From positions 15,152-54,738 of the forward strand of contig CAZEYB010000001.1 in the NCBI GenBank assembly GCA_964516165.1: a DNA stretch of 39,587 bases. Direction: 5' to 3'. The notes below the pieces were generated by a model that was not told the origin of the DNA, ran no database searches, and saw nothing but the letters and a program-made list of their open reading frames with translations. The translations under genes and the position numbers were made by a program. Shown here piece by piece: positions 1 to 39,587 of this stretch (the first letter of the stretch is position 1; each line of letters starts with the position of its first letter). Origin of the DNA: an uncultured Bdellovibrionales bacterium (GTDB taxonomy: Bacteria > Patescibacteriota > Minisyncoccia > Moranbacterales > UBA2206).

Positions 1-47
1 TCGTGAATAAAGAAACTCCGAGTTTGAGCGTAAAGAAAAATTAAAAA

Positions 48-521
48 ATGGTCATTTTAATAATGACAATCGCAAAAAAATTTAAGGAATTTATAAAAAA
101 GTTTTTCCTCATCGAGGATACTCCCCACAAAGTCGCCGCTGGAGCGGCACTGGGGATTTTTTTGGGAATTACTCCGGGAGAAGGCGTGATAACCACCTTG
201 ATTATAGTTTCCATTCTCCGCTTTAACCGCTTGGCCGCGATGGCTGGAGTCTTAGCTTTTAACATGTGGACTACCTTGTTTATCCTGCCTTTAGCCGCAG
301 CCGTCGGCGCTTTTTTATTCCATACCGATACGCGAGATCTAATCCAAAATTTTCATACGACTTACCATTTGGGCTTAGAATACTTTCTAAGCAAGATTAT
401 TTTATTGGATTTAGTTTTGCCTCTAGCCGCCGGTTTTATTATTGTCGCCGGCGCTATTTCCATAGTTTTCTATTTTCTTCTTTATTATCTTCTTAAGTAT
501 CATAAGATAAGATTCAAGTGA
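48..521 (+). CDS. DUF2062-like small integral membrane protein
   Basis: 157-aa ORF. A basic N-terminus is followed by HKVAAGAALGIFLGITPGEG and 3-4 hydrophobic helices, a pattern I associate with DUF2062. The antisense ORF 41..265 is discounted. Confidence 0.55.
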   Translation: MVILIMTIAKKFKEFIKKFFLIEDTPHKVAAGAALGIFLGITPGEGVITTLIIVSILRFNRLAAMAGVLAFNMWTTLFILPLAAAVGAFLFHTDTRDLIQNFHTTYHLGLEYFLSKIILLDLVLPLAAGFIIVAGAISIVFYFLLYYLLKYHKIRFK

Positions 522-531
522 AAAACATTTA

Positions 532-1233
532 TCAATTTTTTATTACCGTTCCCTGAAACTTCTTTCCGTCCAAAATATTTTTTAGATTGGCAAGATTTTT
601 ACCTTCAGTTATAACAACTTTTAAGCCTATTTCTTGAGCTAGTTTTGAAGCAATGGGATCAAAAGGGAAATTCGCGCCCGGATCCCAGCGATTGCCGACG
701 ATACGGCGGAAATTTTTCCAGTCAATATTTTTTATAATTTTCGCGTCTTTGAATTTATTCGGATCTTTGTCGCAGACATACTTGATATTTGAAAGATTAA
801 TGAGCATTTTAGCGCCGAAACGCTGGGCATGAACTGTCGCCACATAATCCGTGGACCAGCCCGGATGCCAGCCAGCGGCTACCATAATTTTTTCGCCGAG
901 AGAAAAATGCCGGATGATATTAGCTTTAGTCATAGGATTTTTATTAATTCTTGGGTGGGCATACTTCCTGAAAATAGTTTTAATCAAATGAGCGTTCAAA
1001 CGAGTAGCATGAATGCCCAGCCAATCACGGTCGTCTTTAGCCAGCTGGATTACTTTTGTCGCCGCTTGCTGGTATTCCCGCGCCGTGTATCCTCCGCCGG
1101 AGACAATCACAAACTTTTTCCCTTTTTTTATTTCTGACAAGATAAGCTTTCTGAATTCTCTCAAGAATCTCCAGTTAATAAAATAAGGAACAATGAGGGA
1201 ACCGCCGAGAGAAATGACGATGATATCTTTCAT
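532..1233 (-). CDS. pyrH: UMP kinase, archaeal-type (amino-acid-kinase fold)
   Basis: 233 aa. N-terminal IVISLGGSLI, then VSGGGYTAREY, GIHATRLNA and GWHPGWSTDYVA, which resemble archaeal-type uridylate kinase motifs. The size is right for this family. Confidence 0.6.
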   Translation of the reverse strand: MKDIIVISLGGSLIVPYFINWRFLREFRKLILSEIKKGKKFVIVSGGGYTAREYQQAATKVIQLAKDDRDWLGIHATRLNAHLIKTIFRKYAHPRINKNPMTKANIIRHFSLGEKIMVAAGWHPGWSTDYVATVHAQRFGAKMLINLSNIKYVCDKDPNKFKDAKIIKNIDWKNFRRIVGNRWDPGANFPFDPIASKLAQEIGLKVVITEGKNLANLKNILDGKKFQGTVIKN

Positions 1234-1254
1234 TTTGTTATTACATTAATATAC

Positions 1255-1641
1255 TTACTTGACGCAATTGCTGTCCGGCAAATATCCTCTGGCTTTAGCC
1301 TCATTTTCATCCTTAAAACAAATTTTGTTTTCCGATTTTATATTTTTAGCCCATCGGCAAGTTGGCAGGTGGTATTTATTTGAATTTTTACTGCCGACGA
1401 ACGCGCAATTCTCGCTGTTTATATTTTCGGCGGGCAATTTCTGAACTTCAGGAGAAATAGCCGCAGTCGCTTCGGCAGTTAATTGAGCCGAAGCCGGTTT
1501 TTCGATTATCAGAGGATTAGATTCAATTTCTCGCCCTTTTATCAAACCCGCCTCAAAAGAAATGGCCGAAACTAAAATAAAACCAAAGATCAAAATAATC
1601 TTAGATTCGTACTTCAGCCAAAAATTTTTAAGTGTTGACAT
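1255..1641 (-). CDS. Membrane-anchored protein with C-terminal Ada-like/sunset-type Cys-His domain
   Basis: 128 aa. One N-terminal TM helix (IILIFGFILVSAISF), then an Ala/Pro-rich linker. The C-terminus reads NCAFVGSKNSNKYHLPTCRWAKNI...FKDENEAKARGYLPDSNC, the YH-x3-C small metal-binding-like motif. Confidence 0.5.
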   Translation of the reverse strand: MSTLKNFWLKYESKIILIFGFILVSAISFEAGLIKGREIESNPLIIEKPASAQLTAEATAAISPEVQKLPAENINSENCAFVGSKNSNKYHLPTCRWAKNIKSENKICFKDENEAKARGYLPDSNCVK

Positions 1642-1663
1642 CGTTGTCTAAGGTTGATAATAT
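1635..1663 (+). promoter_or_regulatory. Candidate sigma70-type promoter for rpmA (TTGACA-17-TAATAT)
   Basis: TTGACA at 1635-1640 and TAATAT at 1658-1663 with a 17-nt spacer, ~35 nt upstream of the rpmA ATG. Pattern match by eye only. Confidence 0.35.
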
Positions 1664-1698
1664 ATAATTTGTAATTCGTTATTAATCATACTAATAAA

Positions 1699-1971
1699 AT
1701 GGCGCATCGTAAAGCCGGCGGATCGACTCAGCTTGGACGCGATTCGATATCAAAAAGGCTTGGCGTAAAAAAATTTGGCGGAGAGCAAGTTAAAACTGGA
1801 CAAATTATTATTCGTCAGAGAGGCACTAAATTTCACCCGGGTAAAAACGTTAAACGCGGAGAGGATGACACGCTTTTCGCCGTAAAAGACGGCCTAGTAA
1901 AATTTACTTCCAGAAAAATCAGAGATTTTACCGGAAAATTAGCGACTAGAAAAATCGTATCCGTGGAATAA
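1699..1971 (+). CDS. rpmA: 50S ribosomal protein L27
   Basis: 90 aa. [24 protein letters not shown]...[21 protein letters not shown] is the canonical L27 signature. Confidence 0.95.
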
Positions 1972-1981
1972 TTTCGCGGGA

Positions 1982-3613
1982 TTAATCCTTTATGGCGGTT
2001 CGAATAAATTCCAAAAACAGCGGATGGGAAGTGATCGGCCGGGATTTGAATTCGGGATGAAATTGAGTACCAAGAAAAAACGGATGAATTGACTTTGGAA
2101 GCTCGACAATTTCCATAAGAATGCCATTGGAAGATTTGCCGGAGAATATCAGTCCTTTCTCTTCTAATCTGCGGACATAATCAGGATTGACTTCCCAGCG
2201 ATGCCTATGACGTTCTGATATTCGACTTCTTCCATAAGCGTTATACGCCAGCGTGCCTTTTTTAAGAACCGCCGGATAAGCGCCAAGCCGCATCGTGGCT
2301 CCGTAGTTGCTGTCTTTCAGATTTTTCTTCTGCTCCGGCATAATATCGATCACCGGATTTTTCGTTTCCCTGTTTATTTCAGTCGTATTAGCGTCTTTAA
2401 GCCCCAGCACATTTCTGGCGTATTCAATAACCGCTAGTTGCATTCCGTAGCACAAACCGAGGAAGGGAATTTTATGAATGCGCAAAAATTCAATGGCTTT
2501 TATCTTTCCTTCCACGCCTCTCGCGCCAAATCCTCCCGGAATAATAACACCGTCATATTCTTTCAAATCTTCCAGCCGACTTGGGTCCTTTTCAAAAAGT
2601 TCGCTGTTTATCCAATTGATTTCAGGCTTGACCTTATTTTCATAAGTCGCGTGCTTTATGGCTTCCAGAACGCTGATATAGGCGTCAGAAAAGATAAAAT
2701 CTCCGGTTCCGAAATATTTTCCCACCACTCCAATTTTCACCTTGCCTTTGGCATTTTTTATATTATCCACCAGATTATACCATTTTTTAAGATCAGTTTT
2801 CTGGTAAGGCAGGCTAAGTTTTTTAAGTATCAACCGGCTTAGGTCGTCTCGTTCAAAATTCAAAGGCACTTCATAAATGCTTTCGATGTCTGGCGCGGAA
2901 ATCACGTATCTCTCGGGGATATTGCAAAACATGGCAATTTTTTCCTTTCTTTTTTTATCCAAAAAAGTCTCGCTTCGGGCGATAATAACGTCTGGCATAA
3001 TTCCAGCGCCGTTTAATGTCCTCACGGCATATTGCGTCGGCTTAGTTTTCATCTCTCCTACTTTGGAAGGAATCGGCAGATAGCTTACCATAATAAAAAT
3101 AACGTCTTCCGGATGTTTTATCTTCATTATGCGAGCCGCTTCCAAGAAAAGAATGTTTTGGTACTCGCCTACCGTTCCTCCAATCTCCACTAATGTTATA
3201 TCAGATTTAGCTTTATTAGAAGCCTTTTTTATCCGATCAATAACCTCCAGAGGAATATGCGGCACTACTTCAACGCACTTTCCGTTATATTCCAAATTCC
3301 TTTCTTTATGAATAACTGTTTCGTAAACGCTTCCGGTAGTCATATAATTGCCGCTGGGTAAAGTCACACTCAAAAATCTTTCATAATTTCCCATATCCTG
3401 ATCGGTTTCATAGCCGTCATCCAGAACAAAAACCTCTCCATGTTCCGTCGGATTCATCGTTCCCGCGTCCACGTTAATGTAAGGGTCAATTTTTATGGCG
3501 GTAACATTAAATCCGCGCGCTTTAAGAATCGCTCCGATGGAAGAAGTGGTGATTCCTTTCCCTACCCCGCTCATCACTCCCCCGACGATAAAAATATATT
3601 TCCTGACTTTCAT
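1982..3613 (-). CDS. pyrG: CTP synthase
   Basis: 543 aa. N-terminal synthetase motif GGVMSGVGKGITTSSIG. C-terminal glutamine amidotransferase with GLCYGMQL (Cys nucleophile), HRHRWEVN and QFHPEF. Confidence 0.95.
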   Translation of the reverse strand: MKVRKYIFIVGGVMSGVGKGITTSSIGAILKARGFNVTAIKIDPYINVDAGTMNPTEHGEVFVLDDGYETDQDMGNYERFLSVTLPSGNYMTTGSVYETVIHKERNLEYNGKCVEVVPHIPLEVIDRIKKASNKAKSDITLVEIGGTVGEYQNILFLEAARIMKIKHPEDVIFIMVSYLPIPSKVGEMKTKPTQYAVRTLNGAGIMPDVIIARSETFLDKKRKEKIAMFCNIPERYVISAPDIESIYEVPLNFERDDLSRLILKKLSLPYQKTDLKKWYNLVDNIKNAKGKVKIGVVGKYFGTGDFIFSDAYISVLEAIKHATYENKVKPEINWINSELFEKDPSRLEDLKEYDGVIIPGGFGARGVEGKIKAIEFLRIHKIPFLGLCYGMQLAVIEYARNVLGLKDANTTEINRETKNPVIDIMPEQKKNLKDSNYGATMRLGAYPAVLKKGTLAYNAYGRSRISERHRHRWEVNPDYVRRLEEKGLIFSGKSSNGILMEIVELPKSIHPFFLGTQFHPEFKSRPITSHPLFLEFIRTAIKD

Positions 3614-3620
3614 AACCGTA

Positions 3621-3642
3621 TAAAAAGCCGCTCCCCCGCGAC
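3621..3642 (-). terminator. Weak hairpin plus U-tract after rplI and 8 nt upstream of the pyrG start
   Basis: The minus-strand RNA reads GUCGC-GGGGGA-GCGGC-UUUUUA. That is a 5-bp stem including one G-U pair, a 6-nt loop and a U5 tract. It is the only terminator-like structure I found near a gene end. Confidence 0.25.
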
Positions 3643-3672
3643 TTTAATTTATTTTATAAAGTTAGCTCAAAA

Positions 3673-4113
3673 TTATTCACCGGATACTTCTAGATCGATT
3701 TCGGTCGTAATGTCTCCGGCTAAATTTATTCTGATTCTGTAGTTTCCGATTTTCTTGATTGCTTCTCTTATTATAATCGAGTTTGGTTCAATTTCAAAAT
3801 TCTCTTTTTTAAGTCCATCGCTTATATTCTTGGCGGTCACCGAACCAAAAAGTTTTCCGTCTTCCTCGCGCGATTTTATGATAATTTTCCTGTTTTTTAA
3901 TTTTTCCGCCAGTTTTTCCAAACCTTCATTGAGAGTCTTTCTAATTACCGCTTCTCTTTCTTTTTTAAGTTGAACGTCTTTTATGGCATTTTCCGTGGCT
4001 AATTGAGCCAGTTTTTTAGGTAGCAAAAAATTCCGGGCATAACCATCCGCCACATTTTTTATGTCGCCTCTCTGACCTGAATTCTTTAAGTCTTGGAGTA
4101 AAATCACTTTCAT
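3673..4113 (-). CDS. rplI: 50S ribosomal protein L9
   Basis: 146 aa. MKVILLQDLKN.G.RGDIKNVADGYARNFLLPKKLA is the canonical L9 N-terminal domain. Its start shares 1 nt with the upstream stop (TAATG). Confidence 0.9.
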   Translation of the reverse strand: MKVILLQDLKNSGQRGDIKNVADGYARNFLLPKKLAQLATENAIKDVQLKKEREAVIRKTLNEGLEKLAEKLKNRKIIIKSREEDGKLFGSVTAKNISDGLKKENFEIEPNSIIIREAIKKIGNYRIRINLAGDITTEIDLEVSGE

Positions 4114-5369
4114 TATAAACTCATTTTACTTTTTATTATTTCCATTGCTTTATCCAGTTGCGGGTCGCGATTATTGTTGTAGTCGTCGGAAGTCATATCC
4201 ACCTCCACATCGGGATTAATGCCTGTTTCCATAATATAATCTCCGTTCGGCGTTAGCCATTTAGCCACGGTGATTTTTACGCTGGAACCTTCGGGAAGGT
4301 CAATAAGTTGCTGGACGCTTCCTTTGCCAAAAGTTTTTTTCCCGATTAACGTTAATCCTTGATTGTCTTTTAGGGCTCCCGCCAGAATTTCCGCCGCGCT
4401 GGCGCTTCCTTCGTTAATCAGGACAACTGTTAGAATAGAACTTAATTTATCGCCGCCGGAAGTGTAGAGATTTTCTTTTCTCCCCGCGCTATCCTCTTCC
4501 GTCACTACAACTTTACCTTTGGGAATTATCCGACTGGCTACGGCAACGGATTTATCCAATAACCCTCCGGGATTATTTCTAAGGTCTAGTATCATACCCT
4601 TGACCTCCTTAGAAATAATGGCATCCGTAGCTTCATTGAATTCTTTATCCGTATTCTCCGAAAACTTTGTGATCTTAATCTGCGCGATATTATCATCTTT
4701 GAACTCAATTTTGACGCTTTTTATTTCTATTTTATTTCGTATTATAACGATTTCTCCGGTGTCTCGATCCCCTTCATGAAAAATAGTCAGCTTTACTTCC
4801 GTTCCCTTCTTGCCTCGAATAATATCAACGGCTTGATCAATAGTCAAATCCGCCACGATTTTATCATTGACTTTTAATATTTTGTCTCCGGGTCTGATCC
4901 CGGCTTTTTGAGCCGGAGAATCTTCCAGAGGAGCGATAACCGTCAAAATATCGTCTTTCATGCCCAGCTCCGCTCCAATTCCTTCAAAACTTCCTCTAAC
5001 ATCTTGAGAAAAAGATTGACTTTCTTCAGGATCAAAAAAATTACTGTAAGGGTCTCCGGTAGCTTTAAGCATGCCGTTAATGGCTCCGTAAACTAATTTC
5101 TGGGCATTTAAATTATCCCTGCTTATATGTTTCTCTTTTATCAAATCCCAGACTTTCCAAAAGAGCGAAAAATCAATCTTTTTATCTTCAGAAGGCAATC
5201 GGCTCTCAATAATTGCCTGATTTAACGGAATATTTTTGACATTACTGGAAACATTCTGTCCTTTTTTGTAACCGACAAAAAAACTCCCGAATATTAAAAA
5301 AACAATAACAAAAAAAGTGAGATATCTCTTAAGCAGTTTCCGACCTATTTGCTGATTCATGTTTTCCAT
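4113..5369 (-). CDS. ctpA: S41 family carboxy-terminal processing peptidase with PDZ domain
   Basis: 418 aa. N-terminal TM anchor, PDZ-like GIRPGDKILKVND, catalytic-region motifs LINEGSASAAEI and GKKTFGKGSVQ. Confidence 0.85.
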   Translation of the reverse strand: MENMNQQIGRKLLKRYLTFFVIVFLIFGSFFVGYKKGQNVSSNVKNIPLNQAIIESRLPSEDKKIDFSLFWKVWDLIKEKHISRDNLNAQKLVYGAINGMLKATGDPYSNFFDPEESQSFSQDVRGSFEGIGAELGMKDDILTVIAPLEDSPAQKAGIRPGDKILKVNDKIVADLTIDQAVDIIRGKKGTEVKLTIFHEGDRDTGEIVIIRNKIEIKSVKIEFKDDNIAQIKITKFSENTDKEFNEATDAIISKEVKGMILDLRNNPGGLLDKSVAVASRIIPKGKVVVTEEDSAGRKENLYTSGGDKLSSILTVVLINEGSASAAEILAGALKDNQGLTLIGKKTFGKGSVQQLIDLPEGSSVKITVAKWLTPNGDYIMETGINPDVEVDMTSDDYNNNRDPQLDKAMEIIKSKMSL

Positions 5370-5371
5370 TT

Positions 5372-6202
5372 TCAGTTGTGTTTCGGCAACGGCTGGCCTA
5401 AGTATTTTCTAAAATACTTAACGGCGCTCGCTATATGCCACCAAGTTAATTTATTGAATAAGAGCGATCCTACCACGTTTTTACCGGCTGAACCTTTTCC
5501 ATGGTAATGGTACATTTTAGCTTCGGGATAATAAATAACTTTATAGCCATTGCTCCAAAACCTCCGACACCAATCCGTATCCTCTAAATACATTTTATAG
5601 CGCGTATCCAAATAACCGACTTTATCGACAGCTGCTCTGGAAGTCATTAAGGCTGATCCCATCAACCAATCTACTTCTTTAATACTTTTAAGATCAGCGT
5701 CTTTCATTAAAAATTTTGCCAGATGATTTTGGGCAAATTTCATTTTTCCCAAAAAAGTCCGCCGATAAACTATGGTCATGGGCTTATAAAATCTGAAACA
5801 AGAACTTTGAGACGTCCCGTTGAAATTGAGAAGTTGAGGACCAACGATGCCTGTTTCGGGATGATGGCAGATATAATCTAAAAGTTTACTTATGGAGTTT
5901 TCCAACATTATTATATCCCCGTTCATTACCAGAAGATATTCGCCTTTAGCTGTTTTCAAACCCTTATTGACCAGCTTTGCAAAACCAGTATTTTTCCTAA
6001 AGGGGAAAAAAATAACTTCTGGAAAATTCTCCCGCATCATGAGTTTCATATCTTCCTCCGTGGCGCTGTCTGATACGATTATTTCGTAGTTTTCCACCCG
6101 GCAATATTTTTTAATTGAATCGAGACATTCCTTGAGAAGTTGGGAATTTTTATAATTAGTGACTATTATAGACAGTTTCATCCGGCTATTCTCTGAATTC
6201 AT
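5372..6202 (-). CDS. Glycosyltransferase family 2 (soluble, GT-A fold)
   Basis: 276 aa. LSIIVTNYKN, YEIIVSDSAT, GFAKLVNKG, LLVMNGDII and a later EDTDWCRR-type motif typical of rhamnosyl/galactosyl GT2 enzymes. Confidence 0.8.
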   Translation of the reverse strand: MNSENSRMKLSIIVTNYKNSQLLKECLDSIKKYCRVENYEIIVSDSATEEDMKLMMRENFPEVIFFPFRKNTGFAKLVNKGLKTAKGEYLLVMNGDIIMLENSISKLLDYICHHPETGIVGPQLLNFNGTSQSSCFRFYKPMTIVYRRTFLGKMKFAQNHLAKFLMKDADLKSIKEVDWLMGSALMTSRAAVDKVGYLDTRYKMYLEDTDWCRRFWSNGYKVIYYPEAKMYHYHGKGSAGKNVVGSLLFNKLTWWHIASAVKYFRKYLGQPLPKHN

Positions 6203-6204
6203 AT

Positions 6205-7479
6205 CTATATCTTAGGATTTATATCCGATTGCCTTGCCGCGCTGTTAAAAATATCCCGGGCCATTTGATGAATTCGATCATAATTATCCCCCCGCGGAAG
6301 GAGGATATATCCAGCCGCGCTTTCTCCCGGATAATACAACAGGCCCTCTTCGCTATCCTCCAAAACTCTTTGATAAATTTCCGCGTTGGGAATTTGTTTA
6401 TATATTTCATACAGCCTCTGCATTTCCCAAAGGGCCATATCCGTCCTGACATTATCGCCGAGGCTGTTGAGTATCCCGTTAATTTTTCCGAAATCGCTAA
6501 GAGTCCCGACGCTTAGCATTTTTTCCTTAACTAACTGGATCACCAGTTGCTGGTGCTTGGCTCTCTCAAAATCGTTGGTGGTGACACGGGATCTCGCAAA
6601 ACAAAGCGCCTGCTCGCCATTAAGCGTCTGGCGTCCAGCCGGAAGCTTGAAATCTCCTCCGCATTCAGTATTAGGATTAGTGCAAAGAGGATATTGCTTA
6701 ACGACTTTCATATATCCGCTTCTATTCGGTCTGTTATTGCAATAGGTCGGCGGCTGTAGCGTATAGGATATTCCGTGAGATACTGTCGCAGGCTTGACAT
6801 CGAACTTACACTCGTACATCTGCAAATTCCGCTCATTTTTAAATGGTACGGTAAAGATCTGACTGTCGCAAACATGCGGTTCATTAAATTGCAAGGGCTC
6901 TTCAAAAGGCTTATCCAGCGTAATATCAATTCCTCCAATAGCGTCTATCAACTGCTTAAATCCGGCAAAATTGATATCGACTGCGTAATGGATCGGGAGA
7001 CCAGTAACTTCGCCAACGATAGTTTTCATGTCAATCAGCCCTTGACCGCTCTTTTTATCCTCGCCGTAGGAATAAACAGCGTTTATTTTCTGTTTATCCT
7101 GCGTCCCCGGAACAGTCACGTACAAATCCCGCGGGATGGAAATCATCGCTACTTTATTTTCCTTCGAAAGAATACTGGCGACAATTATCGTATCCGCCAA
7201 TTTTCCCCCGCCCGGCATATTTTCTCCCCGCATCCCGATAAGCAAGATATTTATTCTTCCTTCCGCTTCACCCTCCAGCTCGTCTTTCACACCGGGAATA
7301 TTATGAATTAAGCTTTGTATTAAGCTCCCTTTAGTGACTTTATTCAATATACTGCCAGCTTTCCAAGCAAAAATTCCTCCACCGATCACAAGAAGAATGA
7401 TGATAGCCGCGATAATTTTAAACCAGGTCCTTTTATAAAATTTAGACTCGTTTTTCAAATTATTTCCGAAATATGACAT
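6205..7479 (-). CDS. LytR-CpsA-Psr (LCP) family glycopolymer ligase with a Cys-rich insertion
   Basis: 424 aa. N-terminal TM, then INILLIGMRG, ADTIIVASI, ISIPRDLYV and LNGEQALCFARSR core LCP motifs. An extra ~80 aa with 5 Cys lies between the last two conserved blocks. Confidence 0.85.
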   Translation of the reverse strand: MSYFGNNLKNESKFYKRTWFKIIAAIIILLVIGGGIFAWKAGSILNKVTKGSLIQSLIHNIPGVKDELEGEAEGRINILLIGMRGENMPGGGKLADTIIVASILSKENKVAMISIPRDLYVTVPGTQDKQKINAVYSYGEDKKSGQGLIDMKTIVGEVTGLPIHYAVDINFAGFKQLIDAIGGIDITLDKPFEEPLQFNEPHVCDSQIFTVPFKNERNLQMYECKFDVKPATVSHGISYTLQPPTYCNNRPNRSGYMKVVKQYPLCTNPNTECGGDFKLPAGRQTLNGEQALCFARSRVTTNDFERAKHQQLVIQLVKEKMLSVGTLSDFGKINGILNSLGDNVRTDMALWEMQRLYEIYKQIPNAEIYQRVLEDSEEGLLYYPGESAAGYILLPRGDNYDRIHQMARDIFNSAARQSDINPKI

Positions 7480-7510
7480 AAATTAGTTTATTCAATTAAT
7501 TTGACAATGT

Positions 7511-8659
7511 TTATATTCTACCCGAACCGGAATCTTTGTCAATTAAGAGATCAGCCAGTTTTTCGGCTGTTTTCTTCCAAGAAAAATCCTTAACCCGTTC
7601 TTTGCCTTTAGCTATCAACGTTCTTCTTAAGGCACTATTACCGGTCAACTCAATCAATTTATTTGATAATTCGCCGGCAATTTCCGGATTGAAAAAAAGA
7701 GCCGCGTCGCCTGAAATTTCCTTATGCGCCGGGATTGCGGAAACAATTGCCGGAACACCCGCGCTCATAGCTTCTAAAATCGGAATGCCAAAGCCCTCAT
7801 AAAGCGAAGGAGAGCAAAAAATTTCAGCGGATTTGATAACGGCGGCTTTGTCATTTTCATTGATAAACCCAGGGAAAAAAACCTTATCTTCCAGTTCGTA
7901 TCTCTTTACAATCTCATCGATTCTGCAATCGTAATTGCGCCCTTTTTCTCCGGCAATAACTAATTTCGAATCTCCTTTGAAAAGAACAAAAGCTTCTACC
8001 AGTATCGGCAAATTTTTTCTCGGCTGGAGCGTTCCCAAATAAAGAATAAATTTTTCCGGCAAATTATATCTTCGTTTTACTTCTTCAATTTTTTCTTCTG
8101 AAATATTCTGCGCCAAAAAATCTTCTGAAACCGCGTTATAAATCCAGATTATTTTCTCCGGGTTAATTTTATAAAACTTAATTATTTCGTCTCGGGTAAA
8201 CCGGGAAACCGCGATAATTTTGTCCGATCTTTTAAGGCTTAGCGGAATTAGAGTCTTCAAAAAAAACAAATCTGATTTCTTTATAAACTCGGGATAAAAA
8301 TTAAAGGAGATGTCATGAATAACGGTCAAAATTTTTATTTTTTTCGGAACAAACCAAGGCGTTATATATTGCGTGAGATACGCATCCACCGGATTCTTTC
8401 TAAATTCCCTTTGGAGCGTCCAAAAATTCCAAATAAATCTGTTTTTCGCCGGAAGAGAAATAATTTCAAAATTATTTTTATCCGCGATTCCCAAATCCTC
8501 TTTTATTTCGGAAATTTTATTTTCATCGGTTATATCGGTAAATAATTTATATTCGTTTTTAATGTCGATTACGGACAGGTTCTTAACCAAATTGAAAAAG
8601 ACCACTTCGTCGCCGGTTCTATGTTTGCCGATATTTCTGATGTCAATGCCGATTTTCAT
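7511..8659 (-). CDS. Glycosyltransferase family 4 (GT-B fold)
   Basis: 382 aa. C-terminal E-x7-E region SLYEGFGIPILEAMSAGVPAIVS, plus LGTLQPRKN upstream. Confidence 0.85.
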   Translation of the reverse strand: MKIGIDIRNIGKHRTGDEVVFFNLVKNLSVIDIKNEYKLFTDITDENKISEIKEDLGIADKNNFEIISLPAKNRFIWNFWTLQREFRKNPVDAYLTQYITPWFVPKKIKILTVIHDISFNFYPEFIKKSDLFFLKTLIPLSLKRSDKIIAVSRFTRDEIIKFYKINPEKIIWIYNAVSEDFLAQNISEEKIEEVKRRYNLPEKFILYLGTLQPRKNLPILVEAFVLFKGDSKLVIAGEKGRNYDCRIDEIVKRYELEDKVFFPGFINENDKAAVIKSAEIFCSPSLYEGFGIPILEAMSAGVPAIVSAIPAHKEISGDAALFFNPEIAGELSNKLIELTGNSALRRTLIAKGKERVKDFSWKKTAEKLADLLIDKDSGSGRI

Positions 8660-10285
8660 TTAATTGTGATCGATTTTTAACTGCGCCGCCGCCAACCAAA
8701 CCCATAAAAATCCCAAGAATAAGCCGGCATTGAACAAATTAGAAATAACGATGGCGAACCAGGAAATCAGCATGAATAAGCCGACTGTTTTTTGCCAAGC
8801 GTTATCGGAATAAAAATAATTTTTTATCCAACGCGATAGGATATAAAAGAACAAAACACTAAAAGCTAAGAAGCCGACAATCCCCGATCCAAGCCAAACT
8901 TCAAGAAAAATATTGCTGGAGTTGAGACTGGCGCCGCGTTCGTCTTCGCCTAAAATCATGCCGATGCTTCCCCATCCGATACCGAGAAGGGGATGTTTTT
9001 TGATCTGTTCCCATGATTTTTGGTAAATTTTTTGGCGGATATTTATATTGGGATCATCACGATAGATTTCATAAATAATATTTCCGGCTATTTTTTCTTT
9101 TTCAATTTCTTCCAAATTAATATGGCGGCAACCGAACTTTTCCAATTCGTCGGCGGAGTTAATTGATTCCGGCGGTTTTTTATTTTCTGTACAGCTTATG
9201 GTAATTTTTTGAAGCCCTGAACCGGCGCTCTGAACTCGGTTAAATAACTGAAAATTGGTCAGATTGAAGATATAAACGCAAGCCAAACTGATTATTCCAG
9301 CCGAAATTATTATACTTAGTTGCTTTAAAAATTCTCCCCATTGCCAACCTTTAAACCTTAGATTGGTTAAAATTGCGAAAAGAAATATAGACATGGCGGC
9401 AAAGGCGCCAATCCAAGCGGAGCGAGAAACAGTCAAAATTAACGTTATGAAAGCAAGAACTAAAAATAAATAATAAATCAATTTGGCAATTAGCGACTGG
9501 CGATTGGCAATTAAGTTTGGATTTTGATATTGTTCGGGATTCAGCGTTTCAAATTTAGAATTTATAAAGTGACTGAAAGAATACAAAACGCTTATCAGTA
9601 TAATCAGATACATTCCCGCCCAATCCGGCTCCGTAAAAGTCAAATTCGGCCGCCCCGGCATTGTTTCAAAATTGGCGCCGCCGTAAATAAAGCGGATATT
9701 CTGCCAAAGGCCGTATAAAACGACAACCGCCGAAGAACCGATAAAAAACGGGACGATTTTTTTCAAATCATCTGTATTTTGGATATAGCAGCGAACTAAA
9801 TAATATAGCGCCGCAAAACTGGTAAAAATCACCGCCAATTTTAAACTGTCAATTTTATCCGGCGCGGCAAAAATACTTAAAAATCCCGCGGCAGCCATAA
9901 TTAAAACCAGATAATCCGGAAATTTCAATTTAGCCAGTTGAAAATTCAGTCTTTTTGTAAATAGCCGGATTATTATCGCCAAAATTATCAGCGCTCCGAT
10001 AAATTGATACGGACGGATAGCTATGAAAAAACTTTCCGGAGCCAAATTGATATTTTCCAGAATTATCGTTCCGATGAAAAGCAAAAACGCCCAGCCGGGA
10101 CGGTAAAGCGCCAAAGCCAGCGTGAGAGCCGCGAAAAAAATAAAATCTCCGGTCCTCATGGGAATGACTTTGAGATTAAAGAGCGCTATTGAAAAGAAAA
10201 CCAAAAAAACATCGCCTAAAAGCAAACAAGTTTTAGTCTGGTTCAAATTATTGATGAATTGTCGCGGTTTAAACAATATTTTCAA
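8660..10285 (-). CDS. O-antigen ligase / Wzy-like polytopic membrane protein
   Basis: 541 aa with at least 10 predicted TM helices. Contains TVSRSAWIGAF (Wzy_C-type SR..W motif), then a large hydrophilic loop and HPLLGIGWGS. Confidence 0.7.
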   Translation of the reverse strand: MKILFKPRQFINNLNQTKTCLLLGDVFLVFFSIALFNLKVIPMRTGDFIFFAALTLALALYRPGWAFLLFIGTIILENINLAPESFFIAIRPYQFIGALIILAIIIRLFTKRLNFQLAKLKFPDYLVLIMAAAGFLSIFAAPDKIDSLKLAVIFTSFAALYYLVRCYIQNTDDLKKIVPFFIGSSAVVVLYGLWQNIRFIYGGANFETMPGRPNLTFTEPDWAGMYLIILISVLYSFSHFINSKFETLNPEQYQNPNLIANRQSLIAKLIYYLFLVLAFITLILTVSRSAWIGAFAAMSIFLFAILTNLRFKGWQWGEFLKQLSIIISAGIISLACVYIFNLTNFQLFNRVQSAGSGLQKITISCTENKKPPESINSADELEKFGCRHINLEEIEKEKIAGNIIYEIYRDDPNINIRQKIYQKSWEQIKKHPLLGIGWGSIGMILGEDERGASLNSSNIFLEVWLGSGIVGFLAFSVLFFYILSRWIKNYFYSDNAWQKTVGLFMLISWFAIVISNLFNAGLFLGFLWVWLAAAQLKIDHN

Positions 10286-11447
10286 TTATATTCAAAATCT
10301 TTTCCGTGAATTTTTGCCAGCTGAATTGCTTGGCCCGTTCCAGACCCCGCCGGGTCAAATCGTCGCGCAGCTTTTTTTTAACCATTAAATTTTTCATCAC
10401 CATGGCGATATCGCTCGGGTCGTTCGGATGGCAATATAAAGCGCTGTCCAATCCCACTTCAGGGAGTGAAGAAATTTTTCCCGCGATAACCGGCGTACCC
10501 GTATTCATCGCCTCTAACACCGGTAAGCCAAAACCCTCATAAAACGACGGGAAAACAAACATTATAGCGCTGGAAAACAAGACTGGCAAGTCTTTTTGCG
10601 GCACGAGATTTAAAAATTTGATTCGCTGGGTCAAATTTAATTCTCTCGCCAGCTTTTCCGCGTCAGTGATAAGCGGCGCCAGCTCGGGCATCAATTTTCC
10701 GTAAATCGCCAGTACGGGAAATTCGTCCGTGAAATATTCCTTTTTATTTTTATCTCGGAGAATTTTGTAAGCCCGAATGACGCCAGCCACATTTTTTCTC
10801 GCTTCGTAACCGCCGCCGGCCAAAATATAACCCGGCTTCAATTTATATCGGCTTAAAACCCGTTGCTTTTTACCGTCTGATATATATTTCTTAAAAATTT
10901 CGTCAGCATCAATATAATTTATCGAGATTTTTTCCGGGCTGATCCCCAGATGCCGGATCAAATCTTTTTCCGTCCGGCTGGAAATAGATATAATTTTATC
11001 AGCGTTTTTTATTCCCTCTTTCGTAAGCTTCCAATATAATTTTTTTCTGAAATTATTTAAATATTCCGGAAATAATTCCGGTATAACATCGTGGGTGATC
11101 ATTAAATGTTTTATCTCGGAACTAACTATTGTCGGGCATTGATACGGACTGATAAGATAACTGCATTTGTCTTTCTTGGCGTATCTTGGTAAAAGGCATT
11201 TTTCCCACCAAATTTTCCGGATTAAATCGTCTCGTTTCCAAAACGGCAAAAAAATTCTTTTTTTGAAGTTCTTCGGCAGTTCGAAATCTCTAGACAAATC
11301 TTCTTCCAAATATAGAATGAAATTAAATTTATCAACTTTAAACTGGCTTAGTTTTTTAAGAAAATTAAGCGTGACTTGCCCGATTCCAGTATAGGGTTTT
11401 CTGGCAAAAGAAGCGTTAATGCCGACAATTATTTTTTTATCGTTCAT
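10269..11447 (-). CDS. Glycosyltransferase family 4 (GT-B fold)
   Basis: 392 aa with SFYEGFGLPVLEAMNTGTPVIAG and GGGYEARKN. Its stop overlaps the start of the downstream ligase-like gene by 17 nt. Confidence 0.85.
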   Translation of the reverse strand: MNDKKIIVGINASFARKPYTGIGQVTLNFLKKLSQFKVDKFNFILYLEEDLSRDFELPKNFKKRIFLPFWKRDDLIRKIWWEKCLLPRYAKKDKCSYLISPYQCPTIVSSEIKHLMITHDVIPELFPEYLNNFRKKLYWKLTKEGIKNADKIISISSRTEKDLIRHLGISPEKISINYIDADEIFKKYISDGKKQRVLSRYKLKPGYILAGGGYEARKNVAGVIRAYKILRDKNKKEYFTDEFPVLAIYGKLMPELAPLITDAEKLARELNLTQRIKFLNLVPQKDLPVLFSSAIMFVFPSFYEGFGLPVLEAMNTGTPVIAGKISSLPEVGLDSALYCHPNDPSDIAMVMKNLMVKKKLRDDLTRRGLERAKQFSWQKFTEKILNIIENIV

Positions 11448-11453
11448 GCTTTT

Positions 11454-11482
11454 ATTTTACATCCGATTCTGATTTATGTCAT
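11454..11482 (-). promoter_or_regulatory. Candidate promoter for the minus-strand GT4/ligase/LCP operon (ATGACA-17-TAAAAT)
   Basis: On the minus strand, ATGACA lies at 11482-11477 and TAAAAT at 11459-11454 with a 17-nt spacer. The -10 ends only ~7 nt before the ATG at 11447, so the leader would be very short. Confidence 0.3.
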
Positions 11483-11489
11483 CCGCGAA

Positions 11490-11517
11490 CCCCCACACCA
11501 AAACATTGGTGTGGGGG
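11490..11517. promoter_or_regulatory. Perfect 28-nt GC-rich palindrome between divergent promoters (candidate operator)
   Basis: CCCCCACACCAA-aaca-TTGGTGTGGGGG, i.e. 12-bp perfect arms and a 4-nt spacer. It lies 8 nt from the minus-strand -35 candidate and 11 nt from the plus-strand -35 candidate. No U-tract follows on either strand. Confidence 0.45.
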
Positions 11518-11527
11518 TAAAATCCAT

Positions 11528-11556
11528 TTGCTAGTTATCAAAAAGTTACCTAGAAT
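11528..11556 (+). promoter_or_regulatory. Candidate promoter for the nucleotide-sugar dehydrogenase gene (TTGCTA-17-TAGAAT)
   Basis: TTGCTA at 11528-11533 and TAGAAT at 11551-11556 with a 17-nt spacer, ~30 nt upstream of the ATG at 11587. Confidence 0.35.
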
Positions 11557-11586
11557 TAAATAGTATATTAGTTTAATAAAAAAACT

Positions 11587-12822
11587 ATGGCAAAGAAACA
11601 AACCATTTGTGTTGTCGGTCTCGGCTATGTCGGATTGCCATTGGCCATCCGTTGCCAAGAAAGAGGCTATGAAACTTACGGCTTTGATTTGGACAAGATA
11701 AAAATAGCTTTAATCAAAAAAAAGAAAAATTCAATTAAGGCCACTTCGGATGAAAAAATCATTAAAAAATCCGATGTTATTCTTATTTGCGTTCCTACAC
11801 CGGTGGATAAAAATTATTACCCCGATCTCCGACCGGTGATAAGCGCCACTGAAATCATTGCCAGAAATTTGAAAAAAGGCGCCTTAGTGGTTTTGGAATC
11901 AACTGTCAACCCGGGAGTTAGCGAAGAAATAGTCAAGCCGATTTTTAAGAAGGCCGGATTTAAAGCCGGACGCGATTATCATTTGGCGCATTGTCCGGAA
12001 CGCATTAATCCGGGGGATCCCAAATGGAACGTGGCTAATATCCCGAGAGTAGTCGGCGCTCTTAATAAATTCGGTCTGGCTCTCGCTCTCAAATTTTATA
12101 AAAGCATTCTAGACGCGTCTATCCGTCCCATGAAATCCATTCGCGAAGCCGAAGCCGTGAAAATCATGGAAAATTCCTTCCGCGACATCAATATCGCTTT
12201 CGTCAATGAATTGGCTAAATCTTTTTCGCGCCTGAAAATTGACGTAAAAGACGTGATTTTAGGCGCTGCTACCAAACCTTTCGCCTTTATGGCTCATTTT
12301 CCTTCCTGCGGCGTCGGCGGGCATTGTATTCCTGTCGATCCGTATTATCTCATTGAACGGGCTAAAAAAACCGGCTTCGACCATAAATTTTTGCGGGTGG
12401 CCAGGGAAATTAATAACTCTATGCCGACTTATACGGTAGAATTGCTTCGAGAAGCGCTGAATGAAATTCGTCTGCCTATGAATGGAACCCGAATAGGAAT
12501 TTTAGGCGTAACCTATAAAGCCGATGTGGACGACGTGCGAGAATCACCGTCAATCAAAATTATGGAACTGGTCAAAAAATATAAAGCCCGAATGCTGGTT
12601 TACGATCCGCACATACCGGAAAAATCCAATGTTAAAAATTTAGTTGAACTTCTTAAAAAATCCAAAGCGTTGATCTTGGTTACTGATCATAAAGAATTCA
12701 TAAAAATTAAACCGGAGACTTTGAAAAAATACGGCGTAAAAATTATCATAGACGGAAAAAATTGTCTGGATAAGAACGCTCTAAAAAAATTAGGCATAAT
12801 ATATAAAGGCATCGGGAGATAA
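11587..12822 (+). CDS. Nucleotide-sugar (UDP-GlcNAc/ManNAc/Glc-type) 6-dehydrogenase
   Basis: 411 aa. Rossmann motif VVGLGYVGLPLA, ESTVNPG, PERINPGD, catalytic Cys in GVGGHCIPVDP, and a C-terminal UDP-binding domain GVTYKADVDDVRESP. Confidence 0.85.
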   Translation: MAKKQTICVVGLGYVGLPLAIRCQERGYETYGFDLDKIKIALIKKKKNSIKATSDEKIIKKSDVILICVPTPVDKNYYPDLRPVISATEIIARNLKKGALVVLESTVNPGVSEEIVKPIFKKAGFKAGRDYHLAHCPERINPGDPKWNVANIPRVVGALNKFGLALALKFYKSILDASIRPMKSIREAEAVKIMENSFRDINIAFVNELAKSFSRLKIDVKDVILGAATKPFAFMAHFPSCGVGGHCIPVDPYYLIERAKKTGFDHKFLRVAREINNSMPTYTVELLREALNEIRLPMNGTRIGILGVTYKADVDDVRESPSIKIMELVKKYKARMLVYDPHIPEKSNVKNLVELLKKSKALILVTDHKEFIKIKPETLKKYGVKIIIDGKNCLDKNALKKLGIIYKGIGR

Positions 12823-12842
12823 GCATAAATTTATTCGCCAGT

Positions 12843-12870
12843 TTGCTAAACCACTGAATTAAGGTATAAT
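12843..12870 (+). promoter_or_regulatory. Candidate promoter (TTGCTA-16-TATAAT) at the head of the long plus-strand glycan operon
   Basis: TTGCTA at 12843-12848 and TATAAT at 12865-12870 with a 16-nt spacer, ~50 nt upstream of the small ORF at 12920. Confidence 0.4.
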
Positions 12871-12919
12871 AATTGTATACTTCAGACTCTAATTTGTAGC
12901 TTAAACAAGCTTAAAAATT

Positions 12920-13144
12920 ATGTTGGATATCTTTAAATCCATCATTTGGATAGTGCTTCTTTTCGCCGCGGCTTACTTTGTAATGGAATTTTTAGGCTAT
13001 GAAATCAATAAAGAGTATTTCATTTACAGCCGGAAGAAATGCGAAGAAAGGCTCAAAGAATGCGGCGACAATTTCATCCATAAGGGCATAGACAATTGCG
13101 ATTTTAAATGCGTCGACCCTAAATTAATCATAAAGAAAAAATGA
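12920..13144 (+). CDS. Small single-pass membrane protein with a four-Cys tail (hypothetical)
   Basis: 74 aa. TM helix IIWIVLLFAAAYFVMEF, then KKCEERLKECG...DNCDFKCVDP (C-x7-C ... C-x3-C). No recognisable family, and coding status is supported only by position and the candidate promoter. Confidence 0.4.
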   Translation: MLDIFKSIIWIVLLFAAAYFVMEFLGYEINKEYFIYSRKKCEERLKECGDNFIHKGIDNCDFKCVDPKLIIKKK

Positions 13145-13157
13145 CTCTTTAAAAAAT

Positions 13158-14141
13158 ATGAAACTTATAATTAATATCCCGGCTTACAACGAGGAAGAAA
13201 AAATCGGTGAAACTATCACTCGAATAAAAAAAAGCTTTGAGCTAGATTTTTATTCCCGCCAAGACGCCGCCATAAATGAGAAACTAATTCAAGTTATTGA
13301 CGACGGATCAACCGACAAAACAGTTGAAATCGCTCGCGCCAACGGAGTTGATATTGTCATTTCCTATAAACCCAACCGCCGTCTGGCTTATGCTTTCAAA
13401 CGCGCCGTGGAAAGCTCCCTGGAAAAAGAAGCCGACATAATGGTCAATATTGACGCGGACGGCCAATTCAACCCGGAAGATATTCCCAGCCTTTTAACTC
13501 CCATAATCCAAGGCCGGGCCGATATGGTCATCGCCAACCGCTTCGGAAAACATAAAGCTAAAAACATTCCTTGGGCAAGAAAGATTTTGAATCTCTTCGC
13601 CTCCAATTTAATCGGATTTTTCCTAAGTTATAAAACTAACGATTTGACTTGCGGTTTTAGAGCCTTGAACCGCGAAACCATGTTACGGCTAAATTTAACC
13701 AACGTGAATTTCACTTACACGCAAGAAACTATCATTGATGCCATTGGTAAAAGTTTAAAACTTGTGTGGGTACCGGTTCTGGTGACTTATTTCGACAATC
13801 GTGACGCCAAAATCACCAAATCCATTTTCAAATTCATTAATAATTCCAGCAAAATAATTATCAAGGCCATCCGTGACGTGCGTCCGCTTAAATTTTTTGG
13901 TTGGCCCGGAATTTTTTTAGTGGCGGTGGGAATTGTCGGGTTCACGATATTCTTCTATAATTATGTTTCGGACCTAAAAATCACTCCTCATTTGAATTAT
14001 ATCGTTTTCTCGTCCATTTCCCTTCTTCTGGGAATTCAACTTCTCGTATTCGCTCTTATCGCCGATATGGTAAAATCCAGCCGGATTCTCACGGAAGAAC
14101 TTATGTATCAGTGGAAAAAGGATAAATATGAAAAAAAATAA
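13158..14141 (+). CDS. GT2 polyprenyl-phosphate glycosyltransferase (DPM1/GtrB-like, membrane anchored)
   Basis: 327 aa. INIPAYNEEEKI, VIDDGSTDKT, NIDADGQFNPED (DxD), plus two C-terminal TM helices typical of polyprenol-P-sugar synthases. Confidence 0.75.
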   Translation: MKLIINIPAYNEEEKIGETITRIKKSFELDFYSRQDAAINEKLIQVIDDGSTDKTVEIARANGVDIVISYKPNRRLAYAFKRAVESSLEKEADIMVNIDADGQFNPEDIPSLLTPIIQGRADMVIANRFGKHKAKNIPWARKILNLFASNLIGFFLSYKTNDLTCGFRALNRETMLRLNLTNVNFTYTQETIIDAIGKSLKLVWVPVLVTYFDNRDAKITKSIFKFINNSSKIIIKAIRDVRPLKFFGWPGIFLVAVGIVGFTIFFYNYVSDLKITPHLNYIVFSSISLLLGIQLLVFALIADMVKSSRILTEELMYQWKKDKYEKK

Positions 14142-15252
14142 AATACTTTTTATTTCCCGCGCTTATCCACCGATAATCGGCGGAATTGAAAATCAGAATT
14201 ACGGCATTGCTAACGCGCTTAAAAACATCGCTGAAACTAAAATTATTGCCAATAAGAGCGGCAAAAAGAATTTGCCTTTTTTCATGCCTTGGGTTTTTCT
14301 ATCAAGTTTAATAACTTTTCGCGATTATGACGCTGTTCTTTTGGGAGACGGCGTTCTCTCTCCTCTCGGAGCATGGCTCAAATTCTTTTATCCGCGAAAA
14401 AAAGCGTTGTCGATCGTGCATGGACTGGACATAACATTTGCCTGCAAAAAATCCCTTCTGGGAAAAGCCTATCGGCTAATAAATATCCCCTGTCTAAAAA
14501 AGCTTGATAGGCTCATTATGGTTGGACAGGAAACTATAAAAGAAGCCGTTAAAACCGGAATTTCCAAAGATAAATGCGTCTTTATTCCCAACGGGCTTTC
14601 TGTTGAAAAAATAGCCAAACCTCACTCCCGTTCCGAACTGGAAAAACTGATAGATTTAGACTTGGAAGGAAAAAAAGTGATTTTTCGAGGAGGCCGATTT
14701 ACTAAACATAAAGGCGTGGAATGGTTTATTCGAAATGTCATTCCGCGCCTTTCTCCAAATTATATTCTAGCGGCCGGCGGCGGCGCTATTTCGAAAATTA
14801 CGGCTGGAGACGAAAATAATTTTCCTAACTGCGTTAAAGCCGTAAAAGAGCTTGGATTAAAAGATCGCGTAAAATTATTTCCCAACATTCCTCAGCCGGA
14901 TATCGAAATTCTTTTTAACGCCTGCGACCTTTATGTTTCTCCTAATATAAAAATATACGGATCAATGGAAGGTTTTGGAATAACAGCGATTGAAGCCGGC
15001 GCTTGCGGACGAGTCGTCGTAGCCTCTAATCTTGAAGGCCTGAAAGACGCGATAATTGACGGAGAAAACGGATTTTTAGTGGAATCAGGAAATGCTGAAA
15101 AGTATACCCAAAAAATAACGGCCCTTCTGGAAGATGACGATTTCCGAAAAAGTTTCGGCGAAAAAGCCCGGCAGTATGTAATTGATAATTATTCCTGGGA
15201 AAAAATTTCCAGGAGATATTTAGAAGAAATAGAAAAAGTAATTCACAGTTAG
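14128..15252 (+). CDS. Glycosyltransferase family 4 (GT-B fold)
   Basis: 374 aa with GGRFTKHKG and SMEGFGITAIEAGACGRVVVAS (E-x7-E region). It overlaps the upstream GT2 by 14 nt. Confidence 0.8.
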   Translation: MKKNKILFISRAYPPIIGGIENQNYGIANALKNIAETKIIANKSGKKNLPFFMPWVFLSSLITFRDYDAVLLGDGVLSPLGAWLKFFYPRKKALSIVHGLDITFACKKSLLGKAYRLINIPCLKKLDRLIMVGQETIKEAVKTGISKDKCVFIPNGLSVEKIAKPHSRSELEKLIDLDLEGKKVIFRGGRFTKHKGVEWFIRNVIPRLSPNYILAAGGGAISKITAGDENNFPNCVKAVKELGLKDRVKLFPNIPQPDIEILFNACDLYVSPNIKIYGSMEGFGITAIEAGACGRVVVASNLEGLKDAIIDGENGFLVESGNAEKYTQKITALLEDDDFRKSFGEKARQYVIDNYSWEKISRRYLEEIEKVIHS

Positions 15253-15256
15253 TCAA

Positions 15257-17143
15257 ATGCTAAGTCTTGCCTTCAATCAAATATTACTCTACTTTTCCAT
15301 TGCCGTTACCATGTTCCTGCCTGGCTGGTTTTTGCTTTTGGCGGTTTTTGGAAAAAACAAGACCGTAAGCGCGCTGGAAAGATTTATTCTATCGTTCGGA
15401 CTGGGGATAATCATTACCGATTTTATCGCTTTTGCTTATTCGAAGCTTAACATATCCATCACCGGAATTTCAGCCATTATCGGAACAGCTGTTTTCTGCC
15501 TAGCTTGTCTAATTGTCTATAAATATAGGACTTATTCTGACTATCAAGATGAAAACAGAAAATTATTTTCTTTTTCCAAGAACCAGTTCGTCCTGATTTT
15601 ACTCTTATTATTCCTTACTCTTTTCATAAAAACCGCCTATCTTTCCGCCACCGTCGCTCCCACCGCCACCGATATGGGCCATCACATGTATTGGACCAAG
15701 CTGATAACCGAAAATCACAAACTCCCGGATTATGGAGGTATGCCGGATTTCATTATCGGTGAACATATCGCCTTGGCTGAAATCGCCATGATCGCTGGTT
15801 TCGATTTTTTTTCCGCTTTCCCGGTAGTCGTTCTGTTGCTTATCAATATCCTGGGGATTCTAACTGTTTTTTCCCTGACTTTAAGAATATTCAAAAATAA
15901 AAATATCGCTATTTTTACTCTCTTGTTTCTGGGAATGCTTTTTGCTATATCTTCTCCTCAAGCCAAATTCATAAGCGGCGGGGTCATAGGCAATATTATG
16001 GGAAATTATCTTCTGTCCTTGATTTTCTATTTTTTTGCCAGAGCCTTTTCAGAACTGGATGGTCTGAAATCCGCTAGCATCAAAATCCAAAGATCTTTTT
16101 TAAGTTTCGCCGTTTTCGCGACTTTCGGCCTTTTTTACACCCATCATCTCACTGCCTTTATCTTTCTCTTTATTTTCGCGTTCCTGGCATTTTTCTTCCT
16201 GACTATAAACATTAAAAACATCATAAATATATTAAAAACTTCGGCTAAAATTATATTCTCTCCGCCCGTAATCGCCACGCTTATTTTGGGATTGATATTC
16301 TTTTTCTTTATTTTCACGCCTACTTACATAAAAACCAGCGCGGTGGAAACAGCCGTTGGCGTTCCGGAAAAATCCACTCGAACCGGATTGAGTTTCAACA
16401 ATCTGAAGACCGCTGTCGGGGACGCTCGAATAACACTGGGATTCATCGGGCTCTTAATCTTGACTTTAAGCCTTAAGAAGAAAAGTTTTGGATTTTCATT
16501 GATTTTTTCCTGGGCGGTTATGATATTTATCATGTCCGCTATGCCGTATTTTCTTTTTATCAACCTTCCCAGTTCCCGCATTGGAAATTATCTGTCTTAT
16601 CCCATGGCTATTCTGGCGGCTTACGGACTGCACTATGTTTTCAATTCTGGCATAAATAATCCTATCCCTAAAAAACTCTTAAGCAGCGCCTTTATCATTA
16701 TTACCGCTTTTGTTTTCGCGAATGGCCTGTCCGACAACGCCGAGGCCTTCAAAAAATCGCCGGATTTTTCTCCGATGGTCCAGACTTTCAACGCTTCGGA
16801 ATATTTAGCCGAAAAGACGAATGCCGGCGAGATAATTTTAAAAGACCATAACTACATAACTTCGAGCGATTCATGGATCAAGCTGTTTTTTATGCGCGGT
16901 TACAAGTATCCTTTGTCGCGCGGATATTTCAGACGTTACGAAGATAAGACCAATGCTCGTGAAATGTGCACGCTCTATATGATTTCCAATCCAGACGGAG
17001 AACAGGCGAAGGTTTGCTACGAAGAAACAAAAACCGATTACATTATGATCAATCCCGTTTATGACAGCGTCCAATTCAAAAAGTTGAAAAATTTCGACCA
17101 AGTTTACATGACCGAGGAAATAGCTATCTATCATAAGAAGTAA
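15257..17143 (+). CDS. Large polytopic membrane protein, GT-C-like (uncharacterised; D-x3-H loop motif)
   Basis: 628 aa with about 13-15 hydrophobic helices and a ~150-aa hydrophilic C-terminal domain. The first long loop carries ATDMGHHMYWTKLITENHKLPDYGG, reminiscent of PTPS-related/YfhO-type GT-C membrane proteins. No firm family assignment. Confidence 0.45.
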   Translation: MLSLAFNQILLYFSIAVTMFLPGWFLLLAVFGKNKTVSALERFILSFGLGIIITDFIAFAYSKLNISITGISAIIGTAVFCLACLIVYKYRTYSDYQDENRKLFSFSKNQFVLILLLLFLTLFIKTAYLSATVAPTATDMGHHMYWTKLITENHKLPDYGGMPDFIIGEHIALAEIAMIAGFDFFSAFPVVVLLLINILGILTVFSLTLRIFKNKNIAIFTLLFLGMLFAISSPQAKFISGGVIGNIMGNYLLSLIFYFFARAFSELDGLKSASIKIQRSFLSFAVFATFGLFYTHHLTAFIFLFIFAFLAFFFLTINIKNIINILKTSAKIIFSPPVIATLILGLIFFFFIFTPTYIKTSAVETAVGVPEKSTRTGLSFNNLKTAVGDARITLGFIGLLILTLSLKKKSFGFSLIFSWAVMIFIMSAMPYFLFINLPSSRIGNYLSYPMAILAAYGLHYVFNSGINNPIPKKLLSSAFIIITAFVFANGLSDNAEAFKKSPDFSPMVQTFNASEYLAEKTNAGEIILKDHNYITSSDSWIKLFFMRGYKYPLSRGYFRRYEDKTNAREMCTLYMISNPDGEQAKVCYEETKTDYIMINPVYDSVQFKKLKNFDQVYMTEEIAIYHKK

Positions 17144-17147
17144 ATTT

Positions 17148-17507
17148 ATGCAGCAGATAAAAATTATACTATTCATACTTATCCTATTCATTGCCAGTTC
17201 TCTTTGGCTTTTTTACCAAGGCGGCAGGCAAACAGATCCCGACTTTAATAAAAACTGGTGGTCGGTTTATTTTGTTAATCCCAAATCAAATGATTTGGAT
17301 TTCGTAATTGACAACCACAGCGACAAGTCTGATTTTCAGTGGGAAGTCTTGACTGGCGGAAATAAAGTTCAGACCGGCGAACTTAAAATTAAAAAGGGAG
17401 AATCGCAAAATATAAAACCGGCTGATATTGAAAAAACAGCGGATCAAAAAATCACTATTCAAGTTTTCAGCGGCGATGAAAAGAGAGAAATATACAAGAA
17501 TTTATGA
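17148..17507 (+). CDS. Small N-terminally anchored extracytoplasmic protein (hypothetical)
   Basis: 119 aa. TM helix IILFILILFIASSLWLF followed by a beta-rich-looking domain (NWWSVYFVNP...FVIDNHSD...FQWEV). The start lies 4 nt after the stop of the upstream membrane protein gene, and the stop overlaps the next gene by 4 nt. Confidence 0.5.
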   Translation: MQQIKIILFILILFIASSLWLFYQGGRQTDPDFNKNWWSVYFVNPKSNDLDFVIDNHSDKSDFQWEVLTGGNKVQTGELKIKKGESQNIKPADIEKTADQKITIQVFSGDEKREIYKNL

Positions 17508-18616
17508 AGAAGATTTTATTAATTACTCGCCCGATTGCTCCGCCTTGGGATGAAGCTTCCAAGAACTTTGCCTATACTTTAGCGAAAAAATTGGATATAT
17601 TTGAAATATATCTTTTGACCAATGGTTTCCTCCCTGATTTACCACCGCATATCCACCAGAAGCCGATTTATACTTCCAATCAATTAAGCTACCTGCAAAA
17701 AGCAAGACTTTTAAAACTTAGGAGTTTACTGCAAAAGAATGATTTTGATATTCTTCACTATATGCTTACTCCTGCCAAGCTTAATGCTTTTTCCTTTAAA
17801 ACTTTTATAAAACCTGGCCGCGCCAAAATCATTCAGACTGTCGCCACGCTCCGGGAAGATTTATATTCCGAGAAAGAAATTAAAAACTTTTTATTTGGAG
17901 ATTTGATTGTTACTTATTCCGATTACGCCAAAAATAAACTTAACTCGCTGGGATTCGCCAATGTTAAACGAATTTATCCCGGAATTGATTTGGAAGAATA
18001 CAAAAAAACAGAAAAAAACGCGGATTTAATGAAACAAAAAAATATTGCCCAATCGGATTTTGTGATAAATTTCACCGGAGAATACACGCGGCTTGGAGCC
18101 ATCGATCTGGTAATCGATAGTTTCATTGAAATCGTAAAAATTATTCCCGAAGCGAAGCTAGCTCTGGCGGCAAGAATCAAGAACAGCGCCGATGACCGAA
18201 AGAAAAAAGAAGTGCTGGAAAAATTAAAAAAACACGATCTTCTGGAAAGAGTTTCTTTTTTTGATGATGGCAGTTATCAAATGCCGGATGTTTACAATCT
18301 TTGCGACCTAAGCCTTTTCCCCGTTTCCGATATGAAAGGAAAATTCGACATTCCCCTGGCCGTAATCGAAGCTATGGCTTGCGAAAAGCCGGTGATAATT
18401 TCCAATCTTCCAATCCTTTCTGAAATAGCCAGGCCCGACAACTCTGTTATAATAGAAAAAGGAAACATTCAAGAATTAATTCGGGCGGTTTTGGATTTAT
18501 ATCGCGATCAGGAAAAGCGAAACAGAATGGGATCGGCGGCGAGAAGTTTCGTGAAAACTAATTTTGATATAGAAAAAATCGCCGAAATATACAGTCGGAT
18601 TTACGCTAAATTATGA
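17504..18616 (+). CDS. Glycosyltransferase family 4-like (GT-B fold, divergent)
   Basis: 370 aa. C-terminal KGKFDIPLAVIEAMACEKPVIIS corresponds to the GT4 E-x7-E region with the first Glu position altered, and FTGEYTRLG lies upstream. Confidence 0.7.
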   Translation: MKKILLITRPIAPPWDEASKNFAYTLAKKLDIFEIYLLTNGFLPDLPPHIHQKPIYTSNQLSYLQKARLLKLRSLLQKNDFDILHYMLTPAKLNAFSFKTFIKPGRAKIIQTVATLREDLYSEKEIKNFLFGDLIVTYSDYAKNKLNSLGFANVKRIYPGIDLEEYKKTEKNADLMKQKNIAQSDFVINFTGEYTRLGAIDLVIDSFIEIVKIIPEAKLALAARIKNSADDRKKKEVLEKLKKHDLLERVSFFDDGSYQMPDVYNLCDLSLFPVSDMKGKFDIPLAVIEAMACEKPVIISNLPILSEIARPDNSVIIEKGNIQELIRAVLDLYRDQEKRNRMGSAARSFVKTNFDIEKIAEIYSRIYAKL

Positions 18617-20139
18617 GCCAATATAATTTCGAAAACTTATCTCTCCATAAAAAAAAGCTTCAAGACGGTTTGATGCGCGTCCCGGCTGTTTTTCATGTGT
18701 CGGAAGAGCTTATGCCCAATGACGCTACTATTGAGGAAATCCGCCAAGTCGCCTCCGATGAGCGCGTTTTCCATCATATAGCCGCGCTCTCCGATGTCCA
18801 CAGCAAGAAAGGACGCAAAAATCCGGCCGGAACGGTAATAGCTACCAGAAATTATTTTTTGCCCCAGATCAACGATACCGCCCCGAATTGCGGCATGCGT
18901 CTACTCAAGACTAATCTTACCGATTCCGATTTGGCTGGAAACAACATGGACGCTTTATTTAACGAACTGGTTGAAGTTATTCCGACTAAAGCTTATATCG
19001 GAACCAAAATCCCCTATTCTTTAGTGCTGGATATTTGCCGGGAAGGCGTGTCGCCGATAACTCGATTTTTAAAAACCCGGACTAAAAATGAGATTGAAAA
19101 CACATGGAAATCGGGAAATTTTTTCTCCGCCCAAGGCGGATCCGCCTATGGCGGAGAACGCGAAGTGACCAATCGCAAAATTTTAGACGCTATCCCGAAA
19201 TTATTTTTAAATATCGGGAGATACCGGTTGGGAATTTTAGGCGCGGCTGGAAATCATTTTTTGGATCTTATGAAAGTAACAGAAATTAAAAATTCGAAAA
19301 TAGCTGAAAAATTGGGAATTCATTCCGGACAATACATTTTTCTTATGCACACCGGCTCCGGGCTTCTCGGCCAATACGCTTCTTATTTCTACACGCCAAA
19401 AAAGAAAGAACATTTTAGCCAGCGAATTGTTCTGGAAATAGGCAAGTTCACTTTTGATTCCCAAATGAAAAAAGTTTACCATAATTTGGCTAAAAAAATC
19501 AGCCAGTATAGAAATGAGGAGGAATTTTTTGCTTATGAAGACGACAGTCTGGAAGGAAAAATGTTTTTCAGCGCCCATTGCGCCGCGGGAAATCATGGCT
19601 TTGCCAATCGAAGCGTTTTAACCCATCATTTGGATCAAGCGATAGAAAAAGTGCTGGGAAAAAACCCGGAGCTCGATCTCCTTTATGATATGCCGCATGT
19701 TTTTATTGACCGTGAAAATCATTTTGGCGAAGATGTCTGGGTGCACCGAAATAACGCTTCCCGCGCTTTCGGACCGAAAAGAATGAAAGATCATCCTCTG
19801 TTTTCCCAGACCGGAGAACCGGCTTTCATCCCTTCTTCTATGAGCACGCCGGCTTATCTCGGAGCGGGAACGGATGAAAACGAATCGACTTTTTTCTCGT
19901 CGGCTCACGGAACCGGCCGAAGAGAAATCCCTGAAAATAACATTCCCGCGAGCAAAGCCGATTTATTCGAAAAAATGAGCCATCGGCAAGTGAAACTTTA
20001 TAACGCCAAATCTAAAGGCGTCGTTCTCCAAGACGCGGGATATTATAAAGATGTTGAAGAAGTAATTTCAGGAATGGTGGAAAATAAAATCGTGAATGTA
20101 GTCGCCAAAATGGAACCGGTGGCCGTACTGATGTATTAA
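18613..20139 (+). CDS. rtcB: RtcB-family RNA 3'-phosphate ligase homologue (divergent)
   Basis: 508 aa. Ordered RtcB-like motifs: MRVPAVFHVSEEL, ALSDVHSKKG, APNCGMRL, GAAGNHFLDL, LMHTGSGLLG, HRNNASRAF, IPSSMSTPAYLG and SSAHGTGRR (position of the guanylylated His). The ATG overlaps the upstream TGA (ATGA). Confidence 0.75.
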   Translation: MSQYNFENLSLHKKKLQDGLMRVPAVFHVSEELMPNDATIEEIRQVASDERVFHHIAALSDVHSKKGRKNPAGTVIATRNYFLPQINDTAPNCGMRLLKTNLTDSDLAGNNMDALFNELVEVIPTKAYIGTKIPYSLVLDICREGVSPITRFLKTRTKNEIENTWKSGNFFSAQGGSAYGGEREVTNRKILDAIPKLFLNIGRYRLGILGAAGNHFLDLMKVTEIKNSKIAEKLGIHSGQYIFLMHTGSGLLGQYASYFYTPKKKEHFSQRIVLEIGKFTFDSQMKKVYHNLAKKISQYRNEEEFFAYEDDSLEGKMFFSAHCAAGNHGFANRSVLTHHLDQAIEKVLGKNPELDLLYDMPHVFIDRENHFGEDVWVHRNNASRAFGPKRMKDHPLFSQTGEPAFIPSSMSTPAYLGAGTDENESTFFSSAHGTGRREIPENNIPASKADLFEKMSHRQVKLYNAKSKGVVLQDAGYYKDVEEVISGMVENKIVNVVAKMEPVAVLMY

Positions 20140-20145
20140 ATAATT

Positions 20146-20751
20146 ATGAAATTAATCACCATTTCCGGACTGGACGGTTCGGGAAAGTCCACTCAAATAG
20201 AACGGCTGAAAAATTATTTAGAATCGCAGAAAAAGCGCGTTTTTTATTTCCACGCGGTTGAATTTTCTTTGGCAAAAAAATTAACTGATTTTAGAAATAA
20301 ATACTGCTTGATTTGCCAAATGACAAAAAAATGCAAAATTTATAAAGAAAAAAGCATTACACGCGCCAATGCTCTCCAAATATTTTTACGGAAAATATTC
20401 TTGCGAATTGATATTTGGCGGTTTAATTTGTTGCGTAACAAATTACTTAACAAAAATTATGATTATATTTTAAGCGATAGATATTTTTACGACAGCGTGA
20501 TAAATATAGAATATCTGTCTAATAATATTTTTCTGACATCAAATATTAAAAAGCCGGATTTGGCCATATATCTCAAAGTTTCGCCTGACATTATTATGCG
20601 GCGCCAACGGGTGCCTGATCAGGGAATTAAATATCTCAAAAAGAAAAAAGAGCTTTATGAAGCCAAAATGTCCCAATGGAATATGCGAATTATTGACGGA
20701 GATAGAGACAAAAACACCATTTTTGAAGAAATAAAAAACTTTCTCCGCTAG
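20146..20751 (+). CDS. Thymidylate-kinase-like P-loop kinase (atypical)
   Basis: 201 aa. P-loop ISGLDGSGKSTQ, DRY-type motif SDRYFYDS and a lid-like RRQR. It lacks the TREPGGT NMP-binding motif and has a basic ~50-aa insertion containing CLICQMTKKC. Confidence 0.55.
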   Translation: MKLITISGLDGSGKSTQIERLKNYLESQKKRVFYFHAVEFSLAKKLTDFRNKYCLICQMTKKCKIYKEKSITRANALQIFLRKIFLRIDIWRFNLLRNKLLNKNYDYILSDRYFYDSVINIEYLSNNIFLTSNIKKPDLAIYLKVSPDIIMRRQRVPDQGIKYLKKKKELYEAKMSQWNMRIIDGDRDKNTIFEEIKNFLR

Positions 20752-20756
20752 AACTT

Positions 20757-22241
20757 ATGTCAAACTTTTTGGTAAAATCAACCCTTTGGGTCACGCTCTC
20801 GGAAATTATTTTTAATTTGTCCGGTTTCGTGATTCATTCGGTCGTCGGGCGAATTTTAGGTCCGGCGGATTATGGCCGGTTCGGATTGGTCGTAACGCTC
20901 ACGACCATGGTCATTATTCTTATTGGGAACGGCATTCCGACCGCCATGGCCAAATACATCAGCGAAGTTTTCGATACCAATTCCGCTCTCGTAAAAATTA
21001 TTAAGCGCCAGGCGATTATTTTACAAAGTTTTATAGTCGGAGCGACTACTGTTATTTTCTTCCTAAGCGCGCCGATTTTATCTAAAATTCTCGGCGATCC
21101 GACCCTCACTCCCCTCTTTCAAATTTCTTCGCTTATTATCCCGGCCTTTGCCGCCGCGTCTTTCTATTTTTCCTATTACACCGGGCTTCACCGCTTTAAT
21201 ATTCAATCATTTCTTAAGGTTTCCCGATCGTTTTTTCGAATTGTCTTTATTATCACTTTAGCTTATTTTTTCCGAGTGAAAGGTTCTGTTATCGGCTATA
21301 TCATCGCTCCCGCTCTTGTTTTCTTTTTGGCTTTTTTGATCGATAAATTCAAAGTTTCAAAAGAAATCCGCTTGAATCCGCGTGAAATTAACTCAAATCA
21401 GCGCGATAATTTTGATTGGCGAGTTTTAGCCAACTACGCTTGGCAAATCGTCATTTTCTTTTTAGCCTACGAACTGCTGATAAGCATTGATTTATATTTG
21501 GTTAAGGGCATCCTGCGCGACGATTATCTTGCCGGTATTTACAACGGAGCCCTTACTGTCGGACGAATCCCCTATTACATTTTCTACGCTCTCACTGTCG
21601 TGCTTCTTCCGGTCATATCCAAAAGCACTTCTCAAAACAACCGCGACAAAACGGTCGGAATCATCAGTCAGACACTCCGTCTCATGCTTATTTTTCTAGT
21701 TCCGTCGGTCATTCTCATGAGTGTTTTTTCCCAGTCAATTATCCGGGTCTTTTATTCCAGCCGTTACATTGATGCCGCTTATCCGATGTCCATTCTGGTT
21801 TGGGGAGTGGGATTTCTCACTATTTTTTATGTTCTTTGTTTCGTTATGAGCGGGGCGGGAAAAATAAAAAAACCGATGTTTATTTCCATCGCCGGACTGA
21901 TTCTTAACACTCTGCTTAATTATTTTATGATAAAAAAATACGGCATAACCGGATCGGCTATCGCCACTTCAATTGCTTCCGCCGCCATTACACTCATAAT
22001 GCTTCGGGAAATAAAAAAAGATTTCAACGTTATGATTTCTTTTAAAACACTTTTGAAAACACTTTTTGCCGGCGCCGTAATTTTTATAATCGCCCGGATG
22101 CTCCCCGGAGATGGAAATATTTTTATTTTTTGGACGATTCCGCTTTTCGCCTTATATTTACTGATTCTTTATGCCATGGCGGAAATAAAAAAAGAAGATA
22201 TTTTCTTTTTAAAAAATTCGCTCAAGCGACAGCCAAAATGA
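20757..22241 (+). CDS. Wzx/MOP-superfamily polysaccharide flippase
   Basis: 494 aa with about 12-14 TM helices and the N-terminal pattern typical of polysaccharide biosynthesis (MOP) proteins (SG.VIHSVVGRILGPADYG.F). Confidence 0.7.
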   Translation: MSNFLVKSTLWVTLSEIIFNLSGFVIHSVVGRILGPADYGRFGLVVTLTTMVIILIGNGIPTAMAKYISEVFDTNSALVKIIKRQAIILQSFIVGATTVIFFLSAPILSKILGDPTLTPLFQISSLIIPAFAAASFYFSYYTGLHRFNIQSFLKVSRSFFRIVFIITLAYFFRVKGSVIGYIIAPALVFFLAFLIDKFKVSKEIRLNPREINSNQRDNFDWRVLANYAWQIVIFFLAYELLISIDLYLVKGILRDDYLAGIYNGALTVGRIPYYIFYALTVVLLPVISKSTSQNNRDKTVGIISQTLRLMLIFLVPSVILMSVFSQSIIRVFYSSRYIDAAYPMSILVWGVGFLTIFYVLCFVMSGAGKIKKPMFISIAGLILNTLLNYFMIKKYGITGSAIATSIASAAITLIMLREIKKDFNVMISFKTLLKTLFAGAVIFIIARMLPGDGNIFIFWTIPLFALYLLILYAMAEIKKEDIFFLKNSLKRQPK

Positions 22242-22263
22242 TTTTTTTCATTTCATCCTAAAA

Positions 22264-24099
22264 TTAATCGTCTTCTTTTTCGCTTTCTAAATCATCCGAG
22301 CCGCTTTCGTCAATTTCAACATTGTTATTTTTTGAATTTCCGAAAATGTCCCGCCAAAAAACCCGATCCGCTTTGACAGCCTCCGATTTAGACGCCTCGG
22401 AATTATCCGGCATGACTGCGAATTTTGGCTTTGGATTGAGGTTCTGAATTTTATAAACAGAAATTTGTCCGGCTTTTTTAGAATCCAATATCTTAACTTC
22501 CCCGAACTCTTTAAAAACGTAATCATTATTTTTTTCCGAAGGAATAACAGCAAAATACGGACCGACTGCGTCATTTTCTTTTTCAACTCTTGAAGCTGAA
22601 AGCTCGGAATCTTTTTTAAGCGAAAGCAAATATTTAACCGGTGAAAAATGCTCTTGCTTGACATAATAAACAAGCGGCGCATCCGGCTCGCGATTCTCGT
22701 ACATATAATCTACCGCCTTTTCCAGCTGCGCCAGTGTTACTCCATCTTGATTTTTCAGAATTAGCGTCCGGTTAATAGACGTATCTTTAAGCTGAGATTT
22801 TTCTTGTTCGGAAAACCAGGCCAATGTACCTTTAAGATTCATGCCGACAATAAAGGCGGTTATTATGATTGCGAGGTATTTTCCTCGCCTGCCGATCTGT
22901 TCTTTAATAAAGACAAAAATCAGGCCCAAGAAAATAAACGGCAACGGAAAAACCGGGATGAAAAAGCGCGGTCTCAGCGAAGAATACAGCGGTATGGCGA
23001 GAATATAAAAAATTCCGAACCAAGCTATTAAAAGCCAAAGAAAATTATTTCTGATCCGATCTTTATGTTTAACGATATTTCTTATCGCCAAAGCTAAACC
23101 GGCTAAAATCGTCATAGCCGCTAAAAATCCGAAAAGCCGGTTGTCTTCCGTTTTGCCTTTGTAACATTCGGAAAAGGCCACCAGGCAATAATATTTCGTC
23201 TGTTTATCCATTGACCGCTCAAACTTTACGGAAAGTTTTTTATCATTTGGTTTCGTGCTGAAAGCTTCGACAAAACTCCTGGCGTTTTCTCCTCCCCTTA
23301 TCGCATCGCTTACAACTACAGGGCTATAAACAACTAAAAGAGTAACTATAAAGACCGCGACATAAGCCAGACTTTTCTGGCTGGAATATGAACCAGCCGC
23401 TTCGGACTGCTCAATGGCATCCAATTTCTTTTTAGCAAAAATCTTTTTCCAGGGCGAAAAATGCGTTAATAAAACAAACGCGGTTATAGTCGGAAGACAA
23501 AATACGCCCAGAAAATGAAGCTGGCTTCCGACTCCGATTCCAATTGCCGCCAGAACCGCGGAGAATATCTTTTTCTTGAAATTATCCGTCCGCAAAAAAT
23601 TTAACAGCCCATAAAAATTCAGAAGAGCGAAAAATAAGAGCGAATTGGGATTCCAGGCAAACCGCGCGTATTGAATAGCGATAAAAGAAAAAGCGTACAT
23701 CAGCATTATCAGAAAAGAATTCAGTTTGGAAAAATAGAAGCGTAAAAAAAGATAAAGAAGAGGGATAGTTAGAATTGAAAAAAATAAATCCGGATAAGCA
23801 AAAACCGGCGGTTCGACCGAATTGAAAATTTTTCCGGACAGATATTGGAAATAATAATAAGCCGGTCCCAGCCGTAAAAATCCAGCCGAAACTTCAGTCG
23901 CGCCCGCCCGCGGGCCTAAAAGCGGAAGTTCGCCCGGACCGTTTTCTATGGCTTTCCCTACCATCGCCGCGTCGCGCGCCTGGTCCATTTTAAAATACAG
24001 CCAATCATGATGATTATAAGCTCGTAGCCAAAATCCGACCGCCATTACGGCTAAAATAAAGACGGCTACCGTATATTTTCGGTTAAGAAAACTTGGCAT
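22264..24099 (-). CDS. GT-C glycosyltransferase, ArnT/PMT_2-like, paralogue 1 of 6
   Basis: 611 aa. FWLRAYNHHDWLYFKMDQARD, LGPAYYYF, AYPDLFFSILTIPLLY, ARFAWNPN, GSQLHFLG and a C-terminal soluble domain ending GQISVYKI plus an acidic tail. Confidence 0.65.
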   Translation of the reverse strand: MPSFLNRKYTVAVFILAVMAVGFWLRAYNHHDWLYFKMDQARDAAMVGKAIENGPGELPLLGPRAGATEVSAGFLRLGPAYYYFQYLSGKIFNSVEPPVFAYPDLFFSILTIPLLYLFLRFYFSKLNSFLIMLMYAFSFIAIQYARFAWNPNSLLFFALLNFYGLLNFLRTDNFKKKIFSAVLAAIGIGVGSQLHFLGVFCLPTITAFVLLTHFSPWKKIFAKKKLDAIEQSEAAGSYSSQKSLAYVAVFIVTLLVVYSPVVVSDAIRGGENARSFVEAFSTKPNDKKLSVKFERSMDKQTKYYCLVAFSECYKGKTEDNRLFGFLAAMTILAGLALAIRNIVKHKDRIRNNFLWLLIAWFGIFYILAIPLYSSLRPRFFIPVFPLPFIFLGLIFVFIKEQIGRRGKYLAIIITAFIVGMNLKGTLAWFSEQEKSQLKDTSINRTLILKNQDGVTLAQLEKAVDYMYENREPDAPLVYYVKQEHFSPVKYLLSLKKDSELSASRVEKENDAVGPYFAVIPSEKNNDYVFKEFGEVKILDSKKAGQISVYKIQNLNPKPKFAVMPDNSEASKSEAVKADRVFWRDIFGNSKNNNVEIDESGSDDLESEKEDD

Positions 24100-24112
24100 A
24101 AAATATGTATGA

Positions 24113-24141
24113 ATTATAGTTTATTTCGGCCGTATTCGCAA
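24113..24141 (-). promoter_or_regulatory. Candidate internal promoter for paralogue 1 (TTGCGA-17-TATAAT)
   Basis: On the minus strand, TTGCGA lies at 24141-24136 and TATAAT at 24118-24113 with a 17-nt spacer, inside the 51-nt gap between paralogues 2 and 1. It implies a very short leader. Confidence 0.3.
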
Positions 24142-24150
24142 AGCTGATTA

Positions 24151-25932
24151 TTAATCCTCATCAAGGGTTATTTCACTCCAGTTATACCTTTTTGGACCGC
24201 TTGATTTTGATTGCCTATCATCAAAGATCTTATAATCGTCGGTAATCGCCTCTTCTTTGGGAATGAGTTTTAAAACCGCTAAAGTCCCGAAATTTTTTAT
24301 TTCGGCGATATCATAAAAAGATTCTTCTTTTTTTCCTATTTTGTATTGATTGTCCGGCTTTCTATAATCCACCCAAAAATAATTAACATAACGGTAAATT
24401 TTATCATGGTTGATTCTGTCGTTAAAAAGAACGTTCTTCCGCTCAAAAATATAGGCTATCGCCGACACATAGCGCGTTTCTCCGTAAAATAAAATAGGAT
24501 ATCCATTTTTTTTCTGATTCTCCATCATATATTCGGCGATTTGTTTTTCTTGCGAATAAGTAACGCGCGTTTTTTCTTTAAGTATCGAATCATTTTCTAT
24601 TTTAATATTATTTTGGCTCGCGCCAGCCAGTTGGAAAAATCGGCTGGCGGCTTCTTTGCCGTTGGAAAAAATAAGAACAGCCAAAACCATCGCGGGAATA
24701 ATGTAATCCAAATAATATTTTTTCGATATTGTCTCAAAGATAAGACCGAGAAATATAAAAGGCATGAACGCGCCCAGAAGGAAAAAACGCGGTGAAATAG
24801 AAAGCGCTAAAGGCGTAAAAATAGCGAATGAGATAAAAAAGAAAGTCCCATTCAGGAAGAGAAAATCTTTTTTAACGGAATCGGTTTTCCTTTTCCATCG
24901 CAAAACAAGCAATGAAAACCCTGACACCAAAAACATCGCGCTTATCAATCCGAGATAATAATCCTGCGGGCAATCGTTTTCATCACATCGCCGAAAGTAG
25001 CTGGCGATTCCATTCAAATTTAACCCCAAAAGACTGTTACCGTCCCTTCCCGAAAGCATCAAAAAATATCCGGCGGAATGTTCTTTTAGATTCAGAAAAA
25101 CTTTTTTGGCCAAACCGGCTTCGTTTTTTTCAGACTTATCCGTAATCGCCCCAAAAAACTGCTCGGTATTATCTCCCCCGGTCATGGTTTCATTTATAAA
25201 AACCGGGGCATAAAACAGCAAGGCGGATAAAATCGCGAGGCTCCAGACAATTAATTTTAATTTCGGACGTTTTACGAGTAAAAAAATAAAAAACACAATA
25301 GGCAAAATTATAAACGCCAAAAAATGCAACTGCGTGGAAATGGATAAAGCGGCAAAACTTATTATCAGCCAGATATTTCGCCGTTTTTCGCCCGTATCGA
25401 CAGCGCGCAACATCGCGTAAAAAGATAAAGGCACGAAGAACACTAAATAATTAGGATTCCAAGCAAAACGGGAATAAACAATCAGGAAAGCGGAAGCTCC
25501 CGCGAGAAACACCAGAATAATTGAAATCTTTTTATCAAAGTAGCGCCGAAAATAAAGATAAAAAATAGGCAAAGCCAAAACAGAAAGCACTAACACTCCG
25601 CTAGCAATTCCCGGCGGCGTGTTTCCGGAAACTTTCGCGCTTAAATATGAGAGGTAATAAAAAGCCGGTCCGAGACGTAAAAACGTCCCCTGCGCCCGCG
25701 GACCCAGAAGCGGTAAATTGTTTATTCCGCCAATTACAGCTTCGGACACGACTTCGGCATCGCGCGCCTGATCAAGCTCAAAATGCAGCCAATCGGAAAA
25801 ATGATAAGACCGTAAAAATATCGCCAAAACCATCATTCCAAGAAATAAGAACCGAAAAAGGTTTTTCTTGTTCAAAATCCGGGCTTTATTTTTCTTTGTC
25901 TCTATCTTATGATTCAAAGTGTCGTTCTCCAT
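24151..25932 (-). CDS. GT-C glycosyltransferase, ArnT/PMT_2-like, paralogue 2 of 6
   Basis: 593 aa. FLRSYHFSDWLHFELDQARD, LGPAFYYL, SRFAWNPN, STQLHFLAF and a C-terminal domain with NFGTLAVLKL. The start overlaps the upstream metallopeptidase gene by 26 nt. Confidence 0.65.
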   Translation of the reverse strand: MENDTLNHKIETKKNKARILNKKNLFRFLFLGMMVLAIFLRSYHFSDWLHFELDQARDAEVVSEAVIGGINNLPLLGPRAQGTFLRLGPAFYYLSYLSAKVSGNTPPGIASGVLVLSVLALPIFYLYFRRYFDKKISIILVFLAGASAFLIVYSRFAWNPNYLVFFVPLSFYAMLRAVDTGEKRRNIWLIISFAALSISTQLHFLAFIILPIVFFIFLLVKRPKLKLIVWSLAILSALLFYAPVFINETMTGGDNTEQFFGAITDKSEKNEAGLAKKVFLNLKEHSAGYFLMLSGRDGNSLLGLNLNGIASYFRRCDENDCPQDYYLGLISAMFLVSGFSLLVLRWKRKTDSVKKDFLFLNGTFFFISFAIFTPLALSISPRFFLLGAFMPFIFLGLIFETISKKYYLDYIIPAMVLAVLIFSNGKEAASRFFQLAGASQNNIKIENDSILKEKTRVTYSQEKQIAEYMMENQKKNGYPILFYGETRYVSAIAYIFERKNVLFNDRINHDKIYRYVNYFWVDYRKPDNQYKIGKKEESFYDIAEIKNFGTLAVLKLIPKEEAITDDYKIFDDRQSKSSGPKRYNWSEITLDED

Positions 25933-26332
25933 TTACCTTTTTTAGATTAGTTTTCCTTCTCGCTTCCAATCGGCGCACTTCGTTTTCATTCATGCCAAAA
26001 TGATGCGCGATTTCGTGCCAGACTGTGTTTTTCACTATTTCTTTGATATCCTTGACATCGCGCGCCGCCTGCTCAATCGGTTTCTGGAAAATCGTTATTT
26101 TATCCGGAAGCACCGAACCGTAATGAGACCCTCGAGATATCTGCGGCACGCCTTCGTAAAGGCCAAAAAGCGTCCATCCGCGACGAAGATTTAATTTCCT
26201 TATCTGCGCCGGCGCTGGTTCATCTTCAACAACCACGGCCACATTGTCCAATTTCCGCAAAAAGCGTTCCGGAATAGCCGCTACTCCCGCTTCTACCATA
26301 TTCCTAAATTCCGTCCGGGTTATCTTCCGCAT
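25907..26332 (-). CDS. Zincin_1 (DUF1025-type) metallopeptidase family protein
   Basis: 141 aa. VVVEDEP, LFGLYEGVP and the HExxH zinc motif in WHEIAHHFG are characteristic of the small cytosolic Zincin_1 family. Confidence 0.7.
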   Translation of the reverse strand: MRKITRTEFRNMVEAGVAAIPERFLRKLDNVAVVVEDEPAPAQIRKLNLRRGWTLFGLYEGVPQISRGSHYGSVLPDKITIFQKPIEQAARDVKDIKEIVKNTVWHEIAHHFGMNENEVRRLEARRKTNLKKVNGERHFES

Positions 26333-26345
26333 ACATAATATGTAA

Positions 26346-27953
26346 TTATTTCACTTTCAAGTCAAAAACTGAAAACTGGCGATATAACGCGCATTTTTCC
26401 AATACGTATTTTTTCGCGATATTATCCGGCAGTTCGCATCCATCGCTGGAATTTCTTAAATAAAACAGCCTGTCTCCGCTTGTCAAGCTAACCGCTTTGT
26501 TCAATTCGACCAATTCCAAACCTTTTTTACTGGCGACAAGCCTTAGAGATTTAAAGGCTTTAAATAAATATCCCGCTTGAGCGTCAACATAAGCTGTCTT
26601 ATCGCCGTCATTGTTTCGCTTAATGTAATCCGTTATAAAATCAACTTCCCCGAGAGTTATATATTCAAAATTGCCATTGATTTCTCTGCCGCCAAATTGC
26701 AAATCCTTGAAAACCAAGTAATCTTTTCGTAAGCAAAAAAATGATAATACTAAAATAATTATTGCAAGCAACCGCTGTTTTTTGAATTTTTCCGACAAAA
26801 ATTTTAGCCAAAAACCAAGCAGAAAAAACGGTACAAATTCCAAGATTAGAAAAAATCGCATCAATAATTCATTAGCCCAGAGCGTAAAAAATAAAAAAGT
26901 CAAAAACACGTATGAAAGTACGAGCGTGAGGAAAAACTTTTTATCCTTGTTTGTTTCTTTCCTTAATCCGCAAAACGCGATGCAATAGCCTCCTAGAGAA
27001 AATATTGTCGCAATAATCAAATATGATACAAATAAAATTTTATCCGCCAATGGTATTTTTTTGCTATCTAGCTTTACGACATCCCTAGCAATAGCATTAT
27101 AATCACATTCGTCTTTATCACTATAAGAAGTTAAGATTCCATAATTAGCCCTAATATGACAAGTTATATTAAGAGCGATATTATCAATAAAACTTGCGTT
27201 GCGGCTGCCCTTATTCGCGACTCCCTCAAAAAAAGCGTGTATATTTGATCCACCGGTTCTAATTTCAGTATTTATCTGAAAAATATTCACTAGCAACGCG
27301 CCTGTTAAGACAGCGATAGCGCAGGCGCTGGTTAGTGTTTTGTTTTTGTAAAGATAAAAAGCGAAAAGCAAAGCAGAAATAGGCAGAAGCACCAAAAGCG
27401 TGGTGTGGAGTTGCGCTCCGATTCCCAAGGCTATTCCGGCAAGCGCTCCCCACCAATTTTTTTTATTTTTCTCGGCGCCATTAATGCGATACACCGCGTA
27501 AATAAATAACATTACAAAAAACGGAGCAGAATTGGGATTCCACGCGAAGCGTGAATATTTTATGACGAAATAGGAAATGGCAAAAAGCCAAGCCAGCGTC
27601 AGCGAAATGGGTTTATTAAAATAAATTCTAGCCAATAAAAATAAAAGAGGGATTGATAATAAAGAAAAAAATAAATCTGGATACGCGACCGCGGGAAAAC
27701 TTGCGCCAAATATTCTGGCCGAGATAATTTGAAAATAATAAAAAGCCGGTCCGAGCCTGAATTCTGTTCCGCCAGCTTTCGGGCCAAGCGCTGGCCAGGT
27801 ATTTTCTTTAATCAAGCTTTCCACGAAACTTGTATCGCGCGCTTGATCCATATTAACCCGCAACCAGTCAGAGAAATTATAAGCGCGCAAAAAAACACCG
27901 ATCAAAACAATAACCAGCAGCAGCCAAATACTTTTAGGAATTTTTTTTAACAT
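26346..27953 (-). CDS. GT-C glycosyltransferase, ArnT/PMT_2-like, paralogue 3 of 6
   Basis: FLRAYNFSDWLRVNMDQARD, LGPAFYYF, AYPDLFFSLLSIPLLF, SRFAWNPN and GAQLHTTL. I chose the start at Met35 of the ORF-track entry (ATG at 27953). That start aligns MLKKIPKSIW with the MxxFKKIP(K/R)HI N-termini of paralogues 4 and 6 and removes the overlap with the upstream gene. Confidence 0.65.
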   Translation of the reverse strand: MLKKIPKSIWLLLVIVLIGVFLRAYNFSDWLRVNMDQARDTSFVESLIKENTWPALGPKAGGTEFRLGPAFYYFQIISARIFGASFPAVAYPDLFFSLLSIPLLFLLARIYFNKPISLTLAWLFAISYFVIKYSRFAWNPNSAPFFVMLFIYAVYRINGAEKNKKNWWGALAGIALGIGAQLHTTLLVLLPISALLFAFYLYKNKTLTSACAIAVLTGALLVNIFQINTEIRTGGSNIHAFFEGVANKGSRNASFIDNIALNITCHIRANYGILTSYSDKDECDYNAIARDVVKLDSKKIPLADKILFVSYLIIATIFSLGGYCIAFCGLRKETNKDKKFFLTLVLSYVFLTFLFFTLWANELLMRFFLILEFVPFFLLGFWLKFLSEKFKKQRLLAIIILVLSFFCLRKDYLVFKDLQFGGREINGNFEYITLGEVDFITDYIKRNNDGDKTAYVDAQAGYLFKAFKSLRLVASKKGLELVELNKAVSLTSGDRLFYLRNSSDGCELPDNIAKKYVLEKCALYRQFSVFDLKVK

Positions 27954-27966
27954 ATTAATATTTGAG

Positions 27967-29619
27967 TTATTTTTCAACCCGGCAGACATCAACCCGGCCA
28001 AAATTTTGGCACTCAATCGCCTTTTTATATTTTTCCGCGGACACTCCCTTTTCATGTATTCCGATAAAAAACACGGGTTTATCCGGCGGAATCAAATCCT
28101 CTTTCTTTCTTATCAACAAGCTAAAGCCTTGCTCCCTGGTGATATAATTCAGTGGTTTTGAAAAATTAATACACTTGCCGCTAGTCAATAGATAGGCCTC
28201 TTTTTGAGGAAAAGATTTTGAGACAATAAAATCAGCAATCGTTTCCGACTCCCCGAACACTATTTTTTCTTGGGGAGCATTTCTGGTTTTTGCGGAAAGC
28301 TCTTTGACGGCAGGATAAATTGAGGAAATATTAAGAAGAGAAAGAATTATGAAAATTAAACCAATTATCCAAAAATACTTCTTGGAATATTTTTCAATTA
28401 ACCACTCCGAAAATAGACCTAAAAAAATGAAAGGAATAAAAATAGTATGCGCGAAATATCGCAGAGCGGAACTTATCACGGGAAGAAGAGTTAGAAAAGA
28501 AAAGCCGGCATATAAGATAATCAATCCTAGAAAATATTTTCTGGATAATTCTCTTTCTTTTCGGAAACGAGAAATCAGCAAACCATAACCCAACACCGAA
28601 AAAATGATCGCCAAAATCATGCCTGAAATTATTATCGGATCTTTGATCTCTTTAAGATCATCCTTGATTTTACCACCCTTAATTAAACTTGAAATGAAAA
28701 AACTGCAATTTTCTTTATCACCCAAGGAAGAAGCGATATGCAAGTTAGCCTGAATATGACATTCCGCGTCTTGAGTAAAATTAATCATCAATTCCCTGCC
28801 GCTGCTTGAACTATCGCCGCTAATTGAAGATAGAAATGCTTTTGAATTGGCGAATCCCGTCTCCAATTCACTTATTATCTGACCCGAATTAAGTATAACC
28901 GCCGCCAGAAGAACTATTGTCCATTTTTTCCAAAAAATTCGCCTTTTTTTCAACAAATACAAAAAAACAAAAAAAATAACGGCTGGAAACAAGACAAACA
29001 ATATCGCATGCAATTGGATTCCAACCCCAAGCGCGATGCCTAAAGAGATAGCCCACAACCAAGAAATTTTTTCTTTGTCAACTAAAAATTTCCAAAGAGA
29101 CAATAAGAAAAGCAAGGCAAAAAATGGAATAATATTTGGATTCCAAGCCGAATGAGAAAATTTAAGAGAATAAAAAGAAATTGTATATAAACCTGTTAAC
29201 GCTAGCGACAAATTACGCTTAAAATATCGACTAGAAAAATAAAAGAGTAGCGGAATAGACAAAACTGAAAATAGCAAATCCGGATAAGCCAATGCGTAGG
29301 GCTTCATACCAAACATCTTCGCGCTTAATATTTGAAAATAATAATAAATTGGCCCTGTATGAAATCTATTCGCGCGACTATTTCCATCTTCTCCATTGCC
29401 AGATTTGCTCATATCAGGACCCAGAAGCGGCCAAGCGGTTTCACCTCTTATTACCGATCTAACCAAATCAGCGTCATGCACTTGATCATCGCCAAAATCA
29501 AGCCAATCATTCAAATGATAAGCGCGCAAAAAAGTTCCCAGTAGGATTATAGCCAAAAGAATCCCTATATGTCTTGGTATTTTTTTAAACTGTTCCTTAA
29601 AATTGTTAATCATAACCAA
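27967..29619 (-). CDS. GT-C glycosyltransferase, ArnT/PMT_2-like, paralogue 4 of 6 (motif-divergent)
   Basis: 550 aa. FLRAYHLNDWLDFGDDQVHD (Arg to His in the loop motif), a longer loop (DMSKSGNGEDGNSRANRFHTGPIYYYF), AYPDLLFSVLSIPLLF, SHSAWNPN and GIQLHAIL. It is most similar to paralogue 5. Confidence 0.65.
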   Translation of the reverse strand: MVMINNFKEQFKKIPRHIGILLAIILLGTFLRAYHLNDWLDFGDDQVHDADLVRSVIRGETAWPLLGPDMSKSGNGEDGNSRANRFHTGPIYYYFQILSAKMFGMKPYALAYPDLLFSVLSIPLLFYFSSRYFKRNLSLALTGLYTISFYSLKFSHSAWNPNIIPFFALLFLLSLWKFLVDKEKISWLWAISLGIALGVGIQLHAILFVLFPAVIFFVFLYLLKKRRIFWKKWTIVLLAAVILNSGQIISELETGFANSKAFLSSISGDSSSSGRELMINFTQDAECHIQANLHIASSLGDKENCSFFISSLIKGGKIKDDLKEIKDPIIISGMILAIIFSVLGYGLLISRFRKERELSRKYFLGLIILYAGFSFLTLLPVISSALRYFAHTIFIPFIFLGLFSEWLIEKYSKKYFWIIGLIFIILSLLNISSIYPAVKELSAKTRNAPQEKIVFGESETIADFIVSKSFPQKEAYLLTSGKCINFSKPLNYITREQGFSLLIRKKEDLIPPDKPVFFIGIHEKGVSAEKYKKAIECQNFGRVDVCRVEK

Positions 29620-29626
29620 TAACTTT

Positions 29627-31258
29627 TCAATTTTTAATTATGTAAACACCCAGCTGTCCAAAATCTTTGTAATTTCCCACATTATATTTCTTAAAATATC
29701 CGCCGGAATTGATATCCGAACTTTCTCCTAGCATAATGATTGGCTTGTCCGCTGGAACATCAGTAATCTTTTTTAATCTCGTTAAAGCAAAACCTTTCTC
29801 CCCTAAAACATACGTAAGCGGCTTGATGAAATTCTGCATATATTTTCCATCAGCCAAAAAATAAATTGATTCGCTTGAAATTTGAGAGGCGATATATTCT
29901 CCTATTTCTTCAATTTCTCCCAAAACCACATAACGTTCACTGCTTCTGTTTTTCAGAGCGTGAGCTTTTGCCTCATTCCCGATAGTAATCAGATTGGCAA
30001 CAGCTAACGAAGCAAAAACAGCCATAGTAACCGGCAAATATATTTTAGGAAACTTTTCCTTGATAAATTTAAAAAGAAATCCCAAAAACAAGAAAGGAAG
30101 GAATATTAAATGAATAAAATAGCGGATAGCCAAACTGTCCATAACCGGATGCATAATAATAAAAGAAAGAGCGGTATAGAGTATAAGCATACCCAAAAGA
30201 TATTTTTTTTCTCTGTCAGTTTCTTTTCTATAATAATAAACCAGCGCCCCATATCCGAAGAAAAAGAAAAAGATACTCAAAAAAATTCCGGAGAATATCA
30301 TGTAGTTAAAAAAATTAAATGGAATTCCATACGCATATTTATACTTAATCTTGTGCTTCACAATCGACAGAAAATTGAAATCCAATTTATTGCCCAATCC
30401 TGAAATAATATGCGCGTTGGACTGGGAATTGCTCAAAATGTCCAGTTTCAAATTAAACCCAAATTTTTTTTGTCCGTTTTCCGAGCTCTCCGTAAAAAGT
30501 TTCAAAAATAATTTCGAATTGGCGTAATTTTTATCCATCTCGCTGATTATCTGCGGAATATTCAGAATTACCGCCAGCGCGAAAATAACCACCCATCTTC
30601 TCCAAACCGAGCGATTCTTTAACATAAGAAAAACAAAAGCAAAAAATAGAACAGCCGGAAGCAATAGCAGGAGTAAAGTATGCAGCTGAACTCCCACGCC
30701 TAACGCGATTCCTATCATCACTACCCAAGGCCATTTAGTTTTATTTTCTTCAAGCAAAAATTTCCAAAGAGCAATGAGAAATAGTAACATAAAAAACGGT
30801 ATAGGATTGGGATTCCAAGCAAAACGAGAATATTCAATCGCATAAAACGATATCGCATAAAGCCCCGTAATGGCCAAGGATAAATTTTTTGTAAAATAGC
30901 GGCTGGAAAAATAATAGAGAAGCGGGATGGATAGAATAGAAAAAAATAAGTCCGGGTAGGCCATTGTCTCCGGCTGAACGCCAAAAATGTATCCGGAAAT
31001 AATTTGAAAATAATAATAAATCGGTCCGATTTTAAACTTAGTGCTAGCGGCAATCGCGCCCATTAATGGCCATTCTCTTTCTCCATCAAGCACTTCTTTA
31101 ACAATAGTCACATCTCGCGCTTGATCCGGATAAAAATAGAGCCATTCGCGAAAATTATAGGTACGCAAGAAAATTCCCGCAATAATTATAACTAAAAGAA
31201 TCCCGATATGAATTGGCATCTTTCTAATATTTTCTTTGATTATCTTTATATTTCTCAT
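29627..31258 (-). CDS. GT-C glycosyltransferase, ArnT/PMT_2-like, paralogue 5 of 6
   Basis: 543 aa. FLRTYNFREWLYFYPDQARD, IGPIYYYF, AYPDLFFSILSIPLLYYFSSRYF, SRFAWNPN and GVQLHTLL. There is a 4-nt overlap with the upstream YfhO-like gene. Confidence 0.65.
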   Translation of the reverse strand: MRNIKIIKENIRKMPIHIGILLVIIIAGIFLRTYNFREWLYFYPDQARDVTIVKEVLDGEREWPLMGAIAASTKFKIGPIYYYFQIISGYIFGVQPETMAYPDLFFSILSIPLLYYFSSRYFTKNLSLAITGLYAISFYAIEYSRFAWNPNPIPFFMLLFLIALWKFLLEENKTKWPWVVMIGIALGVGVQLHTLLLLLLPAVLFFAFVFLMLKNRSVWRRWVVIFALAVILNIPQIISEMDKNYANSKLFLKLFTESSENGQKKFGFNLKLDILSNSQSNAHIISGLGNKLDFNFLSIVKHKIKYKYAYGIPFNFFNYMIFSGIFLSIFFFFFGYGALVYYYRKETDREKKYLLGMLILYTALSFIIMHPVMDSLAIRYFIHLIFLPFLFLGFLFKFIKEKFPKIYLPVTMAVFASLAVANLITIGNEAKAHALKNRSSERYVVLGEIEEIGEYIASQISSESIYFLADGKYMQNFIKPLTYVLGEKGFALTRLKKITDVPADKPIIMLGESSDINSGGYFKKYNVGNYKDFGQLGVYIIKN

Positions 31259-33372
31259 ATTTTTAGTATGCGCGCGTAGAGAAGCTTCCTGGACAAAAAA
31301 TACGCGGTAATAATAACTGCAAATAGCACCAGGCTAAAAAATATTCCCCAAAAAAACGGCCGCGGATAATAATAAATTTCAACCAAATGATCGCCTTGCT
31401 TTAGAGAAAAATCAAAAAAAACACCATTCTTCATTATTTTAGCTTTTTGACCATCAATCTTGACTTTCCAGCAAGGACTATACTTCAGATAAGTATTTAT
31501 AATAGAATCGGACGGATTATTTATTCGCATAACCACATGGCCTTCTTTCTTTTCGACATAATAACCATCTAAATTATTTTTTATTAAATCCAGTTTATTA
31601 TTATTCAGAAAAGTTATTCCGCTGTGCTGTGAAACAGCCGCAATTCCGGCATTTCGCAAAGATCGAAGATCATTCGGCACTCCGACAAGAGAGGTTGTCG
31701 CCCCTCTTAAATTATAGCCTAATTTCCCATAATAATCGGTATAAGCGCTTTCCTTGAGCTGGCTAGTCCCAAAGGGACTCCAATTAGCATAATAAAGCGA
31801 TTCCATGCCTAATATATCCAAATTGCTTAATATAACTCTTTTATTTTCTAACTCTTTTGGAATGGATGCGGCTTCGTAATCAGATATGTCTTGCAATCTT
31901 AAACTTAAAACATCCTTACTGAAATATAAAAGATCGAAAAATATCACAGCAACAATAAGTAGTTTGATTGGCAATAAAATTTTAGAAAAAATATGCGGAG
32001 ATGTTTTTTTAACAATAAAGAGAATCAACAAAATACAAACCGAGCTCAATGCAATCACGCAGAGCATATGAAAATGAGGATAAGTTTGAATATAATGGCA
32101 GGAAGCATAAAAATTAAGCTTCCGAGCAATTTTTCCTTTATCCAAGCTAATCAACATCAATATGTAGGCCAAGGGAGCCGCTACAAATAAAAATCCCGTT
32201 TTTATATTTTTAAATGAGACTTCTTTGATTCTTTCAATGAACATTCCGGATAGAAAAGCAACTCCAAAAACAAAAAGAATGACCGTCCTCTCCCACTCTC
32301 GAAAATATGTAATAAGCGGCGTAGAAGAAGGAAAGATATGATTGCTTTCCATGAATCCAAACAACAAAAATATCCAGATAAATACAAATGCCACAATCAC
32401 TTCTCGTGATTTTTTAAGCGCCAATAAAGCTAAAAATGATAAGATTAGAGCGCTGATGCCACAGTAAAAATAAATTTCATTATATCTGAAATCAGCGCTG
32501 ATTTCTCGACCGATAAAATTATTGCTCTCTCCCAAAAGATAGGGCACGAAAGAAAAAATAGCCATGCGCGGATTAAGAGATCCTTTCAAATAGTCCGTGC
32601 CGCCCTCGCGGCTACTTTGGCTGAATAATTCATAAGTTGGCAGCATTTGTGGCAAGGTTTCAATTGTTACAAAAAAACCAAGAGCTACAAAGAAAAAAAT
32701 AAAAGTCAAAAAACGCGTTTTTTTGAAAGAAAATACAGCCATATAGGCGAATATGCCCATCAACAATATAGCGACCGACTGAATATGCCCCCACAAAACA
32801 GCATTAGCAATAATCAGAGACTCCATGATGACATAACGCCATTGCCTTTTTTCCAAAAATAAATCAGCAGAAAGCAGGCTGGTCGGCAATAAATACAGCG
32901 CCATAACCATGCCGTAATGTATCTGGTGATTGATAAAAAAAGTATTGAAATAAAATATAATATTAGCAACAGCATAGCCTAAAAATCCAACGCCTTTGCG
33001 TCTTAGTAAAAAATAAAGACTTAACGAGCCAACTAAGTATTCCAACAGATGCAACACCTTGTAAGATACTCGCGGTCCAAATAGCAATACGCTGGAAACG
33101 TTCAGTGGATTGAGATAGGCATTTTCCATGTCCGCGTAAATAGGAAAACCGGAATACATTTTTTCCGTCCAAAAAGGAAATGAATGCTCCTTGGTAATTC
33201 TATCGTAAAGATAAGTTCTTGCCGGCAAATGCCTTATTTGAGCGTCAGTCTCTTGACCCGTACTCCAAAAAAAGTGCGAGGGAGTTAAAAATTGGCCATA
33301 GAAAAAAAGATATGTCAAAAATGACAAAGCCACGGCGAATAAAAAACTTTTATGGCGACTTATTATTCCCAT
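31255..33372 (-). CDS. YfhO-like GT-C polytopic membrane protein
   Basis: 705 aa with many TM helices. The N-terminal loop TDAQIRHLPARTYLYDRITKEHSFPFWTEKMYSGFPIYADMENAYLNPLN matches the D..Q...P...l....g..P.W....G.P pattern I associate with the YfhO family. It ends in a C-terminal soluble domain plus a final TM. Confidence 0.5.
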   Translation of the reverse strand: MGIISRHKSFLFAVALSFLTYLFFYGQFLTPSHFFWSTGQETDAQIRHLPARTYLYDRITKEHSFPFWTEKMYSGFPIYADMENAYLNPLNVSSVLLFGPRVSYKVLHLLEYLVGSLSLYFLLRRKGVGFLGYAVANIIFYFNTFFINHQIHYGMVMALYLLPTSLLSADLFLEKRQWRYVIMESLIIANAVLWGHIQSVAILLMGIFAYMAVFSFKKTRFLTFIFFFVALGFFVTIETLPQMLPTYELFSQSSREGGTDYLKGSLNPRMAIFSFVPYLLGESNNFIGREISADFRYNEIYFYCGISALILSFLALLALKKSREVIVAFVFIWIFLLFGFMESNHIFPSSTPLITYFREWERTVILFVFGVAFLSGMFIERIKEVSFKNIKTGFLFVAAPLAYILMLISLDKGKIARKLNFYASCHYIQTYPHFHMLCVIALSSVCILLILFIVKKTSPHIFSKILLPIKLLIVAVIFFDLLYFSKDVLSLRLQDISDYEAASIPKELENKRVILSNLDILGMESLYYANWSPFGTSQLKESAYTDYYGKLGYNLRGATTSLVGVPNDLRSLRNAGIAAVSQHSGITFLNNNKLDLIKNNLDGYYVEKKEGHVVMRINNPSDSIINTYLKYSPCWKVKIDGQKAKIMKNGVFFDFSLKQGDHLVEIYYYPRPFFWGIFFSLVLFAVIITAYFLSRKLLYARILKI

Positions 33373-35000
33373 AAACTATAAATTATTATATTGCCAAATA
33401 TTTTATAATTCCCGACTTTTTTCCCGCCGATCGCGTCTATTCCCGCGTTTTCTCTGGAATCATTGTCAATTAACTTTACATAAAAAAGCGGGACATTCGA
33501 ATCAATCTCATTTTTACTTTTTTCATTTAACCTGGCAATTTTCACGCCGGATTCGCTCATAAGATATCCTAAAGCGCCGGAGAAACGATGAAGACTGGCT
33601 CTGTCTCCGTCTAAATATACCTTATTGGAACCGCGAGAATTTTCAAGTATATAATTCGCGGCGGGAATAATCTCTCCCAAGATGCTAATTTCACTATTGC
33701 TGGCTTGACCGGAAGCATATTCGCGGGCATCCCTGCCGAGAGAATAAAAATTGAAACATAATAAAGCTACCGCCAATAAAACAAAGATTATTTTTTTTAT
33801 TTCCGCTTTCCAGTTTGTGTTATTTATCAAATTTATCCAAAGACCGAGAAACACAAATGACACAAAAAATATAAAATTAAAATAATGCACTTCCGCTTGA
33901 GACACTACTGATACGAATAAGCCTAAAAAAACCAAATTAAAAAACATAAGCAACGCCAAGAACCTTTTTTTATGTAGCTCCAATTTTTTATCAAAAAAAT
34001 TAGAAAACCACAACCAATACCCGCCCAGTGCGAATAAAATGCCCGCCAATATTTTTACGATAAACCACAGGGAACTTATTTTCTGATAATTGATAATTTT
34101 TTTTTCTAAATTAAGTCCGCGAGCGCAGTATTTCGTATCGCTAAGCGAAAAGATTTGATTAATGCTCGACCTCGCTTGACAAAGTGTGGTTAAAAAAACA
34201 TTTTCAGCCAGATTTTCATTTAAACCGGCGGATTCGGAACTTGCCCCTTTTAAAAAATGCTTAAAATTAGATCCGCCCGCCCTTACTTCATAAATTAACT
34301 GACCAAAATTCATAAGTAAGAAAAACGATATTACCAAAAGAAAATTTTTCCAAGCAAGGTTTTTATTTTTAATCAGATATATACATGCCGCGACAGCCAC
34401 GACAGGCATCGCTAAAAATGACAGAGCGTGCAGTTGTATTCCAATACCCAAGCTAATTCCCACAATTATTGCCCAAATATATCTTTGTTTATTTTTTTCC
34501 TCCATCATCTCCAGGAGTCCATAAAGAAATATAATTATAAAGAAAGAGAGTAAATTGGAATTCACCGCGAACCTCGCGGTATAAATTGAAAAATAAGCGA
34601 TAGAAAACAAGGCGCTCAAAGAAAGAGAAATGCCCGAAGAAAAATATTTTTTTAGCAAAAAAAATAGAGCCGGAATTGTTAAGATGGAAAACAGTAAATC
34701 AGGATAGGCCAGTTTATCCGGCGAACCGCCAAAAATTAGAGCGGATAAGTATCCCAGCTGATAATAAATAGGACCGAGATAAAACTGAGTGTTTCCCGCT
34801 TGCGCGCCCAGCAAAATCGGCCCGCTTTTTCCCTCAATCGCATCACTAATTATCGTAGCATCCCTAGCCTGATCCGGACCAAATAAAAGCCAATCATGAA
34901 AATGATAAGCGCGCAAAAAAATACCCGCCAACATTATAGCCAAAAGAATCCAAATATGTTTGGGTATTTTTTTAAATTTAGCCCTAAAATGCTCGAACAT
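33363..35000 (-). CDS. GT-C glycosyltransferase, ArnT/PMT_2-like, paralogue 6 of 6
   Basis: 545 aa. FLRAYHFHDWLLFGPDQARD, LGPIYYQL, AYPDLLFSILTIPALF, ARFAVNSN, GIQLHALS and a C-terminal domain ending YKIFGNIIIYSL. It is the first gene of the minus-strand array. Confidence 0.65.
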   Translation of the reverse strand: MFEHFRAKFKKIPKHIWILLAIMLAGIFLRAYHFHDWLLFGPDQARDATIISDAIEGKSGPILLGAQAGNTQFYLGPIYYQLGYLSALIFGGSPDKLAYPDLLFSILTIPALFFLLKKYFSSGISLSLSALFSIAYFSIYTARFAVNSNLLSFFIIIFLYGLLEMMEEKNKQRYIWAIIVGISLGIGIQLHALSFLAMPVVAVAACIYLIKNKNLAWKNFLLVISFFLLMNFGQLIYEVRAGGSNFKHFLKGASSESAGLNENLAENVFLTTLCQARSSINQIFSLSDTKYCARGLNLEKKIINYQKISSLWFIVKILAGILFALGGYWLWFSNFFDKKLELHKKRFLALLMFFNLVFLGLFVSVVSQAEVHYFNFIFFVSFVFLGLWINLINNTNWKAEIKKIIFVLLAVALLCFNFYSLGRDAREYASGQASNSEISILGEIIPAANYILENSRGSNKVYLDGDRASLHRFSGALGYLMSESGVKIARLNEKSKNEIDSNVPLFYVKLIDNDSRENAGIDAIGGKKVGNYKIFGNIIIYSLWE

Positions 35001-35017
35001 AAACCTTTAATAAAAAA

Positions 35018-35046
35018 ATTGTATCATACTACGCCGAAAATAGTAA
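35018..35046 (-). promoter_or_regulatory. Candidate promoter for the GT-C array (TTACTA-17-TGaTACAAT, extended -10)
   Basis: On the minus strand, TTACTA lies at 35046-35041, followed by a 17-nt spacer ending in TGA, then TACAAT at 35023-35018. AAAGG sits 4-5 nt upstream of the ATG at 35000. Confidence 0.35.
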
Positions 35047-35057
35047 TACCCTTTAAT

Positions 35058-35085
35058 TTGACACCCGCTGTCCACATTATATACT
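35058..35085 (+). promoter_or_regulatory. Candidate promoter for the plus-strand Gtr-like module (TTGACA-16-TATACT)
   Basis: TTGACA at 35058-35063 and TATACT at 35080-35085 with a 16-nt spacer, ~40 nt upstream of the ATG at 35127. Confidence 0.35.
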
Positions 35086-35126
35086 TTAAAGTGTTAATTA
35101 ATAAGAAATAAATAATTAAAAAGGCT

Positions 35127-35528
35127 ATGAAAAAAATCGAAAGAAAATACCTTATCGGCGGAGGTATAGCAGTTGTCGCACTCGTTTTAATCGCGGGTAT
35201 TATGATTAAGCAAAAGAGGACTGTCAAGCCAGCGCCCTTGGTTAAGATTACCGGCGAGATTGGATCAATTTCAAACGATAAATCGTCGATAACCGTAAAA
35301 ACGGAAATTATTACTTATACGGCCAATATGGCCGCGGTAAAAACTTTGAAGAACAGCGCGGGAGAAAAGATCTCCATAGATGATATTAAGACTGGAGATA
35401 AAATTGAACTGCGCACCAGAACTAATATCGAAGGCGGGAAAATCACGGAAATCAACGTGTATTCGCTCAAGGATCTTTCTATTTCAAGCTCCGATACTGG
35501 CGCGAAACTAGAGACAACCGCTTTATGA
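35127..35528 (+). CDS. Small N-terminally anchored extracytoplasmic protein (hypothetical, possibly DUF5666-like beta domain)
   Basis: 133 aa. TM helix GGGIAVVALVLIAGIMI followed by ITGEIGSISNDKSSITVKT...DDIKTGDKIELRT. There is a 4-nt overlap (ATGA) with the downstream GT-C gene. Confidence 0.45.
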   Translation: MKKIERKYLIGGGIAVVALVLIAGIMIKQKRTVKPAPLVKITGEIGSISNDKSSITVKTEIITYTANMAAVKTLKNSAGEKISIDDIKTGDKIELRTRTNIEGGKITEINVYSLKDLSISSSDTGAKLETTAL

Positions 35529-37405
35529 AAGAAAGGATAACAGTTATTTTAATTTTCCTAAGCATACTAACCTCCAGTTTATATTTCGGTTTACCTAGAT
35601 TAAAAAATTTTTCCGGTGTGGATGAGCCCTATTGGTCATATGATCGCGTGCCAAAATTTTGGCAAAGTATAAAGACGCAAAAATGGAAAAGCACTAACAT
35701 CTGCGACAAACCCGGAATACCTCTGGCGATAATTTCCGGCGCCGGACTGCCATTTATTTCTCAAGATATCAAAGAGTTAGGAAAGCTTCGCTATGAGCCT
35801 AAAACTGTTTCCGAACTTGATGCTATCCGTGATATCTATCACAAGCTTCGTTTTCCAGTTTTTATTTTTACCCTTCTTATGTTTCCAGTTTTCTATCTTC
35901 TTACCAGAAAACTGCTAGGGGAAACCACCGCCAACTTCTCGCTGATTTTTATCGGGCTATCCCCTGTCCTTCTCGGCATTTCACTGATTATCAATTCCGA
36001 CGCGATACTCTGGATCCTGACCGCCCTTTCAACATTAAGTTTATTTAATTTTTTTAAAGCCGGAGAAAAAAAATATCTGATTTTATCCGGTTTTTTGTTG
36101 GGTCTCTCAACAATTACGAAATATGTGGCTAACATGCTTTTTATCTACTTCTTTCTGCTTTTCTTTTTGGAATATATCTTTTATGCCCACCAAAAAATAG
36201 CGATTGGAAAATATCTGAAACAATCTTTTGCAAATTACTCCGCTTTATTCGCTATCGCCATAGTAACAGCTTTTCTTTTTTTTCCGGCTACCTGGGTAAA
36301 AATTTCCGTTCTCTTCAGCGTCACGCTTGGCAATCCGGTATTTTCTTCGACTTGGCCGATTTTCGCCGGAATAATCGGGTTGCTTTTATTAGATTGGATA
36401 TTATTTAAGAGCCGGCTATCCGGCCGGATGCTTAATTATTCGGCGAAATATAAGCTGGCGCTGATAAAATTAGCGGGCGCTATTTTTATGATTTTTGCCG
36501 CTTTGGTTTTTTCCCATACTTATTTGGGCGTAAATATTTACAATATCCATGAATTCATATCTTCGCCCAAAGGCATCGGTCAGGATTTCGATTCGTTGGA
36601 AACCGATGAAGATACTTTTTCATCCGCCAAAAAAATCGGCGATTTGGCTTTTATCATCAATCAATACATTGGTTCTATGACCGCTGATTTGTATAGCCTT
36701 ATGTTCAGTATTTCTCCGATTATTTTATTACTGATATTTATACCGGTCTTTTATCTTATCCGCCAAAAAGAAATCGGCCGCGATTTAATAACGGCCGTTT
36801 ACATAATTATTTTTATTTTTGTTTTTTATCTTGGTTCGTCCGTCAATAATGTCACCACGACTGTCCGCTATCAGATTATGACCTATCCTCTGGTTTTTAT
36901 TTTAGCGGCTATCGGGATAAATAAGATTCTGTCTTTGGAAAAAGTGAAAAAAATAATCCCGCTTTTCATAGCTTATCCCTTGACAATTTTAATTCTTCTG
37001 GCCAGTTTATCCGCGATCAAGCCGCATTTTCTCGCTTACGCTTCAGAAATTTTGCCTAAAGACAAGATTGTAAATTTGAAAGGCATGGGTGAGGGAAGCA
37101 TTGAGGCGGGAAATTATCTTAACAGTTTGCCCAATGCCCGCGATATGGTTATCTGGTCGGACAAAGGCGCTGTTTGCGAAGCTTTTGTCGGCAAATGCTA
37201 TATCAATTTTAAGAATAAAACTTTTGAAGAAAATCAGTTTGATTATCTGGTTGTTTCCACCGATCGGATGTCCCGCAGCTTAAAAATGTCTAACGGAAAA
37301 ATTCAAGATATCGATTTTAAAAAATTGTATTCTTCCGCCAAACCGGAGTTTGAAATAATTATTGGCGGGCGCGAAAATAATTTCGTAAGAGTAATTAAAA
37401 AATAA
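35525..37405 (+). CDS. GT-C glycosyltransferase, ArnT/PMT_2-like (distinct from the six-copy family)
   Basis: 626 aa, polytopic. The first loop carries GVDEPYWSY (the canonical D-E of the ArnT/PMT family), followed by DKPGIPLA and INSDAILW. It ends in a ~130-aa C-terminal soluble domain. Confidence 0.65.
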   Translation: MKERITVILIFLSILTSSLYFGLPRLKNFSGVDEPYWSYDRVPKFWQSIKTQKWKSTNICDKPGIPLAIISGAGLPFISQDIKELGKLRYEPKTVSELDAIRDIYHKLRFPVFIFTLLMFPVFYLLTRKLLGETTANFSLIFIGLSPVLLGISLIINSDAILWILTALSTLSLFNFFKAGEKKYLILSGFLLGLSTITKYVANMLFIYFFLLFFLEYIFYAHQKIAIGKYLKQSFANYSALFAIAIVTAFLFFPATWVKISVLFSVTLGNPVFSSTWPIFAGIIGLLLLDWILFKSRLSGRMLNYSAKYKLALIKLAGAIFMIFAALVFSHTYLGVNIYNIHEFISSPKGIGQDFDSLETDEDTFSSAKKIGDLAFIINQYIGSMTADLYSLMFSISPIILLLIFIPVFYLIRQKEIGRDLITAVYIIIFIFVFYLGSSVNNVTTTVRYQIMTYPLVFILAAIGINKILSLEKVKKIIPLFIAYPLTILILLASLSAIKPHFLAYASEILPKDKIVNLKGMGEGSIEAGNYLNSLPNARDMVIWSDKGAVCEAFVGKCYINFKNKTFEENQFDYLVVSTDRMSRSLKMSNGKIQDIDFKKLYSSAKPEFEIIIGGRENNFVRVIKK

Positions 37406-37420
37406 TCCTCAATAAAGAGA

Positions 37421-37852
37421 TTGGATATTCAAATCAATAAAGAAACAATAAAATCTTTTATCCGAAAAAAGCCTGAGAAGACTTTGCATCAATTTATCCG
37501 CTATTTGTTCGCCGGCGGAACCGCCACTGTGGTTGATATTTCGGTTCTTTTTGTTTTATATCAATTTCTGCACATTAACTACCTAATCGCGGCGGCCATC
37601 GCGTATTGCTGCGGGATACTTACTAATTTCACCATCAATGTCATTTTTGTTTTTGAATCCACTGGACGGATAAAGAAAGAATTTATTATCTTTGCTTCCG
37701 TCGGCGCTGTCGGACTTCTTTGGACGGAATTTATTCTTTGGTTATTATCCGATAAATTAGATATTCCCGTGATGCTGGCAAAAATAGTCACGGTTATTTT
37801 TGTCCTGTTCTGGAATTTCTTTATGCGGAAAAAATTGGTTTTTAAAAAATGA
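37421..37852 (+). CDS. GtrA-family small membrane protein (putative polyprenyl-P-sugar translocation factor)
   Basis: 143 aa with four TM helices, FIRYLFAGGTATVVDISVLF and C-terminal WNFFMRKKLVFKK typical of GtrA-like proteins. TTG start as given in the ORF track. Confidence 0.7.
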   Translation: MDIQINKETIKSFIRKKPEKTLHQFIRYLFAGGTATVVDISVLFVLYQFLHINYLIAAAIAYCCGILTNFTINVIFVFESTGRIKKEFIIFASVGAVGLLWTEFILWLLSDKLDIPVMLAKIVTVIFVLFWNFFMRKKLVFKK

Positions 37853-37878
37853 TATTGATTTTCCACGCAGACAACTCT

Positions 37879-38847
37879 TCATAGATTTATGACTTCTTTT
37901 ATGGAATAATTCATCCTTTTCTGGTTTTTGTAATAATTTTTAATCAGAATATCCGCTAAAAGACCGGAAATGAAAAGTTGAATGCCAATCATAATAAAAA
38001 ATACTCCCATCAACGGCCAGATTTTTTGAGAGAGAGGCATGGCAAAAAATATTTTTCCAATCATCATCCAGATTAAAATTAATGAACCAATAATAGAAAA
38101 AACGATTCCCGTTCCGCCGAAAAGATGCAAAGGACGATTGGCGTATTTGCGCCAAAACCAAATGGAAATCATATCCACAAAACCTTTCATCGCCCGTTTC
38201 CAATTATATTTGGTCACGCCGTGGATTCTAGGATGATGAGATACTTTAATTTCGCTTGCTTTATAACCTTCAAGCTCAAGGATTGCCGGAATAAAGCGGT
38301 GCATTTCGCCGAATAAATCAACATCGTCAAAACATTCTTTCTTATAGGCTTTGAGCGAGCAACCGGAATCATGAATATGATCATGGATTAATATCTTCCG
38401 GAGCAAATTGGCTCCGCGGGAAAAAAACCGCTTCATAAAGCTGTCTTTTCTTTGCCAGCGCCAGCCGGAAACCACATCAAAACCCCTGTTCATTTCCTCT
38501 AAAAGCAATTTTATATCGGCTGGGTCATTTTGCAGATCGCCATCTATCGTAACAATTATGTCTCCCTTGGCGGCTTTAATTCCAGCGTCAAAAGCGGCTG
38601 TCTGCCCGAAATTGCGTCGGAATTTAATCAGTTTAAGCGGAGTCAATTCGAAACAATTTTCCGCGGTTTTATCTTTCGATCCGTCATCGATAAAAATAAT
38701 TTCATAACCCAAAATCCCCCTCTCCCTCTGGGAGAGGGTTGGGGTGAGGGCTTCGCAGGCATTCTTTATTTTTCTGTGAAGTTCTTTGACATTCCCCTCT
38801 TCGTTATAAAGAGGAACGACGATTGATAAGTATGGTCTTTCGTTCAT
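37879..38847 (-). CDS. GT2 polyprenyl-phosphate glycosyltransferase (GtrB/ArnC/DPM1-like) carrying an in-frame GC-rich insertion
   Basis: 322 aa. LSIVVPLYNEEGNV, YEIIFIDDGSKDKT, TIDGDLQNDP and two C-terminal TM helices. The extra segment ALTPTLSQRERG lies just before YEIIF. Confidence 0.8.
   Translation of the reverse strand: MNERPYLSIVVPLYNEEGNVKELHRKIKNACEALTPTLSQRERGILGYEIIFIDDGSKDKTAENCFELTPLKLIKFRRNFGQTAAFDAGIKAAKGDIIVTIDGDLQNDPADIKLLLEEMNRGFDVVSGWRWQRKDSFMKRFFSRGANLLRKILIHDHIHDSGCSLKAYKKECFDDVDLFGEMHRFIPAILELEGYKASEIKVSHHPRIHGVTKYNWKRAMKGFVDMISIWFWRKYANRPLHLFGGTGIVFSIIGSLILIWMMIGKIFFAMPLSQKIWPLMGVFFIMIGIQLFISGLLADILIKNYYKNQKRMNYSIKEVINL
38716..38751. repeat. 36-nt GC-rich palindromic insertion element inside the GT2 CDS
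   Basis: The plus strand reads cccCCTCTCCCtctGGGAGAGGgttggggtgagggc. A 9-bp stem (38718-38726 pairs with 38730-38738) has a 3-nt loop. The element is exactly 12 codons (A33-G44) and stands out sharply in GC content against AT-rich flanks. Confidence 0.6.
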
Positions 38848-38922
38848 ATTCTTAATTCTAATGAAATTCCGTCAAATTGGCAAATCAAGAAAAAATTGAA
38901 ATAAGCCCGGAAAGATGCTAGG

Positions 38923-39587
38923 ATGGAATCGTTTCAGATTACCAGTTTCTCTTTTTTTATGGACGAAAATAACAAAATCTTTATAGTCATCCCGGCTTAC
39001 AATGAAGGATGCGTAATCCAAGGAGTCGTAAATGAAATCAAAAAAAACGGTTATCCGAATATAATCGTTGTTGACGATGGAAGTCCGGACGATACTTTCG
39101 ATAAGGCTGGCAGCGCTGGAGCGATAGTTTTCCGGCATAAAATTAATCGCGGCAAAGGCGCCGCCACTAAAACCGGCATTGAAGCGGCCAAATTGCTCGG
39201 GGCCGGCATTATTGTTACAATGGATGGAGACGGCCAGCATGATCCGGGAGACATTTGTAAATTAATTGAGCCGATAAAAAAGGGCCTTGACGCGGTTCTA
39301 GGCACTCGACTGAAAAATCCTCGCGGAATGCCTTGGTATAAAATTATCCAAAATAAAATCGGTAATATCCTAACTTGGTATCTTTTCGGACTTTATGTGA
39401 CCGACAGCCAATCCGGCTTTCGCGCTTATTCCCGCCGCGCGGCAGAAATTATCAACACTCGCGCCGATCGTTATGAATACGACAGCGAAGTAATCCGGGA
39501 AATTTATGTTTATAAATTAAAATACAAAGAAATCCCAATAAGAGTCAGGTACACTGAATATTCTATGGGAAAAACTCAAAAACAAGG
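38923..39587 (+). CDS. GT2 polyprenyl-phosphate glycosyltransferase-like (partial, runs off the window end)
   Basis: This is an open frame not in the ORF track because it has no stop: MESFQITSFSFFMDENNKIFIVIPAYNEGCVI...VVDDGSPDDT...TMDGDGQHDP...DSQSGFRAY...EYDSEV. An alternative start is Met13 at 38959. The antisense ORFs 38872..39240 and 39051..39305 are discounted. Confidence 0.75.
   Translation, partial: MESFQITSFSFFMDENNKIFIVIPAYNEGCVIQGVVNEIKKNGYPNIIVVDDGSPDDTFDKAGSAGAIVFRHKINRGKGAATKTGIEAAKLLGAGIIVTMDGDGQHDPGDICKLIEPIKKGLDAVLGTRLKNPRGMPWYKIIQNKIGNILTWYLFGLYVTDSQSGFRAYSRRAAEIINTRADRYEYDSEVIREIYVYKLKYKEIPIRVRYTEYSMGKTQKQ

Follow-up and report, generated by a model that had tools for sequence, protein, structure and literature searches.

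The locus described here raises the question of what an RtcB homologue is doing inside a set of envelope glycan genes. The window, i.e., the whole stretch of 39,587 nt that was analysed, belongs to a 0.73-Mb genome of a Moranbacteria-like member of the CPR, a group whose envelopes are almost unstudied. RtcB is not known to have any activity outside nucleic-acid ligation (tRNA splicing, XBP1/HAC1 splicing, and RNA repair). Operons of CPR bacteria mix unrelated genes, and an earlier note on this DNA had left undecided whether the gene was packed there by chance or represented a recruited RtcB fold. Our analysis favours recruitment, and this reading remains an inference because no biochemistry exists.

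The glycan cluster is encoded on the plus strand and opens with a gene for a nucleotide-sugar (UDP-ManNAc/GlcNAc-type) dehydrogenase (11587..12822; TIGR03026, E 1.5e-115; Pfam UDPG_MGDP_dh N, central, and C domains), which occupies the equivalent position in L002, L004, L006, L032, and L034. A small ORF of 74 aa taken from the ORF listing (12920..13144), hydrophobic at its N-terminus and rich in Cys at its tail, is the counterpart of a gene of 76-78 aa that precedes the GT2 gene in relatives (L002, L004, L006, and L034). There follow a GT2 glycosyltransferase resembling AglJ and polyprenyl-phosphate hexose transferases (13158..14141; PF00535, E 7e-21; TIGR04182 AglJ, E 6.3e-36, under the family cut-off), the glycosyltransferase GT4a (14128..15252; PF00534, E 1.2e-32), a polytopic membrane protein of 628 aa with DUF6541/DUF1616 matches (15257..17143; PF20176, E 6.1e-9; PF07760, E 3e-8), and a 119-aa protein (17148..17507). 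The latter has no Pfam or NCBIfam match; its position is kept in L002, L004, L006, L032, and L034, where genes of 117-124 aa are found. The glycosyltransferase GT4b (17504..18616; PF00534, E 3.6e-20) precedes the RtcB-like gene (18613..20139), which is followed by tmkL, encoding a Tmk-like P-loop kinase (20146..20751; PF02223, E 1e-10; TIGR00041, 37.7 bits vs a cut-off of 83), and by the final gene of the operon, encoding a Wzx/MurJ-type polysaccharide flippase (20757..22241; PF01943, E 9.5e-25; also PF03023 and PF13440).

The junctions around the RtcB-like gene had been described before as an ATGA overlap with the GT4 gene, a kinase gene 6 nt downstream, and then Wzx, and this description held. 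The TGA of GT4b is shared with the ATG of the RtcB-like gene in the ATGA at 18613-18616, and therefore its start overlaps the GT4b stop; its TAA ends at 20139 and the ATG of tmkL lies at 20146, leaving a gap of 6 nt. A search for an internal promoter or terminator near the gene returned consensus matches only at chance level (29 vs 27.2 expected, and 14 vs 13.1).

The claim of a divergent RtcB homologue of 508 aa carrying the RtcB motif series in order also held. The ORF is open and contains LSDVHSKKG, NDTAPNCGMR, VHRNNASRA, IPSSMSTPAY, and SSAHGTGRR in that order. Its product matches PF01139 with an E of 2.3e-65 (221.9 bits vs a cut-off of 27; profile positions 2-424 of 426), so that the lack of a significant RtcB profile match, which would have refuted the proposal, can be discarded; it also matches PhoRtcB (1uc2) with an E of 1.8e-38. 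The protein has the RtcB fold, as predicted by an AlphaFold2 model (pLDDT 90.6, pTM 0.91) whose only significant PDB matches were RtcB structures (TM 0.80/0.84 to PhoRtcB 4dwq, at 26% identity). We have named this subfamily MY, after the C-terminal ...VAVLMY. Its member in the window is like canonical RtcB (P. horikoshii PH1602, E. coli RtcB, and human RTCB; PF01139) in its fold and full-length Pfam match, but it differs by an extra helical segment of some 30 aa (residues 268-299) that follows HTGSG and by scores far under the cut-offs of the NCBIfam RtcB equivalogs NF007153 / TIGR03073 (90.4 bits vs 407, and 58.1 vs 271.8).

A census of 121 MY-clade orthologues, sharing 45-80% identity and here numbered as in PhoRtcB with the window residues in parentheses, divides the active site into a kept and a replaced part. 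Asp65, His67, Cys98, Asn202, His203, Phe204, His234, His329, Arg350, His404, and Tyr451 are kept in 115 to all 121 sequences. His404 (His432), the predicted covalent NMP acceptor, for which there are no biochemical data, and Asp65 (Asp61) are invariant (121/121), and so is the M1 metal site formed by Cys98, His234, and His329 (Cys93, His246, and His362); Asn202, His203, and Phe204 are retained as Asn214-His215-Phe216. The nucleophile, Asp65, the M1 ligands, Asn202, His203, Phe204, and Tyr451 are thus features shared with canonical RtcB. Invariance of the nucleophile and of the M1 ligands across a set of such divergence is the signature of retained catalysis.

The replaced part includes residues that bind the second metal, the nucleotide, and the RNA. 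PhoRtcB uses Cys98, His234, and His329 as M1 ligands and Asp95 as an M2 ligand, and it reads guanine through Lys480 (O6) and Glu206 (N1/N2) (PMC9745838). Among the M2 ligands of the MY clade, His203 is kept and the Asp95 position is Ala (Ala90) in 112/121 orthologues; an invariant Asp (Asp88) lies two residues before this position in a loop of unchanged length, and its reach to M2 has not been shown. Both guanine readers are replaced, Glu206 by Asp (Asp218) in 121/121 and Lys480 by Met (Met507) in 120/121, the C-terminal Lys480-Gly481 having become Met-Tyr. Arg238, which grips the 5'-OH strand by its first two phosphates and whose E. coli equivalent, when mutated (R189A), gives 200-fold slower sealing (PMC8051266), is Gly (Gly250) in all 121 sequences. 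His242 is Gln in 121/121, Asn330, a gamma-phosphate residue, is Val, Ile, or Leu in 121/121 (Val363 in the window protein), Lys351 is Asn (Asn380) in 119/121, and Arg412 is also replaced and fixed with respect to canonical RtcB. The position of Gln194 is an invariant Arg, and the protein carries a basic loop, HSKKGRK. These data show that the core of covalent catalysis has been kept and that the second-metal Asp, both guanine readers, and the 5'-OH-strand Arg have been replaced and fixed.

The residue assignments of the earlier note require some correction. It had listed SDVHSKKG and NDTAPNCG as altered sites, which is only partly right: Asp65 and His67 are actually kept in the former, and in the latter Cys98 is kept, with Ala at the Asp95 position and an Asp two residues upstream. 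HRNNA had been taken for a metal- or GTP-site motif; it corresponds to His349-Arg350-Lys351 and holds no metal ligand, the ligand His329 lying in YDMPHV, where it is kept. Three fixed changes had been missed, i.e., Glu206 to Asp, Arg238 to Gly, and Lys480-Gly481 to Met-Tyr.

The checks for RNA-repair partners found no other rtcB, archease, or RtcA in this genome. A second RtcB was not detected in the 13 relatives either, archease and RtcA were absent from all 14 genomes with a MY-type RtcB, and RtcR does not accompany the RtcB-like protein. As a control, three sister CPR genomes (G086, G003, and G080) encode archease directly upstream of a canonical RtcB of about 480 aa. The latter arrangement is the archease-RtcB "tRNA splicing operon" of archaea and many bacteria; it shares with the locus studied here a homologous ligase-family protein in bacteria of the class, but the 14 MY-type genomes differ from it in having no archease. 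Canonical RtcB is kept by about one quarter of the genomes of the class. Intron-bearing tRNAs were not found in this genome, and tRNA introns were rejected as a substrate on this ground. The only rRNA genes in the assembly are 16S, 23S, and 5S fragments at contig ends, too fragmentary to judge rRNA introns.

The gene order proved to be conserved. GT4-RtcB-TmkL-Wzx is found in 8/8 genomes of the order, and the GT4-RtcB adjacency also in 2/3 genomes of another family, one of which (G077) keeps together the genes running from the UDP-sugar dehydrogenase through to GT4-RtcB, with TmkL-Wzx 35 kb away. The 4-nt overlap between GT4 and RtcB recurs in L002 and in the distant L045. A quick IQ-TREE run placed the MY clade (19 rows, support 100) within a non-canonical RtcB clade of 49 rows (SH-aLRT 99) that is separate from canonical RtcB and in which Asp95, Asn330, and Lys351 are missing. 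Its distant branches adjoin GT4, Wzx, or MprF-type flippase genes in differing orders, and a Tmk-like kinase gene is a frequent companion in the clade: L036 and L037 show LPG_synthase_TM-RtcB together with GT4, radical SAM, and TmkL genes, and L047 shows methyltransferase-RtcB-Wzx. There are exceptions: one non-canonical RtcB (P0147) shows no glycan neighbours, and the three genomes of family f46 carry the orthologue away from the glycan cluster, e.g., as GreA-CofD-RtcB in G134. The RtcB-like gene is thus co-inherited with glycan genes. We found no description of this glycan-cluster clade in the literature searched, and a mention of such contexts by Burroughs & Aravind 2016 cannot be excluded.

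RtcB, DUF6541, and TmkL share the same phyletic pattern, being present in 15/201 genomes of the class. The DUF6541 orthologues occur in the 14 genomes with a MY-type RtcB and, at the end of a contig, in G157, and TmkL orthologues are found in exactly these 15 genomes. It is possible that this identical pattern merely marks one clade.

TmkL retains the P-loop (GLDGSGKST), a DRY motif, and a basic lid (RRQR), and its nearest solved structures are thymidylate kinases (E ~6e-8), but a basic, Cys-containing insert takes the place of the dTMP-binding segment. An ordinary thymidylate kinase at this position would have favoured housekeeping packing. This candidate was rejected: 10/13 relatives have a separate, canonical Tmk elsewhere that scores better, and TmkL falls under the dTMP-kinase equivalog cut-off. 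TmkL is a paralogue of the housekeeping Tmk and not its substitute.

Some descendants nested within the MY clade are degenerate. P0124 has Ser at Asn202 and HEIGK instead of HGxGR; P0128, with Tyr at His404, Ser at Asp65, and Pro at His203, is catalytically dead, and both still hold the operon position (L034 and L035, respectively). P0128 is full-length, adjoins Wzx and PMT_2 genes in L035, and sits on a long branch (1.22); its inactivation may be a late loss.

The conservation of gene order, the association with glycan genes that extends to remote members of the clade, and the absence of another rtcB, archease, or RtcA together favour the recruited reading. An ordinary RtcB placed here by chance would have required full conservation of the catalytic residues without conserved synteny; here, some catalytic and substrate residues have changed and the synteny is conserved, and thus this refutation fails. 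We therefore lean, without great confidence, towards the MY protein being a neofunctionalised His-NMP enzyme of RtcB fold that acts in the cytoplasmic phase of the assembly of a Wzx/Wzy-type envelope glycopolymer and not in RNA splicing or repair. Because the residues that grip RNA and guanine have been lost, its RtcB chemistry is probably exerted on a sugar or lipid phosphate. This function is inferred, as no member has biochemical data behind it, and the proposed substrate is no more than a guess.

According to this proposal, an NTP, probably no longer selected for a guanine base, would donate the NMP that charges His432. The NMP would then be moved onto a phosphomonoester of a sugar, a lipid-linked glycan, or a polyprenyl/lipid phosphate, yielding R-O-P-P-nucleoside; the phosphomonoester may be installed by the adjacent TmkL. 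The activated product would either be released or be attacked by a hydroxyl, forming a phosphodiester with NMP as the leaving group. These putative steps would parallel steps 1-3 of RNA ligation. By analogy and not by homology, NMP transfer to a phosphomonoester followed by displacement by a hydroxyl would resemble the reactions of GalT-type His-NMP sugar-1-phosphate nucleotidyltransferases and of the CDP-alcohol / CDP-diacylglycerol routes to phosphodiesters in glycoconjugate or lipid synthesis, whose enzymes have folds unrelated to that of the RtcB-like protein. A kinase paired with a nucleotidyltransferase is also a common salvage module. The genome encodes four canonical sugar-phosphate nucleotidyltransferases (PF00483), and therefore there is no obvious need for a new NDP-sugar route; replacement of missing enzymes of this kind by the RtcB-like protein was discarded as unnecessary.

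Several observations call for caution. The gene is the sole RtcB of the genome, and thus a housekeeping role in RNA repair cannot be excluded. Asn202, the anchor of the 5'-OH, is kept, and the invariant Arg at the Gln194 position could replace Arg238. The f46 and P0147 exceptions, the phyletic pattern that may mark only one clade, and the mixing of unrelated genes in CPR operons also weigh against the proposal.

The rival explanation that survives best, and that remains possible, is that the protein is still a nucleic-acid 3'-phosphate/5'-OH ligase, the only RNA-repair ligase of a reduced genome with packed operons, whose substitutions reflect drift to another NTP or another grip on RNA. It is supported by the lack of a second RtcB, by the invariance of the nucleophile His, Asp65, the M1 ligands, Asn202, and His203, and by the retention of the f46 orthologue in spite of its unlinking from the glycan cluster. 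The invariant Arg at the Gln194 position and the HSKKGRK loop could bind nucleic-acid phosphates, and the canonical RtcB kept in the class suggests that RNA ligation is valued in the group. Against it, the D95A, E206A, and K480A changes each inactivate PhoRtcB ligation in the absence of archease (PMC3973293), and archease is lacking here; the Arg238 clamp is gone in every orthologue; there are neither tRNA introns nor RtcA; distant subclades again show a linkage to GT4, Wzx, or flippase genes, in other gene orders; dead descendants hold the operon position; and it is the canonical RtcBs of the CPR that are paired with archease.

An unlikely alternative is the nucleotidylation of a different kind of acceptor (e.g., a protein side chain, or the phosphate of a nucleotide or cofactor), giving a signalling or modified-nucleotide product for the pathway. 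The retained His-NMP core with a remodelled base pocket and the adjoining kinase of nucleotide-kinase fold would fit this idea, but it has no specific support, and the adjoining genes encode glycosyltransferases and flippases and no signalling proteins. That the protein is a non-catalytic or regulatory subunit, i.e., a pseudo-enzyme or nucleotide sensor scaffolding or gating a cytoplasmic glycosyltransferase/flippase complex, is very unlikely. It is supported by the translational coupling to GT4 and by the full-length relatives without His404, Asp65, Asn202, and His203 next to Wzx and PMT_2 (P0128, L035); against it stand the invariant nucleophile and M1 site in 121 MY-clade sequences and the long branch of P0128, whose loss may be late.

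The recruited reading can be extended to a bolder joint claim, which as a whole we would not quite expect to hold. The non-canonical clade would comprise the first RtcB-fold enzymes acting on a non-nucleic-acid substrate. They would use an NTP and a His-NMP intermediate to ligate or activate phosphomonoesters borne by sugars or lipids, would be served by a dedicated Tmk-like kinase, and would introduce phosphodiester (or NDP-activated) linkages into envelope glycopolymers; the MY pocket would in addition have turned from guanine through the replacement of Glu206 by Asp and of Lys480 by Met, and one sub-branch would have become a non-catalytic subunit of this machinery. If true, RtcB chemistry would extend to glycoconjugate or lipid phosphates, and an unknown step of CPR cell-wall polymer synthesis would be revealed. 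The question also matters for annotation, because public records label such genes "tRNA-splicing ligase RtcB".

The ORF at 18613-20139 (+) encodes a genuine yet divergent RtcB-family protein. It was confirmed as an open frame of 508 aa containing all the motifs quoted in the earlier note, which had also claimed, correctly, that its start codon and the TGA of the preceding GT4 gene share the ATGA at 18613-18616 and that the ORF is followed 6 nt later by a P-loop kinase gene (Tmk-like, TmkL; 201 aa; 20146-20751, +) and then by a Wzx/MurJ-type flippase gene (20757-22241, +). The match to the Pfam RtcB profile is full-length (E 2.3e-65, 221.9 bits), and the protein is similar to the RtcB of P. horikoshii (PhoRtcB; E 1.8e-38). 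An AlphaFold2 model built with 66 orthologues was confident (pLDDT 90.6, pTM 0.91), and its significant PDB matches were RtcB structures only, with PhoRtcB (4dwq) at TM 0.80/0.84 and 26% identity. The NCBIfam RtcB equivalog score is far under the cut-off (90 vs 407 bits), and thus the claim of a real but divergent RtcB homologue also held. The protein's closest homologues bear the names Candidatus Moranbacteria or Parcubacteria, which makes the host a CPR/Patescibacteria bacterium. Orthologues of this type, which we call the MY subfamily after their C-terminal Met-Tyr, appear in public records as "tRNA-splicing ligase RtcB".

Residues 268-299 form an inserted helical segment of roughly 30 aa, and after Asp61/His63 there is a basic loop, HSKKGRK, that is invariant in the MY subfamily. 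A short Gly/Ser-rich loop, QGGSAYGG (residues 174-181; 19132-19155), is the only part of the model predicted with low confidence (pLDDT below 50) and is a lineage-specific insertion, since most orthologues lack it. A weak PF25891 (Hl_ALG44) match appears in precomputed Pfam results for many MY-type orthologues, including those at loci L006 and L007; the protein studied here gave no such match at E 0.01.

To count residues at positions with roles established for PhoRtcB, 121 MY members (45-81% identity to the query) were aligned with canonical RtcBs, and the PhoRtcB numbering was checked. Asp65, His67, Cys98, Asn202, His203, Phe204, His234, His329, Arg350, His404, and Tyr451 are kept in 115-121 of the 121 members. 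Four positions are replaced in every member, i.e., Glu206 by Asp, Arg238 by Gly, His242 by Gln, and Asn330 by Val/Ile/Leu. Other changes are Lys351 to Asn (119/121), Lys480-Gly481 to Met-Tyr (120 and 114 of 121, respectively), Asp95 to Ala (112/121, with the loop length unchanged and a strictly conserved Asp two residues before that position), Ser385 to Ala (103/121), and Arg412 mostly to Pro (85/121). In canonical RtcB, Cys98, His234, and His329 bind metal M1; Asp95, Cys98, and His203 bind M2; Lys480 reads guanine O6, Glu206 reads N1/N2, and Asn330 contacts the gamma-phosphate (PMC9745838). PhoRtcB is inactivated by D95A, E206A, or K480A singly, and the E206A and K480A enzymes regain activity only with archease (PMC3973293). 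E. coli RtcB requires the purine 6-oxo group (PMC3458531). On the 5'-OH strand, Arg238 holds the first two phosphodiesters; the equivalent E. coli mutation, R189A, slows sealing 200-fold (PMC8051266). The census and these published roles therefore indicate that the M1 site is retained along with the residues that would form the covalent His-NMP intermediate, catalysis itself being inferred. One M2 ligand, both residues that read guanine, and the residue clamping the polynucleotide have been replaced under purifying selection, from which we infer that their functions were lost.

The gene belongs to a plus-strand operon encoding, in order, a nucleotide-sugar dehydrogenase, a 74-aa ORF, an AglJ-like GT2, a GT4, a 628-aa DUF6541/DUF1616 membrane protein, a 119-aa ORF, a second GT4, the RtcB-like protein, TmkL, and Wzx. 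Promoter- and terminator-like matches within the operon are no commoner than in shuffled sequence. A divergent minus-strand cluster (5372-11447) on one flank encodes a GT4 (10269-11447), a Wzy_C O-antigen polymerase/ligase-like protein (8660-10285), another GT4 (7511-8659), a LytR-CpsA-Psr (LCP) ligase (6205-7479), and a GT2 (5372-6202), and therefore the locus, judged by its gene content, resembles a Wzx/Wzy pathway with a product that would be joined to the wall by the LCP enzyme. Within the window, no gene for an initiating phosphoglycosyl transferase was noticed. The other flank holds an array of PMT/PMT_2 (ArnT-like GT-C) paralogues (22264-35000, -, continued at 35525-37405, +) with a nested Zincin_1 peptidase gene (25907-26332), followed by GtrA (37421-37852) and GT2 (37879-38847) genes.

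The dehydrogenase-to-Wzx order is the same in three orthologue loci on long contigs (67-72% identity), one of which has a 4-kb insertion between the RtcB and kinase genes. The MY subfamily (counted at 45-60% identity, E of 1e-143 or better) was found in 14 of 201 sampled genomes of the class: all eight of the order and three in each of two other families, f46 and f61. In 8/8 genomes of the order, RtcB, TmkL, and Wzx either adjoin one another or lie 1.5-3 kb apart. In f61, one genome (G077) conserves the whole block through GT4-RtcB with TmkL-Wzx 35 kb off, another (G106) has DUF6541 3 kb upstream of RtcB, and the third (G179) has the order GT4, racemase, RtcB. In f46, RtcB is unlinked from the glycan cluster in all three genomes, e.g., GreA-CofD-RtcB in G134, where the gene immediately before the orthologue is of the CofD/YvcK family (L030, 3770-6301). 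CofD proper moves a phospho-alcohol from a guanosine-diphospho donor, releasing GMP; by analogy, this would be formally the same as step 3 of RtcB, and the neighbourhood may be coincidence. DUF6541 and TmkL orthologues occur in exactly the 14 MY-carrying genomes plus G157, whose cluster runs off the contig end. This matching distribution could reflect a single module or merely mark one clade.

Archease and RtcA are absent from all 14 MY-carrying genomes (0/14 each), whereas in three sister CPR genomes of the same class, taken as controls for their canonical RtcBs of about 480 aa (loci L041, L043, and L044 of G086, G003, and G080) archease directly precedes RtcB in 3/3, and RtcA is also present in one. 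Classical archease-RtcB operons therefore exist in Patescibacteria. In two of these loci a Mur-ligase gene stands immediately before the pair, and on the downstream side there is a NIF3/DUF34-like or DUF763 gene. The genome holding the window (0.73 Mb, 89 contigs, 93.6% complete) has a single RtcB copy, and neither archease, RtcA, nor intron-containing tRNA genes were found in this assembly. Its rRNA operon, of a kind that typically carries insertions in CPR, is split over contig ends: C8 ends with the beginning of the 16S gene and C34 with a 23S fragment, the 5S gene lies close to the end of C2, and C13 opens with the spacer tRNA-Ala/Ile. TmkL is its only PF02223 match above the cut-off. A separate, better-scoring Tmk in 10/13 relatives rules out TmkL as the housekeeping thymidylate kinase, whose gene either lies in the missing ~6% of the assembly or is lost.

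A quick IQ-TREE of 62 RtcBs separated a canonical clade, with all functional residues intact, from a non-canonical one (49 rows, SH-aLRT 99) without Asp95, Asn330, and Lys351 and with Arg238 mostly missing. Nested within the latter, beside P0127, P0133, P0135, and P0136, is the MY subfamily (19 rows, support 100). Other non-canonical branches again adjoin envelope-glycan or lipid genes in differing arrangements: LPG_synthase_TM-RtcB with GT4, B12/radical-SAM, and Tmk-like genes (L036); GT4, methyltransferase, radical SAM, LPG_synthase_TM, and RtcB, with polysaccharide deacetylase and GT2 farther on (L037/L038); two GT4 genes and a two-component system before RtcB (L040); GT4-RtcB with a 4-nt overlap and a divergent UDP-sugar dehydrogenase gene (L045); and methyltransferase-RtcB-Wzx (L047). 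The one exception is L046, without a glycan neighbour. Inside the MY clade lies a sub-branch (support 100) with further altered sites: P0124, P0125, and P0130 have Asn202 changed to Ser and HGxGR to HE(I/L)GK, and P0128 has lost His404, Asp65, Asn202, and His203. P0124 is still in an identical ten-gene operon (L034), and P0128 is still directly upstream of Wzx, beside PMT_2 genes (L035).

We lean, without certainty, towards a neofunctionalised RtcB-fold enzyme acting at the cytoplasmic stage of envelope glycopolymer synthesis, the mechanism being inferred. By analogy with RtcB steps 1-3, it would self-nucleotidylate and pass the NMP to a sugar, lipid-linked glycan, or lipid phosphate at a phosphomonoester that TmkL might install; the outcome would be either an NDP-activated species that is released or, through a hydroxyl, a phosphodiester. 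The nucleotide may no longer be specifically GTP, given the replacement of Glu206 by Asp and Lys480 by Met. The main rival, which remains possible, is that the protein is still the RNA or DNA end-joining enzyme of the cell with an altered binding mode; in its favor, it is the sole RtcB of the genome, f46 genomes retain it away from glycan genes, and the Arg that invariably occupies the Gln194 position could make up for Arg238. A scaffold or pseudo-enzyme role would agree with the catalytically dead sub-branch but not with a catalytic core that is invariant across the MY clade, and we consider it unlikely. The overall pattern is also difficult to square with an ordinary RNA ligase that landed in the operon by chance: the archease partner is lost, residues individually essential for RNA ligation are replaced and fixed, the His-NMP core is retained, the GT4/flippase linkage recurs across a deep clade and survives rearrangement, and degenerate copies persist in the operon.

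Full-text literature searches, of incomplete coverage and thus giving absence of evidence only, found nothing joining RtcB with Patescibacteria/CPR, with gene clusters for glycosyltransferases or polysaccharides, or with LPG_synthase_TM. What this window contributes is a contrast in archease between members of a single class, a residue census in which the guanine pocket of the Moranbacteria branch proves to be swapped, degenerate and dead orthologues that are nested in the MY clade and have not left the operon, and the f46 counter-example.

Two or three tandem RtcB-like ORFs (460-560 aa, 23-28% identity to the query) were also observed in several genomes of the class, at G082:C13, G005:C1, G049:C1, and G111:C1 (genome:contig). 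In genome G035, the RtcB match is confined to the C-terminal part of a 1002-aa open frame, which might be an intein-containing RtcB.

Follow-up and report, generated by a model that had tools for sequence, protein, structure and literature searches.

Six diverged PMT_2-type GT-C paralogues with a changed active-site signature form a conserved gene array in Moranbacteria and are likely to glycosylate surface structures

Described GT-C enzymes and three-component systems

Glycosyltransferases of the GT-C(A) type share a conserved N-terminal core (TM1-7) in which TM3 is kinked and the first outside loop carries two juxtamembrane helices; the Asp essential for catalysis sits at the tip of the first of these helices (PMC12041299). 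The fold is found in the mycobacterial arabinosyl- and mannosyltransferases EmbA/B/C, AftA-D and PimE, of which one genome encodes several paralogues, each specific in linkage or acceptor. Other GT-C enzymes belong to three-component systems, namely GtrA/GtrB/GtrC of Shigella and Salmonella, CsbB/GtcA/YfhO of Bacillus and Listeria, and the GT136 system of Citrobacter (PMC11127046). Here, we compare these systems and the ArnT and PMT families with an array of membrane proteins encoded in a 39,587-nucleotide stretch of DNA, hereafter called the window.

The array, its neighbours and its conservation

Six full-length ORFs, all on the minus strand, make up the array (G1 to G6, positions 22264-35000; Table 1). 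A preliminary description, made from the sequence by eye, had proposed six polytopic paralogues of 535-611 aa on one strand, and these were indeed found; its tandem arrangement, however, is broken by two unrelated interleaved genes, encoding a YfhO-family protein and a Zincin_1 protein. The length of G4 was counted from Met35 of a longer ORF that reaches 28055, and its DQARD codons lie at 27834-27848. The YfhO-family gene shares 10 nt at its start with the end of G1 and 4 nt at its end with the start of G2. Its product had no Pfam match of its own in a Pfam scan; PF09586 (YfhO) was found in about half of its 44 homologues, some of which are named 'YfhO family protein', and the protein is probably another GT-C transferase. 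The Zincin_1 gene, which was not found in the arrays of 75 related loci and has a GC3 of 0.47 compared with 0.35-0.42 in its neighbours, is probably a passenger.

Table 1. Features of the array and its surroundings in the window (coordinates on the window; bits are Pfam scores)
Feature	Coordinates	Strand	Length (aa)	Remarks
GT2, second candidate lipid-sugar synthase	13158-14141
Wzx/MurJ-type flippase gene	20757..22241	+		Polysacc_synt, E 9.5e-25; converges on array end
G6, DQxRD-type paralogue	22264..24099	-	611	acidic C-terminal tail; PMT 36.2 bits, PMT_2 31.5 bits
G5, DQxRD-type paralogue	24151..25932	-	593	without AYPD; C-terminal tail; PMT_2 43.2 bits
Zincin_1 small metallopeptidase-like gene	25907..26332	-	141	between G4 and G5; PF06262, E 2e-28
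G4, DQxRD-type paralogue	26346..27953	-	535	PMT_2 49.3 bits, PMT 25.5 bits; copy modelled
G3, variant paralogue	27967..29619	-	550	TTG start; PMT_2 43.5 bits
G2, DQxRD-type paralogue	29627..31258	-	543	PMT_2 40.6 bits
Y, YfhO-family polytopic membrane protein	31255..33372	-	705	between G1 and G2
G1, DQxRD-type PMT_2 GT-C paralogue	33363..35000	-	545	DQARD, ARFAVNSN, QLH; PMT_2 29.7 bits
s133, small membrane-anchored protein	35127..35528	+	133	head of P7 operon; only weak Pfam matches
P7, seventh PMT_2 GT-C, distantly related	35525..37405	+	626	canonical acidic motif VDEPYW; PMT_2 40.8 bits
GtrA-family small membrane protein	37421..37852	+	143	PF04138 GtrA_DPMS_TM, E 2e-25
GT2	37879..38847	-		PF00535, E 5.5e-29; two C-terminal hydrophobic segments resembling TM helices, seen in translation

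An all-vs-all BLASTP comparison of the six copies gave 26-44% identity with E-values of 1e-35 to 1e-140 over mostly full-length alignments, which establishes homology and rules out that the shared motifs are a compositional coincidence. The closest pair was G2/G3 (43-44% identity), while G1 and G5 shared 29-43% and 26-35%, respectively, with the other copies. The longest identical run between copies was 9 residues, and DNA repeats between them measured only 44-121 nt at 60-80% identity. Duplication during assembly is excluded by these values, and, given that even the closest pair is only 44% identical, recent duplication as well, contrary to the earlier impression that paralogues 4 and 5 were the most recent duplicates, with long runs of identity. 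Indeed, no copy has its nearest relative among the paralogues of the window, and other genomes contain closer ones: the best relative of G1 (64% identity) and the orthologue of G2 (62%) are found in related locus L019, the best relatives of G5 (58%) and G6 (57%) in locus L011, and orthologues of G4 (62-68%) in Moraniibacteriota MAGs. Judged from their sequences, the six copies are old and diverged. Conservation between them was highest in the first outside loop, EL1 (48% identity), and in TM2-7 (38%), whereas EL4 (21%), TM8-11 (27%) and the C-terminal domain (21%) were divergent. The proposed pattern of conserved TM cores and diverging loops and C-terminal domains needs correcting in this respect, with EL1 on the conserved side and TM8-11 on the divergent one. 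A common C-terminal domain, put at ~110 aa by eye, was also recovered, as ~115 aa could be aligned in all copies despite the low identity.

The relatives of the array genes belong to the Moraniibacteriota of the candidate phyla radiation (CPR), for which one complete genome measures 1.05 Mb, in agreement with the small, compact genome presumed earlier. At least three copies are present in 52 of the 75 related loci, and arrays of 3-7 copies with conserved synteny are the norm in Moranbacteria; copy number and membership vary between equally distant genomes. The order array, Wzx, Tmk, RtcB is maintained in most related loci, and the Wzx/MurJ-type flippase gene marks a conserved array boundary across Moranbacteria. 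On the other side of the array, the order P7-s133-G1-Y-G2, with the 133-aa gene called upstream of P7, recurs in three independent assemblies (ENA, Logan and JGI).

P7 is transcribed divergently from the array. BLASTP returned no significant match between P7 and four of the six copies, and weak short matches to G5 and G6 only (E 0.008-3); the P7 and array families, both Pfam PMT_2 and sharing the same neighbourhood across Moranbacteria, aligned in hhalign with a probability of 91.8% over TM2-6. Unlike the array family, the P7 family (61 members) keeps the D-E pair in all but one row, reading GDE, and is represented across Moranbacteria by one to three divergently transcribed copies coupled to GtrA. 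The GtrA-family gene adjoins P7 in many related loci, and the adjacency of GT2, GtrA and GT-C genes recurs in related loci. For the neighbouring GT2, the best NCBIfam matches were ArnC (E 5.6e-46) and PgfS (E 3.2e-44), neither of which reached its curated cut-off. This GT2 is a candidate for the polyprenyl-phosphate sugar synthase supplying the donor, and the GtrA-family protein is a candidate flippase for the lipid-linked sugar. The locus is surrounded by a polysaccharide cluster comprising Wzx, Wzy, an LCP ligase, several GT4/GT2 genes and a UDP-glucose dehydrogenase family gene. The preliminary description had omitted the canonical DE-type PMT_2 protein, the GtrA-family protein, the ArnC/GtrB-like GT2 and the YfhO-family protein, which are the parts that frame function.

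Fold, active-site residues and relation to known families

All six copies scored above the Pfam PMT_2 (PF13231) gathering threshold of 26.1 bits, and G4 and G6 alone also exceeded the cut-off for PMT (PF02366); NCBI names their homologues 'glycosyltransferase family 39 protein'. A sequence search of the array proteins against PDB chains detected no solved structure. An AlphaFold model of G4 (pLDDT 92.1, pTM 0.92) was compared with the PDB using Foldseek, for which the best match was ArnT (5ezm, E 7.9e-7) and the best 27 matches were all GT-C enzymes (ArnT, STT3/PglB, Pmt1-Pmt2, Pmt4, ALG12/9/3, AftA, Emb, AftD and PimE). For 19 matches E was <= 1e-3 and the first 24 had a probability of 1.00, with modest TM-scores of 0.34-0.55. 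The initial assignment to GT-C enzymes of the PMT_2 type was thus borne out. According to DSSP, the model comprises 11 TM helices and a C-terminal domain, with TM1 at 7-24, two helices at 35-50 and 70-82, TM2 at 86-111, a kinked TM3 at 114-126/128-132 and TM4-7 at 139-233. The two helices between TM1 and TM2 are the juxtamembrane helices of the first outside loop, and the model has the core architecture defined for GT-C(A) (PMC12041299). The C-terminal part forms a small alpha/beta domain that gave no informative structural match and contains no recognisable carbohydrate-binding fold. In a positive-inside analysis, Lys and Arg were enriched at the N-terminus and, next to the short even-numbered loops, at the ends of the TM helices. 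EL1 (25-85), the C-terminal domain and EL4 (234-301), which contains a mostly conserved Cys pair, are accordingly predicted to lie outside, in agreement with the extracytoplasmic position suggested beforehand for the DQARD loop.

In hhalign, DQARD aligned position for position with the DETRY of E. coli ArnT PDETRY (probability only 53-59%), in support of the earlier suggestion that the motif is a variant of the ArnT/PMT_2 D-E-x-R-Y signature. Helix 35-50 opens with Asp36, the residue matched to the Asp of PDETRY and predicted to be the catalytic Asp of the GT-C(A) type; none of 89 sequences departs from it, and 253 of 255 locus members carry it, with a gap at this position in the remaining two. 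The preliminary description had reported the Glu-to-Gln and Tyr-to-Asp changes for five copies. DQARD itself occurs in five, but G3 reads DQVHD, so that Gln and the last Asp are in fact common to all six. The idea of one shared ordered motif set proved partly correct: QLH is invariant and W/V-N-P/S-N present in the six copies, but AYPDL is found in five (ASGVL in G5) and G3 deviates both in DQVHD and in carrying HSAWNPN instead of RFAWNPN. Nine related sequences from other loci carry the same paired substitutions as G3 (R39 to N/H; R135-F136 to H-S). Across the 255 members, Q37 is present in ~89% and DE in only 9, while N141, Q181 and H183 are each found in >97% and N139 in ~94%. Based on the alignment and topology, Asp36, Gln37, Asn139/141 and His183 would surround one pocket. 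At three positions, the charged E, D and K of canonical relatives give way to the neutral or weakly basic residues Q, N and H, so that the chemistry could be altered or some copies could be inactive. The Glu-to-Gln change is less drastic than first implied, as S. coelicolor Pmt is dead as D113A but functional as E114A (PMC8698208).

With ArnT (GT83; 5EZM/5F15) the array proteins share Pfam PMT_2, a polytopic membrane core with an outside C-terminal soluble domain, and an ArnC-like GT2 near the genes. However, identity in the structural alignment is ~11%, ArnT has 13 TM helices compared with the 11 predicted for the array copy, and the array family reads D-Q for D-E, D for Y, N-P-N for D-P-F and L-H for T-K, His replacing the essential Lys of the MTK motif (the P7 family reads D-E, N-P-D and T-K). 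The NCBIfam ArnT equivalog (PRK13279, cut-off 567 bits) matched G4 alone, at 20.9 bits, and where an Arn pathway context would call for ArnA, ArnB, ArnD and ArnE/F as well as a lipid A acceptor, the window proteins scanned include only the ArnC-like GT2 and the UDP-glucose dehydrogenase family protein. PMT enzymes (GT39; Pmt1-Pmt2 6P25, bacterial Pmt of Streptomyces and Mycobacterium) likewise have 11 TM helices and a loop-1 acidic motif whose first Asp is kept, but the Glu of the hallmark DE expected of CAZy GT39 is Gln in all six copies and most of the family. Moreover, the structural match to PMT covers only ~260 columns, corresponding to the N-terminal module, the array proteins lack a MIR domain, and they occur in arrays of 3-7 copies rather than as single genes. 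AftB, with 11 TM helices and an outside C-terminal domain, resembles the array copy in layout (PMC12041299), yet Emb, Aft and PimE belong to other sequence families, the array C-terminal domain is small and alpha/beta, and no decaprenyl-phospho-arabinose pathway genes were seen. As in three-component systems, a membrane-anchored lipid-sugar synthase-like GT2, a small GtrA-family protein and GT-C genes including a YfhO-family member lie side by side, but eight GT-C-type genes per donor module are present here (six DQxRD, one DE and one YfhO), compared with one in known systems. In line with the earlier remark that the DQARD subfamily was not recognised as characterised, a literature search found no paper on it.

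Proposed function and alternative readings

We consider it likely that the six proteins are polyprenyl-phosphate-sugar-dependent GT-C(A) transferases that differ in acceptor or linkage specificity and act on a surface glycan or glycoprotein. As to donor type, sugar, acceptor and how the copies share the work, we infer the following. By analogy with the three-component systems, the GT2, the GtrA-family protein and P7 are predicted to form, together with the array, a system for glycosylation outside the membrane. The membrane-anchored, ArnC/GtrB/CsbB-like GT2 would, on the cytoplasmic side, transfer the sugar of a nucleotide sugar to polyprenyl phosphate, the GtrA-family protein would help the lipid-linked sugar to reach the outer face, and each GT-C paralogue would pass it to an acceptor outside the membrane; a polyprenyl-phosphate-linked donor is suggested by the adjoining ArnC/PgfS-like GT2 and GtrA-family genes. 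Within each paralogue, donor binding and catalysis via the invariant Asp36 would fall to the N-terminal module (TM1-7 and the first outside loop, including both juxtamembrane helices), and the choice of acceptor or linkage to the strongly diverged EL4, TM8-11 and C-terminal alpha/beta domain. The acceptor could be the wall-linked polysaccharide of the surrounding Wzx/Wzy/LCP cluster or surface glycoproteins.

Were the acceptors proteins, the six copies might instead be PMT/Pgf-like O-glycosyltransferases, each serving different secreted or surface proteins such as pilins, S-layer proteins or adhesins and not a polysaccharide. CPR bacteria depend on surface appendages for their episymbiotic lifestyle, and the PF02366 matches of G4 and G6, the structural matches to Pmt1-Pmt2 and Pmt4 and the likeness of the adjoining GT2 to PgfS of a streptococcal protein-glycosylation system point in this direction. 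We nevertheless regard it as unlikely, given the position of the genes inside a polysaccharide cluster, the altered second residue of the PMT hallmark DE, proteins devoid of MIR or TPR domains, and a window in which no Ser/Thr-rich candidate acceptor gene was seen.

It is also rather improbable that the paralogues are an assembly line that builds a polymer stepwise outside the membrane from lipid-linked monosaccharides, like mycobacterial Emb/Aft/Mpt, instead of decorating a preformed glycan. The 3-7 ordered same-strand copies kept across the phylum, each an old orthologue lineage, the matches to AftA, Emb, AftD and PimE, and the two candidate lipid-sugar synthases (both GT2 genes of Table 1) would suit such a line, but a complete Wzx/Wzy-type pathway able to make the backbone is already present, and the copy number and membership differences between equally distant genomes are easier to reconcile with variable decoration than with a fixed pathway that is essential.

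Modification of a lipid in the sense of ArnT, with a cationic or neutral sugar placed on a membrane lipid or a lipoteichoic-acid-like molecule to alter surface charge, would fit the best structural match, the ArnC-like GT2 and the UDP-glucose dehydrogenase family gene of the cluster; YfhO-type systems, moreover, glycosylate teichoic acids in Firmicutes. We hold it to be very unlikely, because no ArnA, ArnB or ArnD family was matched among the window proteins scanned, CPR bacteria are generally described as lacking lipid A, and six diverged acceptor modules fit poorly with one lipid target.

Finally, that some or all copies are inactive or serve as scaffold, glycan-binding partner or transporter is most improbable. 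Canonical charged residues are replaced (the E of DE, the Asp of loop 3 and the Lys of loop 5), G3 also changes Arg39 and Arg135 and G5 lacks AYPD. However, the replacing residues are invariant or nearly so across the 255 members, which points to a functional site under selection, and the predicted catalytic Asp is itself invariant. Moreover, Pmt of S. coelicolor remains functional as E114A (PMC8698208), several GT-C(A) enzymes work without a metal (PMC12041299), and substitutions of the G3 type are maintained in other genomes instead of decaying.

Lipid-linked sugar transfer to surface acceptors by enzymes of differing specificity thus remains our preferred reading. Diversification of acceptor specificity is plausible, since the variable module diverges while the orthologue lineages are retained. 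As far as can be read from the sequences, the enzyme type is known and the new part is a Moranbacteria-specific PMT_2 branch with a changed active-site signature, whose six copies would be non-redundant and would serve to decorate a surface glycoconjugate or to extend it.

Layout and age of the array

Eight ORFs are closely packed on the minus strand between positions 22264 and 35000. Neighbours overlap by up to 26 nt or stand up to 51 nt apart, and this spacing is compatible with a single operon. Six of them are the full-length paralogues that the preliminary description had proposed (G1 to G6), as ORF prediction and all-vs-all BLASTP confirmed (26–44% pairwise identity, mostly over the full length, E-values of 1e-35 to 1e-140). 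The contiguity assumed there did not hold up, given that the YfhO-family gene Y and a small metallopeptidase-like gene are interleaved. A scan for promoters and terminators yielded 65 sites, which is not above the 52 ± 9 seen in shuffled sequence, and the best match to a -35/-10 pair between the divergently transcribed genes, at 35058-35085, comes from this same scan. Neither tRNA genes nor Rfam families were found in the window.

Array genes and neighbouring genes in the window
Feature	Position	Strand	Length (aa)	Remarks
G1	33363-35000	-	545	array PMT_2 GT-C
Y	31255-33372	-	705	polytopic protein, between G1 and G2
G2	29627-31258	-	543	array PMT_2 GT-C
G3	27967-29619	-	550	array PMT_2 GT-C
G4	26346-27953	-	535	array PMT_2 GT-C; start is the Met chosen to avoid an 89-nt overlap with G3
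Zincin_1	25907-26332	-	141	PF06262 (Pfam), small metallopeptidase-like, between G4 and G5
G5	24151-25932	-	593	array PMT_2 GT-C
G6	22264-24099	-	611	array PMT_2 GT-C
s133	35127-35528	+	133	upstream of P7
P7	35525-37405	+		DE-type PMT_2 (Pfam), VDEPYW, distantly related to the array
GtrA family	37421-37852	+		directly after P7; E 2e-25
GT2	37879-38847	-		ArnC/PgfS-like, facing the GtrA-family gene; best matches ArnC and PgfS, both below curated cut-offs
DUF6541	15257-17143	+	628	polytopic membrane protein between GT4 genes; DUF6541 and DUF1616, E about 1e-8

The six copies are old paralogues, since no two exceed 44% protein identity, identical runs between any two are at most 10 residues long, and the DNA repeats between copies are short (44–121 nt), diverged (60–80% identity) and located at conserved motifs. 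The same low protein identity and limited DNA repeats rule out a duplication introduced during assembly; moreover, the gene order P7-s133-G1-Y-G2, found via the Y product, recurs in three independent assemblies. The exact G4 product had no match in the contig index, and an identical NCBI protein is encoded on a 54.7-kb contig. Recent duplication, which had been suspected for two of the copies, was likewise rejected: even the closest pair, G2 and G3, shares only 43–44% identity (BLASTP), and for each copy other genomes hold sequences more similar to it than any paralogue in the window is. For G4 these amount to 80 sequences from 59 loci, while the corresponding numbers of sequences are 79 for G6, 50 for G5, 42 for G1, and 8 each for G2 and G3.

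Fold and active-site signature of the array family

The assignment to ArnT/PMT_2-like GT-C enzymes was borne out, as all six copies scored above the Pfam gathering threshold for PMT_2 (PF13231), with G4 and G6 also passing for PMT (PF02366). NCBIfam gave the array copies weak, sub-threshold matches only, namely to Agl23, WsfD, ArnT and the Leptospira LA_3751/2 family. Because HMM searches of all PDB sequences with two array-family profiles (A1 and A2) returned nothing relevant even at E ≤ 10, the array family is tied to solved structures by fold comparison only. An AlphaFold model of G4, based on an 89-sequence alignment, was of high confidence (pLDDT 92.1, pTM 0.92), and its 27 best matches in the PDB were all GT-C enzymes, headed by ArnT (E 7.9e-7) and followed by STT3/PglB, Pmt1-Pmt2, ALG12, AftA, ALG9, Pmt4, ALG3, Emb, AftD and PimE. 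In the modelled N-terminal module, which has seven helices, TM1 and TM2 are separated by two further ones (35-50 and 70-82) and TM3 is kinked; the module is followed by a long outside loop (234-301), four further transmembrane helices and a C-terminal alpha/beta domain of ~115 aa, a layout that matches the GT-C(A) architecture of AftB, ArnT and PglB (PMC12041299). Lys and Arg residues are concentrated at the N-terminus and at the transmembrane ends flanking the short even-numbered loops, so that the first outside loop (EL1, 25-85), the fourth (EL4) and the C-terminal domain are predicted to lie outside the cell. This places the DQARD loop on the outer face, its Asp36 lying at the start of helix 35-50 in the G4 model. 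Modelled alone (pLDDT 85), the C-terminal domain resembled known folds only weakly and generically, the matches being Rossmann-like (best E 2.5e-3, TM < 0.5). Nothing in the PDB matched its fold below E 1e-3, and neither a carbohydrate-binding fold nor a clue to the acceptor emerged. Identity within the six copies is highest in EL1 (48%) and TM2-7 (38%) and lowest in EL4 (21%), TM8-11 (27%) and the C-terminal domain (21%), a division common among GT-C enzymes, in which donor and catalytic functions belong to a conserved module and acceptor functions to a variable one.

The shared motifs reported previously were found, with small deviations. DQARD is present in five of the six copies (DQVHD in G3), AYPDL also in five (absent from G5), and QLH as well as W/V-N-P/S-N in every copy. 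Among 255 array-family members from 75 related loci (each consisting of a match and up to 10 kb on either side), about 82% carry D-Q-x-R-D and about 89% retain at least the Gln, with DE in nine and DA in six. Within the 89-sequence alignment Asn139, Asn141, Gln181, Leu182 and Asn237 are invariant and His183 is nearly so. In G5, ASGV replaces AYPD at the outer end of TM2, with DQARD, RFAWNPN and QLH kept, and Asp93 is thus not indispensable for the array family.

In both profile-sequence and profile-profile alignments, D-Q-A-R-D fell exactly on D-E-T-R-Y of E. coli ArnT (probability 53–59%, E about 1e-4), which supports reading it as a variant of the ArnT catalytic loop, as the preliminary description had done; none of the findings which that description had named as counting against it was made. 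A homologue search with E. coli ArnT gave, among the 120 matches listed, only close relatives (at least 76% identity), and the ArnT profile barely improved the array/ArnT alignment. The array family aligned with P7 at 91.8% probability over TM2-6; across the P7 and ArnT alignments N-P-N corresponds to N-P-D of P7 and D-P-F of ArnT, and L-H to T-K in both. The Lys of T-K corresponds to K203 in ArnT and K302 in Pmt, which are essential (PMC8698208). Judging from these alignments with P7 and ArnT, three positions that are charged in the canonical relatives appear as conserved Gln, Asn and His in the array family, with the catalytic Asp kept. The change from Glu to Gln is milder than it sounds, because in the DE motif of the S. 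coelicolor Pmt the E114A variant is functional while D113A is dead (PMC8698208).

In nine relatives of G3 from other loci (for example L016 8330-9979 and L038 6668-8296), as in G3 itself, Arg39 of DQxRD is replaced by Asn or His together with a change of Arg135-Phe136 in RFAWNPN to His-Ser; these sequences form the G3-type lineage. The two arginines may cooperate, for instance on the donor phosphate, although these paired substitutions could equally reflect shared ancestry.

Distribution and apparent mosaic make-up in Moranbacteria

Almost all relatives of G4 come from metagenome-assembled genomes (MAGs) of Candidatus Moraniibacteriota (Moranbacteria, Patescibacteria/CPR), many being annotated as 'glycosyltransferase family 39 protein', and HMMER, run over all 1.84 billion representatives, retrieved 696 array-family clusters at E ≤ 1e-30. 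Comparison of copy number and synteny showed at least three members, nearly all on the same strand, in 52 of the 75 related loci and at least six in nine of them; the six-copy array is therefore the upper end of a phylum-wide pattern and not a peculiarity of this genome. The arrays are flanked by P7/GtrA/GT2 on one side and by Wzx-Tmk-RtcB-GT4-small ORF-DUF6541-GT4-GT2 on the other, the latter order being conserved across many Moranbacteria loci. Array-family members also occur in MAGs labelled 'uncultured Bdellovibrionales' or 'Candidatus Fimivivens' (L012, L023, L059, L063, L067, L071, L073, L048 and L069), and L023, L059, L063, L067 and L069 have Moranbacteria-type neighbours too (for example Wzx-Tmk-RtcB or GT4b-Wzy-GT4a-LCP). 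The taxonomic labels or the binning of these MAGs look doubtful.

Array membership varies among genomes that are about equally distant by their flanking genes. Orthologues of G1, Y and G2 (62–67%) occur together in L019, those of G4 (62–66%) in L001-L005, and those of G5 and G6 (57–58%) in L011. The block G1-Y-G2-G3-G4 (26346-35000) has a GC3 of 0.345–0.377, as against 0.41–0.475 for G5, G6 and the flanking genes. Owing to this low-GC3 block, and to the finding that different parts of the array have their orthologues in different genomes, the array appears mosaic, perhaps because Moranbacteria exchanged parts of it by transfer or recombination. The Zincin_1 gene, which overlaps the start of G5 by 26 nt, has a GC3 of 0.47, well above its neighbours, and no counterpart among the array genes of the 75 related loci.

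Neighbouring glycan cluster and proposed role

The preliminary description had captured the array and missed both the putative donor-supply genes and the canonical seventh copy, P7, whose family (61 members) retains (V/A/I)-D-E-x-x-W. P7, the GtrA-family gene and the GT2 gene (35525-38847) make up a complete canonical three-component set adjoining the array, and this pairing recurs in many related loci. The GT2 product has two hydrophobic C-terminal segments resembling transmembrane helices. Known three-component extracytoplasmic glycosylation systems combine a synthase for the lipid-linked sugar with a small flippase-type protein and a GT-C transferase (PMC11127046), the same parts list as the GT2, GtrA-family and GT-C genes here. 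Pfam YfhO is found in homologues of Y, some of which are annotated as YfhO family. The remainder of the window forms a surface-polysaccharide cluster. Besides four GT4 genes and two more for GT2, it contains Wzy_C, a Wzx-like flippase, an LCP ligase, a UDP-glucose dehydrogenase family gene and the DUF6541 membrane protein, which may serve the cluster as an additional membrane glycosyltransferase or polymerase. Genes for RtcB (RNA ligase) and thymidylate kinase also lie inside it (18613-20751, plus strand), as in most related loci.

The best-supported interpretation is that the six copies are glycosyltransferases that work outside the membrane and depend on polyprenyl-phosphate sugars. Their donor would be provided by the neighbouring GT2 and GtrA genes, and specificity for the acceptor or the linkage would vary from copy to copy, with either wall polysaccharide from the surrounding cluster or surface glycoproteins as acceptor. 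Alternatively, they may be protein O-glycosylation enzymes, may assemble an extracellular polymer stepwise, or may carry out a strictly ArnT-like lipid modification. A partial loss of catalysis may also be considered, yet the replacing residues and the catalytic Asp are both conserved, which speaks against inactivity.

Going beyond glycosyl transfer outside the membrane as such, one could picture a phylum-specific, 'charge-neutralised' GT-C battery (D-Q, N-P-N and L-H for D-E, D and K) that builds or heavily diversifies the main Moranbacteria surface glycan, outside the membrane, from lipid-linked sugars. Its changed site would imply a distinct chemistry, such as catalysis without a metal, or a donor or acceptor that is anionic (for instance a uronic acid or a phosphate-containing polymer), and its mosaic, strain-variable membership would be a specificity code for host attachment or phage escape. 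We regard this extended scenario as unlikely.

The general enzyme type and the pathway logic are already known, public annotation giving 'glycosyltransferase family 39', and the array family is a lineage-specific variant of a well-known kind of enzyme. In line with the earlier impression of an uncharacterised subfamily, we found no account of it in the literature on Moranbacteria or CPR with GT-C, GT39 or mannosyltransferase. For enzymology it constitutes a natural experiment, in which Glu, Asp and Lys of the ArnT/PMT type became conserved Gln, Asn and His with the catalytic Asp retained. The prevailing view is that CPR/Patescibacteria live on the surface of other cells, and to our knowledge almost nothing has been established about their surface chemistry. 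The eight GT-C-type genes take up about 15 kb, roughly 1.4% of a genome of ~1 Mb (size taken from a complete relative). As arrays of this kind are found throughout the phylum, with members that vary, the locus offers a concrete, testable handle on how these cells build and vary their envelope.
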